Source: an uncultured Candidatus Saccharibacteria bacterium
GTDB taxonomy: Bacteria > Patescibacteriota > Dojkabacteria > SC72
DNA length: 64,000 nt
Direction: 5' to 3'
Assembly: GCA_964610125.1 (NCBI GenBank)
Contig: CAZSUV010000001.1
Location: forward strand, 45,599-109,598
Below the pieces are notes generated by a model, which was not told where the DNA came from, ran no database searches, and was given only the letters and a program-made list of their open reading frames with translations. Both the position numbers and the translations under genes were made by a program. Within the stretch, counting starts at the first letter, position 1; each line of letters begins with the position of its first letter. Positions 1 through 64,000 of this stretch are shown here, piece after piece.

Positions 1-801
1 AATGTTACAGCTGGAGAAGAAGGCTGTTCTGAAACAAGTTGTACCGTAACATCTACCTTTAGTCCAGCAGATCCTGGAACTTTTTATATTTATACATATA
101 CAGGCTATCATGCTGGAACTGAAAACTGGGGTTGTGATTCTCTTCCAACTAATGGTTATGCAGACTGTCAAAACTCAAGTAATAAATATATAACCTTCGT
201 AGTTTCAGCAGCACCTACTAAGCCAGTAGTAGAATCGATTACAGGTCCTACCACAGGAATAGTAGGCCAACCATATAGCTTTTCTACCGTTGTTTCTTCA
301 ATTACCGGTGTAGAAATCTCAAGCATTCGTCTTGCTCAAACCAATAATGCCTTAACTCCTAATAATGCAACTAACTTAGCTTTCAAAACTGCAGGTGTAG
401 ATAGCAACTGTACTAGTTATCTTTGTACCGCAACAGGTAGCTTCACACCTAGCGTAGCAGGAACCTACTATATATTTACATTCTCTCATTACAATAATGT
501 AGATTGTGATACCCATCTTTCGACTATTCCTCTTTACACGTGTTTTAATTCTGCTGGAAAATACATAACTTTTGTTGTTAAGACAGAGGCTGAAGCACAA
601 AATGATGAAGAAGGTACAAGCAATGAAGAATTACCATCAACAGGACTATTTTTTAATCAAACAAGAAACATATTGGTTGGCTTAGGATTTATATCTTTGG
701 GAATATTTATAACGCCAGCTTCTCAAATAACGAGGATTCTGAACTTCTTAAATAAAAGTAGAGCAGGTAGTCGAAGATCAAAGTTTGAAAAGAAATTCTA
801 G
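1..801 (+). CDS. LPXTG-anchored surface protein paralog (5' end outside the window), Cys-containing repeat domain plus LPSTG sorting signal
   Basis: Frame 1 is open from position 1 to the TAG at 799-801. Translation of the first ~200 bp parallels the end of domain 1 of the 887-1924 protein. The C-terminus is EELPSTG, then a hydrophobic stretch, then a basic tail (RRSKFEKKF), i.e. a classical sortase signal. Positions 204-652 are identical to 1324-1772. Confidence 0.7.
   Translation, partial: NVTAGEEGCSETSCTVTSTFSPADPGTFYIYTYTGYHAGTENWGCDSLPTNGYADCQNSSNKYITFVVSAAPTKPVVESITGPTTGIVGQPYSFSTVVSSITGVEISSIRLAQTNNALTPNNATNLAFKTAGVDSNCTSYLCTATGSFTPSVAGTYYIFTFSHYNNVDCDTHLSTIPLYTCFNSAGKYITFVVKTEAEAQNDEEGTSNEELPSTGLFFNQTRNILVGLGFISLGIFITPASQITRILNFLNKSRAGSRRSKFEKKF
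204..652. repeat. 449-bp perfect direct repeat, copy 1 of 2 (partner at 1324-1772), inside tandem paralogous surface-protein genes
   Basis: Base-by-base comparison of the two copies; flanks fall to ~90% identity and then diverge. Confidence 0.85.
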
Positions 802-886
802 CCTTTAATCATCGGTACTTCTATCTTGCAGTATATATTCAGTTGATATATTCTATTATGTAGTCTAACTTACATGCCTAAATAAA

Positions 887-1924
887 ATGTCCATTAGATA
901 TAAGGGAATCTTATTCATAGTAGCCTTTTTATTCTTGTTTTTTGTAAAACCATACTCATCATATGCGGATGCGTTGACCCATCCACCTGTGGTTACATCA
1001 TTAACAGGTCCTAATGTTGGGTATTATGGTCAAACATATGATTTCACAGTTTCTGCTACATCTGGTAGTGGTTATACAATTACAGCATTATATTTGCAAA
1101 ATGATGGTGATACTATCGCAAGTAAAACAGTTGGGGATAGTGGCTGTACAGGCACAAGTTGCTCATTTACGGGAAGCTTCACTGCGCCTGTTATTGGTAC
1201 TTCTCATATTCATGCTGCGGTTGGTTATACAAATGGTTCTGATTCAAATACATGTAATTCGTATTCAGGAGATGCAACTACCGATTGTCAGAATTCTGGA
1301 AACAAGTATATTACCTTTGTAGCTTCAGCAGCACCTACTAAGCCAGTAGTAGAATCGATTACAGGTCCTACCACAGGAATAGTAGGCCAACCATATAGCT
1401 TTTCTACCGTTGTTTCTTCAATTACCGGTGTAGAAATCTCAAGCATTCGTCTTGCTCAAACCAATAATGCCTTAACTCCTAATAATGCAACTAACTTAGC
1501 TTTCAAAACTGCAGGTGTAGATAGCAACTGTACTAGTTATCTTTGTACCGCAACAGGTAGCTTCACACCTAGCGTAGCAGGAACCTACTATATATTTACA
1601 TTCTCTCATTACAATAATGTAGATTGTGATACCCATCTTTCGACTATTCCTCTTTACACGTGTTTTAATTCTGCTGGAAAATACATAACTTTTGTTGTTA
1701 AGACAGAGGCTGAAGCACAAAATGATGAAGAAGGTACAAGCAATGAAGAATTACCATCAACAGGACTATTTTCTAATCAGACAAGAAACATATTGGTTGG
1801 CTTAGGGTTTATATCTTTAGGAATATTAACGACCCAAACGACAAGAATAATGAATATACTTGGATTATCTAATGAAAAGAAAACGGCAAAACGAAGATCA
1901 AAATTAGAAAAAAGGTATAAATAA
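887..1924 (+). CDS. LPXTG(LPSTG)-anchored cell-surface protein with two ~115-aa Cys-containing repeat domains
   Basis: N-terminal signal peptide (ILFIVAFLFLFFVKPYSSYA). Two homologous domains, each ending ...NSG(N/A)KYITFV. C-terminal ELPSTG, hydrophobic segment, then KRRSKLEKRYK. Confidence 0.8.
   Translation: MSIRYKGILFIVAFLFLFFVKPYSSYADALTHPPVVTSLTGPNVGYYGQTYDFTVSATSGSGYTITALYLQNDGDTIASKTVGDSGCTGTSCSFTGSFTAPVIGTSHIHAAVGYTNGSDSNTCNSYSGDATTDCQNSGNKYITFVASAAPTKPVVESITGPTTGIVGQPYSFSTVVSSITGVEISSIRLAQTNNALTPNNATNLAFKTAGVDSNCTSYLCTATGSFTPSVAGTYYIFTFSHYNNVDCDTHLSTIPLYTCFNSAGKYITFVVKTEAEAQNDEEGTSNEELPSTGLFSNQTRNILVGLGFISLGILTTQTTRIMNILGLSNEKKTAKRRSKLEKRYK
1324..1772. repeat. 449-bp perfect direct repeat, copy 2 of 2
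   Basis: Identical to 204-652 (offset 1120 bp). Confidence 0.85.
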
Positions 1925-1946
1925 GGTTAGAATTTGGGAGTAGGAT

Positions 1947-2606
1947 TTACCCTTGTATATTTTCAAGAATCGTCTTAACCCTTGGTAATATCTCTGTAGC
2001 CATTTCCATCTTTGTAACTTTACCTTCAGGGTTCATATATTCATGAGTCTTTCTCATATCTGCATCCTTTGATTTGCATAATAGAATTCCTCGACTATTA
2101 TATACAGGATTTCTAAAATCATCTTCTGCACCGGAGGTTGTCTGTTTATTTATTTCATCAAGCAGGAATTTAACTAAATGATCATCATTTTCTAATCCAA
2201 CATTATTCATTTCCCGAATTAATTTATCTACAGCGAATAAAGTTCGAAAAGTAGAAATAGAATATGAGCGTTCGTTGTAGAAGCTTTGTCCCTCTAGAGG
2301 ATCTTCGATTACACCTAGTGTAAATAGTTTGTTTTGCATTAATCGAACATTCTCATCATCCGTAAGTACATAAGAGATACCAATAGGTTTTTCAAAGTTA
2401 GGATATTTGTATATCTTGGTTAAGTCATTTGATAAGTAATGTAGGATTTTATCCCCGTCTATAGCGCAAATACCGCGAACATCTGAAATAAATGATGCAT
2501 ATTTTATCTCTTGCGTGCTTCCATCATAGTACCCTTGCATGAAGTTTTTTTCTGTCTGTGAAGCATCTGTGCTTCCAATATCTGTTGTTCCTGGTTCTGT
2601 AATCAT
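1947..2606 (-). CDS. hypothetical protein (219 aa) directly downstream of the XRE regulator, probable operon partner
   Basis: Long ORF with a 17-bp gap to the upstream XRE gene on the same strand. No motif recognised. Confidence 0.45.
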   Translation of the reverse strand: MITEPGTTDIGSTDASQTEKNFMQGYYDGSTQEIKYASFISDVRGICAIDGDKILHYLSNDLTKIYKYPNFEKPIGISYVLTDDENVRLMQNKLFTLGVIEDPLEGQSFYNERSYSISTFRTLFAVDKLIREMNNVGLENDDHLVKFLLDEINKQTTSGAEDDFRNPVYNSRGILLCKSKDADMRKTHEYMNPEGKVTKMEMATEILPRVKTILENIQG

Positions 2607-2623
2607 ATTCGATTATATCACCC

Positions 2624-3148
2624 TTAATACCTAACTTCTTGTGCTAATACTTTCCCCAATATAATCATACCCTTGAATGTCCTAATATTCTCAATCCTTA
2701 AACTATTATTATCCCTAATCAAAACCATATCATTGAGATTAATCTCGCTATTGGGAGAAACATATATAATACCCTTTGTTCCATCTGTGATACCCATATC
2801 CAAAGCAAAAGCCTCTGGATCAATACTCAAAACCCAATCAGGAGCATTGTAAAATAAAAAGGTATTAGATTTATTAAAAACAAAGTTATTAGGAACAGTA
2901 ATGAATAGTGGAATACGGCTGAAATTCATCTTAATACTCCCATCCGTAATATCATTTAGTAAATCAGAAGGAGTAGTATTCAAAGCCTTAGCTAAAGACT
3001 CTAACTGATTTAATGGAGAACTAACCCCACGCTCATACCTTGAAATCATTTCCCAAGTCTTACCAATCTTGTCAGCTAATTGTTGTTGGGTTAGATTTTG
3101 TCTCTCACGATATATCTTAATATTTTCACCGATATAATTGTTGTTCAT
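2624..3148 (-). CDS. XRE-family helix-turn-helix transcriptional regulator with C-terminal beta-rich (LexA/S24-like?) domain
   Basis: LTQQQLADKIGKTWEMISRYERGVSSPLNQLESLAKALNTTPSDL matches the HTH_XRE pattern. The C-terminal half lacks a clear GDSM S24 motif. Confidence 0.7.
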   Translation of the reverse strand: MNNNYIGENIKIYRERQNLTQQQLADKIGKTWEMISRYERGVSSPLNQLESLAKALNTTPSDLLNDITDGSIKMNFSRIPLFITVPNNFVFNKSNTFLFYNAPDWVLSIDPEAFALDMGITDGTKGIIYVSPNSEINLNDMVLIRDNNSLRIENIRTFKGMIILGKVLAQEVRY

Positions 3149-3344
3149 ATATATAGAATTGTATTCATAACAAGAAGATTAAAGAATAGAAGAGAAAGTC
3201 TTTTAAAAGAACTAATAAGCCGTATCGTAAGAAAAATGAAAGAAATATATTTAATAATTAAATATGGAAGAATTACAAAAAATAACCAATCTGTATGAAA
3301 AAATTCTAAAAAAGAAGTACATGGCTCAAAGAGACGTCAGGATA

Positions 3345-3818
3345 CTAAAAAAACTTACGAAGCGGATACACGACATGAACCCAATTATCCTTTAACCATT
3401 TATCAGCTAATCTCTGTTCCTCAAGTAAACCTCGTTTTGCCAGTTCTTTGTTGATGATATTTCCTTGATGTGGTTTGTCGAAACGTTTTTCCAATGGAGA
3501 GCTAAACCCATGGGCATAGTGACACAGCTCATGGGCTATAGTCCCTTTGACGACATATTCAGGGACCATTTCGTTTTGAAAATATTTAGTCATAGTTATT
3601 ACTGTCACCCGTTTGTCATCTTGTACTTCGTAATCATCTTGATTCTTTCTTAACAAACTCTTTATCTTTGTATATTCATTTGCAATCTTAATACTACCTA
3701 ATTGACGTTTAGAATATTTACCGAATTTGATTAGGACAAGGTTTTTTCTTGGAATATCGGAGAAATTATCTTCCCACAAATCATACATTAAATTTTCTAA
3801 ATATTTTCTATCTCTCAT
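3345..3818 (-). CDS. DUF45/YgjP-like (M48-related) HExxH metal-dependent hydrolase
   Basis: PEYVVKGTIAHELCHYAH resembles the DUF45 consensus (..YVvvHELcHl..). An upstream KRQLGSI resembles the rWGSC motif. Confidence 0.6.
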   Translation of the reverse strand: MRDRKYLENLMYDLWEDNFSDIPRKNLVLIKFGKYSKRQLGSIKIANEYTKIKSLLRKNQDDYEVQDDKRVTVITMTKYFQNEMVPEYVVKGTIAHELCHYAHGFSSPLEKRFDKPHQGNIINKELAKRGLLEEQRLADKWLKDNWVHVVYPLRKFF

Positions 3819-3832
3819 GCTATTATATTAAA

Positions 3833-5638
3833 ATGATTTTACAAAATTACAAGAAAAAAATCCTTACCTTGCTCAATGTTCTTAAGTTCATATATGGACG
3901 ATATACAGTTACAGCGGTAACCAGAGATATCCTTTTTGTAATAGGTACTGCATCTGAAGTATACAGCATTACCATAGTTGGCAAATTCATTGATGAGGTT
4001 GCAAAGATACTCTTAGATTGGAATCAGTTTGATATATCTCAATTTTTCCAAACTCAAGCTTTCATTCATCTCGTTACAATCCTCATACTTTGGTCCATAT
4101 TACAAGCATGTAATCAAGCAAAACAGCATCTTTACAATGTAATATATGAAAGAGTGTGGGAAGATGCCAGATATATGATGGTGGCAAAAGTCTCGCAATC
4201 TAATCTTCAGGATGTTGAACAAGAAAAATTCCAAGATTTGCTTACATATGCCCCAGCATATTCCATAGATCGAATAATCCAAACATACAACAGTTTTGCA
4301 GGAATAATGAGCAGCATGGTTAGATTTGTAAGTGCGGGATTAATCATATTTGAAACAATGAGCTGGTCTGTTTTAGTACTTATATTGTTTGTATTACCAG
4401 AGATAGTCATTGTACACATTCGCAGAAAGAAGATTCGTGGATATCAGGATGAAAAAGTTGGGAAACTTAAATTCCTTAACTATTTACTTAATGTGACTTT
4501 AACAATCGCAAATTTCTCAGAATTAAGAGTAAATGATACATTCGCATACACTAAGCGAAGATACCAAGAGGAATATGATCAATTCTTATATGGATATTTA
4601 AAAACAGATTCGAAGCTTTACAGAGACAGGACGAGCTTCTCAATCATTGGGCAAGCACTCAAATTTATATATGTCATCTACGTCCTTTCCTTCTCCATCA
4701 TAAAGAAGTTAAGCTTAGGTACTTTTAAAGCTTTGTATGACTATGTAGATATGACATATTCAAGTGCTTACACGGTATTTGATTCCATCACTTACATTTC
4801 TTCATTACTGGGGTATGATGAAAAGTTCTTTGACCTAATGGACTACGAAGGCTTTGGAGATCATGCCCATGGTGAAAAGAAATTAAAAAAGGGTACTCCA
4901 ACTATTGAGCTTAAGAATCTTAGCTTTTCATACCCAGATGATCCTAAGACAATGGTTTTGAAACATATCGATATTGAGATTAAACCAGGAGAGAAAATAG
5001 CATTCTTTGGTAGTGATGGATCAGGTAAGAGTAGCATGGTTAAGATCTTGGCTGGACTGTATCAGATACAGCTAGGAGAATATCTTGTAGATGGTTATTC
5101 TGTAAAAGATTTGGATAGGGGGGAATTAAAGAAAAAAATAGCTGTAACATTCCAAGATTTCATTAATTACAATTTTAGTTTAAGGGAGAATATCGTCATA
5201 TCTGGTGAAAGAAAAAATGTTAACAAACGCTTGTATGACGATGTAGCTAAAGCATCTCAGGTATATGATTTCATGAAGAAAGAGAAACTTGAAGATACCC
5301 ATATCTTAGGTAAGACATTCCCTGGTGGAAAAGACCTCTCTCCGGGATATTGGCAAAGATTGGCTATTGCTAGAATGCTTTACCGAAATAGAAGAATCTT
5401 TGTCATGGATGAATCATTTACATTCATAGATTCAGAGTCTAAAGAAGTAATTTTACATAATATATTGGATTTTGTTGGTTCTGAAAGAACATTAATATAT
5501 ATAACTCGAAGTGTAGAAGACTTGGACCTGTTTGATAGAATATACTTCTTTGAAAACGGTAAGGTTGTAGAATCTGGTAACTTCAAAGAACTAATGAAGA
5601 AAAAGAAGAAATTCTACAAGATAGCTAAAGAAAGTTAG
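3833..5638 (+). CDS. ABC transporter, fused transmembrane permease and ATP-binding domains (exporter type)
   Basis: N-terminal TM-rich half. Walker A GSDGSGKSS, signature LSPGYWQRLAIAR, Walker B IFVMDESF. Start chosen at the ATG at 3833 to avoid a 70-bp overlap with the upstream gene; the ORF is open from 3749. Confidence 0.8.
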   Translation: MILQNYKKKILTLLNVLKFIYGRYTVTAVTRDILFVIGTASEVYSITIVGKFIDEVAKILLDWNQFDISQFFQTQAFIHLVTILILWSILQACNQAKQHLYNVIYERVWEDARYMMVAKVSQSNLQDVEQEKFQDLLTYAPAYSIDRIIQTYNSFAGIMSSMVRFVSAGLIIFETMSWSVLVLILFVLPEIVIVHIRRKKIRGYQDEKVGKLKFLNYLLNVTLTIANFSELRVNDTFAYTKRRYQEEYDQFLYGYLKTDSKLYRDRTSFSIIGQALKFIYVIYVLSFSIIKKLSLGTFKALYDYVDMTYSSAYTVFDSITYISSLLGYDEKFFDLMDYEGFGDHAHGEKKLKKGTPTIELKNLSFSYPDDPKTMVLKHIDIEIKPGEKIAFFGSDGSGKSSMVKILAGLYQIQLGEYLVDGYSVKDLDRGELKKKIAVTFQDFINYNFSLRENIVISGERKNVNKRLYDDVAKASQVYDFMKKEKLEDTHILGKTFPGGKDLSPGYWQRLAIARMLYRNRRIFVMDESFTFIDSESKEVILHNILDFVGSERTLIYITRSVEDLDLFDRIYFFENGKVVESGNFKELMKKKKKFYKIAKES

Positions 5639-5679
5639 CCTGTATACATTGCCTATGCACAGAGTGTAAAATAGACGCT

Positions 5680-6549
5680 ATGGAACTCTTAAACGGCAAA
5701 TTACTCTCACAAAATATATTAGATGATATCTCTCAAGAAATTGCAGATATTAAACGTAAAGGGGGAAAGACTCCTAGGTTAGATATGATATTGGTTGGGG
5801 ATGATTTCGGAAGTATTAAGTATGTTCAGATGAAAGAGAAAGCTGCTAGAGATATTGGGATAGAGAGTGTAATTCACAGAATGGACAACAGTGTAAATAC
5901 TTTGGATATCATAAACCTCATAGACTCCCTAGACAAAGACCTTAATGTAGATGGATATATGGTTCAGTTACCATTGCCTGATAATATAAATACAAATTTA
6001 GTATTAGATGCAATAGATTCAAGAAAGGATGTTGATGGGCTTTCACCAGTAAATTTAGGAAAACTTTTTCAAAAAGATTCTTCAGCAATTGCTCCAGCTA
6101 CACCTTTGGGAATAATGAAGCTATTAGAAGAATACAATATTAAGCTCTTTGGAAAACATGTTGTAATCTTAGGTGCTAGTACTATTGTTGGAATACCTCT
6201 AGAGGCGATGCTACTTGAAAAGAATGCTACTGTAACAATTTGCAATATCCATACTGTAGATATTGAAGAGATGGCTCAACAGGCAGATATATTAATTTCT
6301 GCAACTGGTAAACCATTGCTTGTTAAAAAAAATTTCCTTAAACCCGGAGTTGTGGTTATAGATGTTGGTTCAAGCAAACATCCTGAAACAGGTAAGATAG
6401 TAGGGGATGTGGATTGGGAATCTATTCAAGGTATTCCTTCATATATCACTCCTGTTCCTGGTGGTGTTGGTCCTATGACGATAGCCTCACTCATGCTTAA
6501 TTTAATGACCTGCTACAAGAAAAATGATAAAAGATTTAGAAATATATAA
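5680..6549 (+). CDS. folD: bifunctional methylenetetrahydrofolate dehydrogenase/methenyl-THF cyclohydrolase
   Basis: Length 289 aa. Motifs DGLSPVNLGKL, GASTIVGIPL and TPVPGGVGPMT are typical of FolD. Confidence 0.85.
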   Translation: MELLNGKLLSQNILDDISQEIADIKRKGGKTPRLDMILVGDDFGSIKYVQMKEKAARDIGIESVIHRMDNSVNTLDIINLIDSLDKDLNVDGYMVQLPLPDNINTNLVLDAIDSRKDVDGLSPVNLGKLFQKDSSAIAPATPLGIMKLLEEYNIKLFGKHVVILGASTIVGIPLEAMLLEKNATVTICNIHTVDIEEMAQQADILISATGKPLLVKKNFLKPGVVVIDVGSSKHPETGKIVGDVDWESIQGIPSYITPVPGGVGPMTIASLMLNLMTCYKKNDKRFRNI

Positions 6550-7756
6550 CAGTATTCAGTCTGAAGCACTTAGACAGAAAGAAGGATTAGAATTAATAGC
6601 TTCTGAGAACTATGTTAGTGGAGATGTCCTTGAAGCTTTAGGCTCTATATTAACCAATAAATATTCGGAAGGTTACCCAGACAAACGTTACTATGGTGGA
6701 AATAAATATATTGACGAAATAGAGAAAGAGGCAATTTCAAGAGCTAAGAAACTATTCGGAGCTGAGCATGTTAATGTTCAACCATATTCTGGATCTCCTG
6801 CAAATCAGGCAGTACATTTTGCATTACTACAACCGGGTGATAAAACAATGGGAATGGCTTTAGATGCGGGTGGACATTTAACTCATGGATTTAAAGTTTC
6901 ATTTTCGGGGAAATATTACAATTCAGTAAGTTATGGTGTAGATGAAAATGGATATATTAGCTATGAGGAGGTTAGGGAATTAGCTCTAGAACACCAACCT
7001 AAGCTCATATGGGCAGGATTCTCAGCATATTCTAGAATTATAGATTGGAAAAAATTTAGAGATATTGCTGATGAAGTTGGAGCATACTTAGCCACAGATA
7101 TTTCTCATGTTGCTGGTCTTGTTGTTTCTGGTCTTTACCCATCTCCCGTTGGTATTGCAGATGTTGTAACTACCACAACGCATAAAACATTGAGAGGCCC
7201 AAGAGGAGCCATAATTATGTGCAAAGAATCACTTGGAGAGCAGATAGACAAAGCTGTGTTCCCAGGGCTTCAGGGAGGCCCACACAACCATGTCACCGCC
7301 GCCATGGCAGTTGCATTTAACGAAGCTTCTACAACAGAGTTCAAACAATATGCTAAGCAAATAATTGTAAATGCAAAAACGTTGTCTGAATCATTAAAAA
7401 GACTGGGTTATGTAATAGTTTCAGGCGGAACCGACAATCATCTCTTTCTAGTAGATACTGTAAAAAGTGTAAATCTATCAGGAAATGAAGCTTCAGACAT
7501 TTTAGAAAAAGCAAATATAACTGTTAACAAAAATACCGTACCCAAAGATACAAGAAAACCATGGAATCCATCAGGTATTAGAATTGGAACACCAGCATTA
7601 ACAACTAGAGGAATGAAAGAAGGAGAAATGGAAATAGTAGCTCAGTACATAGATAGGGCATTAAAGGGTCCAAGTGATGATAATTTAGAAAAAATTAAGT
7701 TAGAGGTAAAAGAATTTACAAAAAATTACCCAATACCAGGAATAGATAAAATTTAA
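6524..7756 (+). CDS. glyA: serine hydroxymethyltransferase
   Basis: LELIASENY near the N-terminus and the PLP-lysine region TTTTHKTLRGPRGA. Confidence 0.9.
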   Translation: MIKDLEIYNSIQSEALRQKEGLELIASENYVSGDVLEALGSILTNKYSEGYPDKRYYGGNKYIDEIEKEAISRAKKLFGAEHVNVQPYSGSPANQAVHFALLQPGDKTMGMALDAGGHLTHGFKVSFSGKYYNSVSYGVDENGYISYEEVRELALEHQPKLIWAGFSAYSRIIDWKKFRDIADEVGAYLATDISHVAGLVVSGLYPSPVGIADVVTTTTHKTLRGPRGAIIMCKESLGEQIDKAVFPGLQGGPHNHVTAAMAVAFNEASTTEFKQYAKQIIVNAKTLSESLKRLGYVIVSGGTDNHLFLVDTVKSVNLSGNEASDILEKANITVNKNTVPKDTRKPWNPSGIRIGTPALTTRGMKEGEMEIVAQYIDRALKGPSDDNLEKIKLEVKEFTKNYPIPGIDKI

Positions 7757-7767
7757 ACATTCTAGAC

Positions 7768-8343
7768 ATGATACTCTCAGACAAGACCATAAAGGAGAAA
7801 TTAAAAACAGGTGAACTAACGATTGAACCATTCGATGAAAAATATCTTCAACCAGCCTCATATGATTTGCATTTAGATAGCCATTTCTTAATTTTTAACA
7901 AAAAGAAAGATTTCATCATAGATGTTAAGCAACCAATCGAAGACCTCATGCAAAGTGTAGAAGTAGATGAGGAAGAAGGATATATCCTTCACCCAGGAGA
8001 ATTTGTTCTAGCCAATGTAAAAGAAGTGACAGGAGTTGATGGAAAACATATTGCGAGATTAGAAGGGAAGAGTTCATTAGGAAGATTAGGGTTAGCAATT
8101 CATGTTACTGCAGGATTCCTAGATCCTGGAAATAGTCTTAGGCTTACATTACATATGATTAATCTCTCTCCATTACCAATTAAAATATATCCAGGGATGA
8201 AAATAGCACAAATCATATTTGAACTCTTAGATCAGGAATGTGAAAGGAAATATGGTAGTGATGGATTAGGGAACAAATATGTGGGAACAATGACTGTGAA
8301 GGGAAGTGAATATTGGAAAAACTTTAAAAATGGATTAATGTAG
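7768..8343 (+). CDS. dcd: dCTP deaminase
   Basis: MILSDKTIKE... N-terminus, GKSSLGRLGL motif and ~190 aa length are typical of Dcd. Confidence 0.8.
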   Translation: MILSDKTIKEKLKTGELTIEPFDEKYLQPASYDLHLDSHFLIFNKKKDFIIDVKQPIEDLMQSVEVDEEEGYILHPGEFVLANVKEVTGVDGKHIARLEGKSSLGRLGLAIHVTAGFLDPGNSLRLTLHMINLSPLPIKIYPGMKIAQIIFELLDQECERKYGSDGLGNKYVGTMTVKGSEYWKNFKNGLM

Positions 8344-8348
8344 TATAA

Positions 8349-9635
8349 TTGGTGATGAACAACACAATCCGAGATCAATTTCCAATACTTAAAACCAAGA
8401 TCAATGGCAATCCAATTGTATATCTGGATAACGCGGCTACTACTCAAAAGCCTCAATTTGTACTTGATGCTATCAATGATTACTATACTAAGTACAATGC
8501 AAATATCCATAGAAGTTCCCATGCATTAGCAAAAGAAGCTACTGAGAGATGGAAGAATGCACATCAAATAGTGGCAGATTTCTTGAATGCAGATAGCTAC
8601 AAGGAAATTGTGTTTACCAGAAATACAACGGAAGGATTAAATCTTTTGGTTAATACATATGGAAAAGCAAATCTCTCTAAAGGGGATATTGTCATAATCT
8701 CTGAGATGGAACATCACAGTAATATTGTTCCATGGATGATTTTACAAAAAGAGATTGGTTTTGAAATTAGATATATTCCTGTAAATGAGAATTTTGATCT
8801 AGATATGAATTGGTTAGAGGAAGAAATTAAAAAAGAAGGAGAGAGAATTAAAATTGTTTCTGTTGTACATATTTCTAATGTCCTTGGAACATTAAATCCA
8901 GTTAAAGAAATTGCTGAATTAGCACATAGGGTAGGGGCCTTTGTGATTGTTGATGCTGCTCAAAGTGTCCAGCATGTTAAGGTAGATGTTAAGGATATTG
9001 ATTGTGATGCTTTGGTATTTTCGAGTCATAAGATATATGGACCAACAGGCAATGGTGTTCTGTATTGTAAAGAAAATATTTTAGAAAAACTTCCTCCATA
9101 TATGGGTGGTGGTGAAATGATATTGAGTGTTTCTAAGGATGGATTTGAAATGAATGATTTGCCATGGAGATTTGAAGCGGGCACTCCTGATATTGAAAGT
9201 GGAATAGTTCTTGGAGAAACTATTCAGTGGTTTAAGAAAACGGTAGACGAAATGGGTGGGTTTGAAAAACTCATTGAGCATGAAAGAAGTTTAATGAAAG
9301 AATTGTTTGATTCTTTTGATGGTATTGATTGGTTTAAGCCATTTGGAAAGACAGATTACAATAACCGATATGGTGTTTTAACTTTCAATATTAAAGGTTT
9401 TAGTTTTAAGGGTTGTAAAGACAAAGAAAAGGATAACAAGGAAGGAGATGGAATAGTTGGATATATTAGCAAAAAAGGTATGTGTGTTAGAGAAGGGTTT
9501 CATTGTGCAGAACCGTTGCATGATGCATTTCATGTTGGGCCTACCATGAGAGCAAGCTTTGGAATATACAACAATATAAAAGACGTAAAAGATTTTGCTA
9601 AATCTCTTAAAGAAGCTGTACTTTCAACCTATTAA
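8349..9635 (+). CDS. sufS: cysteine desulfurase (SufS/CsdA-like class V aminotransferase)
   Basis: HRSSHALAKEA, PLP-lysine motif SSHKIYGPTGNG, and catalytic-Cys motif REGFHCAEP (RxGxHCA). Confidence 0.75.
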   Translation: MVMNNTIRDQFPILKTKINGNPIVYLDNAATTQKPQFVLDAINDYYTKYNANIHRSSHALAKEATERWKNAHQIVADFLNADSYKEIVFTRNTTEGLNLLVNTYGKANLSKGDIVIISEMEHHSNIVPWMILQKEIGFEIRYIPVNENFDLDMNWLEEEIKKEGERIKIVSVVHISNVLGTLNPVKEIAELAHRVGAFVIVDAAQSVQHVKVDVKDIDCDALVFSSHKIYGPTGNGVLYCKENILEKLPPYMGGGEMILSVSKDGFEMNDLPWRFEAGTPDIESGIVLGETIQWFKKTVDEMGGFEKLIEHERSLMKELFDSFDGIDWFKPFGKTDYNNRYGVLTFNIKGFSFKGCKDKEKDNKEGDGIVGYISKKGMCVREGFHCAEPLHDAFHVGPTMRASFGIYNNIKDVKDFAKSLKEAVLSTY

Positions 9636-10513
9636 ATACTAAATGTTGTTCCTGTTTGTGTTGGTGTAGTTGTATCTGTAGTTGGAGCTTGATTGAAGTC
9701 AGGCATTGGAGTTTCAGCGGTGGCTGCTACTGGTGAAGGTGTTTCCATCATTGGTGTTGCCATTGGTGGTACTTCTGCTACTTGATTATTTACAAACTGT
9801 TGTAAGTCTGGCATGACAGGAGCCACTTCTGGAGCGGATGTATTGAATGATGGAAATGCAGGTGCTTCTACAGGCGCATTAAATTGTGTATCCATTGCTG
9901 GAGTAGCAGGAGCTTCAGCAACTTCAGGCATAGGTGTTGGAGTAAATGTTGGAGCTGGAGTTTCAACAGGTGTTTTAGTTGGAACTTGTTCCATAACATG
10001 GTCGGTGACAGGACCCATTGGAGATGCTGATGCTTCGCCTTGTAATATTGCTTGTAGATCAGACGACTGTGTTTCCTCAGTAACAGGAGTCTCTGAAGGA
10101 GTAGATTCAGGTTGTGTCATAGGCATTTCTTCAACAGGAGTTGGTGTCGATTCCATTGTTTCTTGAATAGTTGGTTTGGTTTCCGCAGGTGCATACAAAT
10201 TACTAGAAATATTATCCATATTTACTGGTTGTACAGAAGTTTCAACCTCAGGTGCAAATACTGTAGGAGGAGTATTCTCAACGACTGGTGTTGTAGGAGC
10301 AACTTCTGATGTCTCTTCTCCTTTTTCTTTTCTTTTACTTAGTAAGATTCCAACGATACTGATTAAAAGTATTACTGCTCCACCGATTAATATGTATGGT
10401 AAATATGTCATCAACTGTGTTTGAAGCGTAGAAGTATCTGCTGCAAATACCTGTGAAGGATATATTATCAAAGCAATCAAGGTTATTCCGGTTAAAAAGG
10501 ATTTTTTCATCAA
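9632..10513 (-). CDS. bitopic membrane protein with long Pro/Thr/Glu-rich low-complexity tail
   Basis: Signal peptide (cleavage ...VFA/AD) and a TM helix (YILIGGAVILLISIVGILL) followed by KRKEKGEE and a ~220-aa PT-rich tail. Tail motif APTTPVVENTPPT is shared with the 33687-35852 protein. Confidence 0.6.
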   Translation of the reverse strand: MMKKSFLTGITLIALIIYPSQVFAADTSTLQTQLMTYLPYILIGGAVILLISIVGILLSKRKEKGEETSEVAPTTPVVENTPPTVFAPEVETSVQPVNMDNISSNLYAPAETKPTIQETMESTPTPVEEMPMTQPESTPSETPVTEETQSSDLQAILQGEASASPMGPVTDHVMEQVPTKTPVETPAPTFTPTPMPEVAEAPATPAMDTQFNAPVEAPAFPSFNTSAPEVAPVMPDLQQFVNNQVAEVPPMATPMMETPSPVAATAETPMPDFNQAPTTDTTTPTQTGTTFSI

Positions 10514-10654
10514 TTGGACAGTTTAATTTTATACATATTAAGGCTATCATTCTAATCAATCTATTTCAAGGCTTTTTAAATATATTTTTAATACAAATAT
10601 TTGACTTGCCAGGGTTGGGAATATACACTCTAATGTAATATTTAACTGCTCAAT

Positions 10655-11848
10655 ATGGACTATATTAATTCGGGTGTACAACAAAATAGCAATGTGACAG
10701 ATGATTCCATAACGGAGGTTTTAACATTAAAAAATACCCTTGTTAATTCAAACACACCTTTAGAACTTAAAAATGAAGCTTTAACGAATATTGAAAGACT
10801 TGAAAGAATTGCTAGAAAGGGTGTGTATAGCGCAGAATTTGAAAATGTAAGTAAGTATATACAGTGGATTACACGTATTCCTTGGAATACAGTTTCTCAG
10901 GATAATTTTGATTTGAAGCATGCGAAAGAGTTAATGGATTCAACTCATTATGGTATGGATCCTGTTAAAAATGTGATTTTGGATTACATAGCATCTATGC
11001 AATTAGAGGCAACACAAGAACGAAACATGACAGCTCCTGTTGAACCACAGATTCAATCTTTAGGAAGCACTGATGGTAGGCCATCAACCAATATTCAGGC
11101 AGGTATGCCAAAATCTATAAAGGCACCAGTTTTTCTTTTTGTCGGTTTACAAGGTGTTGGAAAAACATCTATTGCACAATCAATTGCTGATGCAATGGGA
11201 AGAAAATTTGTAAGAATATCATTAGGTGCGATAGGGGATGTTAGAACATTAAGAGGGACCCCAAGATATGCACTTGATCCAGAACCGGGGCAGATTATTA
11301 AAGCATTAGTTCGTAGTGGAACAATGAACCCAGTTATACTGTTGGACGAGATTGAAAAAGCTAGCGGTAACAATGGTTTGCTGAATGATGTTATGGCAGC
11401 CTTACTAGAAATATTAGACCCGGAACAGAATCACGCATTCTTAGACCACTATATTGATTATCCAGTTGATCTGTCTAAAGCATTTTTCATCTGTACAGCA
11501 AACAATCTTGGAGGACTGTCTGCAGCACTTCTTGATCGTGTTGAGGTTATCCGGTTTACTAGTTACTCAGATGAAGAAAAGTCCGTTATTGCTAAGAAAT
11601 ACATATTGCCAAGGGTATTGAGTAGCCTGAATCTTTCGGAAGAATTCATCAAGATTGATGAAAATGCATGGCCAATGATTATACGTCCAGTTGGTTTTGA
11701 TGCTGGTATTCGACAGTTAGAGAGAAATATTGCAGGAATAGTTAGGGCCGCGGCTAGAAGAATAGTTGAGGGAACTCCAATTCCAATTATTATAACTGTT
11801 GAGAATCTCAATCAATATCTTCCACCTGATCAAGGACCTTTGAGTTAG
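10655..11848 (+). CDS. Lon-family AAA+ ATPase module lacking the S16 protease domain (truncated Lon or standalone Lon-like ATPase)
   Basis: Lon-specific motifs: YIQWITRIPW, DLKHAKELMDSTHYGMDPVKNVILDYIAS, Walker A GLQGVGKTS, Walker B NPVILLDEIEKAS, LLEILDPEQNHAF, sensor-2 AGIRQLERNIAGIVR. The ORF stops right after ...ITVENLNQYL, where the Lon protease domain would start. Confidence 0.75.
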   Translation: MDYINSGVQQNSNVTDDSITEVLTLKNTLVNSNTPLELKNEALTNIERLERIARKGVYSAEFENVSKYIQWITRIPWNTVSQDNFDLKHAKELMDSTHYGMDPVKNVILDYIASMQLEATQERNMTAPVEPQIQSLGSTDGRPSTNIQAGMPKSIKAPVFLFVGLQGVGKTSIAQSIADAMGRKFVRISLGAIGDVRTLRGTPRYALDPEPGQIIKALVRSGTMNPVILLDEIEKASGNNGLLNDVMAALLEILDPEQNHAFLDHYIDYPVDLSKAFFICTANNLGGLSAALLDRVEVIRFTSYSDEEKSVIAKKYILPRVLSSLNLSEEFIKIDENAWPMIIRPVGFDAGIRQLERNIAGIVRAAARRIVEGTPIPIIITVENLNQYLPPDQGPLS

Positions 11849-11857
11849 TATTACTTG

Positions 11858-12100
11858 CTAGTATCCCTTAAATGGGTTGGATAATCTCAATGCGTTCATA
11901 GCTATCGATACTTGTGGGTTATTGATACCCTTAATTGCACTTACCTTATACTCTGATCTTTTCTCTGCTTTTTCTAATTTTTCTAGATCTGAGGTAATTT
12001 TCTGTTGTGGTATTGACGCAGTGGATACAGCCTTCGTAACCAAGTAGTTGGACTCCGGCAACATATTCAAATTGTTCAGACTATTGTTGTTTTGGTCCAT
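11858..12100 (-). CDS. small hypothetical protein (80 aa) at the 3' end of the VirB4 operon
   Basis: ORF overlaps the VirB4 stop by 20 nt. No motif recognised. Confidence 0.3.
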   Translation of the reverse strand: MDQNNNSLNNLNMLPESNYLVTKAVSTASIPQQKITSDLEKLEKAEKRSEYKVSAIKGINNPQVSIAMNALRLSNPFKGY

Positions 12101-14507
12101 TGTTAATATAGCTAGAAACTGGTCCCTGTGGGGTTATGTGTGTCCTACCTTTTTGTATATCTTCTCTAGATTGCACCACTTGACCAGAAATTGTATTTTG
12201 TTTTAGTTCGTCTAAAAAAGTTTGCTGACTTTTCTGCTTTTGTGGATTCAAATCTAGTTCTTGTTGTCTTAATCTTTCTTCTAACTCTTTTTGGTATTGT
12301 CTTCTTTCATCCTCTATCTGTATTCTTTCTTCTTTTCGTTTATCAATTGCTTGCATAATTACCTGCTGTTGTCTGTTCATAGCGGATACGTTATTCATAG
12401 TTTGTTGGTCTGCAGGCTGTTCAAATATCTGTGCCATTTCTTCCATTGTTCGAGTATCTGTCATCCCTGCCATAGCTTTCTTCTTTTCTAAATCTCTAGG
12501 ATCTGAGGTTATGAGTTCATGCTCTGCCTGGCTTGATATTACCTGTATACCTACATGATTTGCACCGGCAAAGAAGAGGCCTTGTCCACGATCGCAACTT
12601 AGTAAGAAGTTTCTTTCTCCATCAGAGAGATTAAAGACGGTTTGTAATTTCTCAACGGAAGAAGGACTTTGTTTCATCAATATTTGCATTGAAGAGTTTG
12701 AGATTATGGCTTTTCCCATATCATTTGTAAGGAAATCTGCTACATCTTGAGTAATGGTTGAAAGCCCAAGGTAATATTTTCTCGCTCGCTTTGCGATGGA
12801 GTACATGAAGTTTGCAGAGTCCTGGCTTTGCATCATGTACCAAGCTTCATCAACGATGAGTAATCGTTTTCGTTTGTCTTTTCTAATCTTGGTCCAGATG
12901 AAATCAAGCATTAAGTACATAGCTAGAGGTTTTAGTTCTTCCTGTAAGTCTCTAATACTGAATACTGTGAATGGATTTTGTATCTCAAAATTACTTTCTT
13001 CATTGAATATTCCAGCAGCACTACCCATGATATATTTTTCCATTCTTCTGGCTAAATCATGAGCTTCATTCTCTGCCATACCTTTTAGTACTTTGTACAA
13101 ATCTTCGAGTAGAGGAGGCTTCTTAGTCTGGGTTGTAGGATCAAAAGTTATTCCTTTTTCTCGGTATGTAAGGATTAATGCTTTGTCCAATATTGATTCT
13201 TCCACATTAGTTAATCCTCCAAAAATGATCTTAAAGAATCCGTGAAGAGTTAGAAGTTTCATTCTTAATTCATCGTCTCCTTCTTCGGTTACTCCTGAGA
13301 GCTCAAATGGATTCATCTTGTTGCCTTTGTCTTGTGAGAAGGAAATGTAAGAACCATTTACAGCCTTTGAAAGTTCTTCGTATTCTCTTTCTGGATCTAT
13401 GATTATGACCTCTGTTCCAAGCATTAGACTTCTAACAGCTTCAAGCTTCACGAAGTAGCTTTTTCCTGCACCTGATTTTGCAAATACTACAGTGTTAGCA
13501 TTTTCTAATTGGAATCTATCAAAGATAACTAAACTCTTGTTATGCATATTTATTCCGTACATAATTCCCTTGTCCATTGTTAATTCTGAGGTTACAAATG
13601 GGAAGGTGGTAGCAAGGGATGTGGTATCCATATTTCGAGTGAAATACAGTTTGTCCAAGCCCAACGGTTGTGTACTTATGAATCCAGGCTCTTGCTGTAA
13701 TGTTGCTGGTTTTGCAGTTACATTCATAGCTGCAAATGTAGAGATGATGTTCTTAGAATATCTCTCGAGGAGAGCTTTGTTAGGGGCATAGATGGTTAAA
13801 TACATTCCAAAGTGGAAGTATTTCTCAGAGCCTTCTGCAATTGAATCTTGTAACTGTTGAGCATCAGATAGAGCTACTTTTAATGTAGGATCTACTACTT
13901 TTCTATCTTCCATCTGGGAGTAGAGTGTAGCTTCCATTTCACCGATTTTTCGCTTTAACTTTTCCAAAATATCCTTTGATTCAACAGGATAGTAGAAAGT
14001 GCTAATTCTAAGCGAATGCTCAAAGTTTACGATTGGTGAAAGCCAGTTAGGTCCTACAATACGTGGATAGCCTGTGACTTTGAAGGTACGGAAGAAATAG
14101 TCTCCCATTTGAAGATTGTTGAAATCTATCTCCATATCTATTGGTGCGACAATATCTTTTATGGACATATCTTTGTCCAACATGGTTATTTCATCTTCTT
14201 CGACAGGAGTACTATCTTCGGGCTCTTCTTTGACAGGTTTTCCACTAACTTTGGCAGAAACCTGATCAAGCAGTTTGAAAAGTATATTCTTTTTTTTCTT
14301 GGGTTTGATATCCTCATCTGTATCTACAGGATCATTAAATCTATCCTTTTTCTCAAGTTCGTCTTTCTTTGCAATTTCTTTCTGCAAATCTTGTTTAAAG
14401 TTTGCATATTTCTCCCCAACTGATTGAAGCTTCTCCTGTTGAGCTTGAAGCTCTTGAGTAGTTTTGTTCTCAAATGTTCGATTGTAGTTATTTATTTCCT
14501 CAGACAT
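12081..14507 (-). CDS. VirB4/TraC/ConE-like type IV secretion ATPase with Q/E-rich C-terminal extension
   Basis: N-domain motif FFRTFKVTGYPRIVGPNWL, Walker A FAKSGAGKSY, Walker B RLLIVDEAWYMM. The charged N-terminus is coiled-coil-like; the C-terminal ~170 aa are Q/E/R-rich. Confidence 0.8.
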   Translation of the reverse strand: MSEEINNYNRTFENKTTQELQAQQEKLQSVGEKYANFKQDLQKEIAKKDELEKKDRFNDPVDTDEDIKPKKKKNILFKLLDQVSAKVSGKPVKEEPEDSTPVEEDEITMLDKDMSIKDIVAPIDMEIDFNNLQMGDYFFRTFKVTGYPRIVGPNWLSPIVNFEHSLRISTFYYPVESKDILEKLKRKIGEMEATLYSQMEDRKVVDPTLKVALSDAQQLQDSIAEGSEKYFHFGMYLTIYAPNKALLERYSKNIISTFAAMNVTAKPATLQQEPGFISTQPLGLDKLYFTRNMDTTSLATTFPFVTSELTMDKGIMYGINMHNKSLVIFDRFQLENANTVVFAKSGAGKSYFVKLEAVRSLMLGTEVIIIDPEREYEELSKAVNGSYISFSQDKGNKMNPFELSGVTEEGDDELRMKLLTLHGFFKIIFGGLTNVEESILDKALILTYREKGITFDPTTQTKKPPLLEDLYKVLKGMAENEAHDLARRMEKYIMGSAAGIFNEESNFEIQNPFTVFSIRDLQEELKPLAMYLMLDFIWTKIRKDKRKRLLIVDEAWYMMQSQDSANFMYSIAKRARKYYLGLSTITQDVADFLTNDMGKAIISNSSMQILMKQSPSSVEKLQTVFNLSDGERNFLLSCDRGQGLFFAGANHVGIQVISSQAEHELITSDPRDLEKKKAMAGMTDTRTMEEMAQIFEQPADQQTMNNVSAMNRQQQVIMQAIDKRKEERIQIEDERRQYQKELEERLRQQELDLNPQKQKSQQTFLDELKQNTISGQVVQSREDIQKGRTHITPQGPVSSYINNGPKQQ

Positions 14508-15144
14508 TTTCTTCTTCTTCTGGATTATATATTGTGTAAAATTCGGAGAGTAACTCAGTATTGTTCAATTGATGCCCAACTAATCCCATACGAGAGAGTT
14601 GCTTAAGAATTTGATCTCTCTTAGGATACAGGAATATCTTAGCCTTTTCTAATAGCTGATCTATAGCCATCTGTCTGTATTTCTCTTCATCTTCATTCTT
14701 TTTCTTGTTACCGAGTAATCCAATTTCTGGTAAAGAGAGTCCTGGACTGTAAGGTATTACAACAAAGAAGTTTTTGTCCAAAACATCATTTTGTACGATT
14801 AGGTTTTGTACAAACTGGGTATATATTTCTAACTGTTTTTTCAACCCTTCACTCATCTGTCTTTCTTTTTGAGATTTGAGGTAATCAACATAGCTTGTGA
14901 TATCTATTCTTTTAGTTCTGATTAATATTTGGATGGGGAAGTTTAGTGCATTAAGTAATCCAGCAAATGCATAGATCTTGTTGTCTTGTTCATATTCTGC
15001 GAGAAGGTCGAAGTTGATAGCGGAGGTTTGGATTACCATTGCTACACTGCCACTCTTGGTTATGACTAAGTCCTCTCGTATATCTCGGACTTCTAATTCA
15101 TCTTGTGTTGAAGCTATTGCTCTAGCTCTTGTATTTTTATCCAC
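14500..15144 (-). CDS. hypothetical cytoplasmic protein translationally coupled to VirB4 (8-nt overlap)
   Basis: ORF only. Position between the VirB3-like and VirB4-like genes. Confidence 0.45.
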   Translation of the reverse strand: MDKNTRARAIASTQDELEVRDIREDLVITKSGSVAMVIQTSAINFDLLAEYEQDNKIYAFAGLLNALNFPIQILIRTKRIDITSYVDYLKSQKERQMSEGLKKQLEIYTQFVQNLIVQNDVLDKNFFVVIPYSPGLSLPEIGLLGNKKKNEDEEKYRQMAIDQLLEKAKIFLYPKRDQILKQLSRMGLVGHQLNNTELLSEFYTIYNPEEEENV

Positions 15145-15145
15145 G

Positions 15146-15946
15146 TTATATTGTTTTAATCTTAATAGGTAGCTTGTTACTTTCGTCTGTGAGTAGTAAA
15201 TCTACCTTAGGGAACTTGTATTGTGGGTGTATGAATTCTAAGGTATATCTTCCTTTGGTCCACATTCTGTTGGTTAAGAAATATCCACTTGCTCCGGTTC
15301 GGTTAGCATACAATATTTTTCCATCTTCCCCCTTCATATATGTTATGACATTTGGTACGGATACCATATCTCCAGTATACAACCATATGTTAATATTCCC
15401 AGGTAATTTTTCTAAGTTTTGGATTGTAAATTCATAGTTCTTTCGGTTTTCTTCTGAGATGATTAATCTGTCTTGTACGATTGGAGTTGGTATGGCCTGA
15501 GGAATATTCTCTACAGGAATCTCTTCATTTGTTGTTTGCAAAAGGTTGCCACCGATAATGGGGCTTGTTTTTTCCTTGAAGCTTTTTTGTACTAACTTGC
15601 CATCTGCAGATGGTTTTAATTCTGGCTTTGTTCTTGCTTGTTGCATTTCACTGTTCATCCATACTCTTTGTGTTGGTGCGGTTATTGCTCCTATATAGTT
15701 CTTTATGAACACATCTGCGTCTTGCTCATTGATAGGGACTAAGCCTAAAAAGATCCCAGCACCAGAAGTGAGGATACATATTGGGATTCCAACTAATCCT
15801 GGGATCGTTTTAGCTACAACGAGATATATCATTAACCCGCCGAATCCCAACCCGATAGCAAGATAGGCGAATTCTTTCAGAGTAAACTTTGAAAAGAGTT
15901 TGAACTCTACATCTAATATATTTTGCGGTATCGGATGTTGTCTCAT
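15146..15946 (-). CDS. VirB3/ConD-like membrane protein (two N-terminal TM helices plus ~190-aa C-terminal domain)
   Basis: TM hairpin YLAIGLGFGGLMIYLVV...GIPICILTSGAGIFLGLV. Sits immediately upstream of the VirB4-like operon genes; stop and next start are 1 nt apart. Confidence 0.45.
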   Translation of the reverse strand: MRQHPIPQNILDVEFKLFSKFTLKEFAYLAIGLGFGGLMIYLVVAKTIPGLVGIPICILTSGAGIFLGLVPINEQDADVFIKNYIGAITAPTQRVWMNSEMQQARTKPELKPSADGKLVQKSFKEKTSPIIGGNLLQTTNEEIPVENIPQAIPTPIVQDRLIISEENRKNYEFTIQNLEKLPGNINIWLYTGDMVSVPNVITYMKGEDGKILYANRTGASGYFLTNRMWTKGRYTLEFIHPQYKFPKVDLLLTDESNKLPIKIKTI

Positions 15947-16023
15947 ATATGGCAGATTTTACAATATTTCTTACTAAGAGTTTAGCAGAATATTGATAAT
16001 ATTTTTAGATGGTATAATGAATT

Positions 16024-16794
16024 ATGTATATACCTAAGAAAGTGGTTATGGATCTTACAAAATTTAGAGCATTAATGGGTTGTAATCTAACAGAGGAGAA
16101 AGCTAGGTATATTTGGGGTAAGAATTCTGTTAAGAATTCAGATATTTCTTTTGGAAAAGAACAATCAAATGAGTATGTAAATTCAAAGGTTGAGCTTGCT
16201 CAGAGGAATGTAAAATATTTACAGGTTGGGAACTTGGTTAAGTTCATTGGTGTTTCTGGTTCTGTAGCTGCGGGTTTTGCTAAGGAAGAGGATGATATTG
16301 ATGTTTTTGTGGTGGTTAGAAATGATACGGCATGGATATACAGGGCATTGTTGGTATTTAAGAATATTTTTCATCACAGGATTAGGACTAAGTGGGATGG
16401 GGAGAGGGTGAAGGATAAATTTTGTTTAAATTTGATATGTGAGGAGAGGGATGTGGTGTTTGAGGATGATATGTTTAACTTTCATGAATTAATGTATTTG
16501 GTTCCAATATTTAATGAAAGATATTTGAACTTTGTATATTCTCAGAATGTTTGGTTAAGAGAAATATATGGGGTTAAGGGGGAGTTGATGGTGAATAGGG
16601 TGAGTGTGAGTAAGAAAAAGAATTTGTTTTTTAAAGTTTTAAATTTCAAAGCTTTTTGTTTGCAATTAGTGTTTATGATTTTGTCTAAACATAGTCCGGA
16701 GATTCCTAGATTAAAAGAAAATTTTAAGAGAGGAAGGATTGAATTTTTTCCTAGGGATTACAAGGAGAAGAGGATGGAAGATTACTTAAAGTAA
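16024..16794 (+). CDS. polymerase-beta-superfamily nucleotidyltransferase
   Basis: GVSGSVAAGFAKEEDDIDVFVVV matches the hG[GS]x9-13[DE]h[DE]h NTase motif. The coding strand is extremely C-poor. Confidence 0.6.
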   Translation: MYIPKKVVMDLTKFRALMGCNLTEEKARYIWGKNSVKNSDISFGKEQSNEYVNSKVELAQRNVKYLQVGNLVKFIGVSGSVAAGFAKEEDDIDVFVVVRNDTAWIYRALLVFKNIFHHRIRTKWDGERVKDKFCLNLICEERDVVFEDDMFNFHELMYLVPIFNERYLNFVYSQNVWLREIYGVKGELMVNRVSVSKKKNLFFKVLNFKAFCLQLVFMILSKHSPEIPRLKENFKRGRIEFFPRDYKEKRMEDYLK

Positions 16795-16814
16795 TTTCAA
16801 TGTTATTATAAATC

Positions 16815-17603
16815 ATGGAACCTAGATCAGAAATTTTTTCTGTAGATAATAATGATTTACACTATTACGTTCGTGGAAATGGAAAATTTCCAGTTATAGT
16901 TATGCACGGCCTTGGCTCAAGTGGCCGTTCATTTTACAAAGGAGTAGATATTAGTCTTCCTGATACTACAACGTATTATATTGATCTTCCTGGGCATGGG
17001 GATAGTTTTAATTTGGTACTTAAGCAGCCAGAAAAGTGGGTAAGTTTTATTACGGATTTTTGTAAGAGTTTGAATTCTAAGAAAATAGCTATTGTAGGTT
17101 TTTCACTTGGAGGAGAAATTGGATTGCTGGTTGCTGAAAGATTAGTACAAGAAAACTATGATTGTTCCTTGTTTGTATGGAGTACTTCCCATAAATTAAA
17201 TCACAAAGATTCAGTGCCATTAATTGCTGAATTGGGTATGTCGCTTTGGAAATTGCTAAATGTGATTTTAAGAAGTGCCTTTGTAAGAAAATTACTGTCA
17301 TTCTTTGGTATTAAGTTAGCGGGGCAGGATTGGAATGATGTAGTCAGTACAAATCCATATGCATTTCGTTTTGCAAAGAAACTGTTTAAAAGAGACATGA
17401 CTGATATTGATAAAAGGATAAGATTTAAATATATATATGGAGATCATGATGCATTTGTTGATTACAAGAAAGTTGTTCCTGAGATTGAGAAAGTTCGTCC
17501 TGAGTCTAGTATATATATTTCTGGATGTCAGCATTTTGGTAATGAGGTAGGGTGGAAGAATGCTGTTGAGTATTTGAAAGAAGAAATAAGTTTAATCAAT
17601 TAA
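16815..17603 (+). CDS. alpha/beta-fold hydrolase
   Basis: VMHGLGSS oxyanion region and nucleophile elbow GFSLGG; 262 aa. Same C-depleted composition as the upstream NTase. Confidence 0.7.
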   Translation: MEPRSEIFSVDNNDLHYYVRGNGKFPVIVMHGLGSSGRSFYKGVDISLPDTTTYYIDLPGHGDSFNLVLKQPEKWVSFITDFCKSLNSKKIAIVGFSLGGEIGLLVAERLVQENYDCSLFVWSTSHKLNHKDSVPLIAELGMSLWKLLNVILRSAFVRKLLSFFGIKLAGQDWNDVVSTNPYAFRFAKKLFKRDMTDIDKRIRFKYIYGDHDAFVDYKKVVPEIEKVRPESSIYISGCQHFGNEVGWKNAVEYLKEEISLIN

Positions 17604-17609
17604 ATATCT

Positions 17610-17936
17610 ATGATCGATTATATGAATAACTATATGGAATATATAAAAACCATATTGAAGAAAGAAAATATAAATGAATCTATTAAAAAAGATCTCATAG
17701 AACATATACAATTTATGCAACATGAAAGACTAATACATCTATTAGTTACTATGTTATTTGCATCATTATTAATGTTTGGATTTATTATTATGCTTATATA
17801 TTTCTCTTGGATATTAGTAGTATTTACAGCATTAATATTTATTGTAGAAATATTCTATATATTCCATTACTACAAACTAGAGAATGGAGTACAGAAGATG
17901 TATAGGTTGTATGATGAATTAACTAAGAAAAAATAA
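17610..17936 (+). CDS. small membrane protein (2 TM)
   Basis: Hydrophobic segments LLVTMLFASLLMFGFIIMLIYF and WILVVFTALIFIVEIFYIF. Confidence 0.4.
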   Translation: MIDYMNNYMEYIKTILKKENINESIKKDLIEHIQFMQHERLIHLLVTMLFASLLMFGFIIMLIYFSWILVVFTALIFIVEIFYIFHYYKLENGVQKMYRLYDELTKKK

Positions 17937-17938
17937 AA

Positions 17939-18988
17939 ATGCCAAACGATTTACCAGGAGAAAACAACGATCAATCTGATGTAAGAGATAGTAGATTCTC
18001 TTCATTATCCAATGCCGCTTTAGGCTATGCAATTGGTCTTGAATATGAAGGCTCGATGAATATAGATTATGAATCTTTCTTAATAGATAAAGTTGTGTCT
18101 TTGGGAGATCTGGACGAAGAAACGGTACAGAATCTTAAACTGTCTTCCAATACCACATTCACGGATCCCTCTGAAAATGTATATTCAGAAAAATTAGCTC
18201 ACTATGTTGAAGCTTTTTGGAGTAATTTAGATGAAAAAGAAAAGATTATTTTAGATGAAGACTTGAAAGAACCTGACAATTTAAATTTAAGAATTGAAGA
18301 GTTCAAAGAATCAGAATTCTCCGAGCAGCTTTTTGAAAGTGAAGAAGGAATGAATAAATTTGTAGGAGTAATTGGGAATAATCTAAAAAAAGCTTTGCTA
18401 GTATCTTTGTTAACTGGGAAGGAATGTAAATACGAGATATACAAGGACAACACAGGAAGATATCTTTGTGATTCTTTTCCTAGAATAGGAAATTACGAAG
18501 CAGTTTCACCAAATATAGATAGAGAATTACACAGTGTTTGTATGATTCATACACATCCAACATTGACGGATTATGACTCTGTAGGAAAGAAATTCCTTAT
18601 GGTGGATGGCTTCTCTTATAATCCAGCATCAGAGGGGGACTTAAGGGCAGATGATAGAAGTGATTGGGTTGGTTTTCTTGCATCCCCTGGGCACAGAGCA
18701 ATTGTGGAGGGTGTAATCTCTAGTAATGAACATTTAACTTTATTAAAGTTTAATCCATTGGATGTGGATTCAATTGTTACGAGGGCTAATTATAGAGGAA
18801 TAAGTATTTATCCTGAAGATATAGAATTTTTAAATCAGGAAGGAGTTTATACTAGCATTGTTGCAAGGAGTATCCTTAGGAAGATAACAAATAATAGTTA
18901 TTCCGAAGACATAGACAAAAGGTTATCAAGTTTTTTTGGTTATAATCTATATAAAGGAAATATTGAGAAGGTTGAAAGAGCTATATAG
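17939..18988 (+). CDS. hypothetical protein with possible divergent JAB/MPN-like metal-binding motif
   Basis: CMIHTHPTLTDYDS followed by ...NPASEGDL (HxH...SxxD), but the spacing is non-canonical. Confidence 0.35.
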   Translation: MPNDLPGENNDQSDVRDSRFSSLSNAALGYAIGLEYEGSMNIDYESFLIDKVVSLGDLDEETVQNLKLSSNTTFTDPSENVYSEKLAHYVEAFWSNLDEKEKIILDEDLKEPDNLNLRIEEFKESEFSEQLFESEEGMNKFVGVIGNNLKKALLVSLLTGKECKYEIYKDNTGRYLCDSFPRIGNYEAVSPNIDRELHSVCMIHTHPTLTDYDSVGKKFLMVDGFSYNPASEGDLRADDRSDWVGFLASPGHRAIVEGVISSNEHLTLLKFNPLDVDSIVTRANYRGISIYPEDIEFLNQEGVYTSIVARSILRKITNNSYSEDIDKRLSSFFGYNLYKGNIEKVERAI

Positions 18989-18991
18989 AGT

Positions 18992-19363
18992 TCAATCTGA
19001 AATACAAACTTTAAAATCCTTGAATTCAACGATCTCTAGTTTCTTTGGTTCTTCTTCCCATTCACATATTTCAAATGGAATATTGTTATACATTCCTTGA
19101 AACTCTAAATATTTATCTTCCCATTTATGTATATCAGATATTTTGTATTCATTTAACAAACTAAATGCCTTCGTTATATCTTCTTTTGAAACAAATAAAT
19201 CAATGTCATAGGGATATACATCTTCACCAAGTATGTAATGTAAGCCAGAGGCAGATAGGCAGTAGAGGATATTATTCTTACTAAGTTCTTGTGTTAGATA
19301 TCTAAGAGCTTTCTCCCATTTCCCAATATTTTGTTTGTTTATTTCGTAATATTCTTTATCCAT
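18992..19363 (-). CDS. small nucleotidyltransferase-fold protein
   Basis: LSASGLHYILGEDVYPYDIDLFV resembles the minimal NTase hGS...DxD motif. Overlaps the IMPase gene by 25 nt. Confidence 0.35.
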   Translation of the reverse strand: MDKEYYEINKQNIGKWEKALRYLTQELSKNNILYCLSASGLHYILGEDVYPYDIDLFVSKEDITKAFSLLNEYKISDIHKWEDKYLEFQGMYNNIPFEICEWEEEPKKLEIVEFKDFKVCISD

Positions 19364-20130
19364 GGTAACTTCTTAATTCTTTCTATACTATCAGAAGCTA
19401 TAAATCCATTATCAAGCTCTGTCTTTGAATAATCAATATCTTTGCCATAATAATCAGTCATCACACCACCAAGAGTAGAAAGTATTGCATCCCCAGCACA
19501 TACATCCCATGGTCCCCAAGCTCCAAAGTTGCTATTTATTTGTAAATTAATACCACCTTCAATAATATGTATTCTTGGATCCTTAAACTCTTCCCCTAAA
19601 TCATTCCCATGTACTAGTGTATATTCAGGATCATCATTAAATAGCTCTTTGAAAACATTCTCCCAATTCTCCGAAGGAGTGAATAGAAGATTTTGTTTTT
19701 TAGTAGAGGACATTACTAAATTAGATTCCCCATTTGATGTGATTACTCTTGGGATTTCATTCTCACCACCGATATACAGTTTGTCATATAACGGATGATA
19801 TATTAACCCTAAGATTGGTTTGTTTTTTCTTGTTAATCCAACAAGTATATTGAAGTAATCACTTCCTCTTAAATATGATCCTGTCCCATTTAATGGGTCT
19901 ATGTACCATGTATATTCTTTACATTCTTTTTCCAATTCTTCAGACATGATCCCATATGTTGGATACTTTTCTTTCAGATAGCTTTGTAAGATATCATTTG
20001 CTTCCTTATCTACATTAGTTACCTTGCTACCATCTTCTTTTGTTTCAATTACAAGGTCAGAAGAATTTCTGTATTTAAGAAGAATATCGCCACATTTCTT
20101 AATTACTGTTATTAGTTCTAGAATATCCAT
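19339..20130 (-). CDS. inositol monophosphatase family protein
   Basis: WYIDPLNGTGSY (DPxDGT motif) and WDVCAGDAIL (WDxAAG). Confidence 0.75.
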   Translation of the reverse strand: MDILELITVIKKCGDILLKYRNSSDLVIETKEDGSKVTNVDKEANDILQSYLKEKYPTYGIMSEELEKECKEYTWYIDPLNGTGSYLRGSDYFNILVGLTRKNKPILGLIYHPLYDKLYIGGENEIPRVITSNGESNLVMSSTKKQNLLFTPSENWENVFKELFNDDPEYTLVHGNDLGEEFKDPRIHIIEGGINLQINSNFGAWGPWDVCAGDAILSTLGGVMTDYYGKDIDYSKTELDNGFIASDSIERIKKLPWIKNITK

Positions 20131-20178
20131 AACTAAAGTATATCATTTAAGATTTAGATAGAAGTCAAATCAGTTGTT

Positions 20179-21039
20179 CTAGATATAGAAATAACTTACT
20201 CCAATTACTCCAACCATAATCAATCCTAACCCAATAATTTCAATCAAACGAGGTTTTTCTTTTAACCATAAAATAGCAAGTATAATCATAATCCCAGGAT
20301 ATGCAGCAGTAAGTGGGGAAGCAATGGAGGCATAAGTATTCTCAAAGGCTAACCAAAGACCAACTAATCCAAGCACATTTAAGAGTGATCCCATAATTGC
20401 ATATTTATATTTCCCAATATTCTTAGCAAATTTAAAAATATGTTGAGGAGTTTCTTTCTCAAGCCTTAGATATATCAAACTAATAGGTATTTGCATTAAA
20501 GCAAGTGAGAAAAGAAATGCTGCTGCAGAAGTCTTATCTATTACGCCCTTTGATATAGTATCTGATAATCCTACAGCTAAAGCTCCGGCAATTGCCCAGA
20601 GAATATACTTTTTACTTTTCAATTCTTCTTTTGTAATTTTCTTTGGTAGAGATGCAATCGTTGTTCCAATAATTGTTATAAAAATAAATATCCAATGTAA
20701 TAGTTGTAATCGTTCTCCAAGTAATATCACTGCGAAGAGAATTGTATATACAGGATATGAAGCAAAGATTGTTCCGGTAATACTCAGTTCTCCCTTTGAG
20801 AGAATATAGAAGATAAATGCTTCTGAGAGAATTGCACTGATTAAAGCATATGGCAAAACTTGAAGTATATCGGAAAAATCAAAGCCAATAATTAATGAGA
20901 AAGGAATCCAGATTAATAACCCAAATATCATATCAAAGAAAAATCCGACAGAAGGAGGGAATTCTTTGAAGCTTTTTTTAAGACTTGTGAAGCCTAATGC
21001 AAAAAAGACTGAAGATAGAAGTGCATATACTATTCCCAT
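20179..21039 (-). CDS. EamA/DMT-family transporter
   Basis: ~10 predicted TM helices in a two-half repeat arrangement; 286 aa. Confidence 0.55.
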   Translation of the reverse strand: MGIVYALLSSVFFALGFTSLKKSFKEFPPSVGFFFDMIFGLLIWIPFSLIIGFDFSDILQVLPYALISAILSEAFIFYILSKGELSITGTIFASYPVYTILFAVILLGERLQLLHWIFIFITIIGTTIASLPKKITKEELKSKKYILWAIAGALAVGLSDTISKGVIDKTSAAAFLFSLALMQIPISLIYLRLEKETPQHIFKFAKNIGKYKYAIMGSLLNVLGLVGLWLAFENTYASIASPLTAAYPGIMIILAILWLKEKPRLIEIIGLGLIMVGVIGVSYFYI

Positions 21040-21064
21040 GAAGCTAATTATATCAAAATATTTA

Positions 21065-22102
21065 TTAAATAGAATTCAAATCAATCAACTGTGCATGTTT
21101 CAATATCTCCTTAGGTAATTCATCCTTATTAATAATGGTTATAAACGTCTGTTGCTTCTTAATATTCTCCTCCCCAAATATCTTATGCGTATTCTTAGGA
21201 TCCAACTCTGAAGCAATATCATCTAACAAAAGAATAGGGTAGAACCCAAGCTCCTTGTTTAAAACATCTTGAACTCTAAATATCAAATTCCCAATAGCCA
21301 ACCTCTTCTCACCCCTAGAACCATACTTCTTAATATTCTTCTCAACAATAATCTCCCAATCATCCCTCTGAGGACCAATATTAGAACAACCAGTAACAAT
21401 ATCCCTCTTCTTAGCATCCTCAATACATTCCTCTAAATCCTTGTCATTAGATTTAATATATTCCAAAGCAAACCCATCTGAAGAAAGTTCATCAACCAAT
21501 TCCAATCTCTTAGTTTGAATAATCTTAGCAAGATTAACAAACTCATTAGTCCAGAAATTAAGTTGAGTATCATTACGCGCGATAATACCCTGTTCATAGA
21601 ACTTCTTAGCTAACTTCTTAAGATATGCATTCCTCTGTCTTAAAACCTTCCTAAATTGAGCCAAAGTATCATTGTATTCATAGTCGATTTGGGAAATAAC
21701 CTCATCAAGAAAATCTCTCCTTCTAGATGGAGAAATCATTAAAATCTCAATCTGTTCAGGATTAAATATCGTAGAAGCATTACTCTGAAAAAACTTCTTA
21801 GGCGTAGTATTCTGGTTATCTATCTTACAAACCCTACGGCTATGATCTTTGAAAAACGCAAACAGATGCTCATCAGTAGCAATCTCAACCCTAGCAAATT
21901 TATCCTCCTCATTTTGAGTATTGTTAACAAACTCATCTGATACGGCCCATGGAGATTTGCCGTTAGTAAGAAGATATATAGCTTCAAGAATAGTACTTTT
22001 CCCTTGCGCATTATTTCCATACAACACAACAATATCCTTCTCAATATCAATCTGAACATCTTCAAACCTTCTGAAATTTGTTAACTTAATGCTTTTAATC
22101 AT
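21065..22102 (-). CDS. recF: DNA replication and repair protein RecF
   Basis: N-terminus IKSIKLTNFRRF...LYGNNAQGKSTILEAIYLL, signature GSRGEKRLA, Walker B LLLDDIASELD. Confidence 0.8.
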   Translation of the reverse strand: MIKSIKLTNFRRFEDVQIDIEKDIVVLYGNNAQGKSTILEAIYLLTNGKSPWAVSDEFVNNTQNEEDKFARVEIATDEHLFAFFKDHSRRVCKIDNQNTTPKKFFQSNASTIFNPEQIEILMISPSRRRDFLDEVISQIDYEYNDTLAQFRKVLRQRNAYLKKLAKKFYEQGIIARNDTQLNFWTNEFVNLAKIIQTKRLELVDELSSDGFALEYIKSNDKDLEECIEDAKKRDIVTGCSNIGPQRDDWEIIVEKNIKKYGSRGEKRLAIGNLIFRVQDVLNKELGFYPILLLDDIASELDPKNTHKIFGEENIKKQQTFITIINKDELPKEILKHAQLIDLNSI

Positions 22103-23913
22103 TATGTTTTCAATATAGCTAAGAATGCTTCTTGAGGAATGTTTACCTTTCCAATCATTTTTAGTCTAGCTTTACCCTTTTTCTGTTTTTTAAGAAGTTT
22201 TAATTTTCTTGAATAGTCACCACCATATAGTTTGGAGGTAACGTCTTTTCTAAATGCACTAATATCTTCTCTAGCTATGACCTTGGAGTTAATAGCTGCT
22301 TGTAATGGGATTGGGAACTGTTGTCTTGGTATAGCTTTCTTCATCTCTTCAAGTAGCTTTGCAGCTTTGTCTCTAGCATAGTCTCTTACTTCTAAGAAAC
22401 TTAATGCTGGTACTTCCTCATACTTTACCAATACTGATACTTTAACAATATCTGCAGGGAAGAAATCTATGAATTCATATTCCATTGATGCATATCCACT
22501 TGAGATATTCTTCATCTGATCGAAGAAGTTTGAGATCAAAGAGGCTAGGGGAATGTCATATTCAAGAATGATATATTGATCTCGCATCTGCATATCACTC
22601 TGACTATGTGTTAGATATTTGGTATTTACATATTCACCCCTTCTAAACTGGCAAAGTTTCATTAAGTCTCCCATATATTGTGATGGGGTTAATAGCTCGA
22701 TTCTTACCCATGGTTCTCTAATCTCCTTTACCAATGATGTATCCGGCATCTCCTGTGGTGTCTGTATCTTCAATTCTTCTCCTGTATTAGTGGTGACCTC
22801 GTACTCGACTGTAGGGGCGGTAATTATGAGGTTGACATCATATTCCCTTTCTAATCTTTCTTGAATTATATCCATATGTAGGAGCCCCAAGAAGCCACAT
22901 CTAAACCCTGATCCAAGTAAGTTAGATCTCTGATCTGAGAATGTTAATGAAGCATCATTTAAAGCTAATTTACTTAATCCTGTTTTAAGGTTGTCGTAGT
23001 CCTCAGAATCAATGGGGAAGAAGGTTGCAAAGATATTTGGCTTTGGAGCTTTGTATCCATCTAGAGGAATAGTATCTGGATCATCTGAGATGGTATCTCC
23101 AACTGTAAAGTAACTGATATCTTTCAAACCTGTAGCAATATATCCTACTTCTCCAACATTAAGTTCTCCAGTTTCTTCCAAATCTGGGGTAAACAATCCA
23201 ACCTCTGTAGGTTTAAATTTCTCTTTTCTTTGTAATATGTGTAATGGAGTAGGTTTCCCATGTACATGTTTAACATGTCCATCGAAGATTCTTACTGCGA
23301 CAACTACACCTCTATGCTCATCGTAGAAGGAATCAAAGATTAATGCTTTAAGTGGAGCTGCGTTAGTTCCTTTTGGATTTGGTACTCTTTCGACAATCGC
23401 ATTTAGGAGTTTGTCTACATTTTCACCAGTTTTTCCAGATACTTTAATGATTTCATCTCTTGAGAATCCTAAAAGATCTTCAATTTCCTTTTCTCTTTCT
23501 TCAACTTTTACTCCAGGTAAATCAATCTTGTTTAATACAGGGATTAATTTCAAGCCTAAATCTAAAGCCTTTTTAGTATTGGAAAGTGTCTGTGCTTGTA
23601 TACCTTGGCTTGCATCTACGAGTAGGATTGCGGCCTCACATGCGGCTAATGATCTGGATACCTCATAGGAGAAATCTACATGTCCTGGGGTATCAATTAA
23701 GTTAAGCTTGTAACCTTTCCAATGCATTGTACAGGCTTGTAATTTGATGGTTATACCTTTCTCTTGTTCTAGATCCAATCTATCAAGAACTCTGTCCTTA
23801 TTTTTCTCATGGGATACATCGGTATGTGTAGCTTCTATCATCCTATCTGCTAAGGTAGACTTCCCATGATCTATATGGGCAATTATTGAAAAGTTACGAA
23901 TTTTTTCTAACAT
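22102..23913 (-). CDS. lepA: elongation factor 4 (LepA)
   Basis: NFSIIAHIDHGKSTLADR, DTPGHVDF, LepA-specific C-terminus GKVNIPQEAFLAILK. Confidence 0.9.
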   Translation of the reverse strand: MLEKIRNFSIIAHIDHGKSTLADRMIEATHTDVSHEKNKDRVLDRLDLEQEKGITIKLQACTMHWKGYKLNLIDTPGHVDFSYEVSRSLAACEAAILLVDASQGIQAQTLSNTKKALDLGLKLIPVLNKIDLPGVKVEEREKEIEDLLGFSRDEIIKVSGKTGENVDKLLNAIVERVPNPKGTNAAPLKALIFDSFYDEHRGVVVAVRIFDGHVKHVHGKPTPLHILQRKEKFKPTEVGLFTPDLEETGELNVGEVGYIATGLKDISYFTVGDTISDDPDTIPLDGYKAPKPNIFATFFPIDSEDYDNLKTGLSKLALNDASLTFSDQRSNLLGSGFRCGFLGLLHMDIIQERLEREYDVNLIITAPTVEYEVTTNTGEELKIQTPQEMPDTSLVKEIREPWVRIELLTPSQYMGDLMKLCQFRRGEYVNTKYLTHSQSDMQMRDQYIILEYDIPLASLISNFFDQMKNISSGYASMEYEFIDFFPADIVKVSVLVKYEEVPALSFLEVRDYARDKAAKLLEEMKKAIPRQQFPIPLQAAINSKVIAREDISAFRKDVTSKLYGGDYSRKLKLLKKQKKGKARLKMIGKVNIPQEAFLAILKT

Positions 23914-23952
23914 AGGTGAATTATATATGATTACAAGGGATTTTAGTAGGTA

Positions 23953-24528
23953 CTAAAGGTTTTCAACAACCTTTATCTGCATATCAAACTGAGTAGAGAA
24001 GTTTATACCATTCTGATTCTCTACAGAAAGAAATACTACAACTTTTGAAGATGGGTCTACAGAGATTTCTTGAATATATGTTTGACCTTTGTCATCCTGT
24101 AATTTCTTTGCAGTATTATCATCGTCAGTTCTTAAATATATGTTTGATTGAGTCTGGTTTGCGGTTTGACCGTAGAATGAAATCTTTTGTGCCTTGTCCG
24201 TATTGTTTTTTATCTCTACAATTGGTTTAGAATAGCTGTCTGCATTTCTTCCTGCAACTAAAGTAGAGTAATCGTATGATGTGTCTGAAATTTTGTTTAA
24301 ATGTTCTTCAGTGAGGATTGGATGTTTACCACCAACTAAGGTTATTGATACTGAGGATTGAGTGTTTGCTCCCAAAACATTTAGATCTTTTAGTTTCTTT
24401 GTGATTGGGGAGAGATTCATAACGGTGATTGTAGGGATGATGAAAAGCAATGCTAATACCCCTAAAGCGATAGGTTCGATTACGAGAGAGAGAACTTTCT
24501 TAAATTTTTGGGCTTTTTGACTGGGCAT
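23953..24528 (-). CDS. hypothetical signal-anchored extracytoplasmic protein
   Basis: N-terminal TM helix LVIEPIALGVLALLFIIPTITV; no motif recognised. Confidence 0.4.
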   Translation of the reverse strand: MPSQKAQKFKKVLSLVIEPIALGVLALLFIIPTITVMNLSPITKKLKDLNVLGANTQSSVSITLVGGKHPILTEEHLNKISDTSYDYSTLVAGRNADSYSKPIVEIKNNTDKAQKISFYGQTANQTQSNIYLRTDDDNTAKKLQDDKGQTYIQEISVDPSSKVVVFLSVENQNGINFSTQFDMQIKVVENL

Positions 24529-24537
24529 TGCAGTAGA

Positions 24538-25086
24538 CTAATAGTATTTATGTTCTGTTGGATATATATTATCAGTTTCCGTTTCAAATGTCTTTATGGT
24601 GAACATGGATGCTATGAAAGCAAGGGAGCCAGCGATTATTCCAACCCATGGGTATGTACTACCTTGTAGTGTATGCGCAATGGATACTCCTGAGGCTACC
24701 CAGAGGAATGCACACCATATGAACATGGTCAAAAAGGAGGTATCTTTACTTGTTATCCATTTGAGCATATTGAATCGAGTCATCTTTACGATGGTTCGAG
24801 GGTTGTGTGCAATGGTGTGGTAAAGAGTAGTTTTGATTACGAAATATGCGAGGGGTAGGGCTACAAAAAGTACCATTACTAGGTTGGAAATTGAGTTTAC
24901 AAAGAGAGTAGTACTAGCATCGGAATAGTAGATCTGAACAGAAAAAAGACCATTAAGATCATTACTAATCTGGAAATTCAGATTGTATATAGCACTAGTG
25001 CAGAGAATACCAATAAACTTACCGGCAATTAAAAGAATTGCTGGTACTATTGATATTTTAAGCGCTCTTCTTAGCAGTTTGGACAT
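24538..25086 (-). CDS. hypothetical polytopic membrane protein
   Basis: 4-5 hydrophobic helices; no motif recognised. Confidence 0.4.
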   Translation of the reverse strand: MSKLLRRALKISIVPAILLIAGKFIGILCTSAIYNLNFQISNDLNGLFSVQIYYSDASTTLFVNSISNLVMVLFVALPLAYFVIKTTLYHTIAHNPRTIVKMTRFNMLKWITSKDTSFLTMFIWCAFLWVASGVSIAHTLQGSTYPWVGIIAGSLAFIASMFTIKTFETETDNIYPTEHKYY

Positions 25087-25354
25087 TATTTTGGGTCAGT
25101 TTGTTTAAATTTTTAGTAAGACGACCTTTTAATCGGTCTGCCTTATTATCCTTTATAACATTTTTCTTAGCTGCTTTGTCAAGAACTTTGTAAATATGCT
25201 TTAGAGTTGTCTTTGCCTCTTCTGGATTGTTCTCTGTAACAAGAGTCTTAAACTTTTTAATAGCTTTCTTTGTTCTGACTCTTAATCTGTCATTGTTGAT
25301 TTCTCTTCTCTTGTTTTTTCTTAGGTCTTTTATAGATGTTTTTAGATTTGGCAT
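25058..25354 (-). CDS. rpsT: 30S ribosomal protein S20
   Basis: 98 aa, highly basic. MPNLKTSIKDLRKNKRRE... and ...VLDKAAKKNVIKDNKADRLKGRL match the S20 pattern. Confidence 0.75.
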   Translation of the reverse strand: MPNLKTSIKDLRKNKRREINNDRLRVRTKKAIKKFKTLVTENNPEEAKTTLKHIYKVLDKAAKKNVIKDNKADRLKGRLTKNLNKLTQNNVQTAKKSA

Positions 25355-25449
25355 TGTATTTCTTTAATAATATAAACTGTCTAAAGTTAGCGTATTATAT
25401 ATATAATTCCTTTGTTTGTAAACATATTCTTTTGTGTTAAACTTGAAGT

Positions 25450-25881
25450 ATGGAAGGAAGCCGAAAAATCAAAATTATTGTTAGTTTTGTATTGGTTTTA
25501 ATTTTGGTTACAGTTGGAATTGTATTTTCGGTTATAAATAATAAAGCGAAACAAGGAAAGAATGACGTTGTAATGGGACAATCGGATATTTCTGGAGTCC
25601 CATATATTACAAGTGTTCCACCTTTAGTAGGATATATTGGTACTGAATATGTATATGATGTTAAATATTCGGATAGTGATAGTAAAGGCGAAGATGTAAA
25701 AGTGTCCTTAGAGAATGCACCTGCATGGTTAAGTGTAGAAGGATTGCATATATTTGGTACTCCTCCCGATGGAAGTGTGGGCCAATACAAATTTAATGTA
25801 AAAATATCTGATGGAGTTAATTCTTCCATTCAGGAAAACTATATTTTAGTACAAGAGAAACAGGAAAATGAAGAAGAGTAG
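25450..25881 (+). CDS. signal-anchored protein with putative Ig-like (He_PIG-type) domain
   Basis: TM helix IIVSFVLVLILVTVGIVFSVI; LENAPAWLSVEGLHIFGTPPDGSVGQYKFNVKISDG resembles the putative-Ig-domain consensus. Confidence 0.5.
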   Translation: MEGSRKIKIIVSFVLVLILVTVGIVFSVINNKAKQGKNDVVMGQSDISGVPYITSVPPLVGYIGTEYVYDVKYSDSDSKGEDVKVSLENAPAWLSVEGLHIFGTPPDGSVGQYKFNVKISDGVNSSIQENYILVQEKQENEEE

Positions 25882-26278
25882 GTTGTTCATAATTACAGGG
25901 TTCTTTGGTCTATTTCTAGTTGGAATTGCTACAACCTTAATCTTTGTTAAGAATACTTTTGGTTCTGATATCTTGGCTACTTCTAAAAAGGATTGTGTCC
26001 CTTACAATATTTTTGTAGCTAAAACAGATCAGGAATATACGGTTAAAATATCTTGGAGTACTAAAAAAGAGTGTATGGGATTTGTACAATATGGGGGGCA
26101 GAGAGAAACTTTGAATTCAATTGGTATTGATCAAAAGAATTCAGTTCAATCAAAGGAGCATGAAGTAATTTTGGAAAAGCTTTTGACTACACAAAAATAC
26201 TACTTTCTAGTAAATTCGGATAATACTGCATATGGATATAACGGCACAGCACTGGATTTCTTGCTAAAGGAACTTTAG
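25868..26278 (+). CDS. signal-anchored FN3-like domain protein (same family as N-termini of 50248 and 53689 proteins)
   Basis: TM helix LFIITGFFGLFLVGIATTLIF then YTVKISWSTKKECMGFVQYGG. Confidence 0.45.
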   Translation: MKKSRLFIITGFFGLFLVGIATTLIFVKNTFGSDILATSKKDCVPYNIFVAKTDQEYTVKISWSTKKECMGFVQYGGQRETLNSIGIDQKNSVQSKEHEVILEKLLTTQKYYFLVNSDNTAYGYNGTALDFLLKEL

Positions 26279-28039
26279 CTATCTTCTCTTTTCTGTCTTT
26301 CTAATGATGCTCTCTTCGAAATACTTCTTGGGTTTGAATAACTTCCATGTGCTTAATTCTGTTGATTTGTATGCATCTGAATCTACAAATTTTTCTACTA
26401 ATATTCTGCCTTTGGGTCTGCTGTAAATATACCAGCCTGTTGTGATGACTACGATTCCAAGTATTACCTTGAATATCACCGAATCAAATATTCCTGTACT
26501 TGGAGTATTTGGTGTTTCTTCTGATGCGTTTGGATCTTCACAATTTTGTGATACAGTGATGTTAACGGATGATCTTAATTGTGATGGATCGGTAGGTACT
26601 TCTTCTGGAGTTACGACCACCTCATTCTTGTTTGTTCCTGTCAGCGCACTTGCCCCTGCTTGAGCTTGAAGTAATACGGTTAATGATTGGTTGGCACTTA
26701 ATGTCCAACCTCCTGTTTTTGATATGGTAATTTGCTGTGAGCTTCCAACTGTTGCAGAGGTTACATAGCCTGAATCAGTTACTAAGACTCCGTTAATCTT
26801 TGTTGTTCCTGCTGCATATGTAAATCCCAGTGGTAGCTTATCTACAATGGAAGTAATTTTCTGAGAAGTTGTACTCTTGTTTGTGACATTGATTGTGTAT
26901 TGTACAGTATTTGAAGGTGCTACTCTTTCTACGCATGTAAGATTTGATGTGTTAGCTACAGTGAAGCTTGAAGCGACTACTGGAGTTCCACCATTATCAG
27001 GATCTTCATCTTGTGCATCTGGGAATGTGATATTACTGGTAGCGGAGCCAATGGATACGTTTGAAACGTAAACATCAGATTTAACAGCTAATGTCCCTGT
27101 ATGATTATCGAGTTGAGAGAAGCTCTTAGAATTTGAGAAATTTGTTGCACTGTAAAGATCTTGTTCTAAAATCTCTATGATTCCCGCAGTGGTATCTACT
27201 GTAAATCCTTTGGTCATTACTAATTCAGGATATGTATTTTCGAATGTGAAGCTAATTTTCATATTATCTGATGAGTTAAGATTTCCGGCAGAAATCTTAG
27301 CATTAGAAACTTTCATAGTAGTACCGTCTAATCGAGTTGTAAGTTGGAGATTACTGACACTTGATTCTCCTGCTTGGGTAACTTCAATCAGTCTTCTACA
27401 GATAGGGGAGTTGATTTGTTGATTGTCAGAAGTAGTGCCTGTTGCAACGATATTTATAGCGGTTGCAGTACTTAAATCTGCAATTGTTTTCTTTATACTT
27501 AATTTGTTAGGTGTAATGACATCTGGTTCTACCGTCTCGTTATTTATGACGAATTTGTAATCAGAATATTCTTTGTCAAAGACAGCTTCTATGGTTAGCT
27601 GATCAGTAGATGAAATTTCTCCAGTTACAATCTTCCCATTTTTGTCTGTAATGGTCATTGCATTACATCTTGAATCTGCGATGGTTTGTAACTGACAGAT
27701 TTGGTACAAATCTTGTTGAGTTGAGCTATTAAGATTATTTGTTGAAAGTTTGTTTGTTGCGCAGGCAGCTTTACATGTCTCAGTGCTAGTATTTGTGGCT
27801 ACTTCAAATTGGAAAGCTCGTCTTGGATCTCCACATTCTGTAGTTACGGCTGGATCTATGTAGTAACATCCACAGGTTACATTGTTAGTGGTATCAGTGT
27901 TGGTGTTTGTATCCTTGATTGTGTAGAAATATATTGCTACACCTATTAGTGCTAAGCCAAATATGCCTGTTATGACAAGAAGAACGGTTTGTAATTTCTT
28001 TGATTTTTTCTGTGTTGTTACTCTTATTCCTTCTTCCAT
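26279..28039 (-). CDS. large Ser/Thr/Asn-rich surface protein with N-terminal signal anchor and C-terminal PSTG plus TM segment
   Basis: N-terminal TM LLVITGIFGLALIGVAIYFY. C-terminal ...TPNTPSTGIFDSVIFKVILGIVVITTGWYIY then a basic stretch; 586 aa. Confidence 0.55.
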   Translation of the reverse strand: MEEGIRVTTQKKSKKLQTVLLVITGIFGLALIGVAIYFYTIKDTNTNTDTTNNVTCGCYYIDPAVTTECGDPRRAFQFEVATNTSTETCKAACATNKLSTNNLNSSTQQDLYQICQLQTIADSRCNAMTITDKNGKIVTGEISSTDQLTIEAVFDKEYSDYKFVINNETVEPDVITPNKLSIKKTIADLSTATAINIVATGTTSDNQQINSPICRRLIEVTQAGESSVSNLQLTTRLDGTTMKVSNAKISAGNLNSSDNMKISFTFENTYPELVMTKGFTVDTTAGIIEILEQDLYSATNFSNSKSFSQLDNHTGTLAVKSDVYVSNVSIGSATSNITFPDAQDEDPDNGGTPVVASSFTVANTSNLTCVERVAPSNTVQYTINVTNKSTTSQKITSIVDKLPLGFTYAAGTTKINGVLVTDSGYVTSATVGSSQQITISKTGGWTLSANQSLTVLLQAQAGASALTGTNKNEVVVTPEEVPTDPSQLRSSVNITVSQNCEDPNASEETPNTPSTGIFDSVIFKVILGIVVITTGWYIYSRPKGRILVEKFVDSDAYKSTELSTWKLFKPKKYFEESIIRKTEKRR

Positions 28040-28112
28040 TAGGGCAGGTATAGATTTGAATATTCTCTATTCAGTTTAAGTTAATAACTATGTGGTGTCA
28101 ATGTGATTTTAA

Positions 28113-29021
28113 CTAGAGGTATGGGCATATGAGGGTCAATCCTAAATGTCCATCGATCTTTCCGGTTTTAATTTGTAGATCAAGATTGGAAAGCTTACGG
28201 TATATCTGGATTAACTGTTTGTTTTCGTAGTTTTTAGAAGTATCCAAGATTGAGGGGAGGGTAAATGGTGGAATTCTTAAAATTGAGCATATTTCTTTGA
28301 ATGATTTCTTCTGATCATTTAAATGTTTAACAAGAGTCAAAATTCTTAAATTTCTAGCTAACATGGAGAGGATATAGTTGGGATCATTATTTTGTTTGTA
28401 CAAATTTTCCAATATTTCCATACTTCTAGCCTTGTCCTTTATATTTATGGCATCTATCAATGCCCAAATATCTTTTTCTAATGTATCTGCTATGTATGTC
28501 GTATCATTTTCTGGATCAAGTTTTAATTTTTGAATCTCATTTACACATCTTTCAGGATCATAGTTAGTTCTTTCTGCGAGTAATCTTTGGACTGTAGGAT
28601 CAAGTTGTAATCCATTGCTCTCTAATTCTTCTTTCAACCATGCCCCAAACGAGCGTTTGTTCATTTCATCATATTGCTCGAAGGCATTATTTTCCTTAAA
28701 GAATTTGAAGTATCTTGTGTTTACTCTGACTTTTTCATCTTCCCAAAAGAAGATTGTATCTGTACCTGTATTTTTTTTGAGTAAGGTTAAGATACTTTCA
28801 ATGAGTTTGTCCTTATCTTTATTCTTGTACAATCGTTTGATTATGATTCCTCTTTTGGAAACGAAGAGATTTTGACTTCCAAGTTTGTCAAAGATTGTTT
28901 GCGCATCTTGTGTTTCAGCATTAATTATCTGAAATTGTATATCAGTGAATTGAGAGGTCTCTTGTTTTAAAGCCCTTAAGGACAGATATGGCGATGAGCC
29001 ATGGTATAGTTTGAATATCAC
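28113..29021 (-). CDS. holA: DNA polymerase III delta subunit-like
   Basis: ~300 aa, N-terminus MIFKLYHG..., helical C-terminal domain. Weak family-level resemblance only. Confidence 0.45.
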   Translation of the reverse strand: MIFKLYHGSSPYLSLRALKQETSQFTDIQFQIINAETQDAQTIFDKLGSQNLFVSKRGIIIKRLYKNKDKDKLIESILTLLKKNTGTDTIFFWEDEKVRVNTRYFKFFKENNAFEQYDEMNKRSFGAWLKEELESNGLQLDPTVQRLLAERTNYDPERCVNEIQKLKLDPENDTTYIADTLEKDIWALIDAINIKDKARSMEILENLYKQNNDPNYILSMLARNLRILTLVKHLNDQKKSFKEICSILRIPPFTLPSILDTSKNYENKQLIQIYRKLSNLDLQIKTGKIDGHLGLTLICPYL

Positions 29022-29025
29022 TTTT

Positions 29026-30462
29026 TTATTGTGCTAACTGAATTGCTTTTCCAAGTAATATTGTAACATCTTCGCCGTTTAAATTGTTGGTGATGAATTC
29101 TGGTTTAGTCTTGTTTGTAATATTCAATGTTGTAGCAAATTCATCTACAGTAGCCGTGAACTCATTTTCTGTATGGGTATATATATATGTTTCTTCTTTG
29201 TCAGAGTAGAGTGTGCCTTTGTATATGATATTTAAGTAAGGGTACTGTATCCTTAGCGCTTGAACTTTTTTTGAAGCTTCTGTACTTCCTAATCCTGTAT
29301 TGTAAACATATATTCTTGCATCTTCGCTATAGAGCTCAGGATTGGATGAGATAAAATCAATATATTCATTAATATCAGTATATTTCCCGAAGCCGAGAGT
29401 GGGAGCTGAACCATCGGAGGCAATGATCTGAGAATTTGCAACTTGGGGGTCTAAGACAAATGAATAGGCATGTCCATTATTATCATTAAATTTCTTTGCA
29501 AGGTTTAGTCCGGCTTGTACATCACTGATTGTAAATTCTGAAACTTTGATATTATCAGCTATTGAAGAAATAATTCCCATTATAGCTTTAGGACTTGTAA
29601 GAGTAGAGGAACTTAAGATTTTATTCTTCACAGCCATAACTACATTTTGCTGTCTTCTAGCTCTTCCATAATCTAATCCATCTTGTGCAGAGTGTCTAGA
29701 GCGAGCATATTCTAATGCTGTGATTCCGTCCATATGTTGAATACCTGCTTTAAATGAAACGGTTTTCCAAAATCCACAACCAATTCCAATTGGGCCACAA
29801 GTGGTGTGTCCTGCGGGATCTCCTTTTATAGCAGGATAGTATGAATCTGTAAATGTTGTTTCTACATTTACATCTATTCCCCCAAGGGTATCGATTATTT
29901 CTGTAAATGCTTCAAAATTTACCATTGCATAGTATTGAATCTCTGTTCCTGTTACTTCTTCAACAGTTCTTTGTAACTCTTTTAATCCTGCAGTGTCGTC
30001 TCCGTCTCTGGTAAATGCATATACCGCATTTATTTTGTCATACCAATTAGATTTGTCACCAATTTCTACTTTGAAATCTCTTGGAATGGAAATCATAGTA
30101 ATATCGTTAGTATCATAGTTATAAGAAACTTCGATGATAGTGTCCGTATTTAATCCTCCAGAATCGGGTCTTGTGTCAATTCCAATTATTAAGAAGTTAG
30201 TTTGTTTTCCAGAGGAATCTTTTTTAAGTTCGGGTTCAACATTATTAAATGAAAAAGAACCAGAGTCTATCTTCAATCCTATCTTTTGAAATATAGCTAA
30301 GCCTTTAAATACTCCGAATATTATTCCTGCTAATATGACTACAACTATTCCTAGGATTAGAAATATAACCCATTTCTTTTTTTTCTTAGGTTCTTCTATC
30401 TGAAGCTTTGGTTTTGGAGCTGTTATCTCCTTTTCATCTATATTATTCATTTCAATAGTCAT
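29026..30462 (-). CDS. LytR-CpsA-Psr (LCP) family cell-wall polymer phosphotransferase
   Basis: N-terminal TM, then NFLIIGIDTRPDSGGLNTDTIIEVSY...MISIPRDF core LCP motif. Confidence 0.75.
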   Translation of the reverse strand: MTIEMNNIDEKEITAPKPKLQIEEPKKKKKWVIFLILGIVVVILAGIIFGVFKGLAIFQKIGLKIDSGSFSFNNVEPELKKDSSGKQTNFLIIGIDTRPDSGGLNTDTIIEVSYNYDTNDITMISIPRDFKVEIGDKSNWYDKINAVYAFTRDGDDTAGLKELQRTVEEVTGTEIQYYAMVNFEAFTEIIDTLGGIDVNVETTFTDSYYPAIKGDPAGHTTCGPIGIGCGFWKTVSFKAGIQHMDGITALEYARSRHSAQDGLDYGRARRQQNVVMAVKNKILSSSTLTSPKAIMGIISSIADNIKVSEFTISDVQAGLNLAKKFNDNNGHAYSFVLDPQVANSQIIASDGSAPTLGFGKYTDINEYIDFISSNPELYSEDARIYVYNTGLGSTEASKKVQALRIQYPYLNIIYKGTLYSDKEETYIYTHTENEFTATVDEFATTLNITNKTKPEFITNNLNGEDVTILLGKAIQLAQ

Positions 30463-30480
30463 AGCGGGGCAGGACTAAAA

Positions 30481-31470
30481 TTATCTAAGATACTGATTTA
30501 CATTGTTGTTATGTTCTGCTGCTGTTCTGGCATAGTGCATAACCCCAGTTAGATCACTAATGAAGTAATAGTATGTTGAGTTTACAGGATTTCTTGCAGC
30601 ATTTATGGATTCTAGACCTGGATTGCAAATAGGAGTAGGTGGGAACCCTGCCACAATTCGAGTATTGTATGGATTATTAGCTTTCAAGTCAGCATCTGTA
30701 ATCTTGCTTTCATCCCAAGTCTTAAGATAGTAAAGAATTGTAGTATCTAGCCCTAGTTGCCATCCTTCATTGTACCTTTTTAGTATTATTCCGGTTATCA
30801 TTGCCCTATCGGTTGCTGTTCTACCTTCTTTTTCAGCCAAACTAGCTAAGATAATTGTTTGATATGAGTCATTTACTCCAACCTTAGTCTTAAATGTTCC
30901 AACAAGTCTAGTAGCTATATCTTTTTCAGTAACATCTGATGCAAATGCATATTTGTCAGGGAAGAGATATCCTTCCAAATCTTTAACATCTGAGTTTAAT
31001 CCAAATGTAGCTATGAAAGTTTGGTCTGTAGTTAAAGCTAAGAATGTATCTTTTGAGAATGTCGCTCCAATATTCTTTACTAATATATCTGCAATTTCAT
31101 CCTTTCTTAAACCTTCCGGTATTGTTACCCATATTTCTTGATCTTTACCGTTTTGTAATGTTTGGAAGATTTCAATAATATTTAAATTCTTAGGAATATT
31201 GTATGTCCCAGCTTGTAATTTGGAAGCAAGTTTGTTTAATCTAAGATATATTTTGGAATAGTTGACCCAATTAGGATTGATCAATCCTTGATCTACTAGA
31301 GACTGTAATATATCTGGAGCGGATTCACCATCTGCGATTGTTAATACTACTTTGTCAGAGCTTTCACTATTTGCTGTTTTTAACGCATGTGTGTAATCAA
31401 GCTTGATGATTACTCCAGCGATGACTACGGTTATTAATGCGAGGAGAAAAATTCTTACAATACTCTTCAT
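30481..31470 (-). CDS. mltG: endolytic murein transglycosylase MltG (YceG-like)
   Basis: N-terminal TM; YNTRIVAGFPPTPICNPGLESINAARNP matches the YceG signature. Confidence 0.8.
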   Translation of the reverse strand: MKSIVRIFLLALITVVIAGVIIKLDYTHALKTANSESSDKVVLTIADGESAPDILQSLVDQGLINPNWVNYSKIYLRLNKLASKLQAGTYNIPKNLNIIEIFQTLQNGKDQEIWVTIPEGLRKDEIADILVKNIGATFSKDTFLALTTDQTFIATFGLNSDVKDLEGYLFPDKYAFASDVTEKDIATRLVGTFKTKVGVNDSYQTIILASLAEKEGRTATDRAMITGIILKRYNEGWQLGLDTTILYYLKTWDESKITDADLKANNPYNTRIVAGFPPTPICNPGLESINAARNPVNSTYYYFISDLTGVMHYARTAAEHNNNVNQYLR

Positions 31471-31474
31471 TTAT

Positions 31475-31903
31475 CTAGTGTTTTGAATTTAAAAATTCTT
31501 GTAAAAATACTGTTGCTGCTATTTTGTCTATCTTGTTCCTGAATCCTTTTGTGTTCTGTCCTGAAGATATTAACATATTTTCTGCTGAAGTTGTAGAAAA
31601 ACTTTCGTCGTACAGAATGATTGGTAGATCAGTGTTTTCTTTGAGTTTATATTCGAATTGGGTGACATGTTTTTGAGTTGTATTGTGCTTCTCTATGAAG
31701 GCTTGTGGGTATCCTAAAAGGATTGTTTTTACTCTGTATTCTTCACAGATTTCCAATATCTGTTTAATGATATCTGTTTGTCCATGATGTTCGGTTATGG
31801 ATAATACTTCTAAGGGGGATGCTATGATTCCCTTTGAATCGGATATTGCTAATCCGAAGTGTTTTTTCCCGTAATCTATGGCTAGGATTGGGTATTCAAT
31901 CAT
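31475..31903 (-). CDS. ruvX: Holliday junction resolvase-like RuvX/YqgF
   Basis: ILAIDYGKKHFGLAISD at the N-terminus; 142 aa. Confidence 0.8.
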   Translation of the reverse strand: MIEYPILAIDYGKKHFGLAISDSKGIIASPLEVLSITEHHGQTDIIKQILEICEEYRVKTILLGYPQAFIEKHNTTQKHVTQFEYKLKENTDLPIILYDESFSTTSAENMLISSGQNTKGFRNKIDKIAATVFLQEFLNSKH

Positions 31904-31904
31904 A

Positions 31905-33653
31905 TTATTCTAATACAGCTTTAATTCTTTTAATTCCTGCTGCTACATTTTCTTGTTTGGAGATTTTGAATTTTCCTAGTTCCTTGGTATTGGATACGTG
32001 TGGTCCGTTACAGATTTCAACAGAGTAGGGGTTTGTTTTTTCTCCAATGGTATATACCTTTACGATATCTCCATATTTTTCAGAGAATGCTGCAAATGGT
32101 ACCATCTTTAAGGCTTCTTTCTTAGGTAACTCTTCATATGTTATTGGTAAGGCTTTTTGTATTTGTTCATTTATCATTTCTTCTACTTGTTTTACTTGTT
32201 CTGGGGTTAGTTTGTTGTCAGATGGATAGTCAAATCTTAATCGTTCTGGAGTAATATTACTTCCTTTCTGGTATACCTGATCTCCCAAGATCTTTCTTAA
32301 TGTTGCAAGGAGTAAGTGAGTAGTTGTGTGATATTTAGTAGACATATCCGAGGTATCTGCGAGTCCACCTTTAAACATTCCTGCAGATGAGGTTCGAGAG
32401 AGTTCTTGATGCTTTTTCTGAGCCTCTTCGAATTCTTTCTCCAAATCAACAGCTTTAAATCCAATGCCTTTTTCGTTTAAAACTTCGGATGTAATCTCTA
32501 CAGGGATTCCATAGGTTTCGTAAAGTTGGAAGGCATCTTCCCCAGAAAGCTCCATTCTTAGTGATAGCTTTTTATCCAATTCCTTTAATCCATTCTCCAA
32601 TGTCTTACTAAATTTCTTCTCTTCTTCTTCCAATATATTTAATATTCTTTCTCTATCTGTTTCCAATTGAGAATATATTGGTGAGAACTGTTGTATAGCT
32701 ATCTCTCCAACTTTTCTAGTAAACAATCCCTCAATACCTAACTTCCGACCATGTCGTATAGCTCTTCTAATAATTCTTCTTAAAATATATCCTTGCTCAT
32801 TCCTACTAGGTTCTACACCATCCATAATCATCCATGTAGCAGCCTTAATATGGTCAGTGATAATTCTTTGAGAAACTAATATATCATTCTTGCCAAGTGA
32901 TTTAACTAAATCAAAGATTGGTTTGTAAATATCTGTGTCGTAGAAGCTATCTACTCCTTGAGATATACAAGCCAATCTATCCAATCCTCCACCAAAATCT
33001 ACATTATGTCTTCCCAATGGTCTGTATTCATTTCCAACCTTAAGATATTCCATGAACACATTATTTCCAATTTCAACTAGCTCACCATTAATTTCATAGA
33101 AGATTTCTGAGTCAGGACCACATGGCCCACCAGTTGCTAATTCCCACCAATTATCATCTTTGCCTTTTTCTAATATCTTTTCTCCAACCTTTGCATCAAT
33201 ACCATACTCTTTGAAAAGGTTCGTCCATATCTCTATGGATTCTGTATCCTTTGGAGAAGTATCATCACCTTTGAAAACAGTTGCATATATTCTGTTAATA
33301 TCAAATCCTAATTCTTCAACAAAAAATCTTAATGTTAAACCAATAGCTTCTTGCTTAAAATAGTCATTTAGAGACCAGTTTCCCAACATTTCAAATGTAG
33401 TACAGTGATATGCATCTCCAACACCATCGATATCTATAGTTCTAACACATCTTTGTGAATCTACTAATCTTGTACCCTTAGGATGAGTTTCTCCTTGTAA
33501 AAATGGTACCAATGGAAACATTCCAGCATTAACAAAAAGCACAGAAGGATCATTCTCTGGTACGAGTGGAGCACTAGGTATCTCTTGGTGATTATTCTTT
33601 TTGAAATATTCAATATATTTTTCCCTTATTTCTTTGTATGAAAATGTATTCAT
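31905..33653 (-). CDS. alaS: alanine--tRNA ligase (short form: catalytic plus editing domains, no C-Ala domain)
   Basis: VLFVNAGMFPLVPF (class II motif), editing-domain HTTTHLLLATLRKILG; 582 aa. Confidence 0.8.
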   Translation of the reverse strand: MNTFSYKEIREKYIEYFKKNNHQEIPSAPLVPENDPSVLFVNAGMFPLVPFLQGETHPKGTRLVDSQRCVRTIDIDGVGDAYHCTTFEMLGNWSLNDYFKQEAIGLTLRFFVEELGFDINRIYATVFKGDDTSPKDTESIEIWTNLFKEYGIDAKVGEKILEKGKDDNWWELATGGPCGPDSEIFYEINGELVEIGNNVFMEYLKVGNEYRPLGRHNVDFGGGLDRLACISQGVDSFYDTDIYKPIFDLVKSLGKNDILVSQRIITDHIKAATWMIMDGVEPSRNEQGYILRRIIRRAIRHGRKLGIEGLFTRKVGEIAIQQFSPIYSQLETDRERILNILEEEEKKFSKTLENGLKELDKKLSLRMELSGEDAFQLYETYGIPVEITSEVLNEKGIGFKAVDLEKEFEEAQKKHQELSRTSSAGMFKGGLADTSDMSTKYHTTTHLLLATLRKILGDQVYQKGSNITPERLRFDYPSDNKLTPEQVKQVEEMINEQIQKALPITYEELPKKEALKMVPFAAFSEKYGDIVKVYTIGEKTNPYSVEICNGPHVSNTKELGKFKISKQENVAAGIKRIKAVLE

Positions 33654-33686
33654 AAGGGAGATTATATCAATTTAAGCATACAGAAT

Positions 33687-35852
33687 CTATTCCTTGGTTG
33701 TTGATGCTTCTTCTTGTTCTACCTGTTGTATTTGTTCATATATTGAAGCTAAGTCTTCTCCAACATTTAGATCTACATTTAGATCTGGTTCTGGTGGAGT
33801 AGGAGGAGTATTTTCAACTACAGGAGTAGTAGGAGCAATATTTTCTTCTGCTTGGATTGGAGCTGGTTCTTCAGCTGGAATTGGTTTTGGAGTAGGTGTT
33901 GGAACAACTACTTCTTTCTCTACCACAGGTTCAGGAACTATTTCCTCTTTCACTGGTTCTGGTGTAACTTCTTCAACAACTGGTTCTGGTTCAACTGCAA
34001 CCTCTTCGATTGGTTCAGGAATAGGATCAACCTTTGGTTCCTCTACAGGAATTGGAGTTTGTATAGTCATTGTAGATTCCTTTGGAACAGGAGCAGCATA
34101 GTTATCCCAAACATCTGTAGTTGGTTTTGCTTCTTCAACAGGTGTCTCTACTAAACTTGTTACTTCTGATTCAGTCGGTGTAAATGCAGGAATAGGTTCC
34201 GTAGGAAGAGTAGGAATATATCCACCATTCTGTGGAGCATCCTCTTGTTTGTACTGCTCTTCTTTCCAGACCTTAAATATGATTATTGGCGCTACTATTG
34301 CTGCAATGATTACTAATATTCCAACACCAATGATTATTAATGTCCTCTGACTTATCTCCATTCCCAATATCTTTACATATCCCTCAGCCACAGTTTCATC
34401 GGATTGAATTGTAAATGTCCAAGACTTAGTTACAGATTTACCATTGGAATCTTCAAAATATATCTCCATCTTGTGTAATCCAGTAGTAAGATCTTCTGAA
34501 GGTTGATATATGATTGTATGTTCATGATCAGAGATCTGGTTGATGCTTACATCACTACTTACATCCTTGTCATCAAGCTTTACTAATATACTTTCCTCAT
34601 CTATGGTTGCATTAGTTCCCGCAATTATGGTTGCTTTGGTTGTAACCTGTTTGTTCTGAACAGTATCCGTACTGTTTGGAGACATATTTATGACTTGTGG
34701 ATCAGCTATGACCACAACATCATCCTCAACTGGTTTTGTAGAAGTTCCACTTACAACTATCTCTGGTGAAAGCCCAATACCTGTTAATGAAGGACTCTGG
34801 TTGTCGCTAGCTCTAAGGATTGCTTTGTAATTACCTGGTTCTAAGTTAGTAGTATCTATGATGTATGATGTCGTCTTTGAAGAAATATTGTTGTTGATCA
34901 TTACCCAATCAGTTTGATCAGTTGGATTTTGACTTACATACAACTCATACTTAGTTATTTCATTTAAATCAGTTGCTTCCCATGATATTTTCAAGGATTG
35001 GCCTCTGTCTACTCTTGTACTCGAAACAGGCGAGAGAACTTTAACATTTGGAATATCATTGGTTGCAGGACTTACACTTACTACCCAAGTCTGTGAGGCT
35101 AAGTGCTTACTGTATCCATCATGAATGAATACATTAGCAAGGTAGCTTGCAGGAGTATCTGTTGAACCTTGGAATTTGATTGTTAATTTACCATTAGAAC
35201 CATCTTCAATGATTGTTGGTTTTAACCATGTAGCCCCTGGGGTGAATGAGTAACTGTAGTTAATATGGTCACCATCAATATCTAATGCAGTAAGGGTATA
35301 TTCATACACTATTCCTGTCTTGATATCTTGTGATGGCTTGGATCCTGCTGGAACAGATGTAAATTCAGGGATCAAGTTGCTAGTCATAGCTTTCAAACCT
35401 AGAATGTCATATTCACTACTGATTTTACATGCTACACTTCCACCTCCAACTTTAGAGATGAGACCTAGCATATCTACAGTTCCAGATTTCATTGGTGTAA
35501 ATTTGAAGCTAGTAGCAAGTGAAGTAGGGGATTTGGTAAATTCTTCAGTATGGATTGTATTTCCCGTCGAGTCAGTTATTTTTAATGAAGCAATTCCAGC
35601 ATCTTTTAACGTAGCATCTACCTGGATTGTAATCTCTTTCCCAACCTCTAAGGTATATGGATTAACATTTGGAAGAGATATGACGCAAGGGTTTTCATCA
35701 CTAACAGTAATGCTATCAAAAGCCATATTTCGGATATCAAATGACCCATTTATGACTCCCCATGTGACTAAAGGTATTGAGAGCAACAAAAAGAATGTGG
35801 AATATATTACAAAAAGTGACTTGGTTTTTCGTGGGGCATTTCGAATCTTCAT
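33687..35852 (-). CDS. large bitopic surface protein: signal peptide, ~490-aa extracellular beta-rich region, single TM, ~190-aa Pro/Glu/Val-rich cytoplasmic tail
   Basis: N-terminal signal LFVIYSTFFLLLSIPLVTWG; TM helix LIIIGVGILVIIAAIVAPIIIF then KVWKEE; tail contains APTTPVVENTPPT. Confidence 0.6.
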   Translation of the reverse strand: MKIRNAPRKTKSLFVIYSTFFLLLSIPLVTWGVINGSFDIRNMAFDSITVSDENPCVISLPNVNPYTLEVGKEITIQVDATLKDAGIASLKITDSTGNTIHTEEFTKSPTSLATSFKFTPMKSGTVDMLGLISKVGGGSVACKISSEYDILGLKAMTSNLIPEFTSVPAGSKPSQDIKTGIVYEYTLTALDIDGDHINYSYSFTPGATWLKPTIIEDGSNGKLTIKFQGSTDTPASYLANVFIHDGYSKHLASQTWVVSVSPATNDIPNVKVLSPVSSTRVDRGQSLKISWEATDLNEITKYELYVSQNPTDQTDWVMINNNISSKTTSYIIDTTNLEPGNYKAILRASDNQSPSLTGIGLSPEIVVSGTSTKPVEDDVVVIADPQVINMSPNSTDTVQNKQVTTKATIIAGTNATIDEESILVKLDDKDVSSDVSINQISDHEHTIIYQPSEDLTTGLHKMEIYFEDSNGKSVTKSWTFTIQSDETVAEGYVKILGMEISQRTLIIIGVGILVIIAAIVAPIIIFKVWKEEQYKQEDAPQNGGYIPTLPTEPIPAFTPTESEVTSLVETPVEEAKPTTDVWDNYAAPVPKESTMTIQTPIPVEEPKVDPIPEPIEEVAVEPEPVVEEVTPEPVKEEIVPEPVVEKEVVVPTPTPKPIPAEEPAPIQAEENIAPTTPVVENTPPTPPEPDLNVDLNVGEDLASIYEQIQQVEQEEASTTKE

Positions 35853-35869
35853 TGTATATATAATAAGCG

Positions 35870-37219
35870 TTATTTGTTGGTTTGTGCAAGTTGATTATTA
35901 ATATCTGTCTCTGCCTTCTTTAATGCAGTCTGAGTATCTTCACCATCTTCAACTATGCTAGTTATTGCTTCATTTAAAGTAGCCTTTACGAATGATTCAT
36001 CACCCATCTGCCATGAGATCATTTTGGGAGCAGAGGTTGCAAGTGCAGCGCCGTATGAATTTGTGGCTAATTCTGCATTTAATTCTACCAATGAATATGG
36101 CTCTCCAAATGCTCTGATCTTTGCAGCATTTGAATACAAAGTTTTTTGTTGTTCTTTTTGAGCTAAGAAGGCTACAAAATCCCAAGCCGCTTTTGGATTT
36201 GCACTATTCTTACTTACGGCTTCTGCCCAATATGTAGAGTAGTAGATTGGATCCTCATTAGCAGAAAGCTGAGGAAGAGTTGCCATTCCAAATTCAATTG
36301 TTGGTGCTGACTGGATTATCTCAAATGCTCTCCAACTTGGAGCTATAAACATTGCGAGTTTGCCTTGGAAGAACATGTTTAAATCTGTACCTAGGCTTGA
36401 ATCCCAGGTTGCATCTTTACCTGAAGCGAAGCTAATATATGTATCCATAACGCTTTCTGCGCTGGTGGTATTTAAAGTTACAGCGGTTTTGGTTTCATCA
36501 ATAATATCGATACCTTGAGAAAGCATTAAGAAAGAGAGTATTTCTGCTGCATGACTTACATTTTTAGATGTCCCCATAGCCAATCCTGCTTGTGTGATTT
36601 TCCCTGTTGTAGATTTCTTTGTTAATTTTTGTGCTAGTTCTACGAATGAATCCCAATCTGTTGGAGTGGTAGTTACACCTGCGGTTGCGAGTAGTTGTTT
36701 GTTGTAGAATACGACCAATCCGTCTATTTCCAATGGCATTGCATATATGTTTCCATCTTTTGCAGTTAAATCTGCTGTAGCGGTTGGGTAGAATGTTGAG
36801 GCATATTTTTCTTTTGTCATTACTGTTGAAGGTAGCGCGTAGAGATATTTGTAGTACTTTGGAATCCATGTATTATGGATTCTGAAGATATCTGGAGCTG
36901 GTTCAGAGGAGGTAGTTGATTGTTGTAGGCGTGTGTAAAGTCTACTCTCGTAATTGGTATATGTCTGCTGAGAGTAGAGGATAGTAACGCCTTTGTGGGC
37001 TGATTCATACTCATCTATTAGGGGTTGCATTACTGTTGATGGTTCCCAAAGTCCCCAATATACCAATTCTCCAGTCCCAACATCCGATGTATTATCATTA
37101 TTCTTGCTATTTGCATTCACTAGAAGTATTACAACAGTTGTAACTACAACTACAATTAACGCTATGAAGCCGAGTAGTAAGAAAGTCTTTTTCTTAGGGT
37201 CTATGGTCTTAAAATCCAT
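35870..37219 (-). CDS. ABC transporter extracellular solute-binding protein (family 1, carbohydrate-type)
   Basis: N-terminal TM/signal; VYWGLWEPSTVMQPLIDEYE... is typical of MalE-like SBPs; 449 aa. Confidence 0.6.
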   Translation of the reverse strand: MDFKTIDPKKKTFLLLGFIALIVVVVTTVVILLVNANSKNNDNTSDVGTGELVYWGLWEPSTVMQPLIDEYESAHKGVTILYSQQTYTNYESRLYTRLQQSTTSSEPAPDIFRIHNTWIPKYYKYLYALPSTVMTKEKYASTFYPTATADLTAKDGNIYAMPLEIDGLVVFYNKQLLATAGVTTTPTDWDSFVELAQKLTKKSTTGKITQAGLAMGTSKNVSHAAEILSFLMLSQGIDIIDETKTAVTLNTTSAESVMDTYISFASGKDATWDSSLGTDLNMFFQGKLAMFIAPSWRAFEIIQSAPTIEFGMATLPQLSANEDPIYYSTYWAEAVSKNSANPKAAWDFVAFLAQKEQQKTLYSNAAKIRAFGEPYSLVELNAELATNSYGAALATSAPKMISWQMGDESFVKATLNEAITSIVEDGEDTQTALKKAETDINNQLAQTNK

Positions 37220-37239
37220 TATTGTTTGTATTTAAAATT

Positions 37240-38034
37240 TTAAATCTGTCTTTCAGCGACTACTATTAATCTCTTTGTCCCAATCCCGAGTGGCCAACAT
37301 GTCATCATTGTTATTGTTTCTTTGTTATTTTGTGATTCTAGTATGGAAAAATCATCAGGAGAAACAATCTTTTTACTTCTTACGATATATTTTAATACCT
37401 TCTCATCTTTTTTAATATCTACTTCTTGCCCAATATCTATATTACCCAATCTAGAGAAGATTGTCTCGGGTAAGTTTTGGTGGCTGTCAAAGAAGCTTTC
37501 TACCGCACTATGGCCATATATGAAGGCATTGCCTCCATCTCCTGGAAGTGGGGTTCCTTTGAAATGTGCTAATCCTTGCTTGAGGTATTGGTTGTATACC
37601 TTCTCGTTATAGCTATCTACATTTGCCGATATTTTAATATTCGCTATCCCTATACTTGCAATATCGATATACATTGGTTTGTCATATTCCTTGTTAACAA
37701 CAATATCCTTCTGTGTTTGTGTTACTGGATCGTAATATTGTGAATCTGATACATTTCCTAACTGTTGTGAGAGGTTTGCAAAGTAGCTTTTGCCGGGATC
37801 GTAGTAGGCGAGTTGGGATTCAATATATGTTTGGTATGATTCGGGGACTGGTTCTACCTTTGAATCTGCTCTTGCTTGTTCAATCATTCCATCGATATAT
37901 GACTTTGCTAGAGGGATTACTTGACTCAATATGATTATGAGGCCAATTACAGCTAGTACTACAGAAATATATATTCTTGTTTTTTTTACTTTGGTTTGGC
38001 TTTCGGTTTGTATGTTCCAATCGGGATTTTGCAT
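37240..38034 (-). CDS. sortase (transpeptidase)
   Basis: N-terminal TM; active-site His in NAFIYGHSA; catalytic Cys in ITMMTCWP (TLxTC-like); Arg in TKRLIVVAERQI. Confidence 0.75.
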   Translation of the reverse strand: MQNPDWNIQTESQTKVKKTRIYISVVLAVIGLIIILSQVIPLAKSYIDGMIEQARADSKVEPVPESYQTYIESQLAYYDPGKSYFANLSQQLGNVSDSQYYDPVTQTQKDIVVNKEYDKPMYIDIASIGIANIKISANVDSYNEKVYNQYLKQGLAHFKGTPLPGDGGNAFIYGHSAVESFFDSHQNLPETIFSRLGNIDIGQEVDIKKDEKVLKYIVRSKKIVSPDDFSILESQNNKETITMMTCWPLGIGTKRLIVVAERQI

Positions 38035-38114
38035 AACGATATATTACCAGATTTAAAGGACAATTGGAGGACACCTCTAGCAAATTGAAATGGCGTTTGC
38101 TAAAATACTTGGCT

Positions 38115-39212
38115 ATGGAAAAACGAGATTACTATGAAGTATTAGGTGTAGACAAAAAGGCTACTCAAACAGAGCTTAAAAAGGCTTACAGAAACCTTGT
38201 TAAGAAATATCATCCTGATTCTAACAAAGATGATGGCGCTGAAGAAAAGTTTAAAGAAGTTCAAGAGGCATATGAGGTACTTTCGGATGAGTCTAAGCGT
38301 TCTGCATATGATCAGTATGGTCATGCGGGTACTGCTGGTTTTAATCCTGGGGCTGGTGGATATTCTGATTTTAGTGGTTTTGATGGTAATACTCCTTTTG
38401 ATATGGGGGATATTTTTAATTCTTTCTTTGGTGGAGGTAATAGCGGTTTTGATTTTGGATTTGGTAATTCTTCTGGTAGAAGACAAGCACAGGGTGGTGC
38501 AGATATTCGTTACAGAGTGAGATTGAAATTTGATGAGGCTATGGAGGGTGGTGAGTATGAGATTAAGGTTCAGAGGGATGAGACTTGTGAGCATTGTGAG
38601 GGTACTGGTAGTGAGGATGGTAAGGTTGAGACTTGTTCTGCGTGTCATGGGTCTGGTCAGGAGAGGCAGGTTAGAAACACGATACTAGGTCAGATTGCTG
38701 TTATGGGTGTGTGTTCTAAGTGTAAGGGTACTGGTAAGAGCATTAAGAATGAGTGTAAGGTTTGTGGCGGTTCTGGTGTTAATGCTACTTCTGAGAAGGT
38801 TAAGGTGAAGATTCCTGCGGGTGCATATGATGGTATGATTTTGAGATTTAGAGGTGGTGGAAATGCGGGTAACAATGGTAGTGCTCATGGGGATTTGTAT
38901 GTAGAGATTGAGGTTGAGACTTCTTCTAAGTTTGAGAGAAGAGGTAATGATATTTATTCTGATGTTGATATTCCTATTCATATGGCGGTATTGGGTGGCA
39001 AGGTTGATGTTGATACTGTTGCTGGGAATGTGGTTTTAAAGATTCCTAATGGTACTCAATCTGGGTCTATATTTAGATTAAAGGGTAAGGGTGCATATAT
39101 TTTGAATGGTGAGGGTAAGAGAGGGGATCATTATGTGAGGATAAATATACATGTACCTGCTAGATTGAACAGGAAAGAGAAAGAATTGTGGGAGGAGTTG
39201 AGTAAGGTTTAA
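38115..39212 (+). CDS. dnaJ: chaperone DnaJ
   Basis: J-domain DYYEVLGV...[14 protein letters not shown], Gly/Phe-rich region, four CxxCxGxG zinc-finger repeats. Start moved to the ATG at 38115 within the 38064 ORF. Coding strand is strikingly G+T-rich and C-poor. Confidence 0.9.
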
Positions 39213-39237
39213 TTCTACCTTGTGATATACTTTTTGT

Positions 39238-39759
39238 ATGACAGATACAGGAGAACAAAATATCATTTCTGATGTAGAGTCTGTGGATTTAACAACCTCT
39301 AGTAGCGAACCAACGGACAATATCTCCAAAATTCTGAAGTACAAGGAACAAGGATATGTCTTTCATGGATCTTCACACTCAGATATTGCTATTTTAGAAC
39401 CTAGACGAGGAAATGACGTCTCGGGGGATACTTTCAACACCGATACTGCTATTTACGCATCACCTAATCCTCAGGTTTGTATTATGGGTGTAGTTAAACA
39501 AAAAGAGGTTAATGGGACTTGGAAAGCTGGTTGTTATGAAAAAGATCTTTTAGTTGCTGAGATACCTAAATCCTGGAGACAGGTAGTAGAAAAAGGGATT
39601 GGAACTCTTTATGTTTTACCTCCAGAATCTTTTTCTACAGATAAACCAGACAATTGGCAAGTAAAGAGTAATACAAGTGTAAAACCAATAGACAAAATAC
39701 CTGTTACATTTAATGATTTTATAGCATTGGGCGGGGAAGTAATTTGGACTGAAGAATAG
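39238..39759 (+). CDS. hypothetical protein (173 aa)
   Basis: ORF only. Confidence 0.4.
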   Translation: MTDTGEQNIISDVESVDLTTSSSEPTDNISKILKYKEQGYVFHGSSHSDIAILEPRRGNDVSGDTFNTDTAIYASPNPQVCIMGVVKQKEVNGTWKAGCYEKDLLVAEIPKSWRQVVEKGIGTLYVLPPESFSTDKPDNWQVKSNTSVKPIDKIPVTFNDFIALGGEVIWTEE

Positions 39760-39775
39760 AAAAAGGACTTATGAA

Positions 39776-40231
39776 TTAACTAGCATTCTTACTCATCCAT
39801 TCGTTATACGTTGTAAGTGCCTCTTGCTCTAATTCTGGTATTTGTATAATTTCAATCTCTTCATTGAACTCTTTGATGATTTGTTCATGTCTGAGAGGAC
39901 TTTCATAACAAAGTTTTGTATCAACTTCCTCTTTTTTAACTACATATACTATTCTTCTAATACCAGCCCAATATGCTCTTGAAATACACATTAAACAAGG
40001 TTGCATAGAGCAATATAGAGTACAGTCAGTAAGCTGGGAATCAAGCTTATTTATAGCTTCATCAATTGTTTTTGATTCAGCATGGAAGTTTATCTTCGGA
40101 TATTTTGCAGAAGTATTTTGCGCAATAACTTCATCATTTTTTACAATTACAGCTCCTGCGGGAAAAGCGCCTTCGTCAAAAGATTTTTTTGCCATTTCAA
40201 TTGCTAATTGAGCATACTTGTAATCATTCAT
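39776..40231 (-). CDS. CMP/dCMP-deaminase-family zinc deaminase (TadA-like)
   Basis: HAES... and SMQPCLMC zinc-binding motifs (H(A/C)E, PCxxC). Confidence 0.65.
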   Translation of the reverse strand: MNDYKYAQLAIEMAKKSFDEGAFPAGAVIVKNDEVIAQNTSAKYPKINFHAESKTIDEAINKLDSQLTDCTLYCSMQPCLMCISRAYWAGIRRIVYVVKKEEVDTKLCYESPLRHEQIIKEFNEEIEIIQIPELEQEALTTYNEWMSKNAS

Positions 40232-40300
40232 GATCTAATTATATCACGATATAATTATGATATAATCTCCACATATAGATTATTTAATCAAACCATATTC

Positions 40301-41656
40301 ATGGAATTACTAACAAGAACCCATATAGGGGAATTAGCACAACACATAGGACAAATCATTAGAATAAGAGGAAGAGTAGATACCATAAGAGATCAAGGCA
40401 AAATCATATTCATAATGGTAAGAGACAGATCAGGAATAGTACAAACAGTAGCATGGTTTGGAGATGAAGAAGTATTCAAAACCGCAAAAACCCTAACCGC
40501 AGAATCAGTAATAGACATAACAGGAGAAGTAAAAGAAGCAAAACAAGTAGCATGCGGATATGAAATAGGGATAAAAACATTAAACATAGACTCATTAGCA
40601 CAAACCCCATTACCAATAGCAATAGAAGCAGAACATACAGACAATGTAACTGCATTAGACAAAAGACTAGACTCAAGATGGGTAGACCTTAGAAGTAAGA
40701 AGAACCAGCTTATGATGGACGTAGCTACCACAATGGGAGCATCATTCAGACAATATTGTGTAGATAACGGATGTGTAGAAATCAATGCACCAAGAATAAT
40801 CAGTGCCGCAAGTGAATCAGGAGCAAACGTATTCGAAGTAAAATACTTCGACAGAAAAGCATACCTAGCTCAGTCACCACAGTTCCACAAACAAATGGGA
40901 ATAGCTTCAGACCTGGAAAGAGTCTTTAACATGGGACCAGTATTTAGAGCAGAAAAATCATTCACAACCAGACACTTAACCGAATACACCAGCTTCGATG
41001 TAGAACTAGGATATATCGATTCATTCAAAGATGTATGTAAATATGAGCAAGAAATGATCAAGTACATGCTTGCAAATGTAAAAGCAAAGTATGGAGACAA
41101 AGTAAAAGAAGTATTTGGAATCGATATTAAGGTACCAGAAGGAGACTTTCCATATCTTTCAGTAGCAGAAGCTAAAGAAAAATTAGCAAAAGCAGGAGTA
41201 GAAAGTAAAGATACAGGAGACTTCTCACCAGAAGAAGAAAGAGCAATGGGAGAGATAATGGAGAAGGAAACCGGATGTGAATTTGTCTTTGTTGTAGATT
41301 ACCCACACGCAAGAAGAGCCTTCTACCATATGAAGAATGCAGAGAATCCAAAACTAGCATTAGGCTATGACCTATTCTGGAAGGGTATCGAAATTACAAC
41401 AGGAGCACAAAGAGAACATAGATTAGAAGAATTAAAAAAGAATGCAACAGAAAGAGGTATGGCATTAGATGGACAGCTCAAAGATTACCTTGAATATTTT
41501 GAATATGGATGTCCTCCACATGGTGGCTTTGCAATTGGAACAGAAAGAGTCCTAATGAAGATGTTAGGCTTTGGAAGTATCCTAGAAACCACATATCTAC
41601 CTAACACTCCAAACAGACTAGGAAAGCTACTCTCTAAAATCTCTAAAAGCAAATAA
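40301..41656 (+). CDS. aspS: class IIb aminoacyl-tRNA ligase, Asp-tRNA ligase (archaeal/non-discriminating type) or Asn-tRNA ligase
   Basis: OB-fold N-terminus GRVDTIRDQGKIIFIMVRDRSG, motif 2 FRAEKSFTTRHLTEYTSFDVE, motif 3 GGFAIGTERVLM. Start at the ATG at 40301. Strong A-ending codon bias. Confidence 0.75.
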   Translation: MELLTRTHIGELAQHIGQIIRIRGRVDTIRDQGKIIFIMVRDRSGIVQTVAWFGDEEVFKTAKTLTAESVIDITGEVKEAKQVACGYEIGIKTLNIDSLAQTPLPIAIEAEHTDNVTALDKRLDSRWVDLRSKKNQLMMDVATTMGASFRQYCVDNGCVEINAPRIISAASESGANVFEVKYFDRKAYLAQSPQFHKQMGIASDLERVFNMGPVFRAEKSFTTRHLTEYTSFDVELGYIDSFKDVCKYEQEMIKYMLANVKAKYGDKVKEVFGIDIKVPEGDFPYLSVAEAKEKLAKAGVESKDTGDFSPEEERAMGEIMEKETGCEFVFVVDYPHARRAFYHMKNAENPKLALGYDLFWKGIEITTGAQREHRLEELKKNATERGMALDGQLKDYLEYFEYGCPPHGGFAIGTERVLMKMLGFGSILETTYLPNTPNRLGKLLSKISKSK

Positions 41657-41678
41657 ATTAAGTCTTTGGGAAATAGTT

Positions 41679-42113
41679 ATGAAATCATACAGAGCTGGTG
41701 GAATAGTTGTTAATACTGAAGGGAAAATTGCATTAGCAAATGAACATCTGTGGGGATTCCCAAGGGGAGGTGTTGATGAGGAAGAAGATTATATAACCGC
41801 AGCAAAGAGGGAGGTTTTAGAAGAAACTGGACTAGAAGAATTTACATCTGTTGATGAATTAGGCGTTTATGAAAGATATCCATCAGGTATTACAAAAGAT
41901 ACTCCTGGAGCATATCCTATGGAAATTCATATGTTTTTGTTTCAAACTGATTTTACGGGAGACCTTCATCCTGTAGATAAAAATGTCAAAGAGGCAGGAT
42001 GGTTCACATACGAAGATGCTGTAGAAAAATTGACTGATGAGACAGACAAAGAATTCTTAACGAATAACTGGGAAAGAATTCAGGAGATAAATAGCGAGAT
42101 TAAGAATGTATAA
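41679..42113 (+). CDS. NUDIX hydrolase
   Basis: Nudix box GGVDEEEDYITAAKREVLEETGL. Confidence 0.8.
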   Translation: MKSYRAGGIVVNTEGKIALANEHLWGFPRGGVDEEEDYITAAKREVLEETGLEEFTSVDELGVYERYPSGITKDTPGAYPMEIHMFLFQTDFTGDLHPVDKNVKEAGWFTYEDAVEKLTDETDKEFLTNNWERIQEINSEIKNV

Positions 42114-42175
42114 ACGGATAGACCTAGAACTGCTCTATGCTTTGTGATATACTACTAATTGAAAGTAATACAAAG

Positions 42176-42211
42176 AGGAGGGTGGGGATGAAAATTCTCA
42201 CCTTTTTTTTT
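42176..42211 (+). terminator. putative intrinsic terminator downstream of the NUDIX gene
   Basis: GGTGGGG / TCTCACC stem (6-7 bp including G-U pairs) with loop ATGAAAAT, followed by a T9 run. Confidence 0.5.
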
Positions 42212-42253
42212 GAAAGAACTATTTTAAATATAATTTTTTATAATAATTAAACC

Positions 42254-43465
42254 ATGGCAATGACATCAGAATTCATTTCTGCAATCAATCAAATAGCATC
42301 AGAAAGAGGCATTGAAAAAGAAGAAATCTTTACAGCCTTAGAATCAGCAATATTGGTAGCATACAAAAAAGAAAAATTCATGGATCTAAACCTCTCTCAA
42401 GAAGAGGAAGAATCTATGGGAAGTAACTTAACTGTCGAATTAGATAGAGAGACTGGTGAGTTCAAACTCATAGCTACAAAAGAAGTTGTAAAGAAAGTAA
42501 CTGACGACAATACTCAAATATCAGTAGCAGAAGCAGAAATGATCTCTCCAAATGTTGAAGTTGGAGACTCAATTCAATTAGAAATGCCTGTTGAAGATTT
42601 TGGAAGAATTGCTGCACAGACTGCAAAGCAGGTCATCTTACAAAAGATGAGAGAATCAGAGAAGGAAGCAGTATTAAGTGAATTTAGCGACAAGGTAGGA
42701 GAAGTATTCAGTGCTTTGATGCAGAGAATGCAAAAAGGACAGGTAATCTTCGAAATTGGAAAAGCTACAGCAGTAATGCCTCAGGAAGAACAGATTTCTA
42801 ATGAATTCTACAGATTAGGTGAAAGATACAAAGTATTGTTGAAATCTATTGATGATTCCGAGGTTATAGTTTCTAGAGCAGATCCGAAATTCTTAATTGA
42901 GCTTTTCAAATTAGAAGTTCCTGAAATTGAATCAGGTGTTGTTGAAATAAAGGCAGTTGCAAGAGAAGCAGGTTCTAGAAGTAAGATTGCAGTAGTATCT
43001 CATCAGGATGGTGTAGATCCAATTGGATCATGCGTAGGTCAGAGAGGTATTCGTATTGCAAACGTTATGAACGAGATTGGTGAAGAGAAGATTGATATCA
43101 TTGAATGGAATGAAGAACCAAGAAAGTTTGTTGCTAATGCATTAAGCCCAGCAAAGATAGAGGGCGTAAATATTAGTGAAGATACAGCTACTGTAACTGT
43201 TGATGAAGATCAACTATCATTGGCTATTGGTAGAGAAGGACAGAATGTAAGATTGGCATGGAAGTTAACTGGATTTAAGATTGATATTGTTGGAAATGGT
43301 GTTAAGAAGGAAGAGCCAAAAGCTGAGGAAGTAGTAGAGGAAACAAAGGAAGAAGTTGTTACTGAAGAAGTACCAGCTACAGAAGAAGTAGTTGTTGAAG
43401 ATGTAAAACCAGAAGAAGTAGTAGAAGAGACACCAGTTGTTGAAGAAGCAGCTAAGGAAGAATAA
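42254..43465 (+). CDS. nusA: transcription termination/antitermination factor NusA (with acidic E/V-rich C-terminal tail)
   Basis: N-terminal FISAINQIASERGIEKEEIF, S1 and KH regions (GSCVGQRGIRIANVMNEIGEEKIDII). Confidence 0.9.
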   Translation: MAMTSEFISAINQIASERGIEKEEIFTALESAILVAYKKEKFMDLNLSQEEEESMGSNLTVELDRETGEFKLIATKEVVKKVTDDNTQISVAEAEMISPNVEVGDSIQLEMPVEDFGRIAAQTAKQVILQKMRESEKEAVLSEFSDKVGEVFSALMQRMQKGQVIFEIGKATAVMPQEEQISNEFYRLGERYKVLLKSIDDSEVIVSRADPKFLIELFKLEVPEIESGVVEIKAVAREAGSRSKIAVVSHQDGVDPIGSCVGQRGIRIANVMNEIGEEKIDIIEWNEEPRKFVANALSPAKIEGVNISEDTATVTVDEDQLSLAIGREGQNVRLAWKLTGFKIDIVGNGVKKEEPKAEEVVEETKEEVVTEEVPATEEVVVEDVKPEEVVEETPVVEEAAKEE

Positions 43466-43484
43466 TAACTTAAAGGATTAAATA

Positions 43485-45026
43485 ATGTCTAAGAAAAGTC
43501 AGAATACAAATCAAGAAATTGCAAGAGTACCAATAGTGACTATCTTAGGTCATGTTGATCATGGTAAGACAACAATATTGGATAATATTCGAAAGAGTAA
43601 TGTCCAAGGATGTGAGGTAGGTGGTATTACTCAGAAAGTATCTGTCTTCACAGTATGTGTTAAGGGTGAGAACAGAATTACATTCATAGATACACCAGGC
43701 CACGAAGCTTTTGATCTAATGAGATCTAGAGGTGGAAGCATTGCAGATATTGTTTTACTAATCGTTGCAGCTGATGATGGTGTACAACCACAGACAAAAG
43801 AATCCATAGAGATTATTAATAGATCTACAGCTAAGCCAATCGTAGTTATTAACAAATGTGATTTGCCAGATGTAGATATTCCTAAGATAAAGAGAGAGTT
43901 GGTAAGTAATGGAATGCAGGTTGAAGGACTTGGAGGTTCTGTTCCAGTTATTGAGGTATCTGGAAAAACAGGCAAAGGTATTCCTGAACTCTTGGATTTA
44001 ATATTACTCGTTGCAGAGGTCGAAGGGTTACAAGAAAGAGATGAATTACCAAAGGGAGTTATGGGAAAAGCCTTTGTACTTGAATCAATTAAGGACCAAT
44101 CAAAAGGAAATGTCTCTTCAATTGCCCTAATTAATGGACAGATATGCGAAGGAGATTTCTTTGGATACAGAATAGGGAAGGAATCTTTCATTGAAAAGGT
44201 AAAGGGAGTAATAGCTGAGGACAATGCAGACCTATGTCTTTTGGGTGGTGGATGTGGTGGAAAAATTTTAGGTATATCGAATTCATTAGAATTAGGAACT
44301 GAGATATTTGTATTAGAAAAGAATGATGAGAAATTCCTTAAATCTTTGTACAAAGAAGTATCAACAGAATCAATTACAGAGGAAGAGGCATTAGATGATT
44401 TCTTCGGAGATCAACAGGTAAGTAATGATAAATTCTTTAATGTAATCGTTAAGAGTTCTTCTGAAGGATCATTGGAAGCATTGAAGAAATCTCTCAGCAA
44501 GATTGAAGAGGATGGATATTCCGCCAAGATTATAAAGAGTGGAGTAGGAAATATTACGCTTCAAGATGTCGAAATGGGAAGTCTTTCAAAGGCTATCGTC
44601 TTAGGATTTGAAGTAGGTATGGAAAATGGTGTTAATGAGTATGCTAAGAATAACAAAGTTTTGGTAAGAACATATGACATAATCTACAAACTTCTCGAAG
44701 AGGTTAATGATGTTGTCTCTCTTATGTCTTTACCAAAGGATGTTGAAGAAGAAATTGGAAAAGCAATTGTTAAAACAATCTTTGTACTTTCAAATGGTAC
44801 TAAAGTATTTGGTAGTAAAGTGGAAAGTGGAATAATGAAAAGAGATTGTAGATGCGATGTGGTTAGAAAAGATGAAATACTTGGAAGCGCAAAGATTAAG
44901 TCTCTAAGAATTAATAAAGATACTGTTACAGAAGCAAAATCGGGGTATGAATGTGGTATACAATTCGATACAGATATTGATATTAAAGAGGGAGACGAAA
45001 TTTATTGCTTCAAAGTAGTTAAGTAA
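43485..45026 (+). CDS. infB: translation initiation factor IF-2 (short form)
   Basis: PIVTILGHVDHGKTTILD, DTPGHEAF, NKCD motifs, C-terminal beta-barrels; 513 aa. Confidence 0.85.
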   Translation: MSKKSQNTNQEIARVPIVTILGHVDHGKTTILDNIRKSNVQGCEVGGITQKVSVFTVCVKGENRITFIDTPGHEAFDLMRSRGGSIADIVLLIVAADDGVQPQTKESIEIINRSTAKPIVVINKCDLPDVDIPKIKRELVSNGMQVEGLGGSVPVIEVSGKTGKGIPELLDLILLVAEVEGLQERDELPKGVMGKAFVLESIKDQSKGNVSSIALINGQICEGDFFGYRIGKESFIEKVKGVIAEDNADLCLLGGGCGGKILGISNSLELGTEIFVLEKNDEKFLKSLYKEVSTESITEEEALDDFFGDQQVSNDKFFNVIVKSSSEGSLEALKKSLSKIEEDGYSAKIIKSGVGNITLQDVEMGSLSKAIVLGFEVGMENGVNEYAKNNKVLVRTYDIIYKLLEEVNDVVSLMSLPKDVEEEIGKAIVKTIFVLSNGTKVFGSKVESGIMKRDCRCDVVRKDEILGSAKIKSLRINKDTVTEAKSGYECGIQFDTDIDIKEGDEIYCFKVVK

Positions 45027-45152
45027 TCCCTAAGAAAATTCCAACTTTTATTAGATATCTAGACCTATAGCCGTTGTAGGGGTATAATGATCTTAGGAAT
45101 TAGCTTTTAAAGCTTATTTTTGATCGTTAAAAAACTAGTGAATGGAGACTAT

Positions 45153-45710
45153 ATGAAAAGAATTACTCTTGTAATTGTGTTGGCAGTTATTTTTTTAGTA
45201 ATAATAGCTCAACCTGCAATCGCAGGTGACGGTTGCCCTGGAACGGATGAAGGTTGGATTGAAGTTACTGTTCCAGAACAAGCCCGGGATATCTGGGATC
45301 ATTGGAATCTTACTGAACCCGTAAGCGAAGTATGCGTAGGGGGAGTAATATTCACAGAGGAGAAACCATCTGGCCCATGTATCAGGGTCAGCGGTTTGGG
45401 AACAAACAACGTGTTTATTGATCGATACTGTCCGGGGTTTAACAGATTTTCCTATTTATTGGAAATCCCCCCGACAGCGACATCTACTCCAACCGCAACT
45501 GTGACACCAACTCTAACTGTAACTCCTACTATACCTCCAACAGCAACATCCACACCGATTCCATCAACATCTACCGCAACCGCGACAATGAATTTGGTAG
45601 CAGTTAATATGATTCTAAACAAGGCATGGAGAGTGTTAATAGCGCTATCCATAGTAGCCCTTGTTGGAGTTATCATCTGGATTGTCGCAAGGAACAAGAA
45701 AAGAAAGTAA
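45153..45710 (+). CDS. small secreted Cys-containing protein with Thr/Pro-rich linker and C-terminal TM anchor
   Basis: Signal peptide MKRITLVIVLAVIFLVIIAQPAIAG, TPTAT repeats, C-terminal LIALSIVALVGVIIWIV then ARNKKRK. Locally higher GC than the flanks. ORF is open from 45120. Confidence 0.5.
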   Translation: MKRITLVIVLAVIFLVIIAQPAIAGDGCPGTDEGWIEVTVPEQARDIWDHWNLTEPVSEVCVGGVIFTEEKPSGPCIRVSGLGTNNVFIDRYCPGFNRFSYLLEIPPTATSTPTATVTPTLTVTPTIPPTATSTPIPSTSTATATMNLVAVNMILNKAWRVLIALSIVALVGVIIWIVARNKKRK

Positions 45711-45724
45711 AACACTAGTTTTAA

Positions 45725-45760
45725 AAGAAGGCCTTACGCCTAAAAATGTTAGGCCTTCTT
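45725..45760 (+). terminator. perfect 10-bp inverted repeat (AAGAAGGCCT...AGGCCTTCTT) with 16-nt loop; possible terminator or processing hairpin in the rpsO leader region
   Basis: Read directly from the sequence; no T-tract follows. Confidence 0.35.
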
Positions 45761-45843
45761 GTACCATTCAAGTTATGATTAAGCTTGAATTTGAAAAACA
45801 AGGATCAAATACTCTCCAAAATGTATAAAAGACGCGTAGTTAC

Positions 45844-45872
45844 TTGACAGATGACCTATAAAATTATACAAT
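45844..45872 (+). promoter_or_regulatory. sigma70-like promoter upstream of rpsO (TTGACA, 17 nt, TACAAT)
   Basis: TTGACA at 45844-45849, 17-nt spacer, TACAAT at 45867-45872. Confidence 0.4.
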
Positions 45873-45938
45873 AATCTCTGTCCTATTTTGGGCTTTGGCT
45901 TGTAATTAAGAATACATAATGATAATCTTAAACTAGAT

Positions 45939-46202
45939 ATGTCACTAACTATAGAAGAAAAACAAAATACAGTAAGTAAGTACGCCATTCACGAAGGTGA
46001 TACTGGTTCTCCAGAAGTACAAATTGCATTGTTAACTCTCCAAATAGAGAAATTAAGCGAACATCTAAAAGATCATAAGAAGGATAATCACTCCAGAAGA
46101 GGATTGCTCCAAATGGTAGGAAAAAGAAGAAGATTGATACAGTACCTCAAAGATAGCGAATTAGCGAGATATACCGAATTGTCAAAGAAGTTAAAGGTGT
46201 AA
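45939..46202 (+). CDS. rpsO: 30S ribosomal protein S15
   Basis: 87 aa; ...[37 protein letters not shown] is a classic S15 sequence. Confidence 0.9.
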
Positions 46203-46306
46203 GAGCCTTTTTTCCTCTTTCTTTGTAAAAACTTTCCAAAACATATAATATTGATGACTGTATTATGTTGTCGATATATTTAAATTATATTTTTTAATTA
46301 ATTAAA

Positions 46307-48427
46307 ATGGTTTTAAACGAAATAAAACACGAATTTGAGATAGAGGGAAAGAAATGTACCTTTGAAACAGGGAAACTTGCTCTAAGATCAGAATCAGCCA
46401 TATTGGCAAGAATGGGTGACACAGTAATAACAGTAAATGTTAACACTGCAACACCAAGACAGGAATCAGATTTTTTTCCACTTTCAGTTGAATACATAGA
46501 AAAATTCTATGCATCTGGAAAGATCAATGGATCTAGATTTGTTAAGAGAGAAAGATTCCCAAGTGATGATGCTGTTCTCAAAGCAAGAATGATAGATAGA
46601 GCAGTAAGACCTAGATTCCCTAAAGACTACAGAAATGATTTGAACTTGATCGTGACAGTAATGTCATACGATGGTTCATGTGATCCTGTACTTTTGGCAA
46701 TCAATGCTGCATCTGTAGCATTAGTGTATTCCTCAGCTCCTTTCTCAGGCCCTATTGCAGGTGTCAGAATGGGAATGGTTGAAGGTAAGGCTGCAAACAT
46801 AACCAAGTCTATGGATTTAACAACCCCAGAAGAAAAGATGAACTATGTAGTAGCAGGTGATGGCGAAACATTCACAATGATTGATGCAGGATGCTATGAA
46901 TCTACAAACGAAGAAATTCTCTCCGCAATGAAAGAATCTTTGAACTTGATGCAACCATGGATCGCTGCACAGAATGATTTCCTCAAAAAATTGGAAGTAA
47001 AGGACAAAACATATACTTCATATGCAACTCCAGAAGAAGCAATTGATGGCGTAAAAGAATTCTTAACAGAAGCAAGAATCAAAGAAAATCTTCAAAAGGG
47101 AAATGAAAAGGTCCATGAAGCTACCAAAGAAGAAGTATTCACACAATTTGATGGTAAATTTTCTAAATCTGTTTTAGCTGAAGCATATGACTACTTACAG
47201 AAAAAAGCTGCAAGAAAGATTGTGCTTGAAGAAGGTAAAAGAGTAGATGGTAGAGCTATGGATGAAATCCGAGAGCTTTACACAGAAGCTGATCTCTTAC
47301 CAAGAGTTCATGGATCTGCACTCTTCACAAGAGGAGTAACTCAGACATTAACAATTGCTACATTAGGTAGTATGAGAGATGTCAGATTGGTAGATGATAT
47401 GGAAGGTGAAAGAGAGCAAAGATACATGCATTTCTACAATGATTTACCATTTGCATATGGAATATGTGACAGAATTAAGTTCTCTCCAAGTAGAAGAGCA
47501 ATTGGTCACGGAATGTTAGCTGAAAAAGCTATTGTTCCTGTATTACCTACAGAAAAAGAATTCCCATACACAATGTTGGTAATGAGTGAAATCCAAGGTG
47601 AAAATGGATCAAGCTCAATGGCTTCAGTATGCGGATCTAGTATGTCATTAATGGCAGCAGGTGTTCCCCTAAGAAAACCAGTTGCAGGTATAGCATGTGG
47701 ATTAGTTGTAGCTGATGACGGTAGTTTTAAAGTATTGACTGATATGCAGGGCGTTGAAGATTTCTATGGTGACATGGACTTCAAGATCGCTGGTACAGCT
47801 GATGGTGTAACTGCAGTACAGATGGATACTAAGACTCAAGGACTCTCTATGGAAATTGTTGAACAAACATTCAAACAATCTACAGAAGCAAGAGCAAAGA
47901 TTCTTGAAGCAATGAGTAAAACAATTGCAGAACCAAGAAAGACAATGTCTGAATATGCACCAAGAGTAGCTCAAGAGAAAGTAGCTACAGACAAGATTGG
48001 TGAGATAATCGGGCCAGGAGGAAAGAACATTAGAGAACTTTCTGAAAGAACCGGTGCAGAGATTGAAATTGAAGAAGATGGAACAGTTAATATCTATTCC
48101 ACATCTCAAGAATCTCTTGATGAAGCTGTTAAGGCAATCAGAAGATATGATTTCAAACCTGTTATTGGAGAGATTTACGAAGGTAAAGCTGCATCAATAA
48201 TGCCATATGGAGCATTTGTAGATTTAGCACCAGGTATTTCAGGTCTAGTACATGTATCTGAACTATCAGATGACTTTGTTAAGGATGTTCATGACTTCAT
48301 TAATGAAGGTGACATCGTTAAAGTCAAAGTCGTTGGTATAGATAACATGGGTAAGATCAAATTGAGTATGAAAGGTTTGGACAAGAACGAAGAAAGGAAA
48401 GCTGAAAAGATAGAAGAAGAACTTTAG
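46307..48427 (+). CDS. pnp: polyribonucleotide nucleotidyltransferase (PNPase)
   Basis: Two RNase PH-like domains, KH (IGEIIGPGGKNIRELSERTGAEIEIEEDG) and S1 (GEIYEGKAASIMPYGAFVDL); 706 aa. Confidence 0.9.
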   Translation: MVLNEIKHEFEIEGKKCTFETGKLALRSESAILARMGDTVITVNVNTATPRQESDFFPLSVEYIEKFYASGKINGSRFVKRERFPSDDAVLKARMIDRAVRPRFPKDYRNDLNLIVTVMSYDGSCDPVLLAINAASVALVYSSAPFSGPIAGVRMGMVEGKAANITKSMDLTTPEEKMNYVVAGDGETFTMIDAGCYESTNEEILSAMKESLNLMQPWIAAQNDFLKKLEVKDKTYTSYATPEEAIDGVKEFLTEARIKENLQKGNEKVHEATKEEVFTQFDGKFSKSVLAEAYDYLQKKAARKIVLEEGKRVDGRAMDEIRELYTEADLLPRVHGSALFTRGVTQTLTIATLGSMRDVRLVDDMEGEREQRYMHFYNDLPFAYGICDRIKFSPSRRAIGHGMLAEKAIVPVLPTEKEFPYTMLVMSEIQGENGSSSMASVCGSSMSLMAAGVPLRKPVAGIACGLVVADDGSFKVLTDMQGVEDFYGDMDFKIAGTADGVTAVQMDTKTQGLSMEIVEQTFKQSTEARAKILEAMSKTIAEPRKTMSEYAPRVAQEKVATDKIGEIIGPGGKNIRELSERTGAEIEIEEDGTVNIYSTSQESLDEAVKAIRRYDFKPVIGEIYEGKAASIMPYGAFVDLAPGISGLVHVSELSDDFVKDVHDFINEGDIVKVKVVGIDNMGKIKLSMKGLDKNEERKAEKIEEEL

Positions 48428-49431
48428 TTCTTCTTTATCTTAGCGATGTAGAAACCCATCATCTTGCTGTTGGGAATGACTCTCAAAGTCTTCTTAACAG
48501 CCGGATCGTAGGTATTACCACTCCATTTAGTTATTCCCTTTGAAGTAAATCCTTTTTCTCCTGCTAGGTCGATATCAATATCTTCTACAGTAGCATTTGG
48601 GAAATGTTGTAAGAGGAAAGTTATAACCCCCTCATTTTCTTCAGGTTCTAATGTACAGGTAGAGTAGACGAGTGTACCACCAGTCTTCAATGTTCTAAAT
48701 GCAGAAATTATTAAATCCTTTTGTAAGAAAGAATTTCTCTTTATCTTATCCAATCCCCAGAATCTTAAAGGTTTCTGACTATTCATATAGATCATACCTT
48801 CGCCACTACATGGAGCATCTAAAAGTACTCTATCAAAATATTCAGGATATTTCTTCCCAAATTCGCTTGAATCACTGTATGTAGCTTTAGCATTCTTTGC
48901 ACCAAATTGGTACAAAACATTCTTTAGAGAAGAAACTCTGCTCATATCAATATCATTTGCCAATATCTTCCCCTTGTTGTTCATTAATGCTGCGATATGG
49001 GTAGTCTTACTACCAGGAGCTGCACACATATCTAAAACATATTCTCCCTCTTGAGGATCTAAAACTAATGAATCTAAAATACTAGATAGGTTTTGAATGT
49101 AGAATTTCCCATCCTGATATTCAGTTGATTGAGATACCTCAGATTTGTCATAGTTCAATACATAGTAGCAATTCTTTGCCCATGGGATTTCCTGCAATTT
49201 GTACTCTTTCTCTTCCAGTGCCCTTTTGGTTTCATCAACATCTCCTTTTAGAGGGTTTAATCTAATGGTCGTAATTGCTCGAGAAGAGAAAATACCTGCA
49301 ACCTTAGGTTTAGGTACCATTAAAATGCTTGCTATTCGAGAGATGAAAAGATTTTCTTTGGTAAAAAATTCTTTTCTAGCAGCAGGAGCTTTTCTAGGTT
49401 TTTTGTAGTTTGTTCTTTTTGACTTTAACAT
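48424..49431 (-). CDS. NOL1/NOP2/Sun-family rRNA cytosine-C5 methyltransferase (RsmB/RsmF-like)
   Basis: SAM motif DMCAAPGSKTTHIA and catalytic motifs DRVLLDAPCSGEG...TCT. Confidence 0.8.
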   Translation of the reverse strand: MLKSKRTNYKKPRKAPAARKEFFTKENLFISRIASILMVPKPKVAGIFSSRAITTIRLNPLKGDVDETKRALEEKEYKLQEIPWAKNCYYVLNYDKSEVSQSTEYQDGKFYIQNLSSILDSLVLDPQEGEYVLDMCAAPGSKTTHIAALMNNKGKILANDIDMSRVSSLKNVLYQFGAKNAKATYSDSSEFGKKYPEYFDRVLLDAPCSGEGMIYMNSQKPLRFWGLDKIKRNSFLQKDLIISAFRTLKTGGTLVYSTCTLEPEENEGVITFLLQHFPNATVEDIDIDLAGEKGFTSKGITKWSGNTYDPAVKKTLRVIPNSKMMGFYIAKIKKN

Positions 49432-50159
49432 TATATTTCTCCCTTCATATATTTAACTATACTTCCAATGACTAACCCAGTAGTCTCTGTTCTTAAAATA
49501 TTGCCTCGTAATTTAACAAATGTAAAATTCAATTCCTTAAATACTTCAATATCCGAAGAACTCCACCCTTTTTCAGGACCAATAGCTATATATACAGGTT
49601 TGTTTTTTACATCTACCTCACTTAGAAACTTCGCATCAACATTTTCTGTAGCTAAACATATCCTAACCGCATCTTCTTCAAAATTGTATTCCAAAAGTTC
49701 CTTTATTCTAATTGGCTTCTCAATCATAGTAGGGAATGTATTCCTAGATTGATCTGTAGCGTCCCTAATAATTTTGTTCCACATACCGTAATCTTTAATT
49801 GCTTTGCTCTTACCTCTGAGGGAATACCTTGTCTCTGTAGGTATGATTTTTTCAATACCAATTTCTACACTTTTTTCAACAAAATAATTGAATTTAGTAT
49901 CATTGCTTAACGATTGTATTATGGAAATGCTTGGTACATATGAGTTTTCTCTAACACCTCTGTCTTCTAGAATTTGTATTTCTACAGAATTTTTCTCCAT
50001 ATCTGTTATCTGTGCAATATATGTATTTTGGTATGTTTCAACCTCAATTACATCCTCAACCTGGAGTTTCCCTTGAGAGAGTATTAACTCGCTGTCCGAA
50101 TCGGATAGGTGAGTTATGTCTCCTACGCTTAATTTGTGTCTTACAAAATATTTTTGCAT
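49431..50159 (-). CDS. rsmE: 16S rRNA (uracil1498-N3)-methyltransferase RsmE
   Basis: IAIGPEKGWSSSDIEVF...VKLRGNILRTETTGL C-terminal SPOUT motifs; 242 aa. Confidence 0.75.
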   Translation of the reverse strand: MQKYFVRHKLSVGDITHLSDSDSELILSQGKLQVEDVIEVETYQNTYIAQITDMEKNSVEIQILEDRGVRENSYVPSISIIQSLSNDTKFNYFVEKSVEIGIEKIIPTETRYSLRGKSKAIKDYGMWNKIIRDATDQSRNTFPTMIEKPIRIKELLEYNFEEDAVRICLATENVDAKFLSEVDVKNKPVYIAIGPEKGWSSSDIEVFKELNFTFVKLRGNILRTETTGLVIGSIVKYMKGEI

Positions 50160-50247
50160 GTGCTGATTATATCATTATATTTGACATATCTCCCATTATT
50201 TTGTTTGATATATGTATATATATTAATATTCTAATCAATCTGCTCAA

Positions 50248-53200
50248 ATGGGTATTAAAACACAAAAAGTATTAAGACTAATATCAAAGATAATATTGAT
50301 ATTGGTGGGTGTAGGATTAGTTGGTATTGCTGGCTACTATGTATACAAATCCATAGCGTTTAAACCTCAAAATGTTGTAGTAACCAATATCACAGATGGC
50401 TCTGCTACAGTGACTTGGACAACAACATCCCCTATGAAAGGTATTGTATATGTTAAGAAGGATAAAGGATTACTTCCTGGTCCTCTAGGGATTGTAGGAT
50501 CTAGTATGGCATACGATGACAGAGATGTGAGTGATGCTCAGAAGACTTGTGTTGATGTATTTAACAAAAAAGCTTCCGAAACTAAAGATTCAACATTTAG
50601 TGTAAGTGGTAGTAACTTTGATTGTGAGAATGTTAAGGTTACTAAAATGGGATCTTACTACACCCACAGTGTAACAGTAACTGATTTGGATGAGAATTCT
50701 ACATACAACTTTGTAGTAGGTGATGGTATATGGAGTTTTAAAGAGAGTGTTTCAATAGTTAAAACATTTGGTGTATTAGAAACCATTGGAGAACCTAAAC
50801 CAATATTTGGGAAAGTCGTTGGTGATGATGAAACTGTTTCTGAAGATGGTTTAGTATATATTACTTTCAATGATGGTAGCGAAGGCAAGGACAGTATTGT
50901 TTACAGTAGTACAACTAATGATGATGGAGGATGGTATGTGGATGCATCTAGTGTTAGAGATTCCAATGGGAATGTTATTTCACTTGAGTTAACCAATGAT
51001 TCCTTTAAAGCCAAAGGGGTGTACAAGAACTATGGTAGTAGTGATGAACAGATCTGGGTTTTAGGATACTTCAATGGCGCATATCCTGATATAACGGTAA
51101 AGAAAAGTATTCCTACTAGTATGGGGATATTCGGTAGGTTAGTAATGGGCGTGTATGCATCATGTACTTATGAGGATGTTAATGCTGCTGCCCATGGCGG
51201 GCCAGCGCTTGATTCTTCTAAGTGTGATCTCACAAATCTTACAGATGCAGAAACAAAAAAATTGGGTTATGGAAATGTAATAAGATTATTAAATGTGCAA
51301 AATGGTGGAGATGCTAACGCTACAATACAAAAAGTATTTGGTAGCTCTGATCCTATAACCATAGCGGGAAACATCAATGCTGTGTATGGAACTACTCTCG
51401 ATGGTACGTCTACGAAAGTAACGATAGATAATGCTTCGAGTCGTTACGCAGATGTTCACGGAGAAAGTACTAGTGCAAATGGAGATGTAAAAAAGGAAGA
51501 TTGTATTGGTGGAATACCAGGAGGAGGTAGAGCGGCTGGTTGTTATAAATCTTCTTCATATTGTAGTGATACGCTTACATGCCATAAGAATCCGGATGGA
51601 ATTGTTGTTTCTTGCGAGGAAATTGCTGGTAAGTGTGGTTATGTTGCCCCCCCTAACGCCCCAGTTTGTTCTCCAATTGTTTGTACTCCAACGGGTCAAG
51701 CATCTTCCATTATGTGTGTTGATGGTGTAGTTAAGTCATACTCTAATAGTAGTTGTAGCAGCTCAGGAACTGGTAGTGAGCAGAATAGTATTGGACTAAA
51801 GTGTAGAAGTCGTAACTTTAATGATTGCGGAACAGGGAAAATATGTGTTGATAAAAAATGTACTTCTGCAAGAGATGCTACCCAAACGAGTTGTGGAGGT
51901 TATGCTATAGATCATTGCGAAAAATCTGGAGAGAATCAATATAAAATTTGTACATCTGCTGGTTGGGCTTTTGGAACTGGTACATGTGATGGTGTTGGGG
52001 GTAGTAATACAACTGCAGGAAGTTTCTCTTGCGATGAAAACAGAAAGTGTGCAGTAACCTTTGGAGATCAAACAGTAACAGTAACATCTACTCAAATGAA
52101 GAAGATATTGAATGAATCATATACTTCTGGGGACGGTGTCATCGTGGCTTCCAATATAGATATCAATAAATTCCTTAAATTTGGTGGAACCAATGCCGCG
52201 AATATTGTATCAGACAATCTGGCATTGAAAGAAGTTGCAATTAAAGAGTTAAGCATTTGGGAAGAAGAAGTTACTAAATATACTGCAGGTACAGTGCCAG
52301 ATATAACGGATAAAATTAAGGCGCTTTGTGATGCACTTGGAGGAACAACTAATAACTCATATAATCCGACAAATTGTACTTTACCAGAAACTCAGAATCT
52401 TAATCCATTTAAACCTTCTAGAGTATATGCTGCGGATTCATCTTCTGATTCATACACCTTATATATGCCAGAGTATGGGATGTATAGTTTTCAATTAGGG
52501 AATTATACTGTTTCAACTGAAGTCTCGGATGGTAACACCATATATCTTTTCTACATTGAGACTAATGGCAAGGAAGGTTTCCAGATACCGATAGACCCGG
52601 ATAATCCAACTTCTGAGGAAGATATAATTTTGAATTCTGCTTCGTATCAAATAACCTATAAACAAGAGTCTACAGCCCAGCAGTATGAGATTAAAAAAGG
52701 AATTAATATTATTTCCTTTGACTTTGTACCAGTATCAATAGATTCCGGTGCCTATACAGCTCAAGATATTATAATTCAAGCATCAGACAATGGAGTAGAA
52801 GTCCAATACATCTCAACCTTTGAAGGAGGTAGGTGGAATAGTGGATATTCATGCTCAAGTGGAACATGTACAGGGAACAATTTCATCGTAGTTCCTGGTA
52901 AAGGATATCTAGTATATGCAACCGAGGATGGAACAGTAACAATCCCAGGATATAATCTAACCTCATCAGTACCCATAGCATTCTCAGCTGGATGGAACCT
53001 AGTAGGAGTACACGGATATACTACAGCATATACAGCACGATCATTTATTGACTCCATAAATAGTATCAATGGTCTTACCGCAAACAATGTGTCATGGTGG
53101 CCTACATCCAAGAGTAAATACGAAGGAGTAGAGGTAGACAATGGAACACAATATGGATTAGATTTCTCAATAAGTCCAAATAATGGATATTTTGTAAGAA

Positions 53201-53292
53201 TATCTAAATTTGCGCCAACAGATACCAAGTGTAAATCTTTGATCTGGAATACCGGTGGAAGCCTAAATGGATCTTGTGGAAATACAAAATAA
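50248..53292 (+). CDS. giant signal-anchored surface protein (1014 aa) with N-terminal FN3-like domain and Cys-rich central region
   Basis: TM ILILVGVGLVGIAGYYVY; VVVTNITDGSATVTWTTTSPMKGIVYV (FN3-like); ~30 Cys in the aa 400-600 region. Confidence 0.6.
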   Translation: MGIKTQKVLRLISKIILILVGVGLVGIAGYYVYKSIAFKPQNVVVTNITDGSATVTWTTTSPMKGIVYVKKDKGLLPGPLGIVGSSMAYDDRDVSDAQKTCVDVFNKKASETKDSTFSVSGSNFDCENVKVTKMGSYYTHSVTVTDLDENSTYNFVVGDGIWSFKESVSIVKTFGVLETIGEPKPIFGKVVGDDETVSEDGLVYITFNDGSEGKDSIVYSSTTNDDGGWYVDASSVRDSNGNVISLELTNDSFKAKGVYKNYGSSDEQIWVLGYFNGAYPDITVKKSIPTSMGIFGRLVMGVYASCTYEDVNAAAHGGPALDSSKCDLTNLTDAETKKLGYGNVIRLLNVQNGGDANATIQKVFGSSDPITIAGNINAVYGTTLDGTSTKVTIDNASSRYADVHGESTSANGDVKKEDCIGGIPGGGRAAGCYKSSSYCSDTLTCHKNPDGIVVSCEEIAGKCGYVAPPNAPVCSPIVCTPTGQASSIMCVDGVVKSYSNSSCSSSGTGSEQNSIGLKCRSRNFNDCGTGKICVDKKCTSARDATQTSCGGYAIDHCEKSGENQYKICTSAGWAFGTGTCDGVGGSNTTAGSFSCDENRKCAVTFGDQTVTVTSTQMKKILNESYTSGDGVIVASNIDINKFLKFGGTNAANIVSDNLALKEVAIKELSIWEEEVTKYTAGTVPDITDKIKALCDALGGTTNNSYNPTNCTLPETQNLNPFKPSRVYAADSSSDSYTLYMPEYGMYSFQLGNYTVSTEVSDGNTIYLFYIETNGKEGFQIPIDPDNPTSEEDIILNSASYQITYKQESTAQQYEIKKGINIISFDFVPVSIDSGAYTAQDIIIQASDNGVEVQYISTFEGGRWNSGYSCSSGTCTGNNFIVVPGKGYLVYATEDGTVTIPGYNLTSSVPIAFSAGWNLVGVHGYTTAYTARSFIDSINSINGLTANNVSWWPTSKSKYEGVEVDNGTQYGLDFSISPNNGYFVRISKFAPTDTKCKSLIWNTGGSLNGSCGNTK

Positions 53293-53316
53293 CTAAATTA
53301 AATATATTTAAATAAC

Positions 53317-53649
53317 ATGGATACAATACCACCAGTATTTTGGATGATAATTGTTAGCGTCTTGACCATAATGGTATGTCTCATACTCTACTATGTAGCT
53401 ATGCTCATAAAAGAGACTAGAACGACTGTAGCAGACGCGAGAGATACAATGAAACAGGCAACCAAGATGCTTCAACAATTAGAACTCATAGTCAATGATG
53501 TCCAAAGCAGTGTATCTACAATTAGGGGAACAGTAGAAGAGGTAAACCAATCAATCTTGGCTCCAATTAGAAAAATAGCGGGTGGGATATTAACAGCATC
53601 TGTATTCCTTGGAGGTCTAAAGAAAAAAGAATCAAGAACTGAAGAATAA
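53317..53649 (+). CDS. small membrane protein with coiled-coil segment
   Basis: N-terminal TM VFWMIIVSVLTIMVCLILYYVAMLI and C-terminal hydrophobic GGILTASVFLGGL. Confidence 0.4.
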   Translation: MDTIPPVFWMIIVSVLTIMVCLILYYVAMLIKETRTTVADARDTMKQATKMLQQLELIVNDVQSSVSTIRGTVEEVNQSILAPIRKIAGGILTASVFLGGLKKKESRTEE

Positions 53650-53688
53650 CGTTGTATTTCTCCGTATTACTAGCTATTATAGTTATTA

Positions 53689-55314
53689 ATGAAGATTGCT
53701 CGTGTACCATCAAAAAAACGTAATATTATAACGTTAATAATACTCATTGTAGGATTACCTCTTGTAGTATATGCATCATATCAAGTCGTACAGATGGTAA
53801 CTAAAGCCAGCGCAGATACTGAGCCCAAAAATGTCTTGATTAGTAATCTAACAACCTCCTCGGCTACTATCACCTGGACTACCGATTCTCAAACCAGAGG
53901 AACTGTAGCTACAGTAAAGAATAGTACAGAAGGGTCACCTGTAATAGACACTAGAGGAAATACTAAACGATATACTCATTTTGTAGAATTAACAGGTCTA
54001 GAACCAAATACAACATATAGCTTTGTCGTAACATCGGATACAACAAAATATACTGCAACAACAGGCGGAAACAAATTTTCATTTAAAACTGCAACAATAA
54101 CTGCTGAAACACCAACCCCTAATCCTATCCATGGCTCAGTAGATGATGTATCTGGAGATGATGTCATTGTATTTGCTGTCTTAAAAGACAAATCGGTATA
54201 TCCAGTCTCTGCAACAATGCCAAGTGGAGGCAATTGGATTATGGATCTCTCTGCTTTTAGAAAAGTCTCTGACAATTCATTAGTCATATCAAATAGTGAT
54301 ACAAATCTTGTACTTGTTGCGATATCTGCTACTGGAAGTGGAGATATGTTCTCAGGATCTTACTCGGAACTTTTTGATAGTAATGGTAAATTAAAGAGTA
54401 CCCAATCTTTTAATATCGGCGAAAACACAGATTTGTATTCATATTTTCCAAATACGGCTATGTTGTTAGCAGAAAATGCTGTAGTTGAAGAGGATGATGA
54501 CAAAGACCCTGTTGTTGTTCCAGAGGAGCCGGAAGAAGAAACTCCTACTGAGGAAGAGCCTACGACTGGAGGGCGTACCTTTAGGTTGGTTAAAGATCTC
54601 TCATGGGAAGATATGGTTACTGCCGGAGGTTTAACATGGCCATATGGAGCAAGTACTGTACAGATAACTAATGTTACTGATACAGGATTTACAGTCATAT
54701 GGGCATCACAGAATAGCGAGCAAGGATACCTCAACTATGGTACAAGCTCTAGGGATCTTTCAAGCCAGGGTAATGATGAGAGAGATGGGGTGACGAATAG
54801 GGGGAAGTATTACATACATAGTGTGTCTTTGACTAGATTACAGCCTGAGACTAAGTACTACTTTGAGGTTGTTTCGGGGACGAACAAATATGACAACAGC
54901 GGAAAGAAATATACGGTATCAACATTTGCAACTTTAAGTACGCCACCTTCATATGTATCGATAACTGGGACTGTAAGTAATATGCCAGAGAGTGAAGAAG
55001 GGATTATATTTGGATATATAAAGGATATAGATGGAACAGGCACAACTGGACAAGCCGGTATTATATCTGCAATCTTAGACGAAAATGGAAAGTGGATATT
55101 ATCAATAGCAGATAGCAGATCCTCTGATGGTAGTGTGTATTTTGAATACACTTCTGCAGATAGTATGTACTTTGATATTCTGAGTACAATTCCTTCATTT
55201 ACACCTGTTGCCGTATCTATGAATGGTATTACTAGTAAGGATATTGGGATAGCTATAAGCTCAAGTGAAACTACTACTACGATACCTAAATTATCTAACT
55301 ATGGAGTTATTTAA
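53689..55314 (+). CDS. signal-anchored surface protein with two FN3-like domains (paralog of the 50248 N-terminus)
   Basis: TM IITLIILIVGLPLVVYA; VLISNLTTSSATITWTTDSQTRGTVA and VQITNVTDTGFTVIWASQNSEQGYLNYG. Confidence 0.6.
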   Translation: MKIARVPSKKRNIITLIILIVGLPLVVYASYQVVQMVTKASADTEPKNVLISNLTTSSATITWTTDSQTRGTVATVKNSTEGSPVIDTRGNTKRYTHFVELTGLEPNTTYSFVVTSDTTKYTATTGGNKFSFKTATITAETPTPNPIHGSVDDVSGDDVIVFAVLKDKSVYPVSATMPSGGNWIMDLSAFRKVSDNSLVISNSDTNLVLVAISATGSGDMFSGSYSELFDSNGKLKSTQSFNIGENTDLYSYFPNTAMLLAENAVVEEDDDKDPVVVPEEPEEETPTEEEPTTGGRTFRLVKDLSWEDMVTAGGLTWPYGASTVQITNVTDTGFTVIWASQNSEQGYLNYGTSSRDLSSQGNDERDGVTNRGKYYIHSVSLTRLQPETKYYFEVVSGTNKYDNSGKKYTVSTFATLSTPPSYVSITGTVSNMPESEEGIIFGYIKDIDGTGTTGQAGIISAILDENGKWILSIADSRSSDGSVYFEYTSADSMYFDILSTIPSFTPVAVSMNGITSKDIGIAISSSETTTTIPKLSNYGVI

Positions 55315-55361
55315 TAGTTTGCTAGAAACCATTATAATATCTGATATAATCAGGGACTTGC

Positions 55362-56669
55362 ATGTATACAGAACATAACCAAACAAAGAAAAACAAGAAA
55401 GCGTTATTATTACTATTAGTACTTGGAGTATTTGGGTTTGTGGCGTTTAAATATACTAAGGTTAAGGATATTGTGGCAAAAGATAATAATGCCGAAGTAT
55501 CAACTTGCTGTGGAGCTACAATTACAGACGAAAGTCCTGATTACACATCAAAATTCTTTCTAGTTGATGAAAGTGGAGAGATATCAGATATAACCCCTGT
55601 AAAATCTCCAACTGAAAACACTGTTTTAGGCACGTCCACTGGTGGATGTACGACAAATAGTCTATATTCGGGAAATTTAGCATGTGTAAAAAGTAAGGAT
55701 AATCAATTCAGTATTAATGGTAAAACATTTCTAGCATCCGAAGTTAACATAACATTGGATTCAATTACTGCACCATTAATCCTCTTTTCAGGATCGAGTA
55801 AGTATGATATTGAGAATTCAAATAGAAATAACCCAGGCGTATATAAACCTGCTGGAGAACAGTACAGCAAAAAACAGTCAGATGTTGTTACAACTCCAGG
55901 AGAAGGACACGATGAGGCTGAGGCAAAATTGGCCAGTACTCCAATAAAGAAAAGCTTTGGTACGGAATATTCTATTACAACATCTGATACGCCCAATTCT
56001 GAACCACAGGGTGATATTGTTGTTAATAAATACGTTGAAAGTGATTGTGTCGAGTGTGGGAATATTTCAAATCCTAACCCGAAGAAAACAAATGACACGT
56101 CGGCTGTTTTCTCGGCAATAAATTTTAAGACACCAGGATACTTGGAAAAGGATGACAATGTGATAGAAATAGAAGGTCAGTGCCCAGATTATCGTGATTT
56201 CAGTCTGCTATCCATAATCAACCCAACAGTTTGTTCAAATCCATGGAATATTTTAGCGGGGACTCTTGCCTCACTTTTTCCATCGCATGATTGGAATCAA
56301 TGTGATCCTGAGAAAGATACGGGATGTGTAAGCTCACAAAATTTAGTAGTAAAGATGAATCCAATTTTTAAAGAAACAAATTCATATATGGATGCTAGAA
56401 ATTCTTCCGCAATGGACCCTAAAGCTGCGGAATCATATGTCCCAATATATGTTTTAACTCCATGTATAGCAAGAGTAACGGGAAAATCTAGTTCATTTGA
56501 CGTTAAAGTTAAGTGTGTATGGGATATGTCATATTTATTTTATGAAAATGCTGCCTCTGCATATGACAGTAATCCAGGCTCAGATGATACAATGAGTGAT
56601 GAGCAGTTCATGGAATACTTAAAAACCGAAACAGTCAAAAGAGGATCAGAAAAACTGGTTTCAATGTAA
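55362..56669 (+). CDS. signal-anchored secreted protein (435 aa), Cys-containing
   Basis: TM ALLLLLVLGVFGFVAF; no motif recognised. Confidence 0.45.
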   Translation: MYTEHNQTKKNKKALLLLLVLGVFGFVAFKYTKVKDIVAKDNNAEVSTCCGATITDESPDYTSKFFLVDESGEISDITPVKSPTENTVLGTSTGGCTTNSLYSGNLACVKSKDNQFSINGKTFLASEVNITLDSITAPLILFSGSSKYDIENSNRNNPGVYKPAGEQYSKKQSDVVTTPGEGHDEAEAKLASTPIKKSFGTEYSITTSDTPNSEPQGDIVVNKYVESDCVECGNISNPNPKKTNDTSAVFSAINFKTPGYLEKDDNVIEIEGQCPDYRDFSLLSIINPTVCSNPWNILAGTLASLFPSHDWNQCDPEKDTGCVSSQNLVVKMNPIFKETNSYMDARNSSAMDPKAAESYVPIYVLTPCIARVTGKSSSFDVKVKCVWDMSYLFYENAASAYDSNPGSDDTMSDEQFMEYLKTETVKRGSEKLVSM

Positions 56670-56695
56670 TAATTTAAATTAATTAAATATTTAAT

Positions 56696-58189
56696 ATGAG
56701 TTACGTATCTAAAACTTACGAATTTCTAGGAAAAGTTGAAAGTCTTTTTAATAGGAAGATGTTTAAAACTGCATTCATAGCAATTTCGAGCATGTTCCTG
56801 TTCTTTGGAGTCATGAATGTGTATGCACAAACAGATGACATCAAAATATCTCCTGACTGGGAGGGAACAAAAGCTTTCTACAATGAAGCTAGTGGAACCA
56901 CTGCAGATGAAGATAATATGACTAGTCATTCAGGGCAGCTAGGTTTGAATACTGCATGGGTTGTATTGTCTACAATGGCACCTGAATATACCGAGGGAGC
57001 TGATGCCCTTATGAATAATCCAGATATCCCTGCCGATATGAAGATGGGTTTGATTGGTTTCTCAGATAATGCTTTAGCTTTTGTATATGAAAATCAGGCG
57101 AATGTTGATGTGATTGCTCATTTACAAGATGAGTGGGTTCCTGGACATAAAGAATCAAGCACAGGACTTTATGCTGCAAATGGAACAAATGTTAGTGGTT
57201 ATCAAAGTTTGATGGATTCTGGAATAGCACCAATCTGGAATCAAATGCGAAATATATCCTATGTGTTTTTTGTTGTGATAATGATTGTAATTGGATTCAT
57301 GATTATGTTTAGAAGCAAACTTGGAGGTCAGACAATGGTATCAATAGGGAATACGATTCCTAGTGTTATTGTAAGTTTGATATTAGTAACCTTTAGTTTT
57401 GCTATAGCAGGTGTAATTATTGATTTTGGAGGAGTCATAGTTGCGTTACTGTATTCAATATTTCAAGGGGAGAGTATTTCTATCGGTAAATTTGGTCCTC
57501 TCTTTAGTCAACTTTTCAGCAAAGATATGGCTGAACAATATGCAAATGTAGTTACAACGGATATTTCGACAGCTCTACAGAGCTTCTCATCCGGTATTGT
57601 TGGTGGATGGTTTAAACTTGTTTGGGCTTTGGATAAGACGATGTTAATGGGAATCGTTGGAATATTAGCAGCAATAATAGGAGCAGGAGTTGTATTTGTA
57701 GGCGCAATAAAGCTTTTGATTACATTATACAAAGCTTATTTTGAACTTCTGCTTAATGTGGTTGTTGGGCCAATAACCATAATGCTTGGTACATTACCAG
57801 GAAAAGAGAATATGAAGATGAATTGGCTTACGAGTATAGTAAGGAATGTGTTGGTTTTTCCAATTGCTTACTTTATTATCAATATACCGATATTCTTAAT
57901 GCAATCAAGTGGTGTCCTATTAAGTCTTCCGGATAAACTTACAGGAGCTAACCTAGGGGATGCTGCTACAACTGCGGCTGTGTTGGATTCAGATAAGGGG
58001 TATATAGGATTGATTATTTCATTTGCATTAAGGGTTTTTGTTCTTTACTATGCATGTCAGGCTCCAAAATTTGCTGAAGCTATTGTACCTGTAATGGAAA
58101 CAAATAAGGCTGCTGCAGAGGCTATGGCTAGTGCAAAGATGAGTATGTCAAAGATGCCTTTGATTGGTGGCCTATTTGCCGGTAAATAG
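56696..58189 (+). CDS. VirB6/TrbL/ConG-like polytopic membrane protein
   Basis: Signal peptide, ~160-aa extracytoplasmic domain, then 6-7 TM helices (e.g. ISYVFFVVIMIVIGFMIMF; LMGIVGILAAIIGAGVVFVGAI). Lies immediately upstream of a wall-hydrolase gene, as in Gram-positive conjugation loci. Confidence 0.45.
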   Translation: MSYVSKTYEFLGKVESLFNRKMFKTAFIAISSMFLFFGVMNVYAQTDDIKISPDWEGTKAFYNEASGTTADEDNMTSHSGQLGLNTAWVVLSTMAPEYTEGADALMNNPDIPADMKMGLIGFSDNALAFVYENQANVDVIAHLQDEWVPGHKESSTGLYAANGTNVSGYQSLMDSGIAPIWNQMRNISYVFFVVIMIVIGFMIMFRSKLGGQTMVSIGNTIPSVIVSLILVTFSFAIAGVIIDFGGVIVALLYSIFQGESISIGKFGPLFSQLFSKDMAEQYANVVTTDISTALQSFSSGIVGGWFKLVWALDKTMLMGIVGILAAIIGAGVVFVGAIKLLITLYKAYFELLLNVVVGPITIMLGTLPGKENMKMNWLTSIVRNVLVFPIAYFIINIPIFLMQSSGVLLSLPDKLTGANLGDAATTAAVLDSDKGYIGLIISFALRVFVLYYACQAPKFAEAIVPVMETNKAAAEAMASAKMSMSKMPLIGGLFAGK

Positions 58190-58217
58190 CATAATTTGAA
58201 TATAGACTTAATAGCTA

Positions 58218-60905
58218 ATGGGAAAGGGTAAGAAGCCAAAAGGTGAAGAAGAGGTATTAGGTCAAATATTTGACTTCATATTTAAGGAGGCTAAAAAAAA
58301 GCCAGATAAACGTAAACCTCTCAAATTCACAGGAATTTCTACTTCTAAGGAGGTAGTTGATGGATTAGCTGCTGCTTTGGAGCAACCTGGAATGTATGTT
58401 ACAGACCAAATACTCTCAAATATGAATGATGCTTTGACTATTGAATTTGGGAGAATAAATGCTGACGAAAGTGGTACAAACAAAGCAAAGCTCACAACAA
58501 CAAGCTTAATCGGTTTTCTTGATGACCCAAATAAGTTTTTTGATAAACCTAAGAATGCTGCGAAGATGGGGATTAGGGAAGCAACAAAAGCAGCCTTTTT
58601 GGGAAGAGTTCATCAAGGGTTAGTGGCTAATGCTTGGGCACATAAATATAATTTAGATCTTGATGCTAAAAAGGCAATACGAATGCATTACCAGGCAGAT
58701 AGCTCGGGAAGAGAAGCTGAAGCTGGAAGGGCTTTTGCGTCTGCATCTGCATTCGCCATAAGTGGAGGAGACGATAACTCAAGAAAAAATTATGTTGCAA
58801 GTAGAAGTGCGGCTTTAGTGGGAAGGGAGATGTTTGGTAGGAGTGGTTGGGAATCTATGAGTGAAGAAAGAAAGGCAGAATTACAAAAGGCAATTATTAG
58901 AGGAAAGGATGCAGTAAAAGATTACCTTGGGACAACATACACAGGTTCTAGTGCTCGCTTAGCAGGAATGGCATTGTCGAAATATGATTTATTATCAAAA
59001 ACGCTTAATAAACCAATAGACGTTTTTGATAACAAAACGTATAACTCTTTAGAAGCTCGAAATCTCGAAGGTCGTATTGAAGATATGAGAATGTATTTAC
59101 GTCGAAATCCTGGAATGAGTATTAATGATAAAGCTAAAGTTGAAGCAGGAATTGATAAATTAGGACAAGCATTGGTAATTGTATCTGGGAATCATGTAGA
59201 TTTGGGTGATATTAATGCCGCAAAAATTGCACTACAAAGTAAAATCTCGGGTTACAAAAGTTCACTATCTGCAGCTCAAAAGGCCGGAGATAAAAATCAA
59301 ATCAAATATTACAAAGAACAAATCCGTAATCTAAAAGAAGGAGATAGAGAATTAAATAATATGCGTTTTTGGGGAACCATTGGAAAGTATGAAGGATTGG
59401 CAGGATCGTTGAAAGATGTATTAGGAGAGGGGTTGGCACCGAATGCGATTACAAGTGTTCTGGATGGCTCGTTTTATGATAAGTATAGGAACTCATTTGC
59501 TTTGCCTGTTACAGATAAAAATAAAGGGAAATTTGGTTCGTATTCGTGGTATTTAAAAGATGAAAAAGGAGTAAAAAAGTTAGAGAAACATGATGAAGAA
59601 ATTACAATATTAACTGCAGATTTGGCAGATTTATCAAAACTTACAGGAGCAGCAAGGAATAAAGCTGCAATGAGAAACAATTTTAATGTGATGATGACAA
59701 ATATATATTATCTTACACCACGTTCAATTCTGAGAACTTTATTTGTAAATGGAGAAGGCTTTGTATATTTATCATATAAAACCTCACAAAATGCTCTCGC
59801 AAAACTTGGAAAGGCAGGATTAGATTTTGACAAATTAATGAAGGATGGTGCGTACAGAAAATCACTAAGGGCTATGGGAGTAGACGCAAATAGTTTATAT
59901 TTAACCCGCGGATTGGCTCAAATATTTTCATTCGGACAACGAAAGAGAGATATGATCAAAACTTGGATGGATGATCATCTATTTAAACAATTAAGACAAA
60001 AGATATATAACAGCCTAATCAAAAAAATAACAGATACGGAAGCTTTAGCATTATTAGAGAAATGGTTAGTGAAAGGAGGCTTCGAGACTATAGCAAAGGC
60101 TTTGGTTATAGGTATTTTAGATGCCTTAGGAATAGCTGCAACTGGAGGTCTAGGATCATTCCTAGTGCCAATATTAAGCGCTCTAGTAGTAGACGTACTA
60201 TATGGAGCTGTAAAAATCATTGCTCAAGTTATATTACTAGTTGGCTTGGGAATGATAGGGTTCATAATATTAGGATTTTCAAATGACAAGAAAAACTTTG
60301 ATTCTCAAACCTATGCATACACTAATGTCGTACCTGGCGAAGTCGTCACTAATCCAAACTTCAAAGGAACTAGTCCAATTGTTCAACCCGATGATCCAAG
60401 TAATATTGGGAACTTCGTAGGTGGAACTCTTCCAGACGGAGAAAAATGTCTCTTGGGCTCCGGTAGCTTCCATTGTTCTCAAGGACCATATGGAAGTTAT
60501 TCACACCAAAAAGTCGCAGCAATAGATGTCACAGGTGTTAACTATTTCTATGCCCCAGCTTTCTGTGGAAACAATAATTGTAAAGTAACATATTCAGGAT
60601 CTACATCCTGTACCAATGGCTATGCAGGAGGAATGATGATATTCACTGCTTCATACGGAGGAAATACATACGAATTTAAGCTCATACACGTACAACCAGG
60701 AGCTGGAAATGGAGCAACACTCTCTTCTGGGCAACGTGTAGCAAGAGTAATGACTGTACAAGAAACTACAAATGCTTGCTCCTCTGGAATGCATCTGCAT
60801 TTACAAACGAAGATGAATGGAAGTGTTGTGAACCCAAGAGATGTATTAAGCAACAGCACTTCTAGTGGAGGGTTCTCATGTAGCGTAAGTGTATGTGATC
60901 CATAA
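58218..60905 (+). CDS. large membrane protein: ~600-aa Lys/Ala-rich helical N-domain, TM hairpin, C-terminal M23 (LytM-like) peptidase domain
   Basis: TM helices LVIGILDALGIAATGGLGSFLVPILSALVV and ILLVGLGMIGFIILGF. C-terminal SSGMHLHLQTKMNGSVVNP matches the M23 HxH...NG..VNP block. First M23 motif is divergent (SHQKVAAID). Confidence 0.55.
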   Translation: MGKGKKPKGEEEVLGQIFDFIFKEAKKKPDKRKPLKFTGISTSKEVVDGLAAALEQPGMYVTDQILSNMNDALTIEFGRINADESGTNKAKLTTTSLIGFLDDPNKFFDKPKNAAKMGIREATKAAFLGRVHQGLVANAWAHKYNLDLDAKKAIRMHYQADSSGREAEAGRAFASASAFAISGGDDNSRKNYVASRSAALVGREMFGRSGWESMSEERKAELQKAIIRGKDAVKDYLGTTYTGSSARLAGMALSKYDLLSKTLNKPIDVFDNKTYNSLEARNLEGRIEDMRMYLRRNPGMSINDKAKVEAGIDKLGQALVIVSGNHVDLGDINAAKIALQSKISGYKSSLSAAQKAGDKNQIKYYKEQIRNLKEGDRELNNMRFWGTIGKYEGLAGSLKDVLGEGLAPNAITSVLDGSFYDKYRNSFALPVTDKNKGKFGSYSWYLKDEKGVKKLEKHDEEITILTADLADLSKLTGAARNKAAMRNNFNVMMTNIYYLTPRSILRTLFVNGEGFVYLSYKTSQNALAKLGKAGLDFDKLMKDGAYRKSLRAMGVDANSLYLTRGLAQIFSFGQRKRDMIKTWMDDHLFKQLRQKIYNSLIKKITDTEALALLEKWLVKGGFETIAKALVIGILDALGIAATGGLGSFLVPILSALVVDVLYGAVKIIAQVILLVGLGMIGFIILGFSNDKKNFDSQTYAYTNVVPGEVVTNPNFKGTSPIVQPDDPSNIGNFVGGTLPDGEKCLLGSGSFHCSQGPYGSYSHQKVAAIDVTGVNYFYAPAFCGNNNCKVTYSGSTSCTNGYAGGMMIFTASYGGNTYEFKLIHVQPGAGNGATLSSGQRVARVMTVQETTNACSSGMHLHLQTKMNGSVVNPRDVLSNSTSSGGFSCSVSVCDP

Positions 60906-60922
60906 TTTGAAAAATATTAATA

Positions 60923-61900
60923 ATGGATAAAAAGAAAAAGATTGTCTTAATTGTAATCATAGGAATATTTGTAATAGCCTTGATTATCGCCTTGTACTTT
61001 GTGTTCAAATCACAAACCAATCCATATCCCAAGGAAGCCATTAAACAAGAATCACTCAATTCGACCACTGAAACCATTGCCCTGGGGGATACAGATATTG
61101 AATCATCAGATGGTTACCTATACACCGTCTCCAAAACCGTTATGGTTGAAAAAGTAGCAGAATTTGCGTACAGCCTTAGTCCCAAACTCATACAAACAAT
61201 CAATGAAAAAGGATCTTACTATGAATGGCGTAATGGAGAGGATTATGTAATCTACGAACTTGAACAAAATACCGTTATCTTTGCTTTAAAACAGGGTGTA
61301 ATTTGGAATGAAGCTAGTATCAATGGATACTCATTCACTCAATTTTCAAAGAATTACTTTGGAAAAAACTGGACATATACAACCGCGGAAAGCGAAAAAC
61401 AACCAAGTGGAGAAACAATATACTATGCAAAAAGACAGATCGAGGGAATAAATGTGGAAATGGTTTTAAACAATCAGTCTACTGACTATCTGGCTATAAA
61501 AAACGGAAAAATAGTATATGGTAAAATCCTGTTATCAGATTTTGTAAAAGTAGAAGGCAAACTTCCATTAATTAGTTCAGAAGATTTAGATAAATACCTC
61601 AACCTTGAAAGCTACCCTAAGGAAATATATCCAGAATATGGTCCAATACAAAATACGATACTATCAGCAGTTGATTACAAAAGCGAAGATTTCGATACAA
61701 TAGCGAAATCTATGACAAATTGTAAGAGCTTATCATCTAGCATAATATATCTTTACAAATCTCTTAACCAAGGCAATCTAACCCCTGTATACAAACTTGA
61801 CTTGCAGTGTGAGCTAACGTACAAAGATACGATATATACAATCCCTGCAATAGGGTACGTTAATGCAATTGATCCTAAATACGTATCTACCGCGGAGTAA
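60923..61900 (+). CDS. signal-anchored extracytoplasmic protein (325 aa)
   Basis: TM IVLIVIIGIFVIALIIALYFVF; no motif recognised. Confidence 0.45.
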   Translation: MDKKKKIVLIVIIGIFVIALIIALYFVFKSQTNPYPKEAIKQESLNSTTETIALGDTDIESSDGYLYTVSKTVMVEKVAEFAYSLSPKLIQTINEKGSYYEWRNGEDYVIYELEQNTVIFALKQGVIWNEASINGYSFTQFSKNYFGKNWTYTTAESEKQPSGETIYYAKRQIEGINVEMVLNNQSTDYLAIKNGKIVYGKILLSDFVKVEGKLPLISSEDLDKYLNLESYPKEIYPEYGPIQNTILSAVDYKSEDFDTIAKSMTNCKSLSSSIIYLYKSLNQGNLTPVYKLDLQCELTYKDTIYTIPAIGYVNAIDPKYVSTAE

Positions 61901-61919
61901 ACTGTGATACAATAGGTCT

Positions 61920-63092
61920 ATGAAATCACTCTTCAAACTCATTTTTACACTCATTCTTTTGCTAATACCAGCAAAGATTTTTGCATACACAATCAACACT
62001 GTAACAGATCAAAAGTTTGATGCTACAATTGCGGATCAAACACAAACAAAGTATGTAACCCCAACTACCATATATATATCCCAAATCACTACAACCTCTC
62101 CAGAGCTACAAAAAAATCCATCGCTTTGGGTCAAAACCTTGTATTACTATTCCATAACCAGATTACATTTCGCAGACCTCCCATACAACTACCTTGTTGA
62201 TACTAATGGGGCAATATATGAAGGCCGAAGTGGAGGTATAGGGGCAAACCCAGAGCTCAGAGATGCTCAAGGAAGCATCTTGATAGGATACCTCTCCAAT
62301 GATTCCATACTAACCAATAGGGCATCTACATCACTTCGAAGTCTTGTAGATTCAATTGCTTCAACCTGGGGAATAGCAAACCTCTCCGTAGTAAAGCTAA
62401 CCATCTCTCAACAAGAAGGACAATTAAGCAAATTAGTACCAGAAGAACTAACTGGAGAATTTAAACAATCAGTCTTAGATACATTCTCAGGATGGACAGG
62501 ATATACCACTGAGAAACTTACGTACAAAGCGAAAATAGAGGAAGTAACTTACAACAAAGAAGTAACCATAGGGTCAAAATTACATGTAACGGTAAAAGTA
62601 AAAAATCTGAATGATTTCACCTGGTTAACAGACAAAAACCCAATATATATATCAGCCAAAGACGTAAAACAAAGCAGATTTGCCATAAATGGGGTATGGG
62701 ATAGCTTCACAAAACCAACACATATCTCGGATAAAGCAATTAAGTCCGGAGAAACAGCTACATTTGAATTTGATCTTTCAGCTCAAATAGCACCAGGCGA
62801 AACATTTGAAAAATTCGTAGTGCAAAAATTTGATGCTCAACCATTTGCAGAAACTGAGTTTGAAGTAAAATTCAATATTGTAAAAGGAGACAAAACATTA
62901 GTACAGGTATCTTCTTCCGAATATGGATTTGCAAATATTCGAGAATGCCAATGGTATAGTTGTAAGATAATAGATACTGTAGATAACGGAGTGGTATACA
63001 TACTCCTTGCTGAAGAGAACGGTTGGATGAAGATTCAGTACACTGAAAATACAGTAGGATGGGTATTCTCTAGATACATGAAAAAGATTTAA
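61920..63092 (+). CDS. secreted peptidoglycan-binding protein: amidase_2/PGRP-like domain plus C-terminal SH3b-like domain
   Basis: Signal peptide LILLLIPAKIFA; YNYLVDTNGAIYEGRSGGIGAN resembles the amidase_2 core but lacks a canonical first zinc His; C-terminal GWMKIQYTENTVGWVFSRYM is SH3b-like. Confidence 0.45.
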   Translation: MKSLFKLIFTLILLLIPAKIFAYTINTVTDQKFDATIADQTQTKYVTPTTIYISQITTTSPELQKNPSLWVKTLYYYSITRLHFADLPYNYLVDTNGAIYEGRSGGIGANPELRDAQGSILIGYLSNDSILTNRASTSLRSLVDSIASTWGIANLSVVKLTISQQEGQLSKLVPEELTGEFKQSVLDTFSGWTGYTTEKLTYKAKIEEVTYNKEVTIGSKLHVTVKVKNLNDFTWLTDKNPIYISAKDVKQSRFAINGVWDSFTKPTHISDKAIKSGETATFEFDLSAQIAPGETFEKFVVQKFDAQPFAETEFEVKFNIVKGDKTLVQVSSSEYGFANIRECQWYSCKIIDTVDNGVVYILLAEENGWMKIQYTENTVGWVFSRYMKKI

Positions 63093-63107
63093 TCCTAAAA
63101 TCATATT

Positions 63108-64000
63108 ATGAAACTCGAAAAAATTCTTGGAGGTTTAAATCCAGAACAAAAAAAAGCGGTTCAATGTACAGACGGTCCACTCCTTGTTTTTGCTGGAGCT
63201 GGATCTGGGAAAACACGCGTAATCACAAGTAGAATTGCATACCTCATAAGTGAGAAAAATGTTAAACCAGAAAATATCCTTGCAGTAACATTTACTAAAA
63301 AAGCTGCAGGAGAAATGTTGGAAAGAATAAAAAATATACTTCAAGACATTGGCGCAGATATTGAAGATCTACCATCAGTAGGAACTTTTCACTCAATAGG
63401 GGCACTCTTTTTAAGACATAACGCTAAGGCAGTAGGATTAACCAACAATTTTTCCATCTATGATTCTGATGATAGTGAAAACCTCATAAAAGAATTAATG
63501 CTAGAAAGACAGATAGATATAAAACAGATAAAGCCACAATCAGTATCATATTTCATAAGTGCAGCTAAAAATGAAATGGTGTCCCCAGAAACATTTGGAT
63601 CCCACTATGGAGGATATATAGAAGATATTGTTGCAGATATATATCCTGCATATCAGAAACAGCTTAAGATACAGAACTCTGTAGATTTCGGTGACCTTCT
63701 GTATCTAACAGTAAAAATGTTAGAAGAAAATGAAGAAGTACGAAAATACTACCAAGAAAAATATCAATATCTTCTAATTGATGAGTATCAGGACACTAAT
63801 CAGGCACAATACAAATTTGCAAGATTACTTTCTGAAAAACACCAAAATATCTGCGTAGTTGGAGATGATGATCAAGGAATCTATGCATGGAGAGGTGCAG
63901 ATATTAAAAATATTCAATCCTTTGAAGATGATTTTTCAAAAGTTACTGTAATCAAACTTGAACAAAACTATCGCTCTACCAAAAATGTCATCTCTGCAGC
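63108..64000 (+). CDS. UvrD/PcrA-family DNA helicase (3' end outside the window)
   Basis: Walker A FAGAGSGKTRVITSRIAYL, motif LLIDEYQDTNQAQY, motif CVVGDDDQGIYAWRGA. Confidence 0.85.
   Translation, partial: MKLEKILGGLNPEQKKAVQCTDGPLLVFAGAGSGKTRVITSRIAYLISEKNVKPENILAVTFTKKAAGEMLERIKNILQDIGADIEDLPSVGTFHSIGALFLRHNAKAVGLTNNFSIYDSDDSENLIKELMLERQIDIKQIKPQSVSYFISAAKNEMVSPETFGSHYGGYIEDIVADIYPAYQKQLKIQNSVDFGDLLYLTVKMLEENEEVRKYYQEKYQYLLIDEYQDTNQAQYKFARLLSEKHQNICVVGDDDQGIYAWRGADIKNIQSFEDDFSKVTVIKLEQNYRSTKNVISA

Follow-up and report, generated by a model that had tools for sequence, protein, structure and literature searches.

A conserved eight-gene envelope operon of Dojkabacteria may be the split-off channel and cell-wall module of a type IV secretion system

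Introduction

The locus analysed here raises the question of what eight tightly packed genes for envelope proteins, a VirB6-like protein and a wall hydrolase among them, do in an ultrasmall bacterium. The window (the whole stretch of DNA analysed, 64,000 nt) comes from a chromosome of Dojkabacteria (WS6, CPR), as the original prediction of a CPR host had it. That prediction saw in the locus either a split or repurposed type IV secretion system (T4SS) or a novel envelope-spanning apparatus. Gram-positive-type T4SSs need both VirB6 and a hydrolase (PMC12857230). The T4SSs of Patescibacteria have no relaxase and often have VirB6 encoded away from virB4, and peptidase and lysozyme genes are needed in the Southlakia T4SS (PMC12102498, PMC10633639).

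Results

Gene layout and conservation of the operon

Eight open reading frames, each with an ATG start in the ORF listing, occupy 50248-63092 on the + strand:

g1, 50248..53292, + strand: 1014 aa, signal-anchored surface protein, accessory gene
g2, 53317..53649, + strand: 110 aa, bitopic membrane protein whose N-terminal TM helix is followed by a coiled-coil-like tail
g3, 53689..55314, + strand: 541 aa, signal-anchored surface protein with two (FN3 + beta-sandwich) modules and an acidic linker
g4, 55362..56669, + strand: 435 aa, signal-anchored extracytoplasmic protein, Cys-rich
g5, 56696..58189, + strand: 497 aa, polytopic membrane protein, VirB6/TrbL-like fold
g6, 58218..60905, + strand: 895 aa, cytoplasmic domain of ~620 aa, anchor at 622-690, M23/LAS domain at ~740-895
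g7, 60923..61900, + strand: 325 aa, bitopic, with an extracytoplasmic YycI/YycH/PepSY-like tandem alpha+beta fold
g8, 61920..63092, + strand: 390 aa, secreted, with an N-terminal PGRP/amidase_2-like region, a beta-rich middle and a C-terminal SH3b domain

From g1 to g8 the intergenic gaps measure 24, 39, 47, 26, 28, 17 and 19 nt, so that the co-directional genes and their 17-47 nt spacing lie exactly where they had been placed. No terminator was found between the eight genes. All eight products have a signal or anchor helix or are polytopic, and the claim that every one is signal-anchored, polytopic or secreted is supported by the hydropathy scan, which gave one N-terminal hydrophobic helix each for g1, g2, g3, g4 and g7, a signal-peptide-like N-terminus for g8, about 6-7 spans for g5 and a hydrophobic block at residues 622-690 of g6.

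All 39 complete loci of other Dojkabacteria species keep the order g2-g8 despite protein identities down to 22-46% (medians 27-46%), which points to selection for co-expression. The genomic slot, between rsmE/rsmB/pnp and a UvrD-like helicase gene, is constant in all loci examined. The eight-gene operon is real and strongly conserved, beyond chance. As its own refutation, the original prediction had named a set of unrelated surface-protein genes that merely lie side by side. Most of the proteins do lack a characterised homologue, and several domain matches fall under curated thresholds; this reading is nevertheless very unlikely and largely refuted by the conserved synteny, since order and strand are identical in all these diverged loci, the gaps are short and free of terminators, and both g5-g6 and g3-g4-g5 are found linked in other contexts too.

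A remnant of an integrated conjugative element or of a plasmid transfer region would explain why the VirB6-like gene is followed by a hydrolase gene, an arrangement that resembles orf15-orf14 in Tn916 and the order conG-cwlT in ICEBs1. The invariant chromosomal slot and a uniform GC content (0.36-0.37) make such an origin highly improbable, as do an empty tblastn search of g5 and g6 against 72,556 plasmids and the failure to find an integrase, a relaxase or a coupling protein at the operon. The locus is not a mobile element. That relaxase and coupling protein are missing, as had been noted, agrees with published Patescibacteria T4SSs (PMC12102498, PMC10633639).

The further claim that there is no ATPase in cis holds for T4SS ATPases only. 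Pfam and motif searches found no nucleotide-binding motif or ATPase family match in the eight proteins, but a UvrD/PcrA-type helicase gene starts at 63109 on the + strand, 16 nt past g8; it is the sole ATPase in cis and looks like a housekeeping gene.

A VirB6-like fold in g5

The description of g5 as VirB6/TrbL-like finds support at the level of the fold, the sequence match being sub-threshold. Pfam TrbL matched at E 0.0048 and 17.1 bits, under the 25.9-bit cut-off, with weak profile matches spanning residues 264-404. TrbL was matched by 3 of 28 close and 5 of 86 wider members of the g5 family, in which TrbL, TrbC and T4SS_pilin were the only recurring Pfam families. An AF2 model of moderate confidence (pLDDT 61.6 overall, 70-86 in the TM core) was compared with the PDB by Foldseek, and the top six matches, identified by entry, were chains of the R388 TrwJ/VirB5-TrwI/VirB6 stalk complex; in the structural ranking TrwI came best, with TrwI and TrwJ chains matched by entry, and DotA second. 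TrwI was not found by sequence with the g5 family profiles. The model thus gives good support for a VirB6-like fold, and a translocon subunit is the proposed identity of g5.

With 3618 representatives at E<=1e-3 the family is very large, and remote members lie directly 3' of PF18895 T4SS pilin gene arrays. Two remote loci adjoin type IV pilus genes (pilM, pilB/C), not T4SS genes. At one of these (L092/L093), g5-like and g6-like genes are flanked by pilD-pilC-pilB on one side and pilM...ftsQAZ on the other, and one gene 3' of the g5-like gene stands a TM+M23 homologue (E 1e-24); at the other (L086), g5 paralogues adjoin pilM and a weak homologue of the g6 N-terminal domain lies 3' of them. The adjacency of g5 and g6 therefore recurs outside the canonical locus, weakly so in L086, and the predicted succession of a VirB6-like gene and a wall-hydrolase gene is confirmed in divergent loci as well.

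Wall-directed proteins g6, g7 and g8

The cytoplasmic domain of g6 is helical and Lys/Arg-rich, an orphan for which profile and Pfam searches matched no known family. The M23/LAS metallopeptidase domain is Cys-rich and extracytoplasmic. For g6 alone the Pfam Peptidase_M23 match has an E of 0.01; 22 of 30 family members match (best 1.3e-6), and the g6 profile matches the M23 structures 8s3m (0.002), 9gy1 and ShyA. The residues H763-x6-D770, H824 and H859-x-H861 are kept in 24-27 of 30 sequences, and eight Cys are conserved. Judged by these motifs, g6 is a predicted TM-anchored M23 peptidase with its metal and catalytic motifs intact, and by analogy we propose a VirB1-like wall hydrolase. Of the layout first suggested, the membrane-anchored M23 domain stands; instead of the TM hairpin, an odd number of spans is the likelier topology.

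A regulator or chaperone of the hydrolase is proposed for g7. A VirB8/TcpC-like assignment was rejected for this protein, the fold being YycI/YycH/PepSY-like, and no VirB8/TcpC-like fold was found for the operon proteins.

For g8, an amidase_2 plus SH3b protein had been expected. The SH3b domain is secure (SH3_3 E 7.5e-8, over the Pfam cut-off; 2e-7 for the g8 profile against the SH3b of 4krt), and the PGRP/amidase_2-like fold is recovered from the PDB by the family profile at residues 40-160 (PGRP-SD 7e-5, other PGRPs and an amidase) and by hhalign, which aligned the T7-lysozyme core. Pfam gave no Amidase_2 match at E<0.1. The catalytic zinc ligands are absent, with no conserved His or Cys at residues 25-200 in 26 family members. 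Without these ligands g8 probably binds the wall and does not act as an amidase, and we propose a peptidoglycan-binding anchor. Its middle ~150 aa are beta-rich, with no fold assigned.

Surface and small membrane proteins g1 to g4

The FN3 domains foreseen in g1 and g3 are borne out. In g3, Pur_ac_phosph_N (E 4.4e-20) and fn3 (E 1.8e-10) each match two stretches; the protein is kept in 66 loci at a median identity of 42% and is a candidate adhesin or spacer. In g1, an N-terminal TM helix is followed by an FN3 domain (Pur_ac_phosph_N-type), a beta-sandwich module, a Cys-rich middle region with 30 Cys and a C-terminal domain with no known fold assigned; across the family both terminal parts are conserved, whereas the middle varies. 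The Pur_ac_phosph_N match is sub-threshold for g1 alone, yet 22 of 22 family members match, and the beta-sandwich module is common to g1 and g3 (g1 profile against g3, E 4e-42). Because just ~16-17 of the 46 loci covering rsmE..g2 have a g1-like gene, g1 is an accessory gene. The first core gene is g2, kept in 61 loci, with weak, sub-threshold Pfam matches only (DUF948, MCPsignal). Most of the 12 Cys of g4 are conserved; its profile had no match among PDB sequences and no Pfam match recurs, leaving an orphan without detectable family. At a divergent locus (L091) a g4-like gene again lies 5' of a g5-like gene, and the order g3-g4-g5 recurs.

A distant ATPase module

Four genes of the opposite strand form the putative partner of the operon:

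15146..15946, - strand: PrgI/VirB3-like membrane protein that opens the ATPase module, proposed operon partner
14500..15144, - strand: TraC-like protein, 214 aa
12081..14507, - strand: VirB4-like ATPase, 808 aa, 35.7 kb from the start of g1
11858..12100, - strand: soluble ORF of 80 aa that overlaps the VirB4 stop and has the conserved C-terminus LSNPFKGY

The PrgI match (E 9.6e-7, 29.7 bits) is over the cut-off of 27, and L096 has PrgI at the same position. The window copy of the 214-aa protein had no Pfam match; its orthologues in L095 and L096 carry PF26593 TraC-like, and it is possibly a TrsD-type VirB4 N-terminal-like protein of Patescibacteria, in which TrsD adjoining VirB4 has been described (PMC12102498). 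VirB4 matches P-loop_TraG (E 1e-28), AAA_10, TraC_F_IV and CagE_TrbE_VirB, with 70-99% identity among its best 120 homologues. No other T4SS ATPase is encoded in the window, which confirms the claim of a single VirB4-like ATPase 36 kb off. The 80-aa ORF is probably the fourth gene of the module, orthologous genes of 73-75 aa being called in L095 and L096.

The expected synteny of operon and VirB4 was found in part: three species have the two on one contig at a distance of 33-42 kb (in the two others VirB4 is 33-35 kb from g5), but virB4 or prgI lies within 10 kb of the operon in 0 of 80 loci. VirB4 being present in most Patescibacteria, co-occurrence has no power to discriminate. Besides those of the operon, no VirB6-like or hydrolase gene was found near the VirB4 module: none in the window and, for two relatives, none within +/-10 kb.

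Discussion

A VirB4 module without VirB6 or hydrolase, together with an operon that holds both, makes a split T4SS the best reading of the locus; a novel apparatus is not required by the data. With a confidence slightly beyond an even chance, we take the operon to be a detached module for channel, cell wall and surface that belongs to the known relaxase-less Patescibacteria T4SS, a chromosomal, MPF_FATA-derived system whose envelope module would, in the class Dojkabacteria, be encoded apart from the ATPase module. The M23 domain of g6, the recurrence of g5-g6 and the T4SS pilin arrays before remote g5 genes support this reading. The T4SS link itself passes through one protein, g5, which fails the Pfam threshold.

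All proteins but g5 are generic wall and surface modules (M23, PGRP-like, SH3b, FN3, YycI/PepSY-like), which counts against a T4SS and for a stand-alone operon of wall remodelling and host or surface attachment, independent of VirB4. It might clear a way through the wall for type IV pili or work at a division or attachment site, g5 being a VirB6-fold membrane scaffold co-opted long ago. The operon never adjoins virB4, the g5 relatives beside pilus genes fit such a role, and in Bacillus the YycH/YycI and PepSY folds are tied to the control of wall hydrolases. We hold this explanation to be possible but doubtful: the VirB6/DotA fold is so far known from T4SSs only, other remote g5 relatives sit 3' of T4SS pilin arrays, and the VirB4 module would be left without channel or hydrolase; type IV pilus genes are common in these genomes, and finding them beside g5 relatives in two of five contexts may therefore be coincidence.

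Alternatively, the operon could be a self-contained, previously undescribed envelope-spanning apparatus, its VirB6-like pore energised or gated by the ~620-aa domain of g6 or by another factor. The lack of a known family for that domain, the orphans g2 and g4, the tight, class-wide unit and the size of the g5 family, mostly without T4SS annotation, would suit this idea. It is improbable, given eight proteins devoid of ATPase signatures beside a housekeeping-looking helicase, and pairing the operon with an otherwise incomplete VirB4 module is simpler.

In a split T4SS, PrgI, the TraC-like protein and VirB4 (12081-15946, - strand) would form the cytoplasmic and membrane motor, and oligomerised g5 the VirB6-like translocon in the single membrane. 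Anchored beside it, g6 would cut peptidoglycan cross-links locally through its M23 domain to allow passage, the part played elsewhere by VirB1-type enzymes, and its cytoplasmic domain could provide the coupling to the motor. The peptidase may be restrained or positioned by g7, the assembly held to the wall by g8 with its catalytically dead PGRP domain and SH3b, and g3, plus g1 where present, may serve as surface spacers or adhesins towards a host cell. Protein or nutrient is as likely a cargo as DNA. Domain and fold assignments are the demonstrated part of this working model; the functions built on them are our proposals, and g2 and g4 receive no role.

Comparison with known systems

Like VirB6/TrbL (R388 TrwI; PF04610) and Legionella DotA, g5 is a polytopic helical membrane protein. 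It differs from TrwI/TrbL in lying under the Pfam threshold, in having no HMM-detectable similarity to the TrwI sequence and in an extra N-terminal extracytoplasmic region of ~140 aa, and from TrwI and DotA systems in a monoderm host without VirB5, VirB2 or outer-membrane complex. An N-terminal PGRP/T7-lysozyme core and a bona fide C-terminal SH3b place g8 with non-catalytic PGRPs bearing SH3b; unlike in Amidase_2 enzymes, the zinc-binding His/His/Cys are not conserved in its family. No sequence similarity links g7 to YycH/YycI (WalK regulators) or YpeB/PepSY, and no WalRK two-component system lies nearby.

The succession of a VirB6-like protein, an anchored hydrolase and a bitopic alpha+beta protein is that of conG-cwlT, orf15-orf14-orf13 and prgH...prgK-prgL (pCF10). 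The parallel drawn with conG-cwlT holds for gene order and not for sequence, hhalign having found no similarity to PrgH, PrgK or Tn916 Orf13. Like g6, PrgK of pCF10 joins a LytM/M23 domain to a long intracellular part (PMC12857230). In contrast to these Gram-positive modules, g6 has M23 only, without SLT, muramidase, CHAP or NlpC/P60; the third protein, g7, is YycI/PepSY-like, not NTF2/VirB8-like; and the operon lies off mobile elements, without relaxase or coupling protein.

Among the closest systems is the chromosomal T4SS of Patescibacteria, for example SEML1_0006-0019 of Southlakia epibionticum (Wang et al. 2023, PMC10633639; Quinonero-Coronel et al. 2025, PMC12102498). Both have monoderm MPF_FATA-like PrgI/VirB3, TrsD/TraC-like, VirB4 and VirB6-like proteins and a peptidase-type hydrolase; both are chromosomal with relaxase and coupling protein absent nearby; and FN3 surface proteins matter for the epibiotic lifestyle. 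A VirB2-like pilin array is absent from the window, and g2, g4, g7 (YycI-like), g8 (dead PGRP + SH3b) and the 620-aa domain of g6 are undescribed for the Patescibacteria T4SS. Here the VirB6-like and hydrolase genes occupy a separate operon, 33-42 kb from virB4, which falls outside the +/-20 CDS window of the 2025 survey (PMC12102498).

Results

Layout of the operon

The eight co-directional genes of the original prediction were found in the ORF listing exactly at the coordinates first claimed. All begin with ATG.

Genes of the envelope operon
50248-53292, plus strand, g1, FN3 surface protein
53317-53649, plus strand, g2, orphan
53689-55314, plus strand, g3, FN3 surface protein
55362-56669, plus strand, g4, orphan
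56696-58189, plus strand, g5, VirB6-like by fold
58218-60905, plus strand, g6, M23 protein
60923-61900, plus strand, g7, YycI-like by model
61920-63092, plus strand, g8, predicted wall-binding protein

The intergenic gaps from g1 to g8 are 24, 39, 47, 26, 28, 17 and 19 nt. A promoter/terminator scan found no terminator-like site in any of them, and promoter and terminator counts were not above shuffled expectation. The largest gap, the 47 nt between g3 and g4, holds a promoter-like site (55311-55350, plus strand) directly before g4, where two overlapping, weak sigma-70-like matches (10/12), of which one carries a TG extension, could represent an internal promoter, although promoter-like counts overall fall below shuffled expectation. 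GC content is uniform at 0.36-0.37 in the operon and its flanks, and the 64-kb window contains no tRNA genes or Rfam matches. A hydropathy scan gave a single N-terminal hydrophobic helix each in g1, g2, g3, g4 and g7, and a signal-peptide-like N-terminus in g8. An NCBIfam search of the eight proteins returned nothing useful.

The claim that the operon has no ATPase in cis is correct for T4SS ATPases but not overall: 16 nt past the g8 stop codon, a UvrD/PcrA-type SF1 helicase ORF with the Walker A sequence GAGSGKT begins (63109-64000, plus strand) and continues beyond the window end. Relatives (L001, L003) carry a UvrD helicase of 664-669 aa at the same post-operon position. The gene may be co-transcribed with the operon and is probably housekeeping; PcrA-type helicases serve Gram-positive conjugative elements.

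Conservation and chromosomal position

Homologues of g5 belong to Candidatus Dojkabacteria (candidate division WS6), one protein being identical to g5. One genome per species was scanned for relatives, giving 319, and the best 80 of the 319 loci, which were examined, come from Dojkabacteria or from MAG contigs that are mislabelled or unclassified. The order and strand of g2, g3, g4, g5, g6 and g8 were identical in 39/39 loci with all six genes detectable by tblastn. The operon slot is constant, following pnp, rsmB and rsmE on the opposite strand and preceding the UvrD-like helicase, a G5-domain gene, a TPR gene and EF-G. The first gene, g1, is accessory, since only 16-17 of the 46 loci spanning rsmE to g2 have space for it. 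Because order, strand and slot are kept across loci, the operon is a class-wide, vertically inherited, chromosomal unit with a seven-gene core. An integrated mobile element of the ICEBs1 conG-cwlT type is ruled out by the fixed slot across the class and the uniform GC, and a tblastn search of a plasmid collection found no plasmid relatives of g5 or g6.

Median identity to the window copy is 46% for g8, 42% for g3, 41% for g2, 40% for g5, 34% for g7, 29% for g6 and 27% for g4; it is 58-65% for the flanking housekeeping genes. VirB4 is 70-99% identical among its best 120 homologues, compared with operon protein medians of 27-46% across Dojkabacteria. The envelope and surface proteins evolve much faster than the VirB4 motor.

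g5, a VirB6-like membrane protein by fold

The hydropathy scan placed about 6-7 membrane spans in g5, in keeping with the at least five hydrophobic helices of VirB6/TrbL proteins. Its AF2 model consists entirely of helices, those of the membrane being long, and is of moderate confidence (pLDDT 61.6; TM core 70-86). When this protein was compared by Foldseek with 350,542 PDB chains, the top six matches (E 0.011-0.13, probability up to 1.0) all came from entries of the R388 TrwJ/VirB5-TrwI/VirB6 stalk complex, a match to the entry and not to a named chain, and in this sense g5 has fold similarity to a solved VirB6.

Sequence comparisons were less favorable. Pfam PF04610 (TrbL) scored 17.1 bits against g5 (E 0.0048), below the 25.9-bit gathering score. 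Among 28 close g5 members, TrbL appeared below threshold in three (best 6e-5) and was the sole recurring Pfam family; in the wider family it was found in 5/86 members, followed by TrbC/VirB2 (three members) and T4SS_pilin (one). Ten remote members gave no Pfam match at E<0.01 apart from a spurious one to Herpes_LMP1. Neither of two family profiles, one built from 28 sequences and one from 127, detected TrwI among PDB sequences, and hhalign detected no similarity to PrgH of pCF10, a single-sequence template of low power. The description of this 497-aa protein as VirB6/TrbL-like therefore stands for the fold, which Foldseek supports, but not for membership in Pfam TrbL, and we call g5 VirB6-like by fold only. 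The family itself is large, with 3618 representatives at E<=1e-3 and 1046 at E<=1e-30; its more than 3,600 clusters at 50% identity are mostly unannotated.

g6, an anchored M23 protein with a large N-terminal region

An M23 domain had been predicted in the 895-aa g6, and the family bears this out. Peptidase_M23 is sub-threshold on the window copy (16.5 bits; cut-off 28.7) and matched in 22/30 orthologues (best 1.3e-6), and the g6 family profile matches M23 structures (E 0.002-0.4). The zinc and catalytic motif residues H763-x6-D770, H824 and H859-L-H861 are kept in 24-27 of 30 sequences, H763 and D770 being spaced as in the LAS-type variant (x6) and not as in the classical HxxxD. Eight Cys residues are conserved beside these motifs. 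As judged from these residues, the C-terminal part fits an active, disulfide-stabilized extracytoplasmic metallopeptidase.

Hydropathy marks a hydrophobic block at residues 622-690. Judging from the short homologue at the divergent locus L092, the anchor seems to consist of amphipathic helices leading into a single true TM helix, and not of the TM hairpin originally proposed. Lys and Arg are abundant in the first ~620 residues, which match nothing known and, if the M23 domain lies outside, must be cytoplasmic. No similarity to PrgK of pCF10 was detected by hhalign, again with a low-power, single-sequence template. The protein carries M23 only, and none of the SLT, muramidase, CHAP or NlpC/P60 domains of VirB1-type proteins, so that it would be a functional analogue only of a VirB1-type wall hydrolase. 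Patescibacteria VirB1 homologues with M23 add-on domains have been described (PMC12102498).

g7 and g8

The g7 model (pLDDT 90.3, pTM 0.83) matches YycI, YycH and PepSY, and the protein is bitopic with a tandem alpha+beta fold. That match, together with an hhalign comparison that found no similarity to Tn916 Orf13, rules out a TcpC/ConB/VirB8-like protein (TM plus two NTF2 domains); g7 does not supply the bitopic, NTF2-fold VirB8-like component of MPF_FATA-type or Patescibacteria T4SSs. The g7 profile had no match among PDB sequences, and no sensor kinase gene is adjacent.

The prediction of an amidase_2 plus SH3b protein held for g8 in its SH3b domain and in its likeness to PGRPs and T7 lysozyme, but not in the zinc-binding His/His/Cys set, which is missing. 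Pfam SH3_3 lies above its gathering score at aa 338-387 (32.9 bits against 27, E 7.5e-8), and the g8 profile matches the SH3b repeats of 4krt (E 2e-7). At aa 40-160 the family profile matches PGRP-SD (7.2e-5), several other PGRPs and an amidase, and hhalign aligned the g8 core to T7 lysozyme (E 0.003, low probability). Amidase_2 was not found on g8 at E<0.1. The zinc ligands of T7 lysozyme are H17, H122 and C130; across 26 orthologues no His or Cys is conserved in aa 25-200 of g8, and an invariant Q55 stands where the first zinc His is expected. An active amidase is thereby ruled out and, because the zinc site is missing, g8 is most likely a wall-binding protein rather than an enzyme.

Surface proteins and orphans

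By Pfam, g1 and g3 are FN3 (Pur_ac_phosph_N-type) surface proteins, and they have a TM-FN3-beta-sandwich module in common (profile match E 4e-42). The N- and C-terminal parts of g1 are conserved and its middle is variable in length and sequence, a pattern that fits a fast-evolving host-contact protein; against PDB sequences the g1 profile matched only at the FN3 N-terminus. Across loci g1 measures 880-1418 aa, with a hypervariable Cys-rich center between the conserved ends, and at L061 it is placed after g2, not before. Pfam and profile searches leave g2 and g4 as orphans, and the g4 profile had no match among PDB sequences.

Further surface proteins are encoded elsewhere in the window. Genes for a He_PIG Ig-domain protein (143 aa) and a small FN3 protein (136 aa) adjoin that of a 586-aa surface protein with PSTG, a TM segment and a basic tail (25450-26278, plus strand; 26279-28039, minus strand). 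The 136-aa protein matches the g3 profile (E 1.5e-11), and a 130-aa ORF overlapping the He_PIG gene (25437-25829, minus strand) is probably spurious. In two other species (L095, L096) this trio is again found near VirB4. A sortase gene (37240-38034, minus strand; Pfam E 3.5e-23) is present, as is at least one LPSTG-type sortase substrate, a 345-aa repeat protein (887-1924, plus strand); therefore the genome has sortase-anchored surface proteins.

The VirB4 module and its relation to the operon

The VirB4 module comprises four genes.

Genes of the VirB4 module
15146-15946, minus strand, PrgI-like gene (Pfam PrgI, 29.7 bits; cut-off 27)
14500-15144, minus strand, 214-aa gene with no Pfam match of its own; orthologues at L095 and L096 are PF26593 TraC-like
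12081-14507, minus strand, VirB4 (P-loop_TraG, 1e-28)
11858-12100, minus strand, 80-aa soluble ORF overlapping the VirB4 stop codon, an uncharacterized fourth gene

VirB4 and the VirB3/PrgI-like protein of MPF_FATA-type and Patescibacteria T4SSs are both present, outside the operon. The 214-aa gene may be the counterpart of the TrsD-type VirB4 N-terminal-like protein, which is reported to be more abundant than any other component of Patescibacteria T4SSs. The C-terminus of the 80-aa ORF (...LSNPFKGY) is conserved in the genes of 73-75 aa that occupy the corresponding place at L095 and L096.

No VirB6-like or hydrolase gene occurs in the module, and profile searches with the eight families detected no further copy, either in the window or in the 10 kb on each side of virB4 in two other species. 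VirB4 and g5 share a contig in three species, 42 kb apart in the window and 33 and 35 kb apart in the two others, a spacing that reflects generally conserved chromosome order, but neither virB4 nor prgI lies within 10 kb of the operon in any of the 80 Dojkabacteria loci. No coupling protein or relaxase was recognized among the window ORFs scanned or read, which argues against classical conjugation; both are usually absent in the Patescibacteria T4SS clade (PMC12102498, PMC10633639). On balance we lean towards regarding the operon as the split-off channel, wall and surface module of a relaxase-less Patescibacteria T4SS.

Divergent loci of the g5 family

At L087/L088 and L090 the g5-family gene follows an ECF-sigma gene, a PF18895 T4SS-pilin array and a ~1180-aa orphan protein. 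The arrays at these divergent, unclassified loci (L087:1590-6331; L090:2863-5950) hold 6-8 small PF18895 genes each and match the VirB2-like arrays of Patescibacteria T4SSs (PMC12102498); the window has no such array. A 1685-aa M23 protein is encoded ~10 kb from the L090 locus. At L091, g3-like, g4-like and g5-like genes stand in operon order. At L092/L093 a 365-aa protein homologous to the TM+M23 part of g6 (E 1e-24) is encoded one gene downstream of a g5-like gene, and type IV pilus genes and pilM-ftsQAZ flank the locus. The Dojkabacteria genome GCA_050950125.1 (L086, 8068-12637) has two tandem g5 paralogues (636 and 878 aa) near dnaA/dnaN. After them comes a 684-aa protein with weak homology to the N-terminal domain of g6, so that the arrangement resembles a second or rearranged copy of the module near the origin of replication. 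Since the pairing recurs in divergent loci, g5-g6 is a conserved unit beyond the canonical locus.

At L092:1-17000 and L086:14878-17857, g5-family genes adjoin prepilin peptidase, PilC, two PilB-like ATPases, PilM and ftsQAZ. Chance may explain this adjacency; alternatively, it may hint that VirB6-like proteins are connected with type IV pili in some CPR lineages. The main rival explanation is that the operon serves wall remodelling and attachment independently of VirB4 and is perhaps related to type IV pili. The pilus-flanked L092/L093 locus and the distance from virB4 are consistent with it, and the g5-family contexts as a whole, which point mostly, not exclusively, to T4SS, are less so; we hold it rather unlikely. 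A more novel reading is an autonomous, class-wide host-contact organelle, used for nutrient or macromolecule uptake from the host. In it a VirB6-like pore would be paired with a bifunctional g6, whose orphan 620-aa cytoplasmic domain would gate or energize the pore while M23 cuts the wall; the YycI-like and pseudo-PGRP proteins would control cutting, and in some lineages the apparatus would be tied to type IV pili, not VirB4. This we judge distinctly improbable; if true, monoderms would have a trans-envelope system of a new kind, with the VirB6 fold at its core.

Discussion

MPF_FATA-derived, relaxase-less, chromosomal T4SSs in Patescibacteria, including Dojkabacteria, have been published (PMC12102498 and its preprint; PMC12857230). 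The T4SS is essential in one Saccharibacterium (PMC10633639), and a 2024 perspective calls its role in Saccharibacteria 'completely unknown' (PMC11665869). The published surveys were confined to +/-20 genes around virB4, and only a minority of the genomes they covered showed homologues of VirB6, VirB8 and VirB1. Our literature search found no description of a separate class-wide operon, which lies beyond the survey's +/-20-CDS window. Nor did it find one of a large cytoplasmic domain on an M23 enzyme, or of YycI-like, pseudo-PGRP/SH3b, paired FN3, g2 or g4 proteins as T4SS accessories.

The reading of the operon as a split-off T4SS module builds on the observed gene layout and conservation, the domain and fold assignments, the status of the motifs and the lack of a VirB6-like or hydrolase gene near VirB4; from these we infer the roles of the proteins. 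g5 would be the translocon in the membrane that serves the PrgI/TraC-like/VirB4 motor. g6 would open the wall locally and may contact the motor via its cytoplasmic domain, and g7 could modulate g6, by analogy with the PepSY/YpeB and YycH/YycI systems. g8 would tether the assembly to peptidoglycan, and g3 and g1 would serve as outward spacers or adhesins.

The operon bears, through candidate parts, on the role and architecture of the essential Patescibacteria T4SS. For Dojkabacteria it supplies specific, class-wide candidates for the parts that are missing, namely those for the channel, for breaching the wall and for the surface. New accessory components are suggested as well: a TM-anchored M23 enzyme extended by a large cytoplasmic domain, a partner of the YycI/PepSY type, a PGRP-SH3b anchor that is catalytically dead, and FN3 surface proteins. 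If the VirB4 link is confirmed, searches for CPR T4SS components should reach beyond the virB4 neighborhood. The result is incremental, not field-changing; it helps to annotate and dissect CPR T4SSs and will be no surprise to specialists.

The original prediction likened the operon to conG-cwlT of ICEBs1. With respect to that pair and to orf15-orf14-orf13, the operon has another hydrolase type, another fold of the third protein, no detected sequence similarity and no mobile-element setting; the likeness that holds is that of the gene arrangement alone.

Follow-up and report, generated by a model that had tools for sequence, protein, structure and literature searches.

The window analysed here is a 64,000-nucleotide stretch of DNA from a member of the Dojkabacteria (WS6), an uncultivated ultra-small bacterium. 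It contains a block of eight genes, all read in one direction, the sixth of which (g6) encodes the membrane protein that is the subject of this report. The block and those of its members that are discussed individually are laid out as follows.

50248 to 63092, + strand: co-directional block of eight genes, g1 to g8, encoding proteins of 1014, 110, 541, 435, 497, 895, 325 and 390 aa
56696 to 58189, + strand: g5, a 497-aa polytopic membrane protein directly 5' of g6, with a weak TrbL/VirB6 match
58218 to 60905, + strand: g6, the target gene, 895 aa from an ATG start, composed of a body, a hydrophobic block and a predicted extracellular M23 tail
60923 to 61900, + strand: g7, 325 aa, with an N-terminal TM anchor and an ectodomain of ~290 aa that belongs to no known family
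61920 to 63092, + strand: g8, 390 aa, with one N-terminal hydrophobic segment (a putative signal peptide) and a C-terminal SH3_3 domain

The eight genes are separated by intergenic gaps of only 17–47 bp, and every one of their products is membrane-anchored. The block is a single-copy core locus that is syntenic across the Dojkabacteria, and it keeps its position between rsmB/rsmE and uvrD even in members whose N-terminal profile matches range from E 1e-17 to 1e-36. It is a vertically inherited chromosomal block and not a prophage. A cell wall theme runs through the locus, as judged from the SH3_3 domain of g8, which is of the wall-binding type, the YkuD L,D-transpeptidase protein that heads the block in two loci (L024 and L025), a G5/transglycosylase-like gene situated just 3' of the block, and the hydrolase-type tails of the g6 family itself. 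The identification of g5 as a VirB6 protein was considered and rejected at the family level. Its TrbL/VirB6 match is found in one of 11 orthologues (E=0.005), a search of the PDB gave no match, and no Pfam domain occurs among the 120 matches listed of 372 homologues. This result is a caution against attaching the VirB6 label to the neighbour of g6.

Within g6, the following features are distinguished.

58218 to 60077, + strand: N-terminal body, aa 1–620, basic, ~70% helical, without Cys and lineage-specific
60078 to 60287, + strand: hydrophobic block, aa 621–690, probably three packed TM helices
60288 to 60362, + strand: probable extracellular linker, aa 691–715 (YAYTNVVPGEVVTNPNF), common to both tail types in the sub-family, with the recombination junction at its end
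60363 to 60902, + strand: predicted M23 peptidase tail, aa 716–895, with conserved Cys 744, 753, 783, 788, 798, 854, 888 and 893
60501 to 60527, + strand: first metal motif, S-H763-x6-D770, of the form H(x)6D (SHQKVAAID, aa 762–770), from residue conservation across tails
60681 to 60692, + strand: LIHV, whose H824 is the predicted third catalytic His and precedes the HxH by 35 residues, from residue conservation across tails
60786 to 60836, + strand: HxH and C-terminal M23 signature, G-M-H859-L-H861...NG..VNP (GMHLHLQTKMNGSVVNP, aa 857–873), from profile and alignment

The open reading frame has the coordinates and length that a preliminary description of this DNA had given, and the basic, helical N-terminus of some 600 residues described there is likewise recovered. 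The body (aa 1–620) has a pI of 9.6, with 11% K, 10% A and 10% L, and is ~70% helical in a structure model, albeit a weak one (pTM 0.41). Its most conserved part comprises the first ~35 aa, where L14, Q16, I17, D19, F20, F22 and R32 are invariant. No relatives of this 620-aa body were found outside the g6 family.

The sole hydrophobic stretch of g6, at aa ~621–690 (about 67–70 aa), had been described as a TM hairpin. Anchoring in the membrane stands, but the two-helix form does not, as the stretch reads as three helices of ~21 residues each (622–642, 645–665 and 667–687), with an invariant TGG and K666 as the separators between them. The invariant residues of the block are G638, G643, G644, D659, K666 and G678. 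The distinction is consequential, since with two helices the peptidase would remain cytoplasmic, whereas three would give an N-in/C-out topology. From hydropathy and composition, three TM helices with the N-in/C-out arrangement are the more likely. An external position of the tail is also suggested by the distribution of Cys, with eight conserved in the tail and none in aa 1–690, by the lack of a signal peptide on the g6 N-terminus, and by the basic residues that flank the cytoplasmic ends of the helices.

Assignment of the tail to the M23/LytM peptidases had been proposed from its HxH and NG..VNP motifs, with profile alignment, inspection of the zinc-ligand positions and structure prediction named as ways to check it, and at the family level all three approaches agree with the proposal: neither a lack of M23 matches nor a loss of the metal ligands, the two outcomes named there as telling against it, is seen at that level. 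The window protein alone matches PF01551 with E=0.01 and 16.5 bits (profile positions 23–96 of 96), below the Pfam gathering threshold of 28.7 bits. At the family level, PF01551 is matched by 24 of 29 close homologues (E<=0.1, best 5.2e-9), and the split follows the tail: all 24 homologues with an M23 tail match, and the five that carry another tail do not. The tail was modelled with AF2 (pTM 0.80), and the model was compared with the PDB and BFVD using Foldseek. The top 17 PDB matches are all of the M23/LytM fold (prob 0.82–1.00; highest TM to target 0.61), and the BFVD matches at E<=1e-3 include 25 phage M23 peptidases. The HLH of g6 aligns to the HLH of LytM, NMB0315, 9gy1 and LysTt72. In 86 diverged tails, D770, H824 and H859-x-H861 are each present in 86 and H763 in 85, which places conservation of the zinc-ligand positions H763, D770 and H861 at 99–100%.

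The M23 family is defined by an H(x)nD motif in which n is known to be 3, 7 or 12–13 (PMC9662197; PMC8715609), and a further catalytic His is expected about 30 residues before the HxH (PMC9662197), the place that H824 occupies in g6. The H(x)6D of g6 falls between spacer lengths already on record and is thus not exceptional; the “stretched” first motif of the preliminary description is unusual for M23B but does not fall outside M23 as a whole. Among members of the g6 family, simple pattern scoring gives spacers of 6, 7, 8, 9, 11, 14, 17 and 18 residues. Together, the profile, alignment and model support the tail as an M23/LytM peptidase in which all predicted metal and catalytic positions are kept. 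Within one tail type, mean column identity is 57% for the tail and 42% for the body, and a tail more conserved than its body is expected for an active enzyme.

In its β-sheet-core fold and HxH...NG..V(D/N)P signature, the g6 tail resembles the M23B endopeptidases, which include LytM and lysostaphin of S. aureus and the phage enzyme LysTt72 (PDB 8s3m). Its five predicted catalytic residues (763, 770, 824, 859 and 861) follow the same order and a similar spacing as those of LytM, whose ligand positions we take to be 210, 214, 260, 291 and 293. Unlike M23B enzymes, g6 has H(x)6D in place of H(x)3D and a tail with eight conserved Cys, its sequence similarity to them is very low, leaving the window protein below the Pfam cutoff, and its peptidase domain is apparently fused behind three TM helices to the 620-aa cytoplasmic body. 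We know of no characterised M23 enzyme with a cytoplasmic body of this kind. For LytM, His260 is cited in PMC9662197. Long first-motif spacers occur in LasA (H(x)12D), β-lytic protease (His22/Asp36) and phi29 gp13 (H(x)7D) (PMC8715609; PMC9662197). The M23A enzymes LasA and β-lytic protease, together with gp13, are a precedent for the long spacer of g6, but they are secreted or virion-associated soluble enzymes, whereas g6 is membrane-tethered, and no specific sequence affinity of the g6 tail to M23A or gp13 was found.

The peptidase end of g6 is a recurrently exchanged cassette with one junction just beyond the membrane, and g7 usually moves along with it.

60363 to 61900, + strand: exchangeable cassette composed of the g6 tail and g7, its limits placed by homology with the near-isogenic pairs whose breakpoints were mapped

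Among 143 representatives of the family, the tail is of the M23 type in 99 and an unclassified HExxH...ExxxD zincin in 34, and some add CHAP. On the tree of the bodies (133 tips), at least 21 switches of tail type are required. Bodies that are 85–97% identical carry either the M23 or the zincin tail, and in three near-isogenic pairs both the protein and the DNA breakpoints are sharp and lie just outside the membrane, with DNA identity collapsing over a span of some 90 bp where the segments join. On its 3' side, the cassette is flanked by the conserved g8. Swapping of an enzyme end between otherwise near-identical relatives is unusual for a core gene.

The type of g7 tracks the type of the g6 tail in 16 loci, where g7 is present. 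The two g7 types are nonetheless remote homologues of each other (hhalign 97%), although the tails beside them differ in fold. Moreover, g7 is missing in L019, L024 and L025, and in L016 a protein of ~135 aa stands in its place. Absence in some lineages means that g7 is no obligatory partner of g6, and its linkage to the tail could perhaps reflect the mere adjacency of two anciently diverged segments. The recurrent exchange of the peptidase end, which does not appear in the preliminary description, is the most informative feature of the locus.

On balance, g6 is probably a surface-tethered zinc M23 endopeptidase, predicted to be catalytically competent, with a polymorphic head that would act close to the surface of its own cell. 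In such an arrangement, the N-terminus would lie inside, three TM helices would cross the membrane, and the tail would be held outside at about 25–55 residues from it. There it may cleave the peptide stems or cross-links of peptidoglycan near the surface of the producing cell, as the lytic member of an envelope module formed by g1–g8. The 620-aa cytoplasmic body may position or gate the tail, and g7, as an outward-facing membrane protein, might serve as its extracellular partner in the role of regulator, inhibitor or dock. The repeated swapping of folds would suggest that selection of a conflict or frequency-dependent type acts on the exposed head, as opposed to neutral housekeeping drift. However, a housekeeping autolysin acting in cis does not typically have its catalytic fold replaced time and again between near-identical backgrounds, and a weapon acting in trans fits this observation as well or better.

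As such a weapon, g6 would be a polymorphic effector. Its body would carry a wall-lytic head and either display it or set it free to attack the wall of a host or competitor cell, with g7 protecting the producer; taken over all the evidence, we regard this as a less likely alternative. It is with similar reserve that the swaps of head and g7 might be ascribed to an arms race or to differing wall chemistries of the targets. With the polymorphic toxins (CdiA-CT, Rhs and LXG) and other variable-module loci, the g6 family shares a conserved body, a sharply defined junction and C-terminal enzymes that differ in fold among backgrounds 85–97% identical. It also shares a downstream gene, here for the outward-facing g7, that co-varies with the tail type. 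The alternative tails (M23, CHAP and zincin) are all of peptidase or peptidoglycan-hydrolase type, lytic-enzyme types that elsewhere also serve as antibacterial effectors, and an effector would suit the general habit of Patescibacteria as host-dependent epibionts (PMC12102498). Unlike in the polymorphic toxins, a short linker and the TM helices keep the head of g6 tethered to the producer membrane. No site for cleavage was detected, nor, with Pfam in 29 members, any domain for delivery (LXG, Rhs, VENN, PAAR etc.). Only two or three head types occur, all wall-peptidase-like and each under purifying selection. The locus belongs to the core genome and is present in one copy, and the window contains no orphan cassettes. 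In addition, both g7 types are homologous despite the unlike folds of their tails, which is not typical of immunity proteins, and g7 is absent from lineages that still swap tails. In its fullest and equally speculative form, this alternative would make the g6 family an undescribed polymorphic, surface-presented wall-lytic effector whose interchangeable heads (M23, a new gluzincin and CHAP) break through a host's or competitor's wall where the cells touch, with g7 providing self-protection or docking and the block as a whole forming an attachment or feeding apparatus.

It is doubtful that g6 is instead an assembly hydrolase of a type IV secretion system (T4SS), functionally analogous to VirB1 or PrgK and opening the cell's own wall for a T4SS of the monoderm type. 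The window does encode VirB4 (12081–14507), PrgI/VirB3 (15146–15946) and a 214-aa protein, and no hydrolase or VirB6 was found beside its VirB4/PrgI. The M23/CHAP repertoire of the g6 family also matches that of monoderm T4SS hydrolases such as PrgK. Like g6, PrgK of pCF10, TraG of pIP501 and CD419/TrsG are large, membrane-anchored, multi-domain proteins with M23/LytM and CHAP modules, and the VirB1-type hydrolases of Patescibacteria are often unlinked to virB4 and sometimes carry M23 (PMC12102498). The one further point in favour, the weak TrbL/VirB6 match of g5, fails at the family level as described above. In the window, more than 30 CDS and ~44 kb separate VirB4 from g6, and neither BLAST searches of 19 loci nor the gene tables examined showed a VirB4 closer than 10 kb to the block. 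The neighbours of g6 are not recognisable T4SS parts. Unlike in the monoderm hydrolases, no lytic transglycosylase domain was recognised with Pfam in g6 (no SLT or lysozyme match in 29 family members), and its anchor is not N-terminal but follows the 620-aa cytoplasmic domain, which itself has no T4SS homology. Furthermore, an assembly factor would not be expected to swap folds. The analogy with T4SS channel-associated hydrolases drawn in the preliminary description extends to architecture only. The enzyme may, as also suggested there, pierce peptidoglycan during the assembly of an apparatus.

Very little probability is given to a non-catalytic role, in which the tail would be a LytM-fold scaffold in the manner of EnvC, NlpD or SpoIIQ that serves only as a channel component or to bind or activate some other enzyme. 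The structure search also returned the degenerate LytM domains of EnvC (8c0j) and SpoIIQ (3tuf_B), and SpoIIQ, part of the sporulation SpoIIIA-SpoIIQ channel, resembles g6 as a TM-anchored LytM-fold ectodomain in a multi-gene membrane set. SpoIIQ differs in its N-terminal TM anchor and its lack of a large cytoplasmic domain, and the B. subtilis protein is degenerate, whereas the predicted catalytic set of g6 is intact. Degenerate LytM factors lose the five catalytic positions that are 99–100% conserved in the 86 diverged tails, and the alternative tails either keep an invariant HExxH...E-W-G-A-D or add CHAP, an indication that it is catalysis that is under selection.

Descent from a phage tape-measure protein, whether domesticated or remnant, is effectively refuted: although tape-measure proteins with a C-terminal M23 domain, such as Pb2 of phage T5, share the long helical N-terminus and hydrophobic segments, and the best PDB and BFVD matches of the tail are phage peptidases, neither the full g6 protein nor 16 N-terminal bodies matched a tape-measure PHROG, tblastn of either tail type gave no match in 50,697 phage records, and the vertically inherited block is fixed in chromosomal position between rsmB/rsmE and uvrD, flanked by housekeeping and not phage genes, so that this earlier analogy too is set aside.

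To our knowledge, the Dojkabacteria have no cultivated member, and the g6 family bears on how the ultra-small Patescibacteria build their envelopes and pass through the walls of the cells on which they depend. It presents a core-genome membrane protein in which two zinc-peptidase folds, unrelated to each other, take turns as the predicted external catalytic head, with the exchange at one junction, and the three near-isogenic pairs amount to natural swap experiments. Should the heads act on the walls of other cells, they would be an example of antibacterial or host-breaching enzymes delivered or anchored by a new kind of architecture. Action on the producer's own wall would instead make g6 an autolysin under balancing or conflict selection, which is rare and might arise, for example, where phages or inhibitors exert pressure on an exposed enzyme.

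Three uncharacterised domains are also brought to attention by this locus and its relatives, namely the 620-aa body, the g7 ectodomain and the HExxH...EWGAD tail. The last of these, which is absent from the window, has both the HExxH and the downstream ExxxD third-ligand motif by which a gluzincin-type metallopeptidase is recognised, and it is accordingly classed as a putative member of that group. Its matches to known proteins are weak, and are to ColH collagenase and eCIS_core. Among the 34 tails of this type, H-E-x-x-H and E-W-G-A are each conserved in 34 and the D in 31, and the HExxH and E-W-G-A...D motifs are separated by 11–19 residues.

The 895-residue reading frame of the preliminary description was recovered as described, and is the sixth gene (g6) in a block of eight co-directional genes, g1 to g8:

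50248-63092, forward strand: the block g1-g8, with intergenic gaps of 17-47 bp
50248-53292, forward strand: g1, 1014 aa, 30 Cys, bitopic, with an fn3-like N-terminal domain
53317-53649, forward strand: g2, 110 aa, one TM helix and a coiled segment
55362-56669, forward strand: g4, 435 aa, 12 Cys, bitopic
56696-58189, forward strand: g5, a 497-aa polytopic protein
58218-60905, forward strand: g6, 895 aa, ATG start
directly 3' of g6, forward strand: g7, a 325-aa bitopic protein
last gene of the block, forward strand: g8, an SH3_3 domain and a single N-terminal hydrophobic segment, read as a putative signal peptide

The window is low in GC (about 36%) and derives from the chromosome of a Dojkabacteria/WS6 bacterium (Patescibacteria), the nearest named relatives being MAGs labelled 'candidate division WS6' or 'Candidatus Dojkabacteria'. 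The locus is flanked by housekeeping genes, with PNPase, RsmB and RsmE encoded upstream and UvrD, EF-G and EF-Tu downstream. In all related loci examined, even for members with N-terminal profile E-values of 1e-17 to 1e-36, the block is syntenic and found at one chromosomal position, and it thus represents a vertically inherited core locus rather than a mobile element or prophage. The conserved block that contains g6 encodes membrane-anchored proteins, of which g1, g3 and g4 are all bitopic and two of these three carry fn3-like domains. In one sub-lineage a gene for a YkuD L,D-transpeptidase domain protein (L024 1-761, L025 1-734) heads the block in place of the large g1, and g7 is absent. Along with a G5/transglycosylase-like gene just 3' of the block, it lends the region a link to the cell wall. 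The g1 and g4 products are large, TM-anchored proteins with Cys-rich ectodomains and no family assignment, and g4, only 50% identical between loci L022 and L023, where g5 is 92% identical, is possibly a further mosaic or variable gene of the block. Matches of g2 to DUF948, MCP signalling and the NCBIfam 'MMCAP2_0566 conjugal transfer' domain (E=0.02) are weak, and none is reliable.

The preliminary description placed an M23 peptidase at the C-terminus of g6, and this assignment holds, with much stronger evidence at the level of the family than from the window protein's own PF01551 score. Alone, the latter matches PF01551 weakly (E=0.01; 16.5 bits, below the cutoff of 28.7) over profile positions 23-96 of 96, which leaves the first metal motif uncovered. 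The profile is matched by 24 of 29 full-length homologues (best 5e-9), exactly those with the same tail. In a tail profile, the HLH and NG..V.P segments align with LytM, NMB0315, the M23 peptidase 9gy1 and phage LysTt72. For an AlphaFold model of residues 696-895 (pTM 0.80, core pLDDT 85-90), the 17 best PDB matches all have the M23/LytM fold, and BFVD yielded 25 phage M23 peptidases at E<=1e-3. M23 catalysis is defined by five positions, here H763 and D770 of the first motif, H824, and H859-x-H861, and all but H824 lie in the two motifs quoted in the preliminary description, SHQKVAAID (residues 762-770) and GMHLHLQTKMNGSVVNP (residues 857-873). All five are invariant among 22 aligned tails; across the tails of 86 representatives with bodies less than 30% identical, H763 is kept in 85 and D770, H824, H859 and H861 in all 86. 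The tail therefore has every sequence and fold feature of family M23, save that the window member scores below the Pfam cutoff.

The first motif had been described as stretched and divergent. Its spacing, H(x)6D, is real, though neither exceptional nor degenerate, as the defining motifs of family M23 are H(x)nD and HxH, and longer spacers are known from LasA, H(x)12D, and phi29 gp13, H(x)7D (PMC9662197). Among g6 family members scorable by simple pattern, the spacer is 6, 7, 8, 9, 11, 14, 17 or 18 residues long, which identifies the motif as a variable loop between two retained ligands. The catalytic positions of beta-lytic protease (22/36/82/121/123; PMC8715609) parallel those of g6 (763/770/824/859/861) in order and spacing. 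What had been the main point of interest, an M23 domain with an odd first motif, is thus ordinary.

The body (N-terminal 620 residues) has a pI of 9.6, is rich in Lys, Ala and Leu, free of Cys, and about 70% helical in an AlphaFold model. Its first 35 residues (58218-58322; consensus EEEVLGQIFDFIFKEAKKxPDKRKP) are the best-conserved segment of the protein family-wide, and may form a docking peptide for a cytoplasmic partner. The sole hydrophobic stretch (residues ~621-690), earlier taken for a TM hairpin, is present, but two helices would leave the peptidase inside the cell. It reads instead as three helices of ~21 residues (622-642, 645-665 and 667-687), set apart by an invariant T-G-G turn and an invariant K666, with an invariant D659 within the second. 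The probable topology is N-in, with three crossings, and C-out, because g6 lacks a signal peptide, residues 1-690 are Cys-free while the tail has eight conserved Cys, Lys residues flank the cytoplasmic ends of the helices, and domains like the tail are typical of wall hydrolases.

The M23 tail is not fixed within the family. An unrelated domain replaces it in 5 of the first 29 homologues, and local HMMs divided 143 full-length representatives into 99 with M23, 34 with a second type and 10 other or divergent tails. The second type contains four invariant Cys and an invariant H-E-x-x-H followed 11-19 residues on by an invariant E-W-G-A-D, a motif pair that, judged by sequence, corresponds to HExxH...ExxxD of gluzincins; resemblances to collagenase ColH and the eCIS_core zincin, both below threshold, are its sole similarity hints. 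A CHAP domain occurs in some members, including P0064. In P0049 (L016 10001-13381, 1126 aa), M23 is followed by a C-terminal CHAP, and g7 is replaced by a TM-anchored ORF of ~135 aa (L016 ~13404-13809); this may be a third type of cassette. In P0157 (L019 10001-14275, 1424 aa), the M23 domain (SH-x6-D, LHIAV, HYHID) follows a Cys-rich insert of ~380 aa, with no g7 downstream.

Where g7 is present, its type changes along with that of the tail. The segment concerned in the window, by homology, is:

60363-61900, forward strand: exchangeable cassette of g6 tail and g7

No spare cassettes were found elsewhere within the window. The g7 type follows the tail type in 16 of 16 scorable loci, and g7 proteins paired with the same tail type are 47-59% identical, even with bodies of 40-53% identity. 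The two g7 types are remote homologues (hhalign 97%, E=4e-11, 22% identity), and no Pfam family or solved structure was matched by either. A neighbour-joining tree of bodies with 133 tips requires at least 21 tail-type changes (shuffled labels: mean 30, minimum 25). This count comes from a distance tree of 50%-identity representatives, and the firm evidence for exchange lies in three sequenced pairs. Bodies that are 97%, 94% and 85% identical bear different tails, and three near-identical pairs were fetched with their flanks (L020/L021, L023/L022 and L024/L025). In the first two pairs, g5 and (L020/L021) g8 and uvrD are 82-98% identical, and the g6 body about 85-93% up to a shared linker, '...PGExxxNPNF', beyond which identity is about 15%; g7 is 21-27% identical between tail types. 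Over a single 90-bp interval of g6, their DNA identity drops from 75-95% to 30-45%, and it is regained at the g7/g8 boundary. In L024/L025, of the lineage without g7, identity of 95-100% is lost about 20 codons past the last TM helix and regained at g8. The g6 head is thus recombinationally modular. In this last pair the g5 3' half and g6 body (about 5178-7900 in L024) share 95-100% DNA identity, and the flanks (g5 5' part, g8 and uvrD) about 70-85%, which suggests a recent transfer of the body as well from one diverged genome to another, and hence recombination on both sides of the junction.

In this wholly in silico analysis of uncultivated organisms, g6 carries the complete set of M23 catalytic residues on a Cys-rich domain of extracytoplasmic type, which the hydrophobic block tethers to a large body of cytoplasmic type. 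On balance we favour, by a modest degree of confidence, a cis-acting tethered endopeptidase. Its head would cleave peptidoglycan peptide stems or cross-links near the membrane of the producing cell itself and so serve as the lytic component of an envelope module, the body would position or gate the head, and g7 may be its outward-facing partner. Within a tail type, mean column identity is higher in the tail (57%) than in the body (42%), consistent with selection for catalysis. Recurrent exchange of catalytic folds is unexpected for a quiet housekeeping autolysin, and hints that the exposed head is under selection of a conflict or frequency-dependent kind. The same exchange would suit a trans-acting effector directed at another cell's wall, with g7 for self-protection, and g6 has the genetic signature of polymorphic toxin systems: its body is conserved, its junction fixed, its C-terminal folds are unrelated to one another, and the gene downstream co-varies with them. 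The delivery domains and typical immunity logic of those systems are missing, as no delivery domain was found, the two g7 types are homologous to each other and tails also swap in a lineage without g7; given the tether and short linker as well, we regard this role as unlikely, if still a serious contender.

An analogy to T4SS channel-associated hydrolases had also been drawn, and the window does hold a minimal monoderm-type T4SS module (12081-15946, reverse strand):

12081-14507, reverse strand: VirB4 (P-loop_TraG, E=1e-28)
14500-15144, reverse strand: 214-aa protein without a Pfam match, possibly the TrsD-like partner described for Patescibacteria
15146-15946, reverse strand: PrgI/VirB3 family protein (PF12666, E=1e-6)

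Next to this module there is neither a VirB6 nor a coupling protein nor a hydrolase. The module fits the chromosomal, relaxase-less T4SS of Patescibacteria, in which genes for wall hydrolases frequently lie apart from virB4 (PMC12102498), and this leaves room for g6 as an assembly hydrolase. VirB4 is nonetheless ~44 kb and more than 30 CDS away from g6, and was never within 10 kb of the block in the other loci examined. A TrbL/VirB6 match of g5 (E=0.005) occurs in just 1 of 11 orthologues; none of 120 listed of 372 g5 homologues has a Pfam domain, and g5 has no PDB match. The VirB6 label, an annotation that could easily spread, thus lacks support at family level. With neither linkage nor a supported VirB6 neighbour, a T4SS role for g6 is improbable. 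That the tail is a non-catalytic LytM scaffold is very improbable for a domain with its full set of catalytic residues. The further likeness to a phage tape-measure protein falls away, such a remnant being scarcely credible at a core chromosomal, non-prophage locus, where none of the tape-measure features sought was found in g6 and neither tail type has a sequence match in sequenced phages.

No description of the g6 family or its cassette was found in the literature searched. What makes the family of interest is a body specific to this lineage, a second head that is an unclassified zincin and, most of all, the repeated exchange of heads in a core gene. Elsewhere in the window, two reverse-strand ORFs lie among housekeeping genes: one of 586 aa (26279-28039) without a Pfam match, and one of 721 aa (33687-35852) whose sole domain is a bacterial Ig (Big_7).
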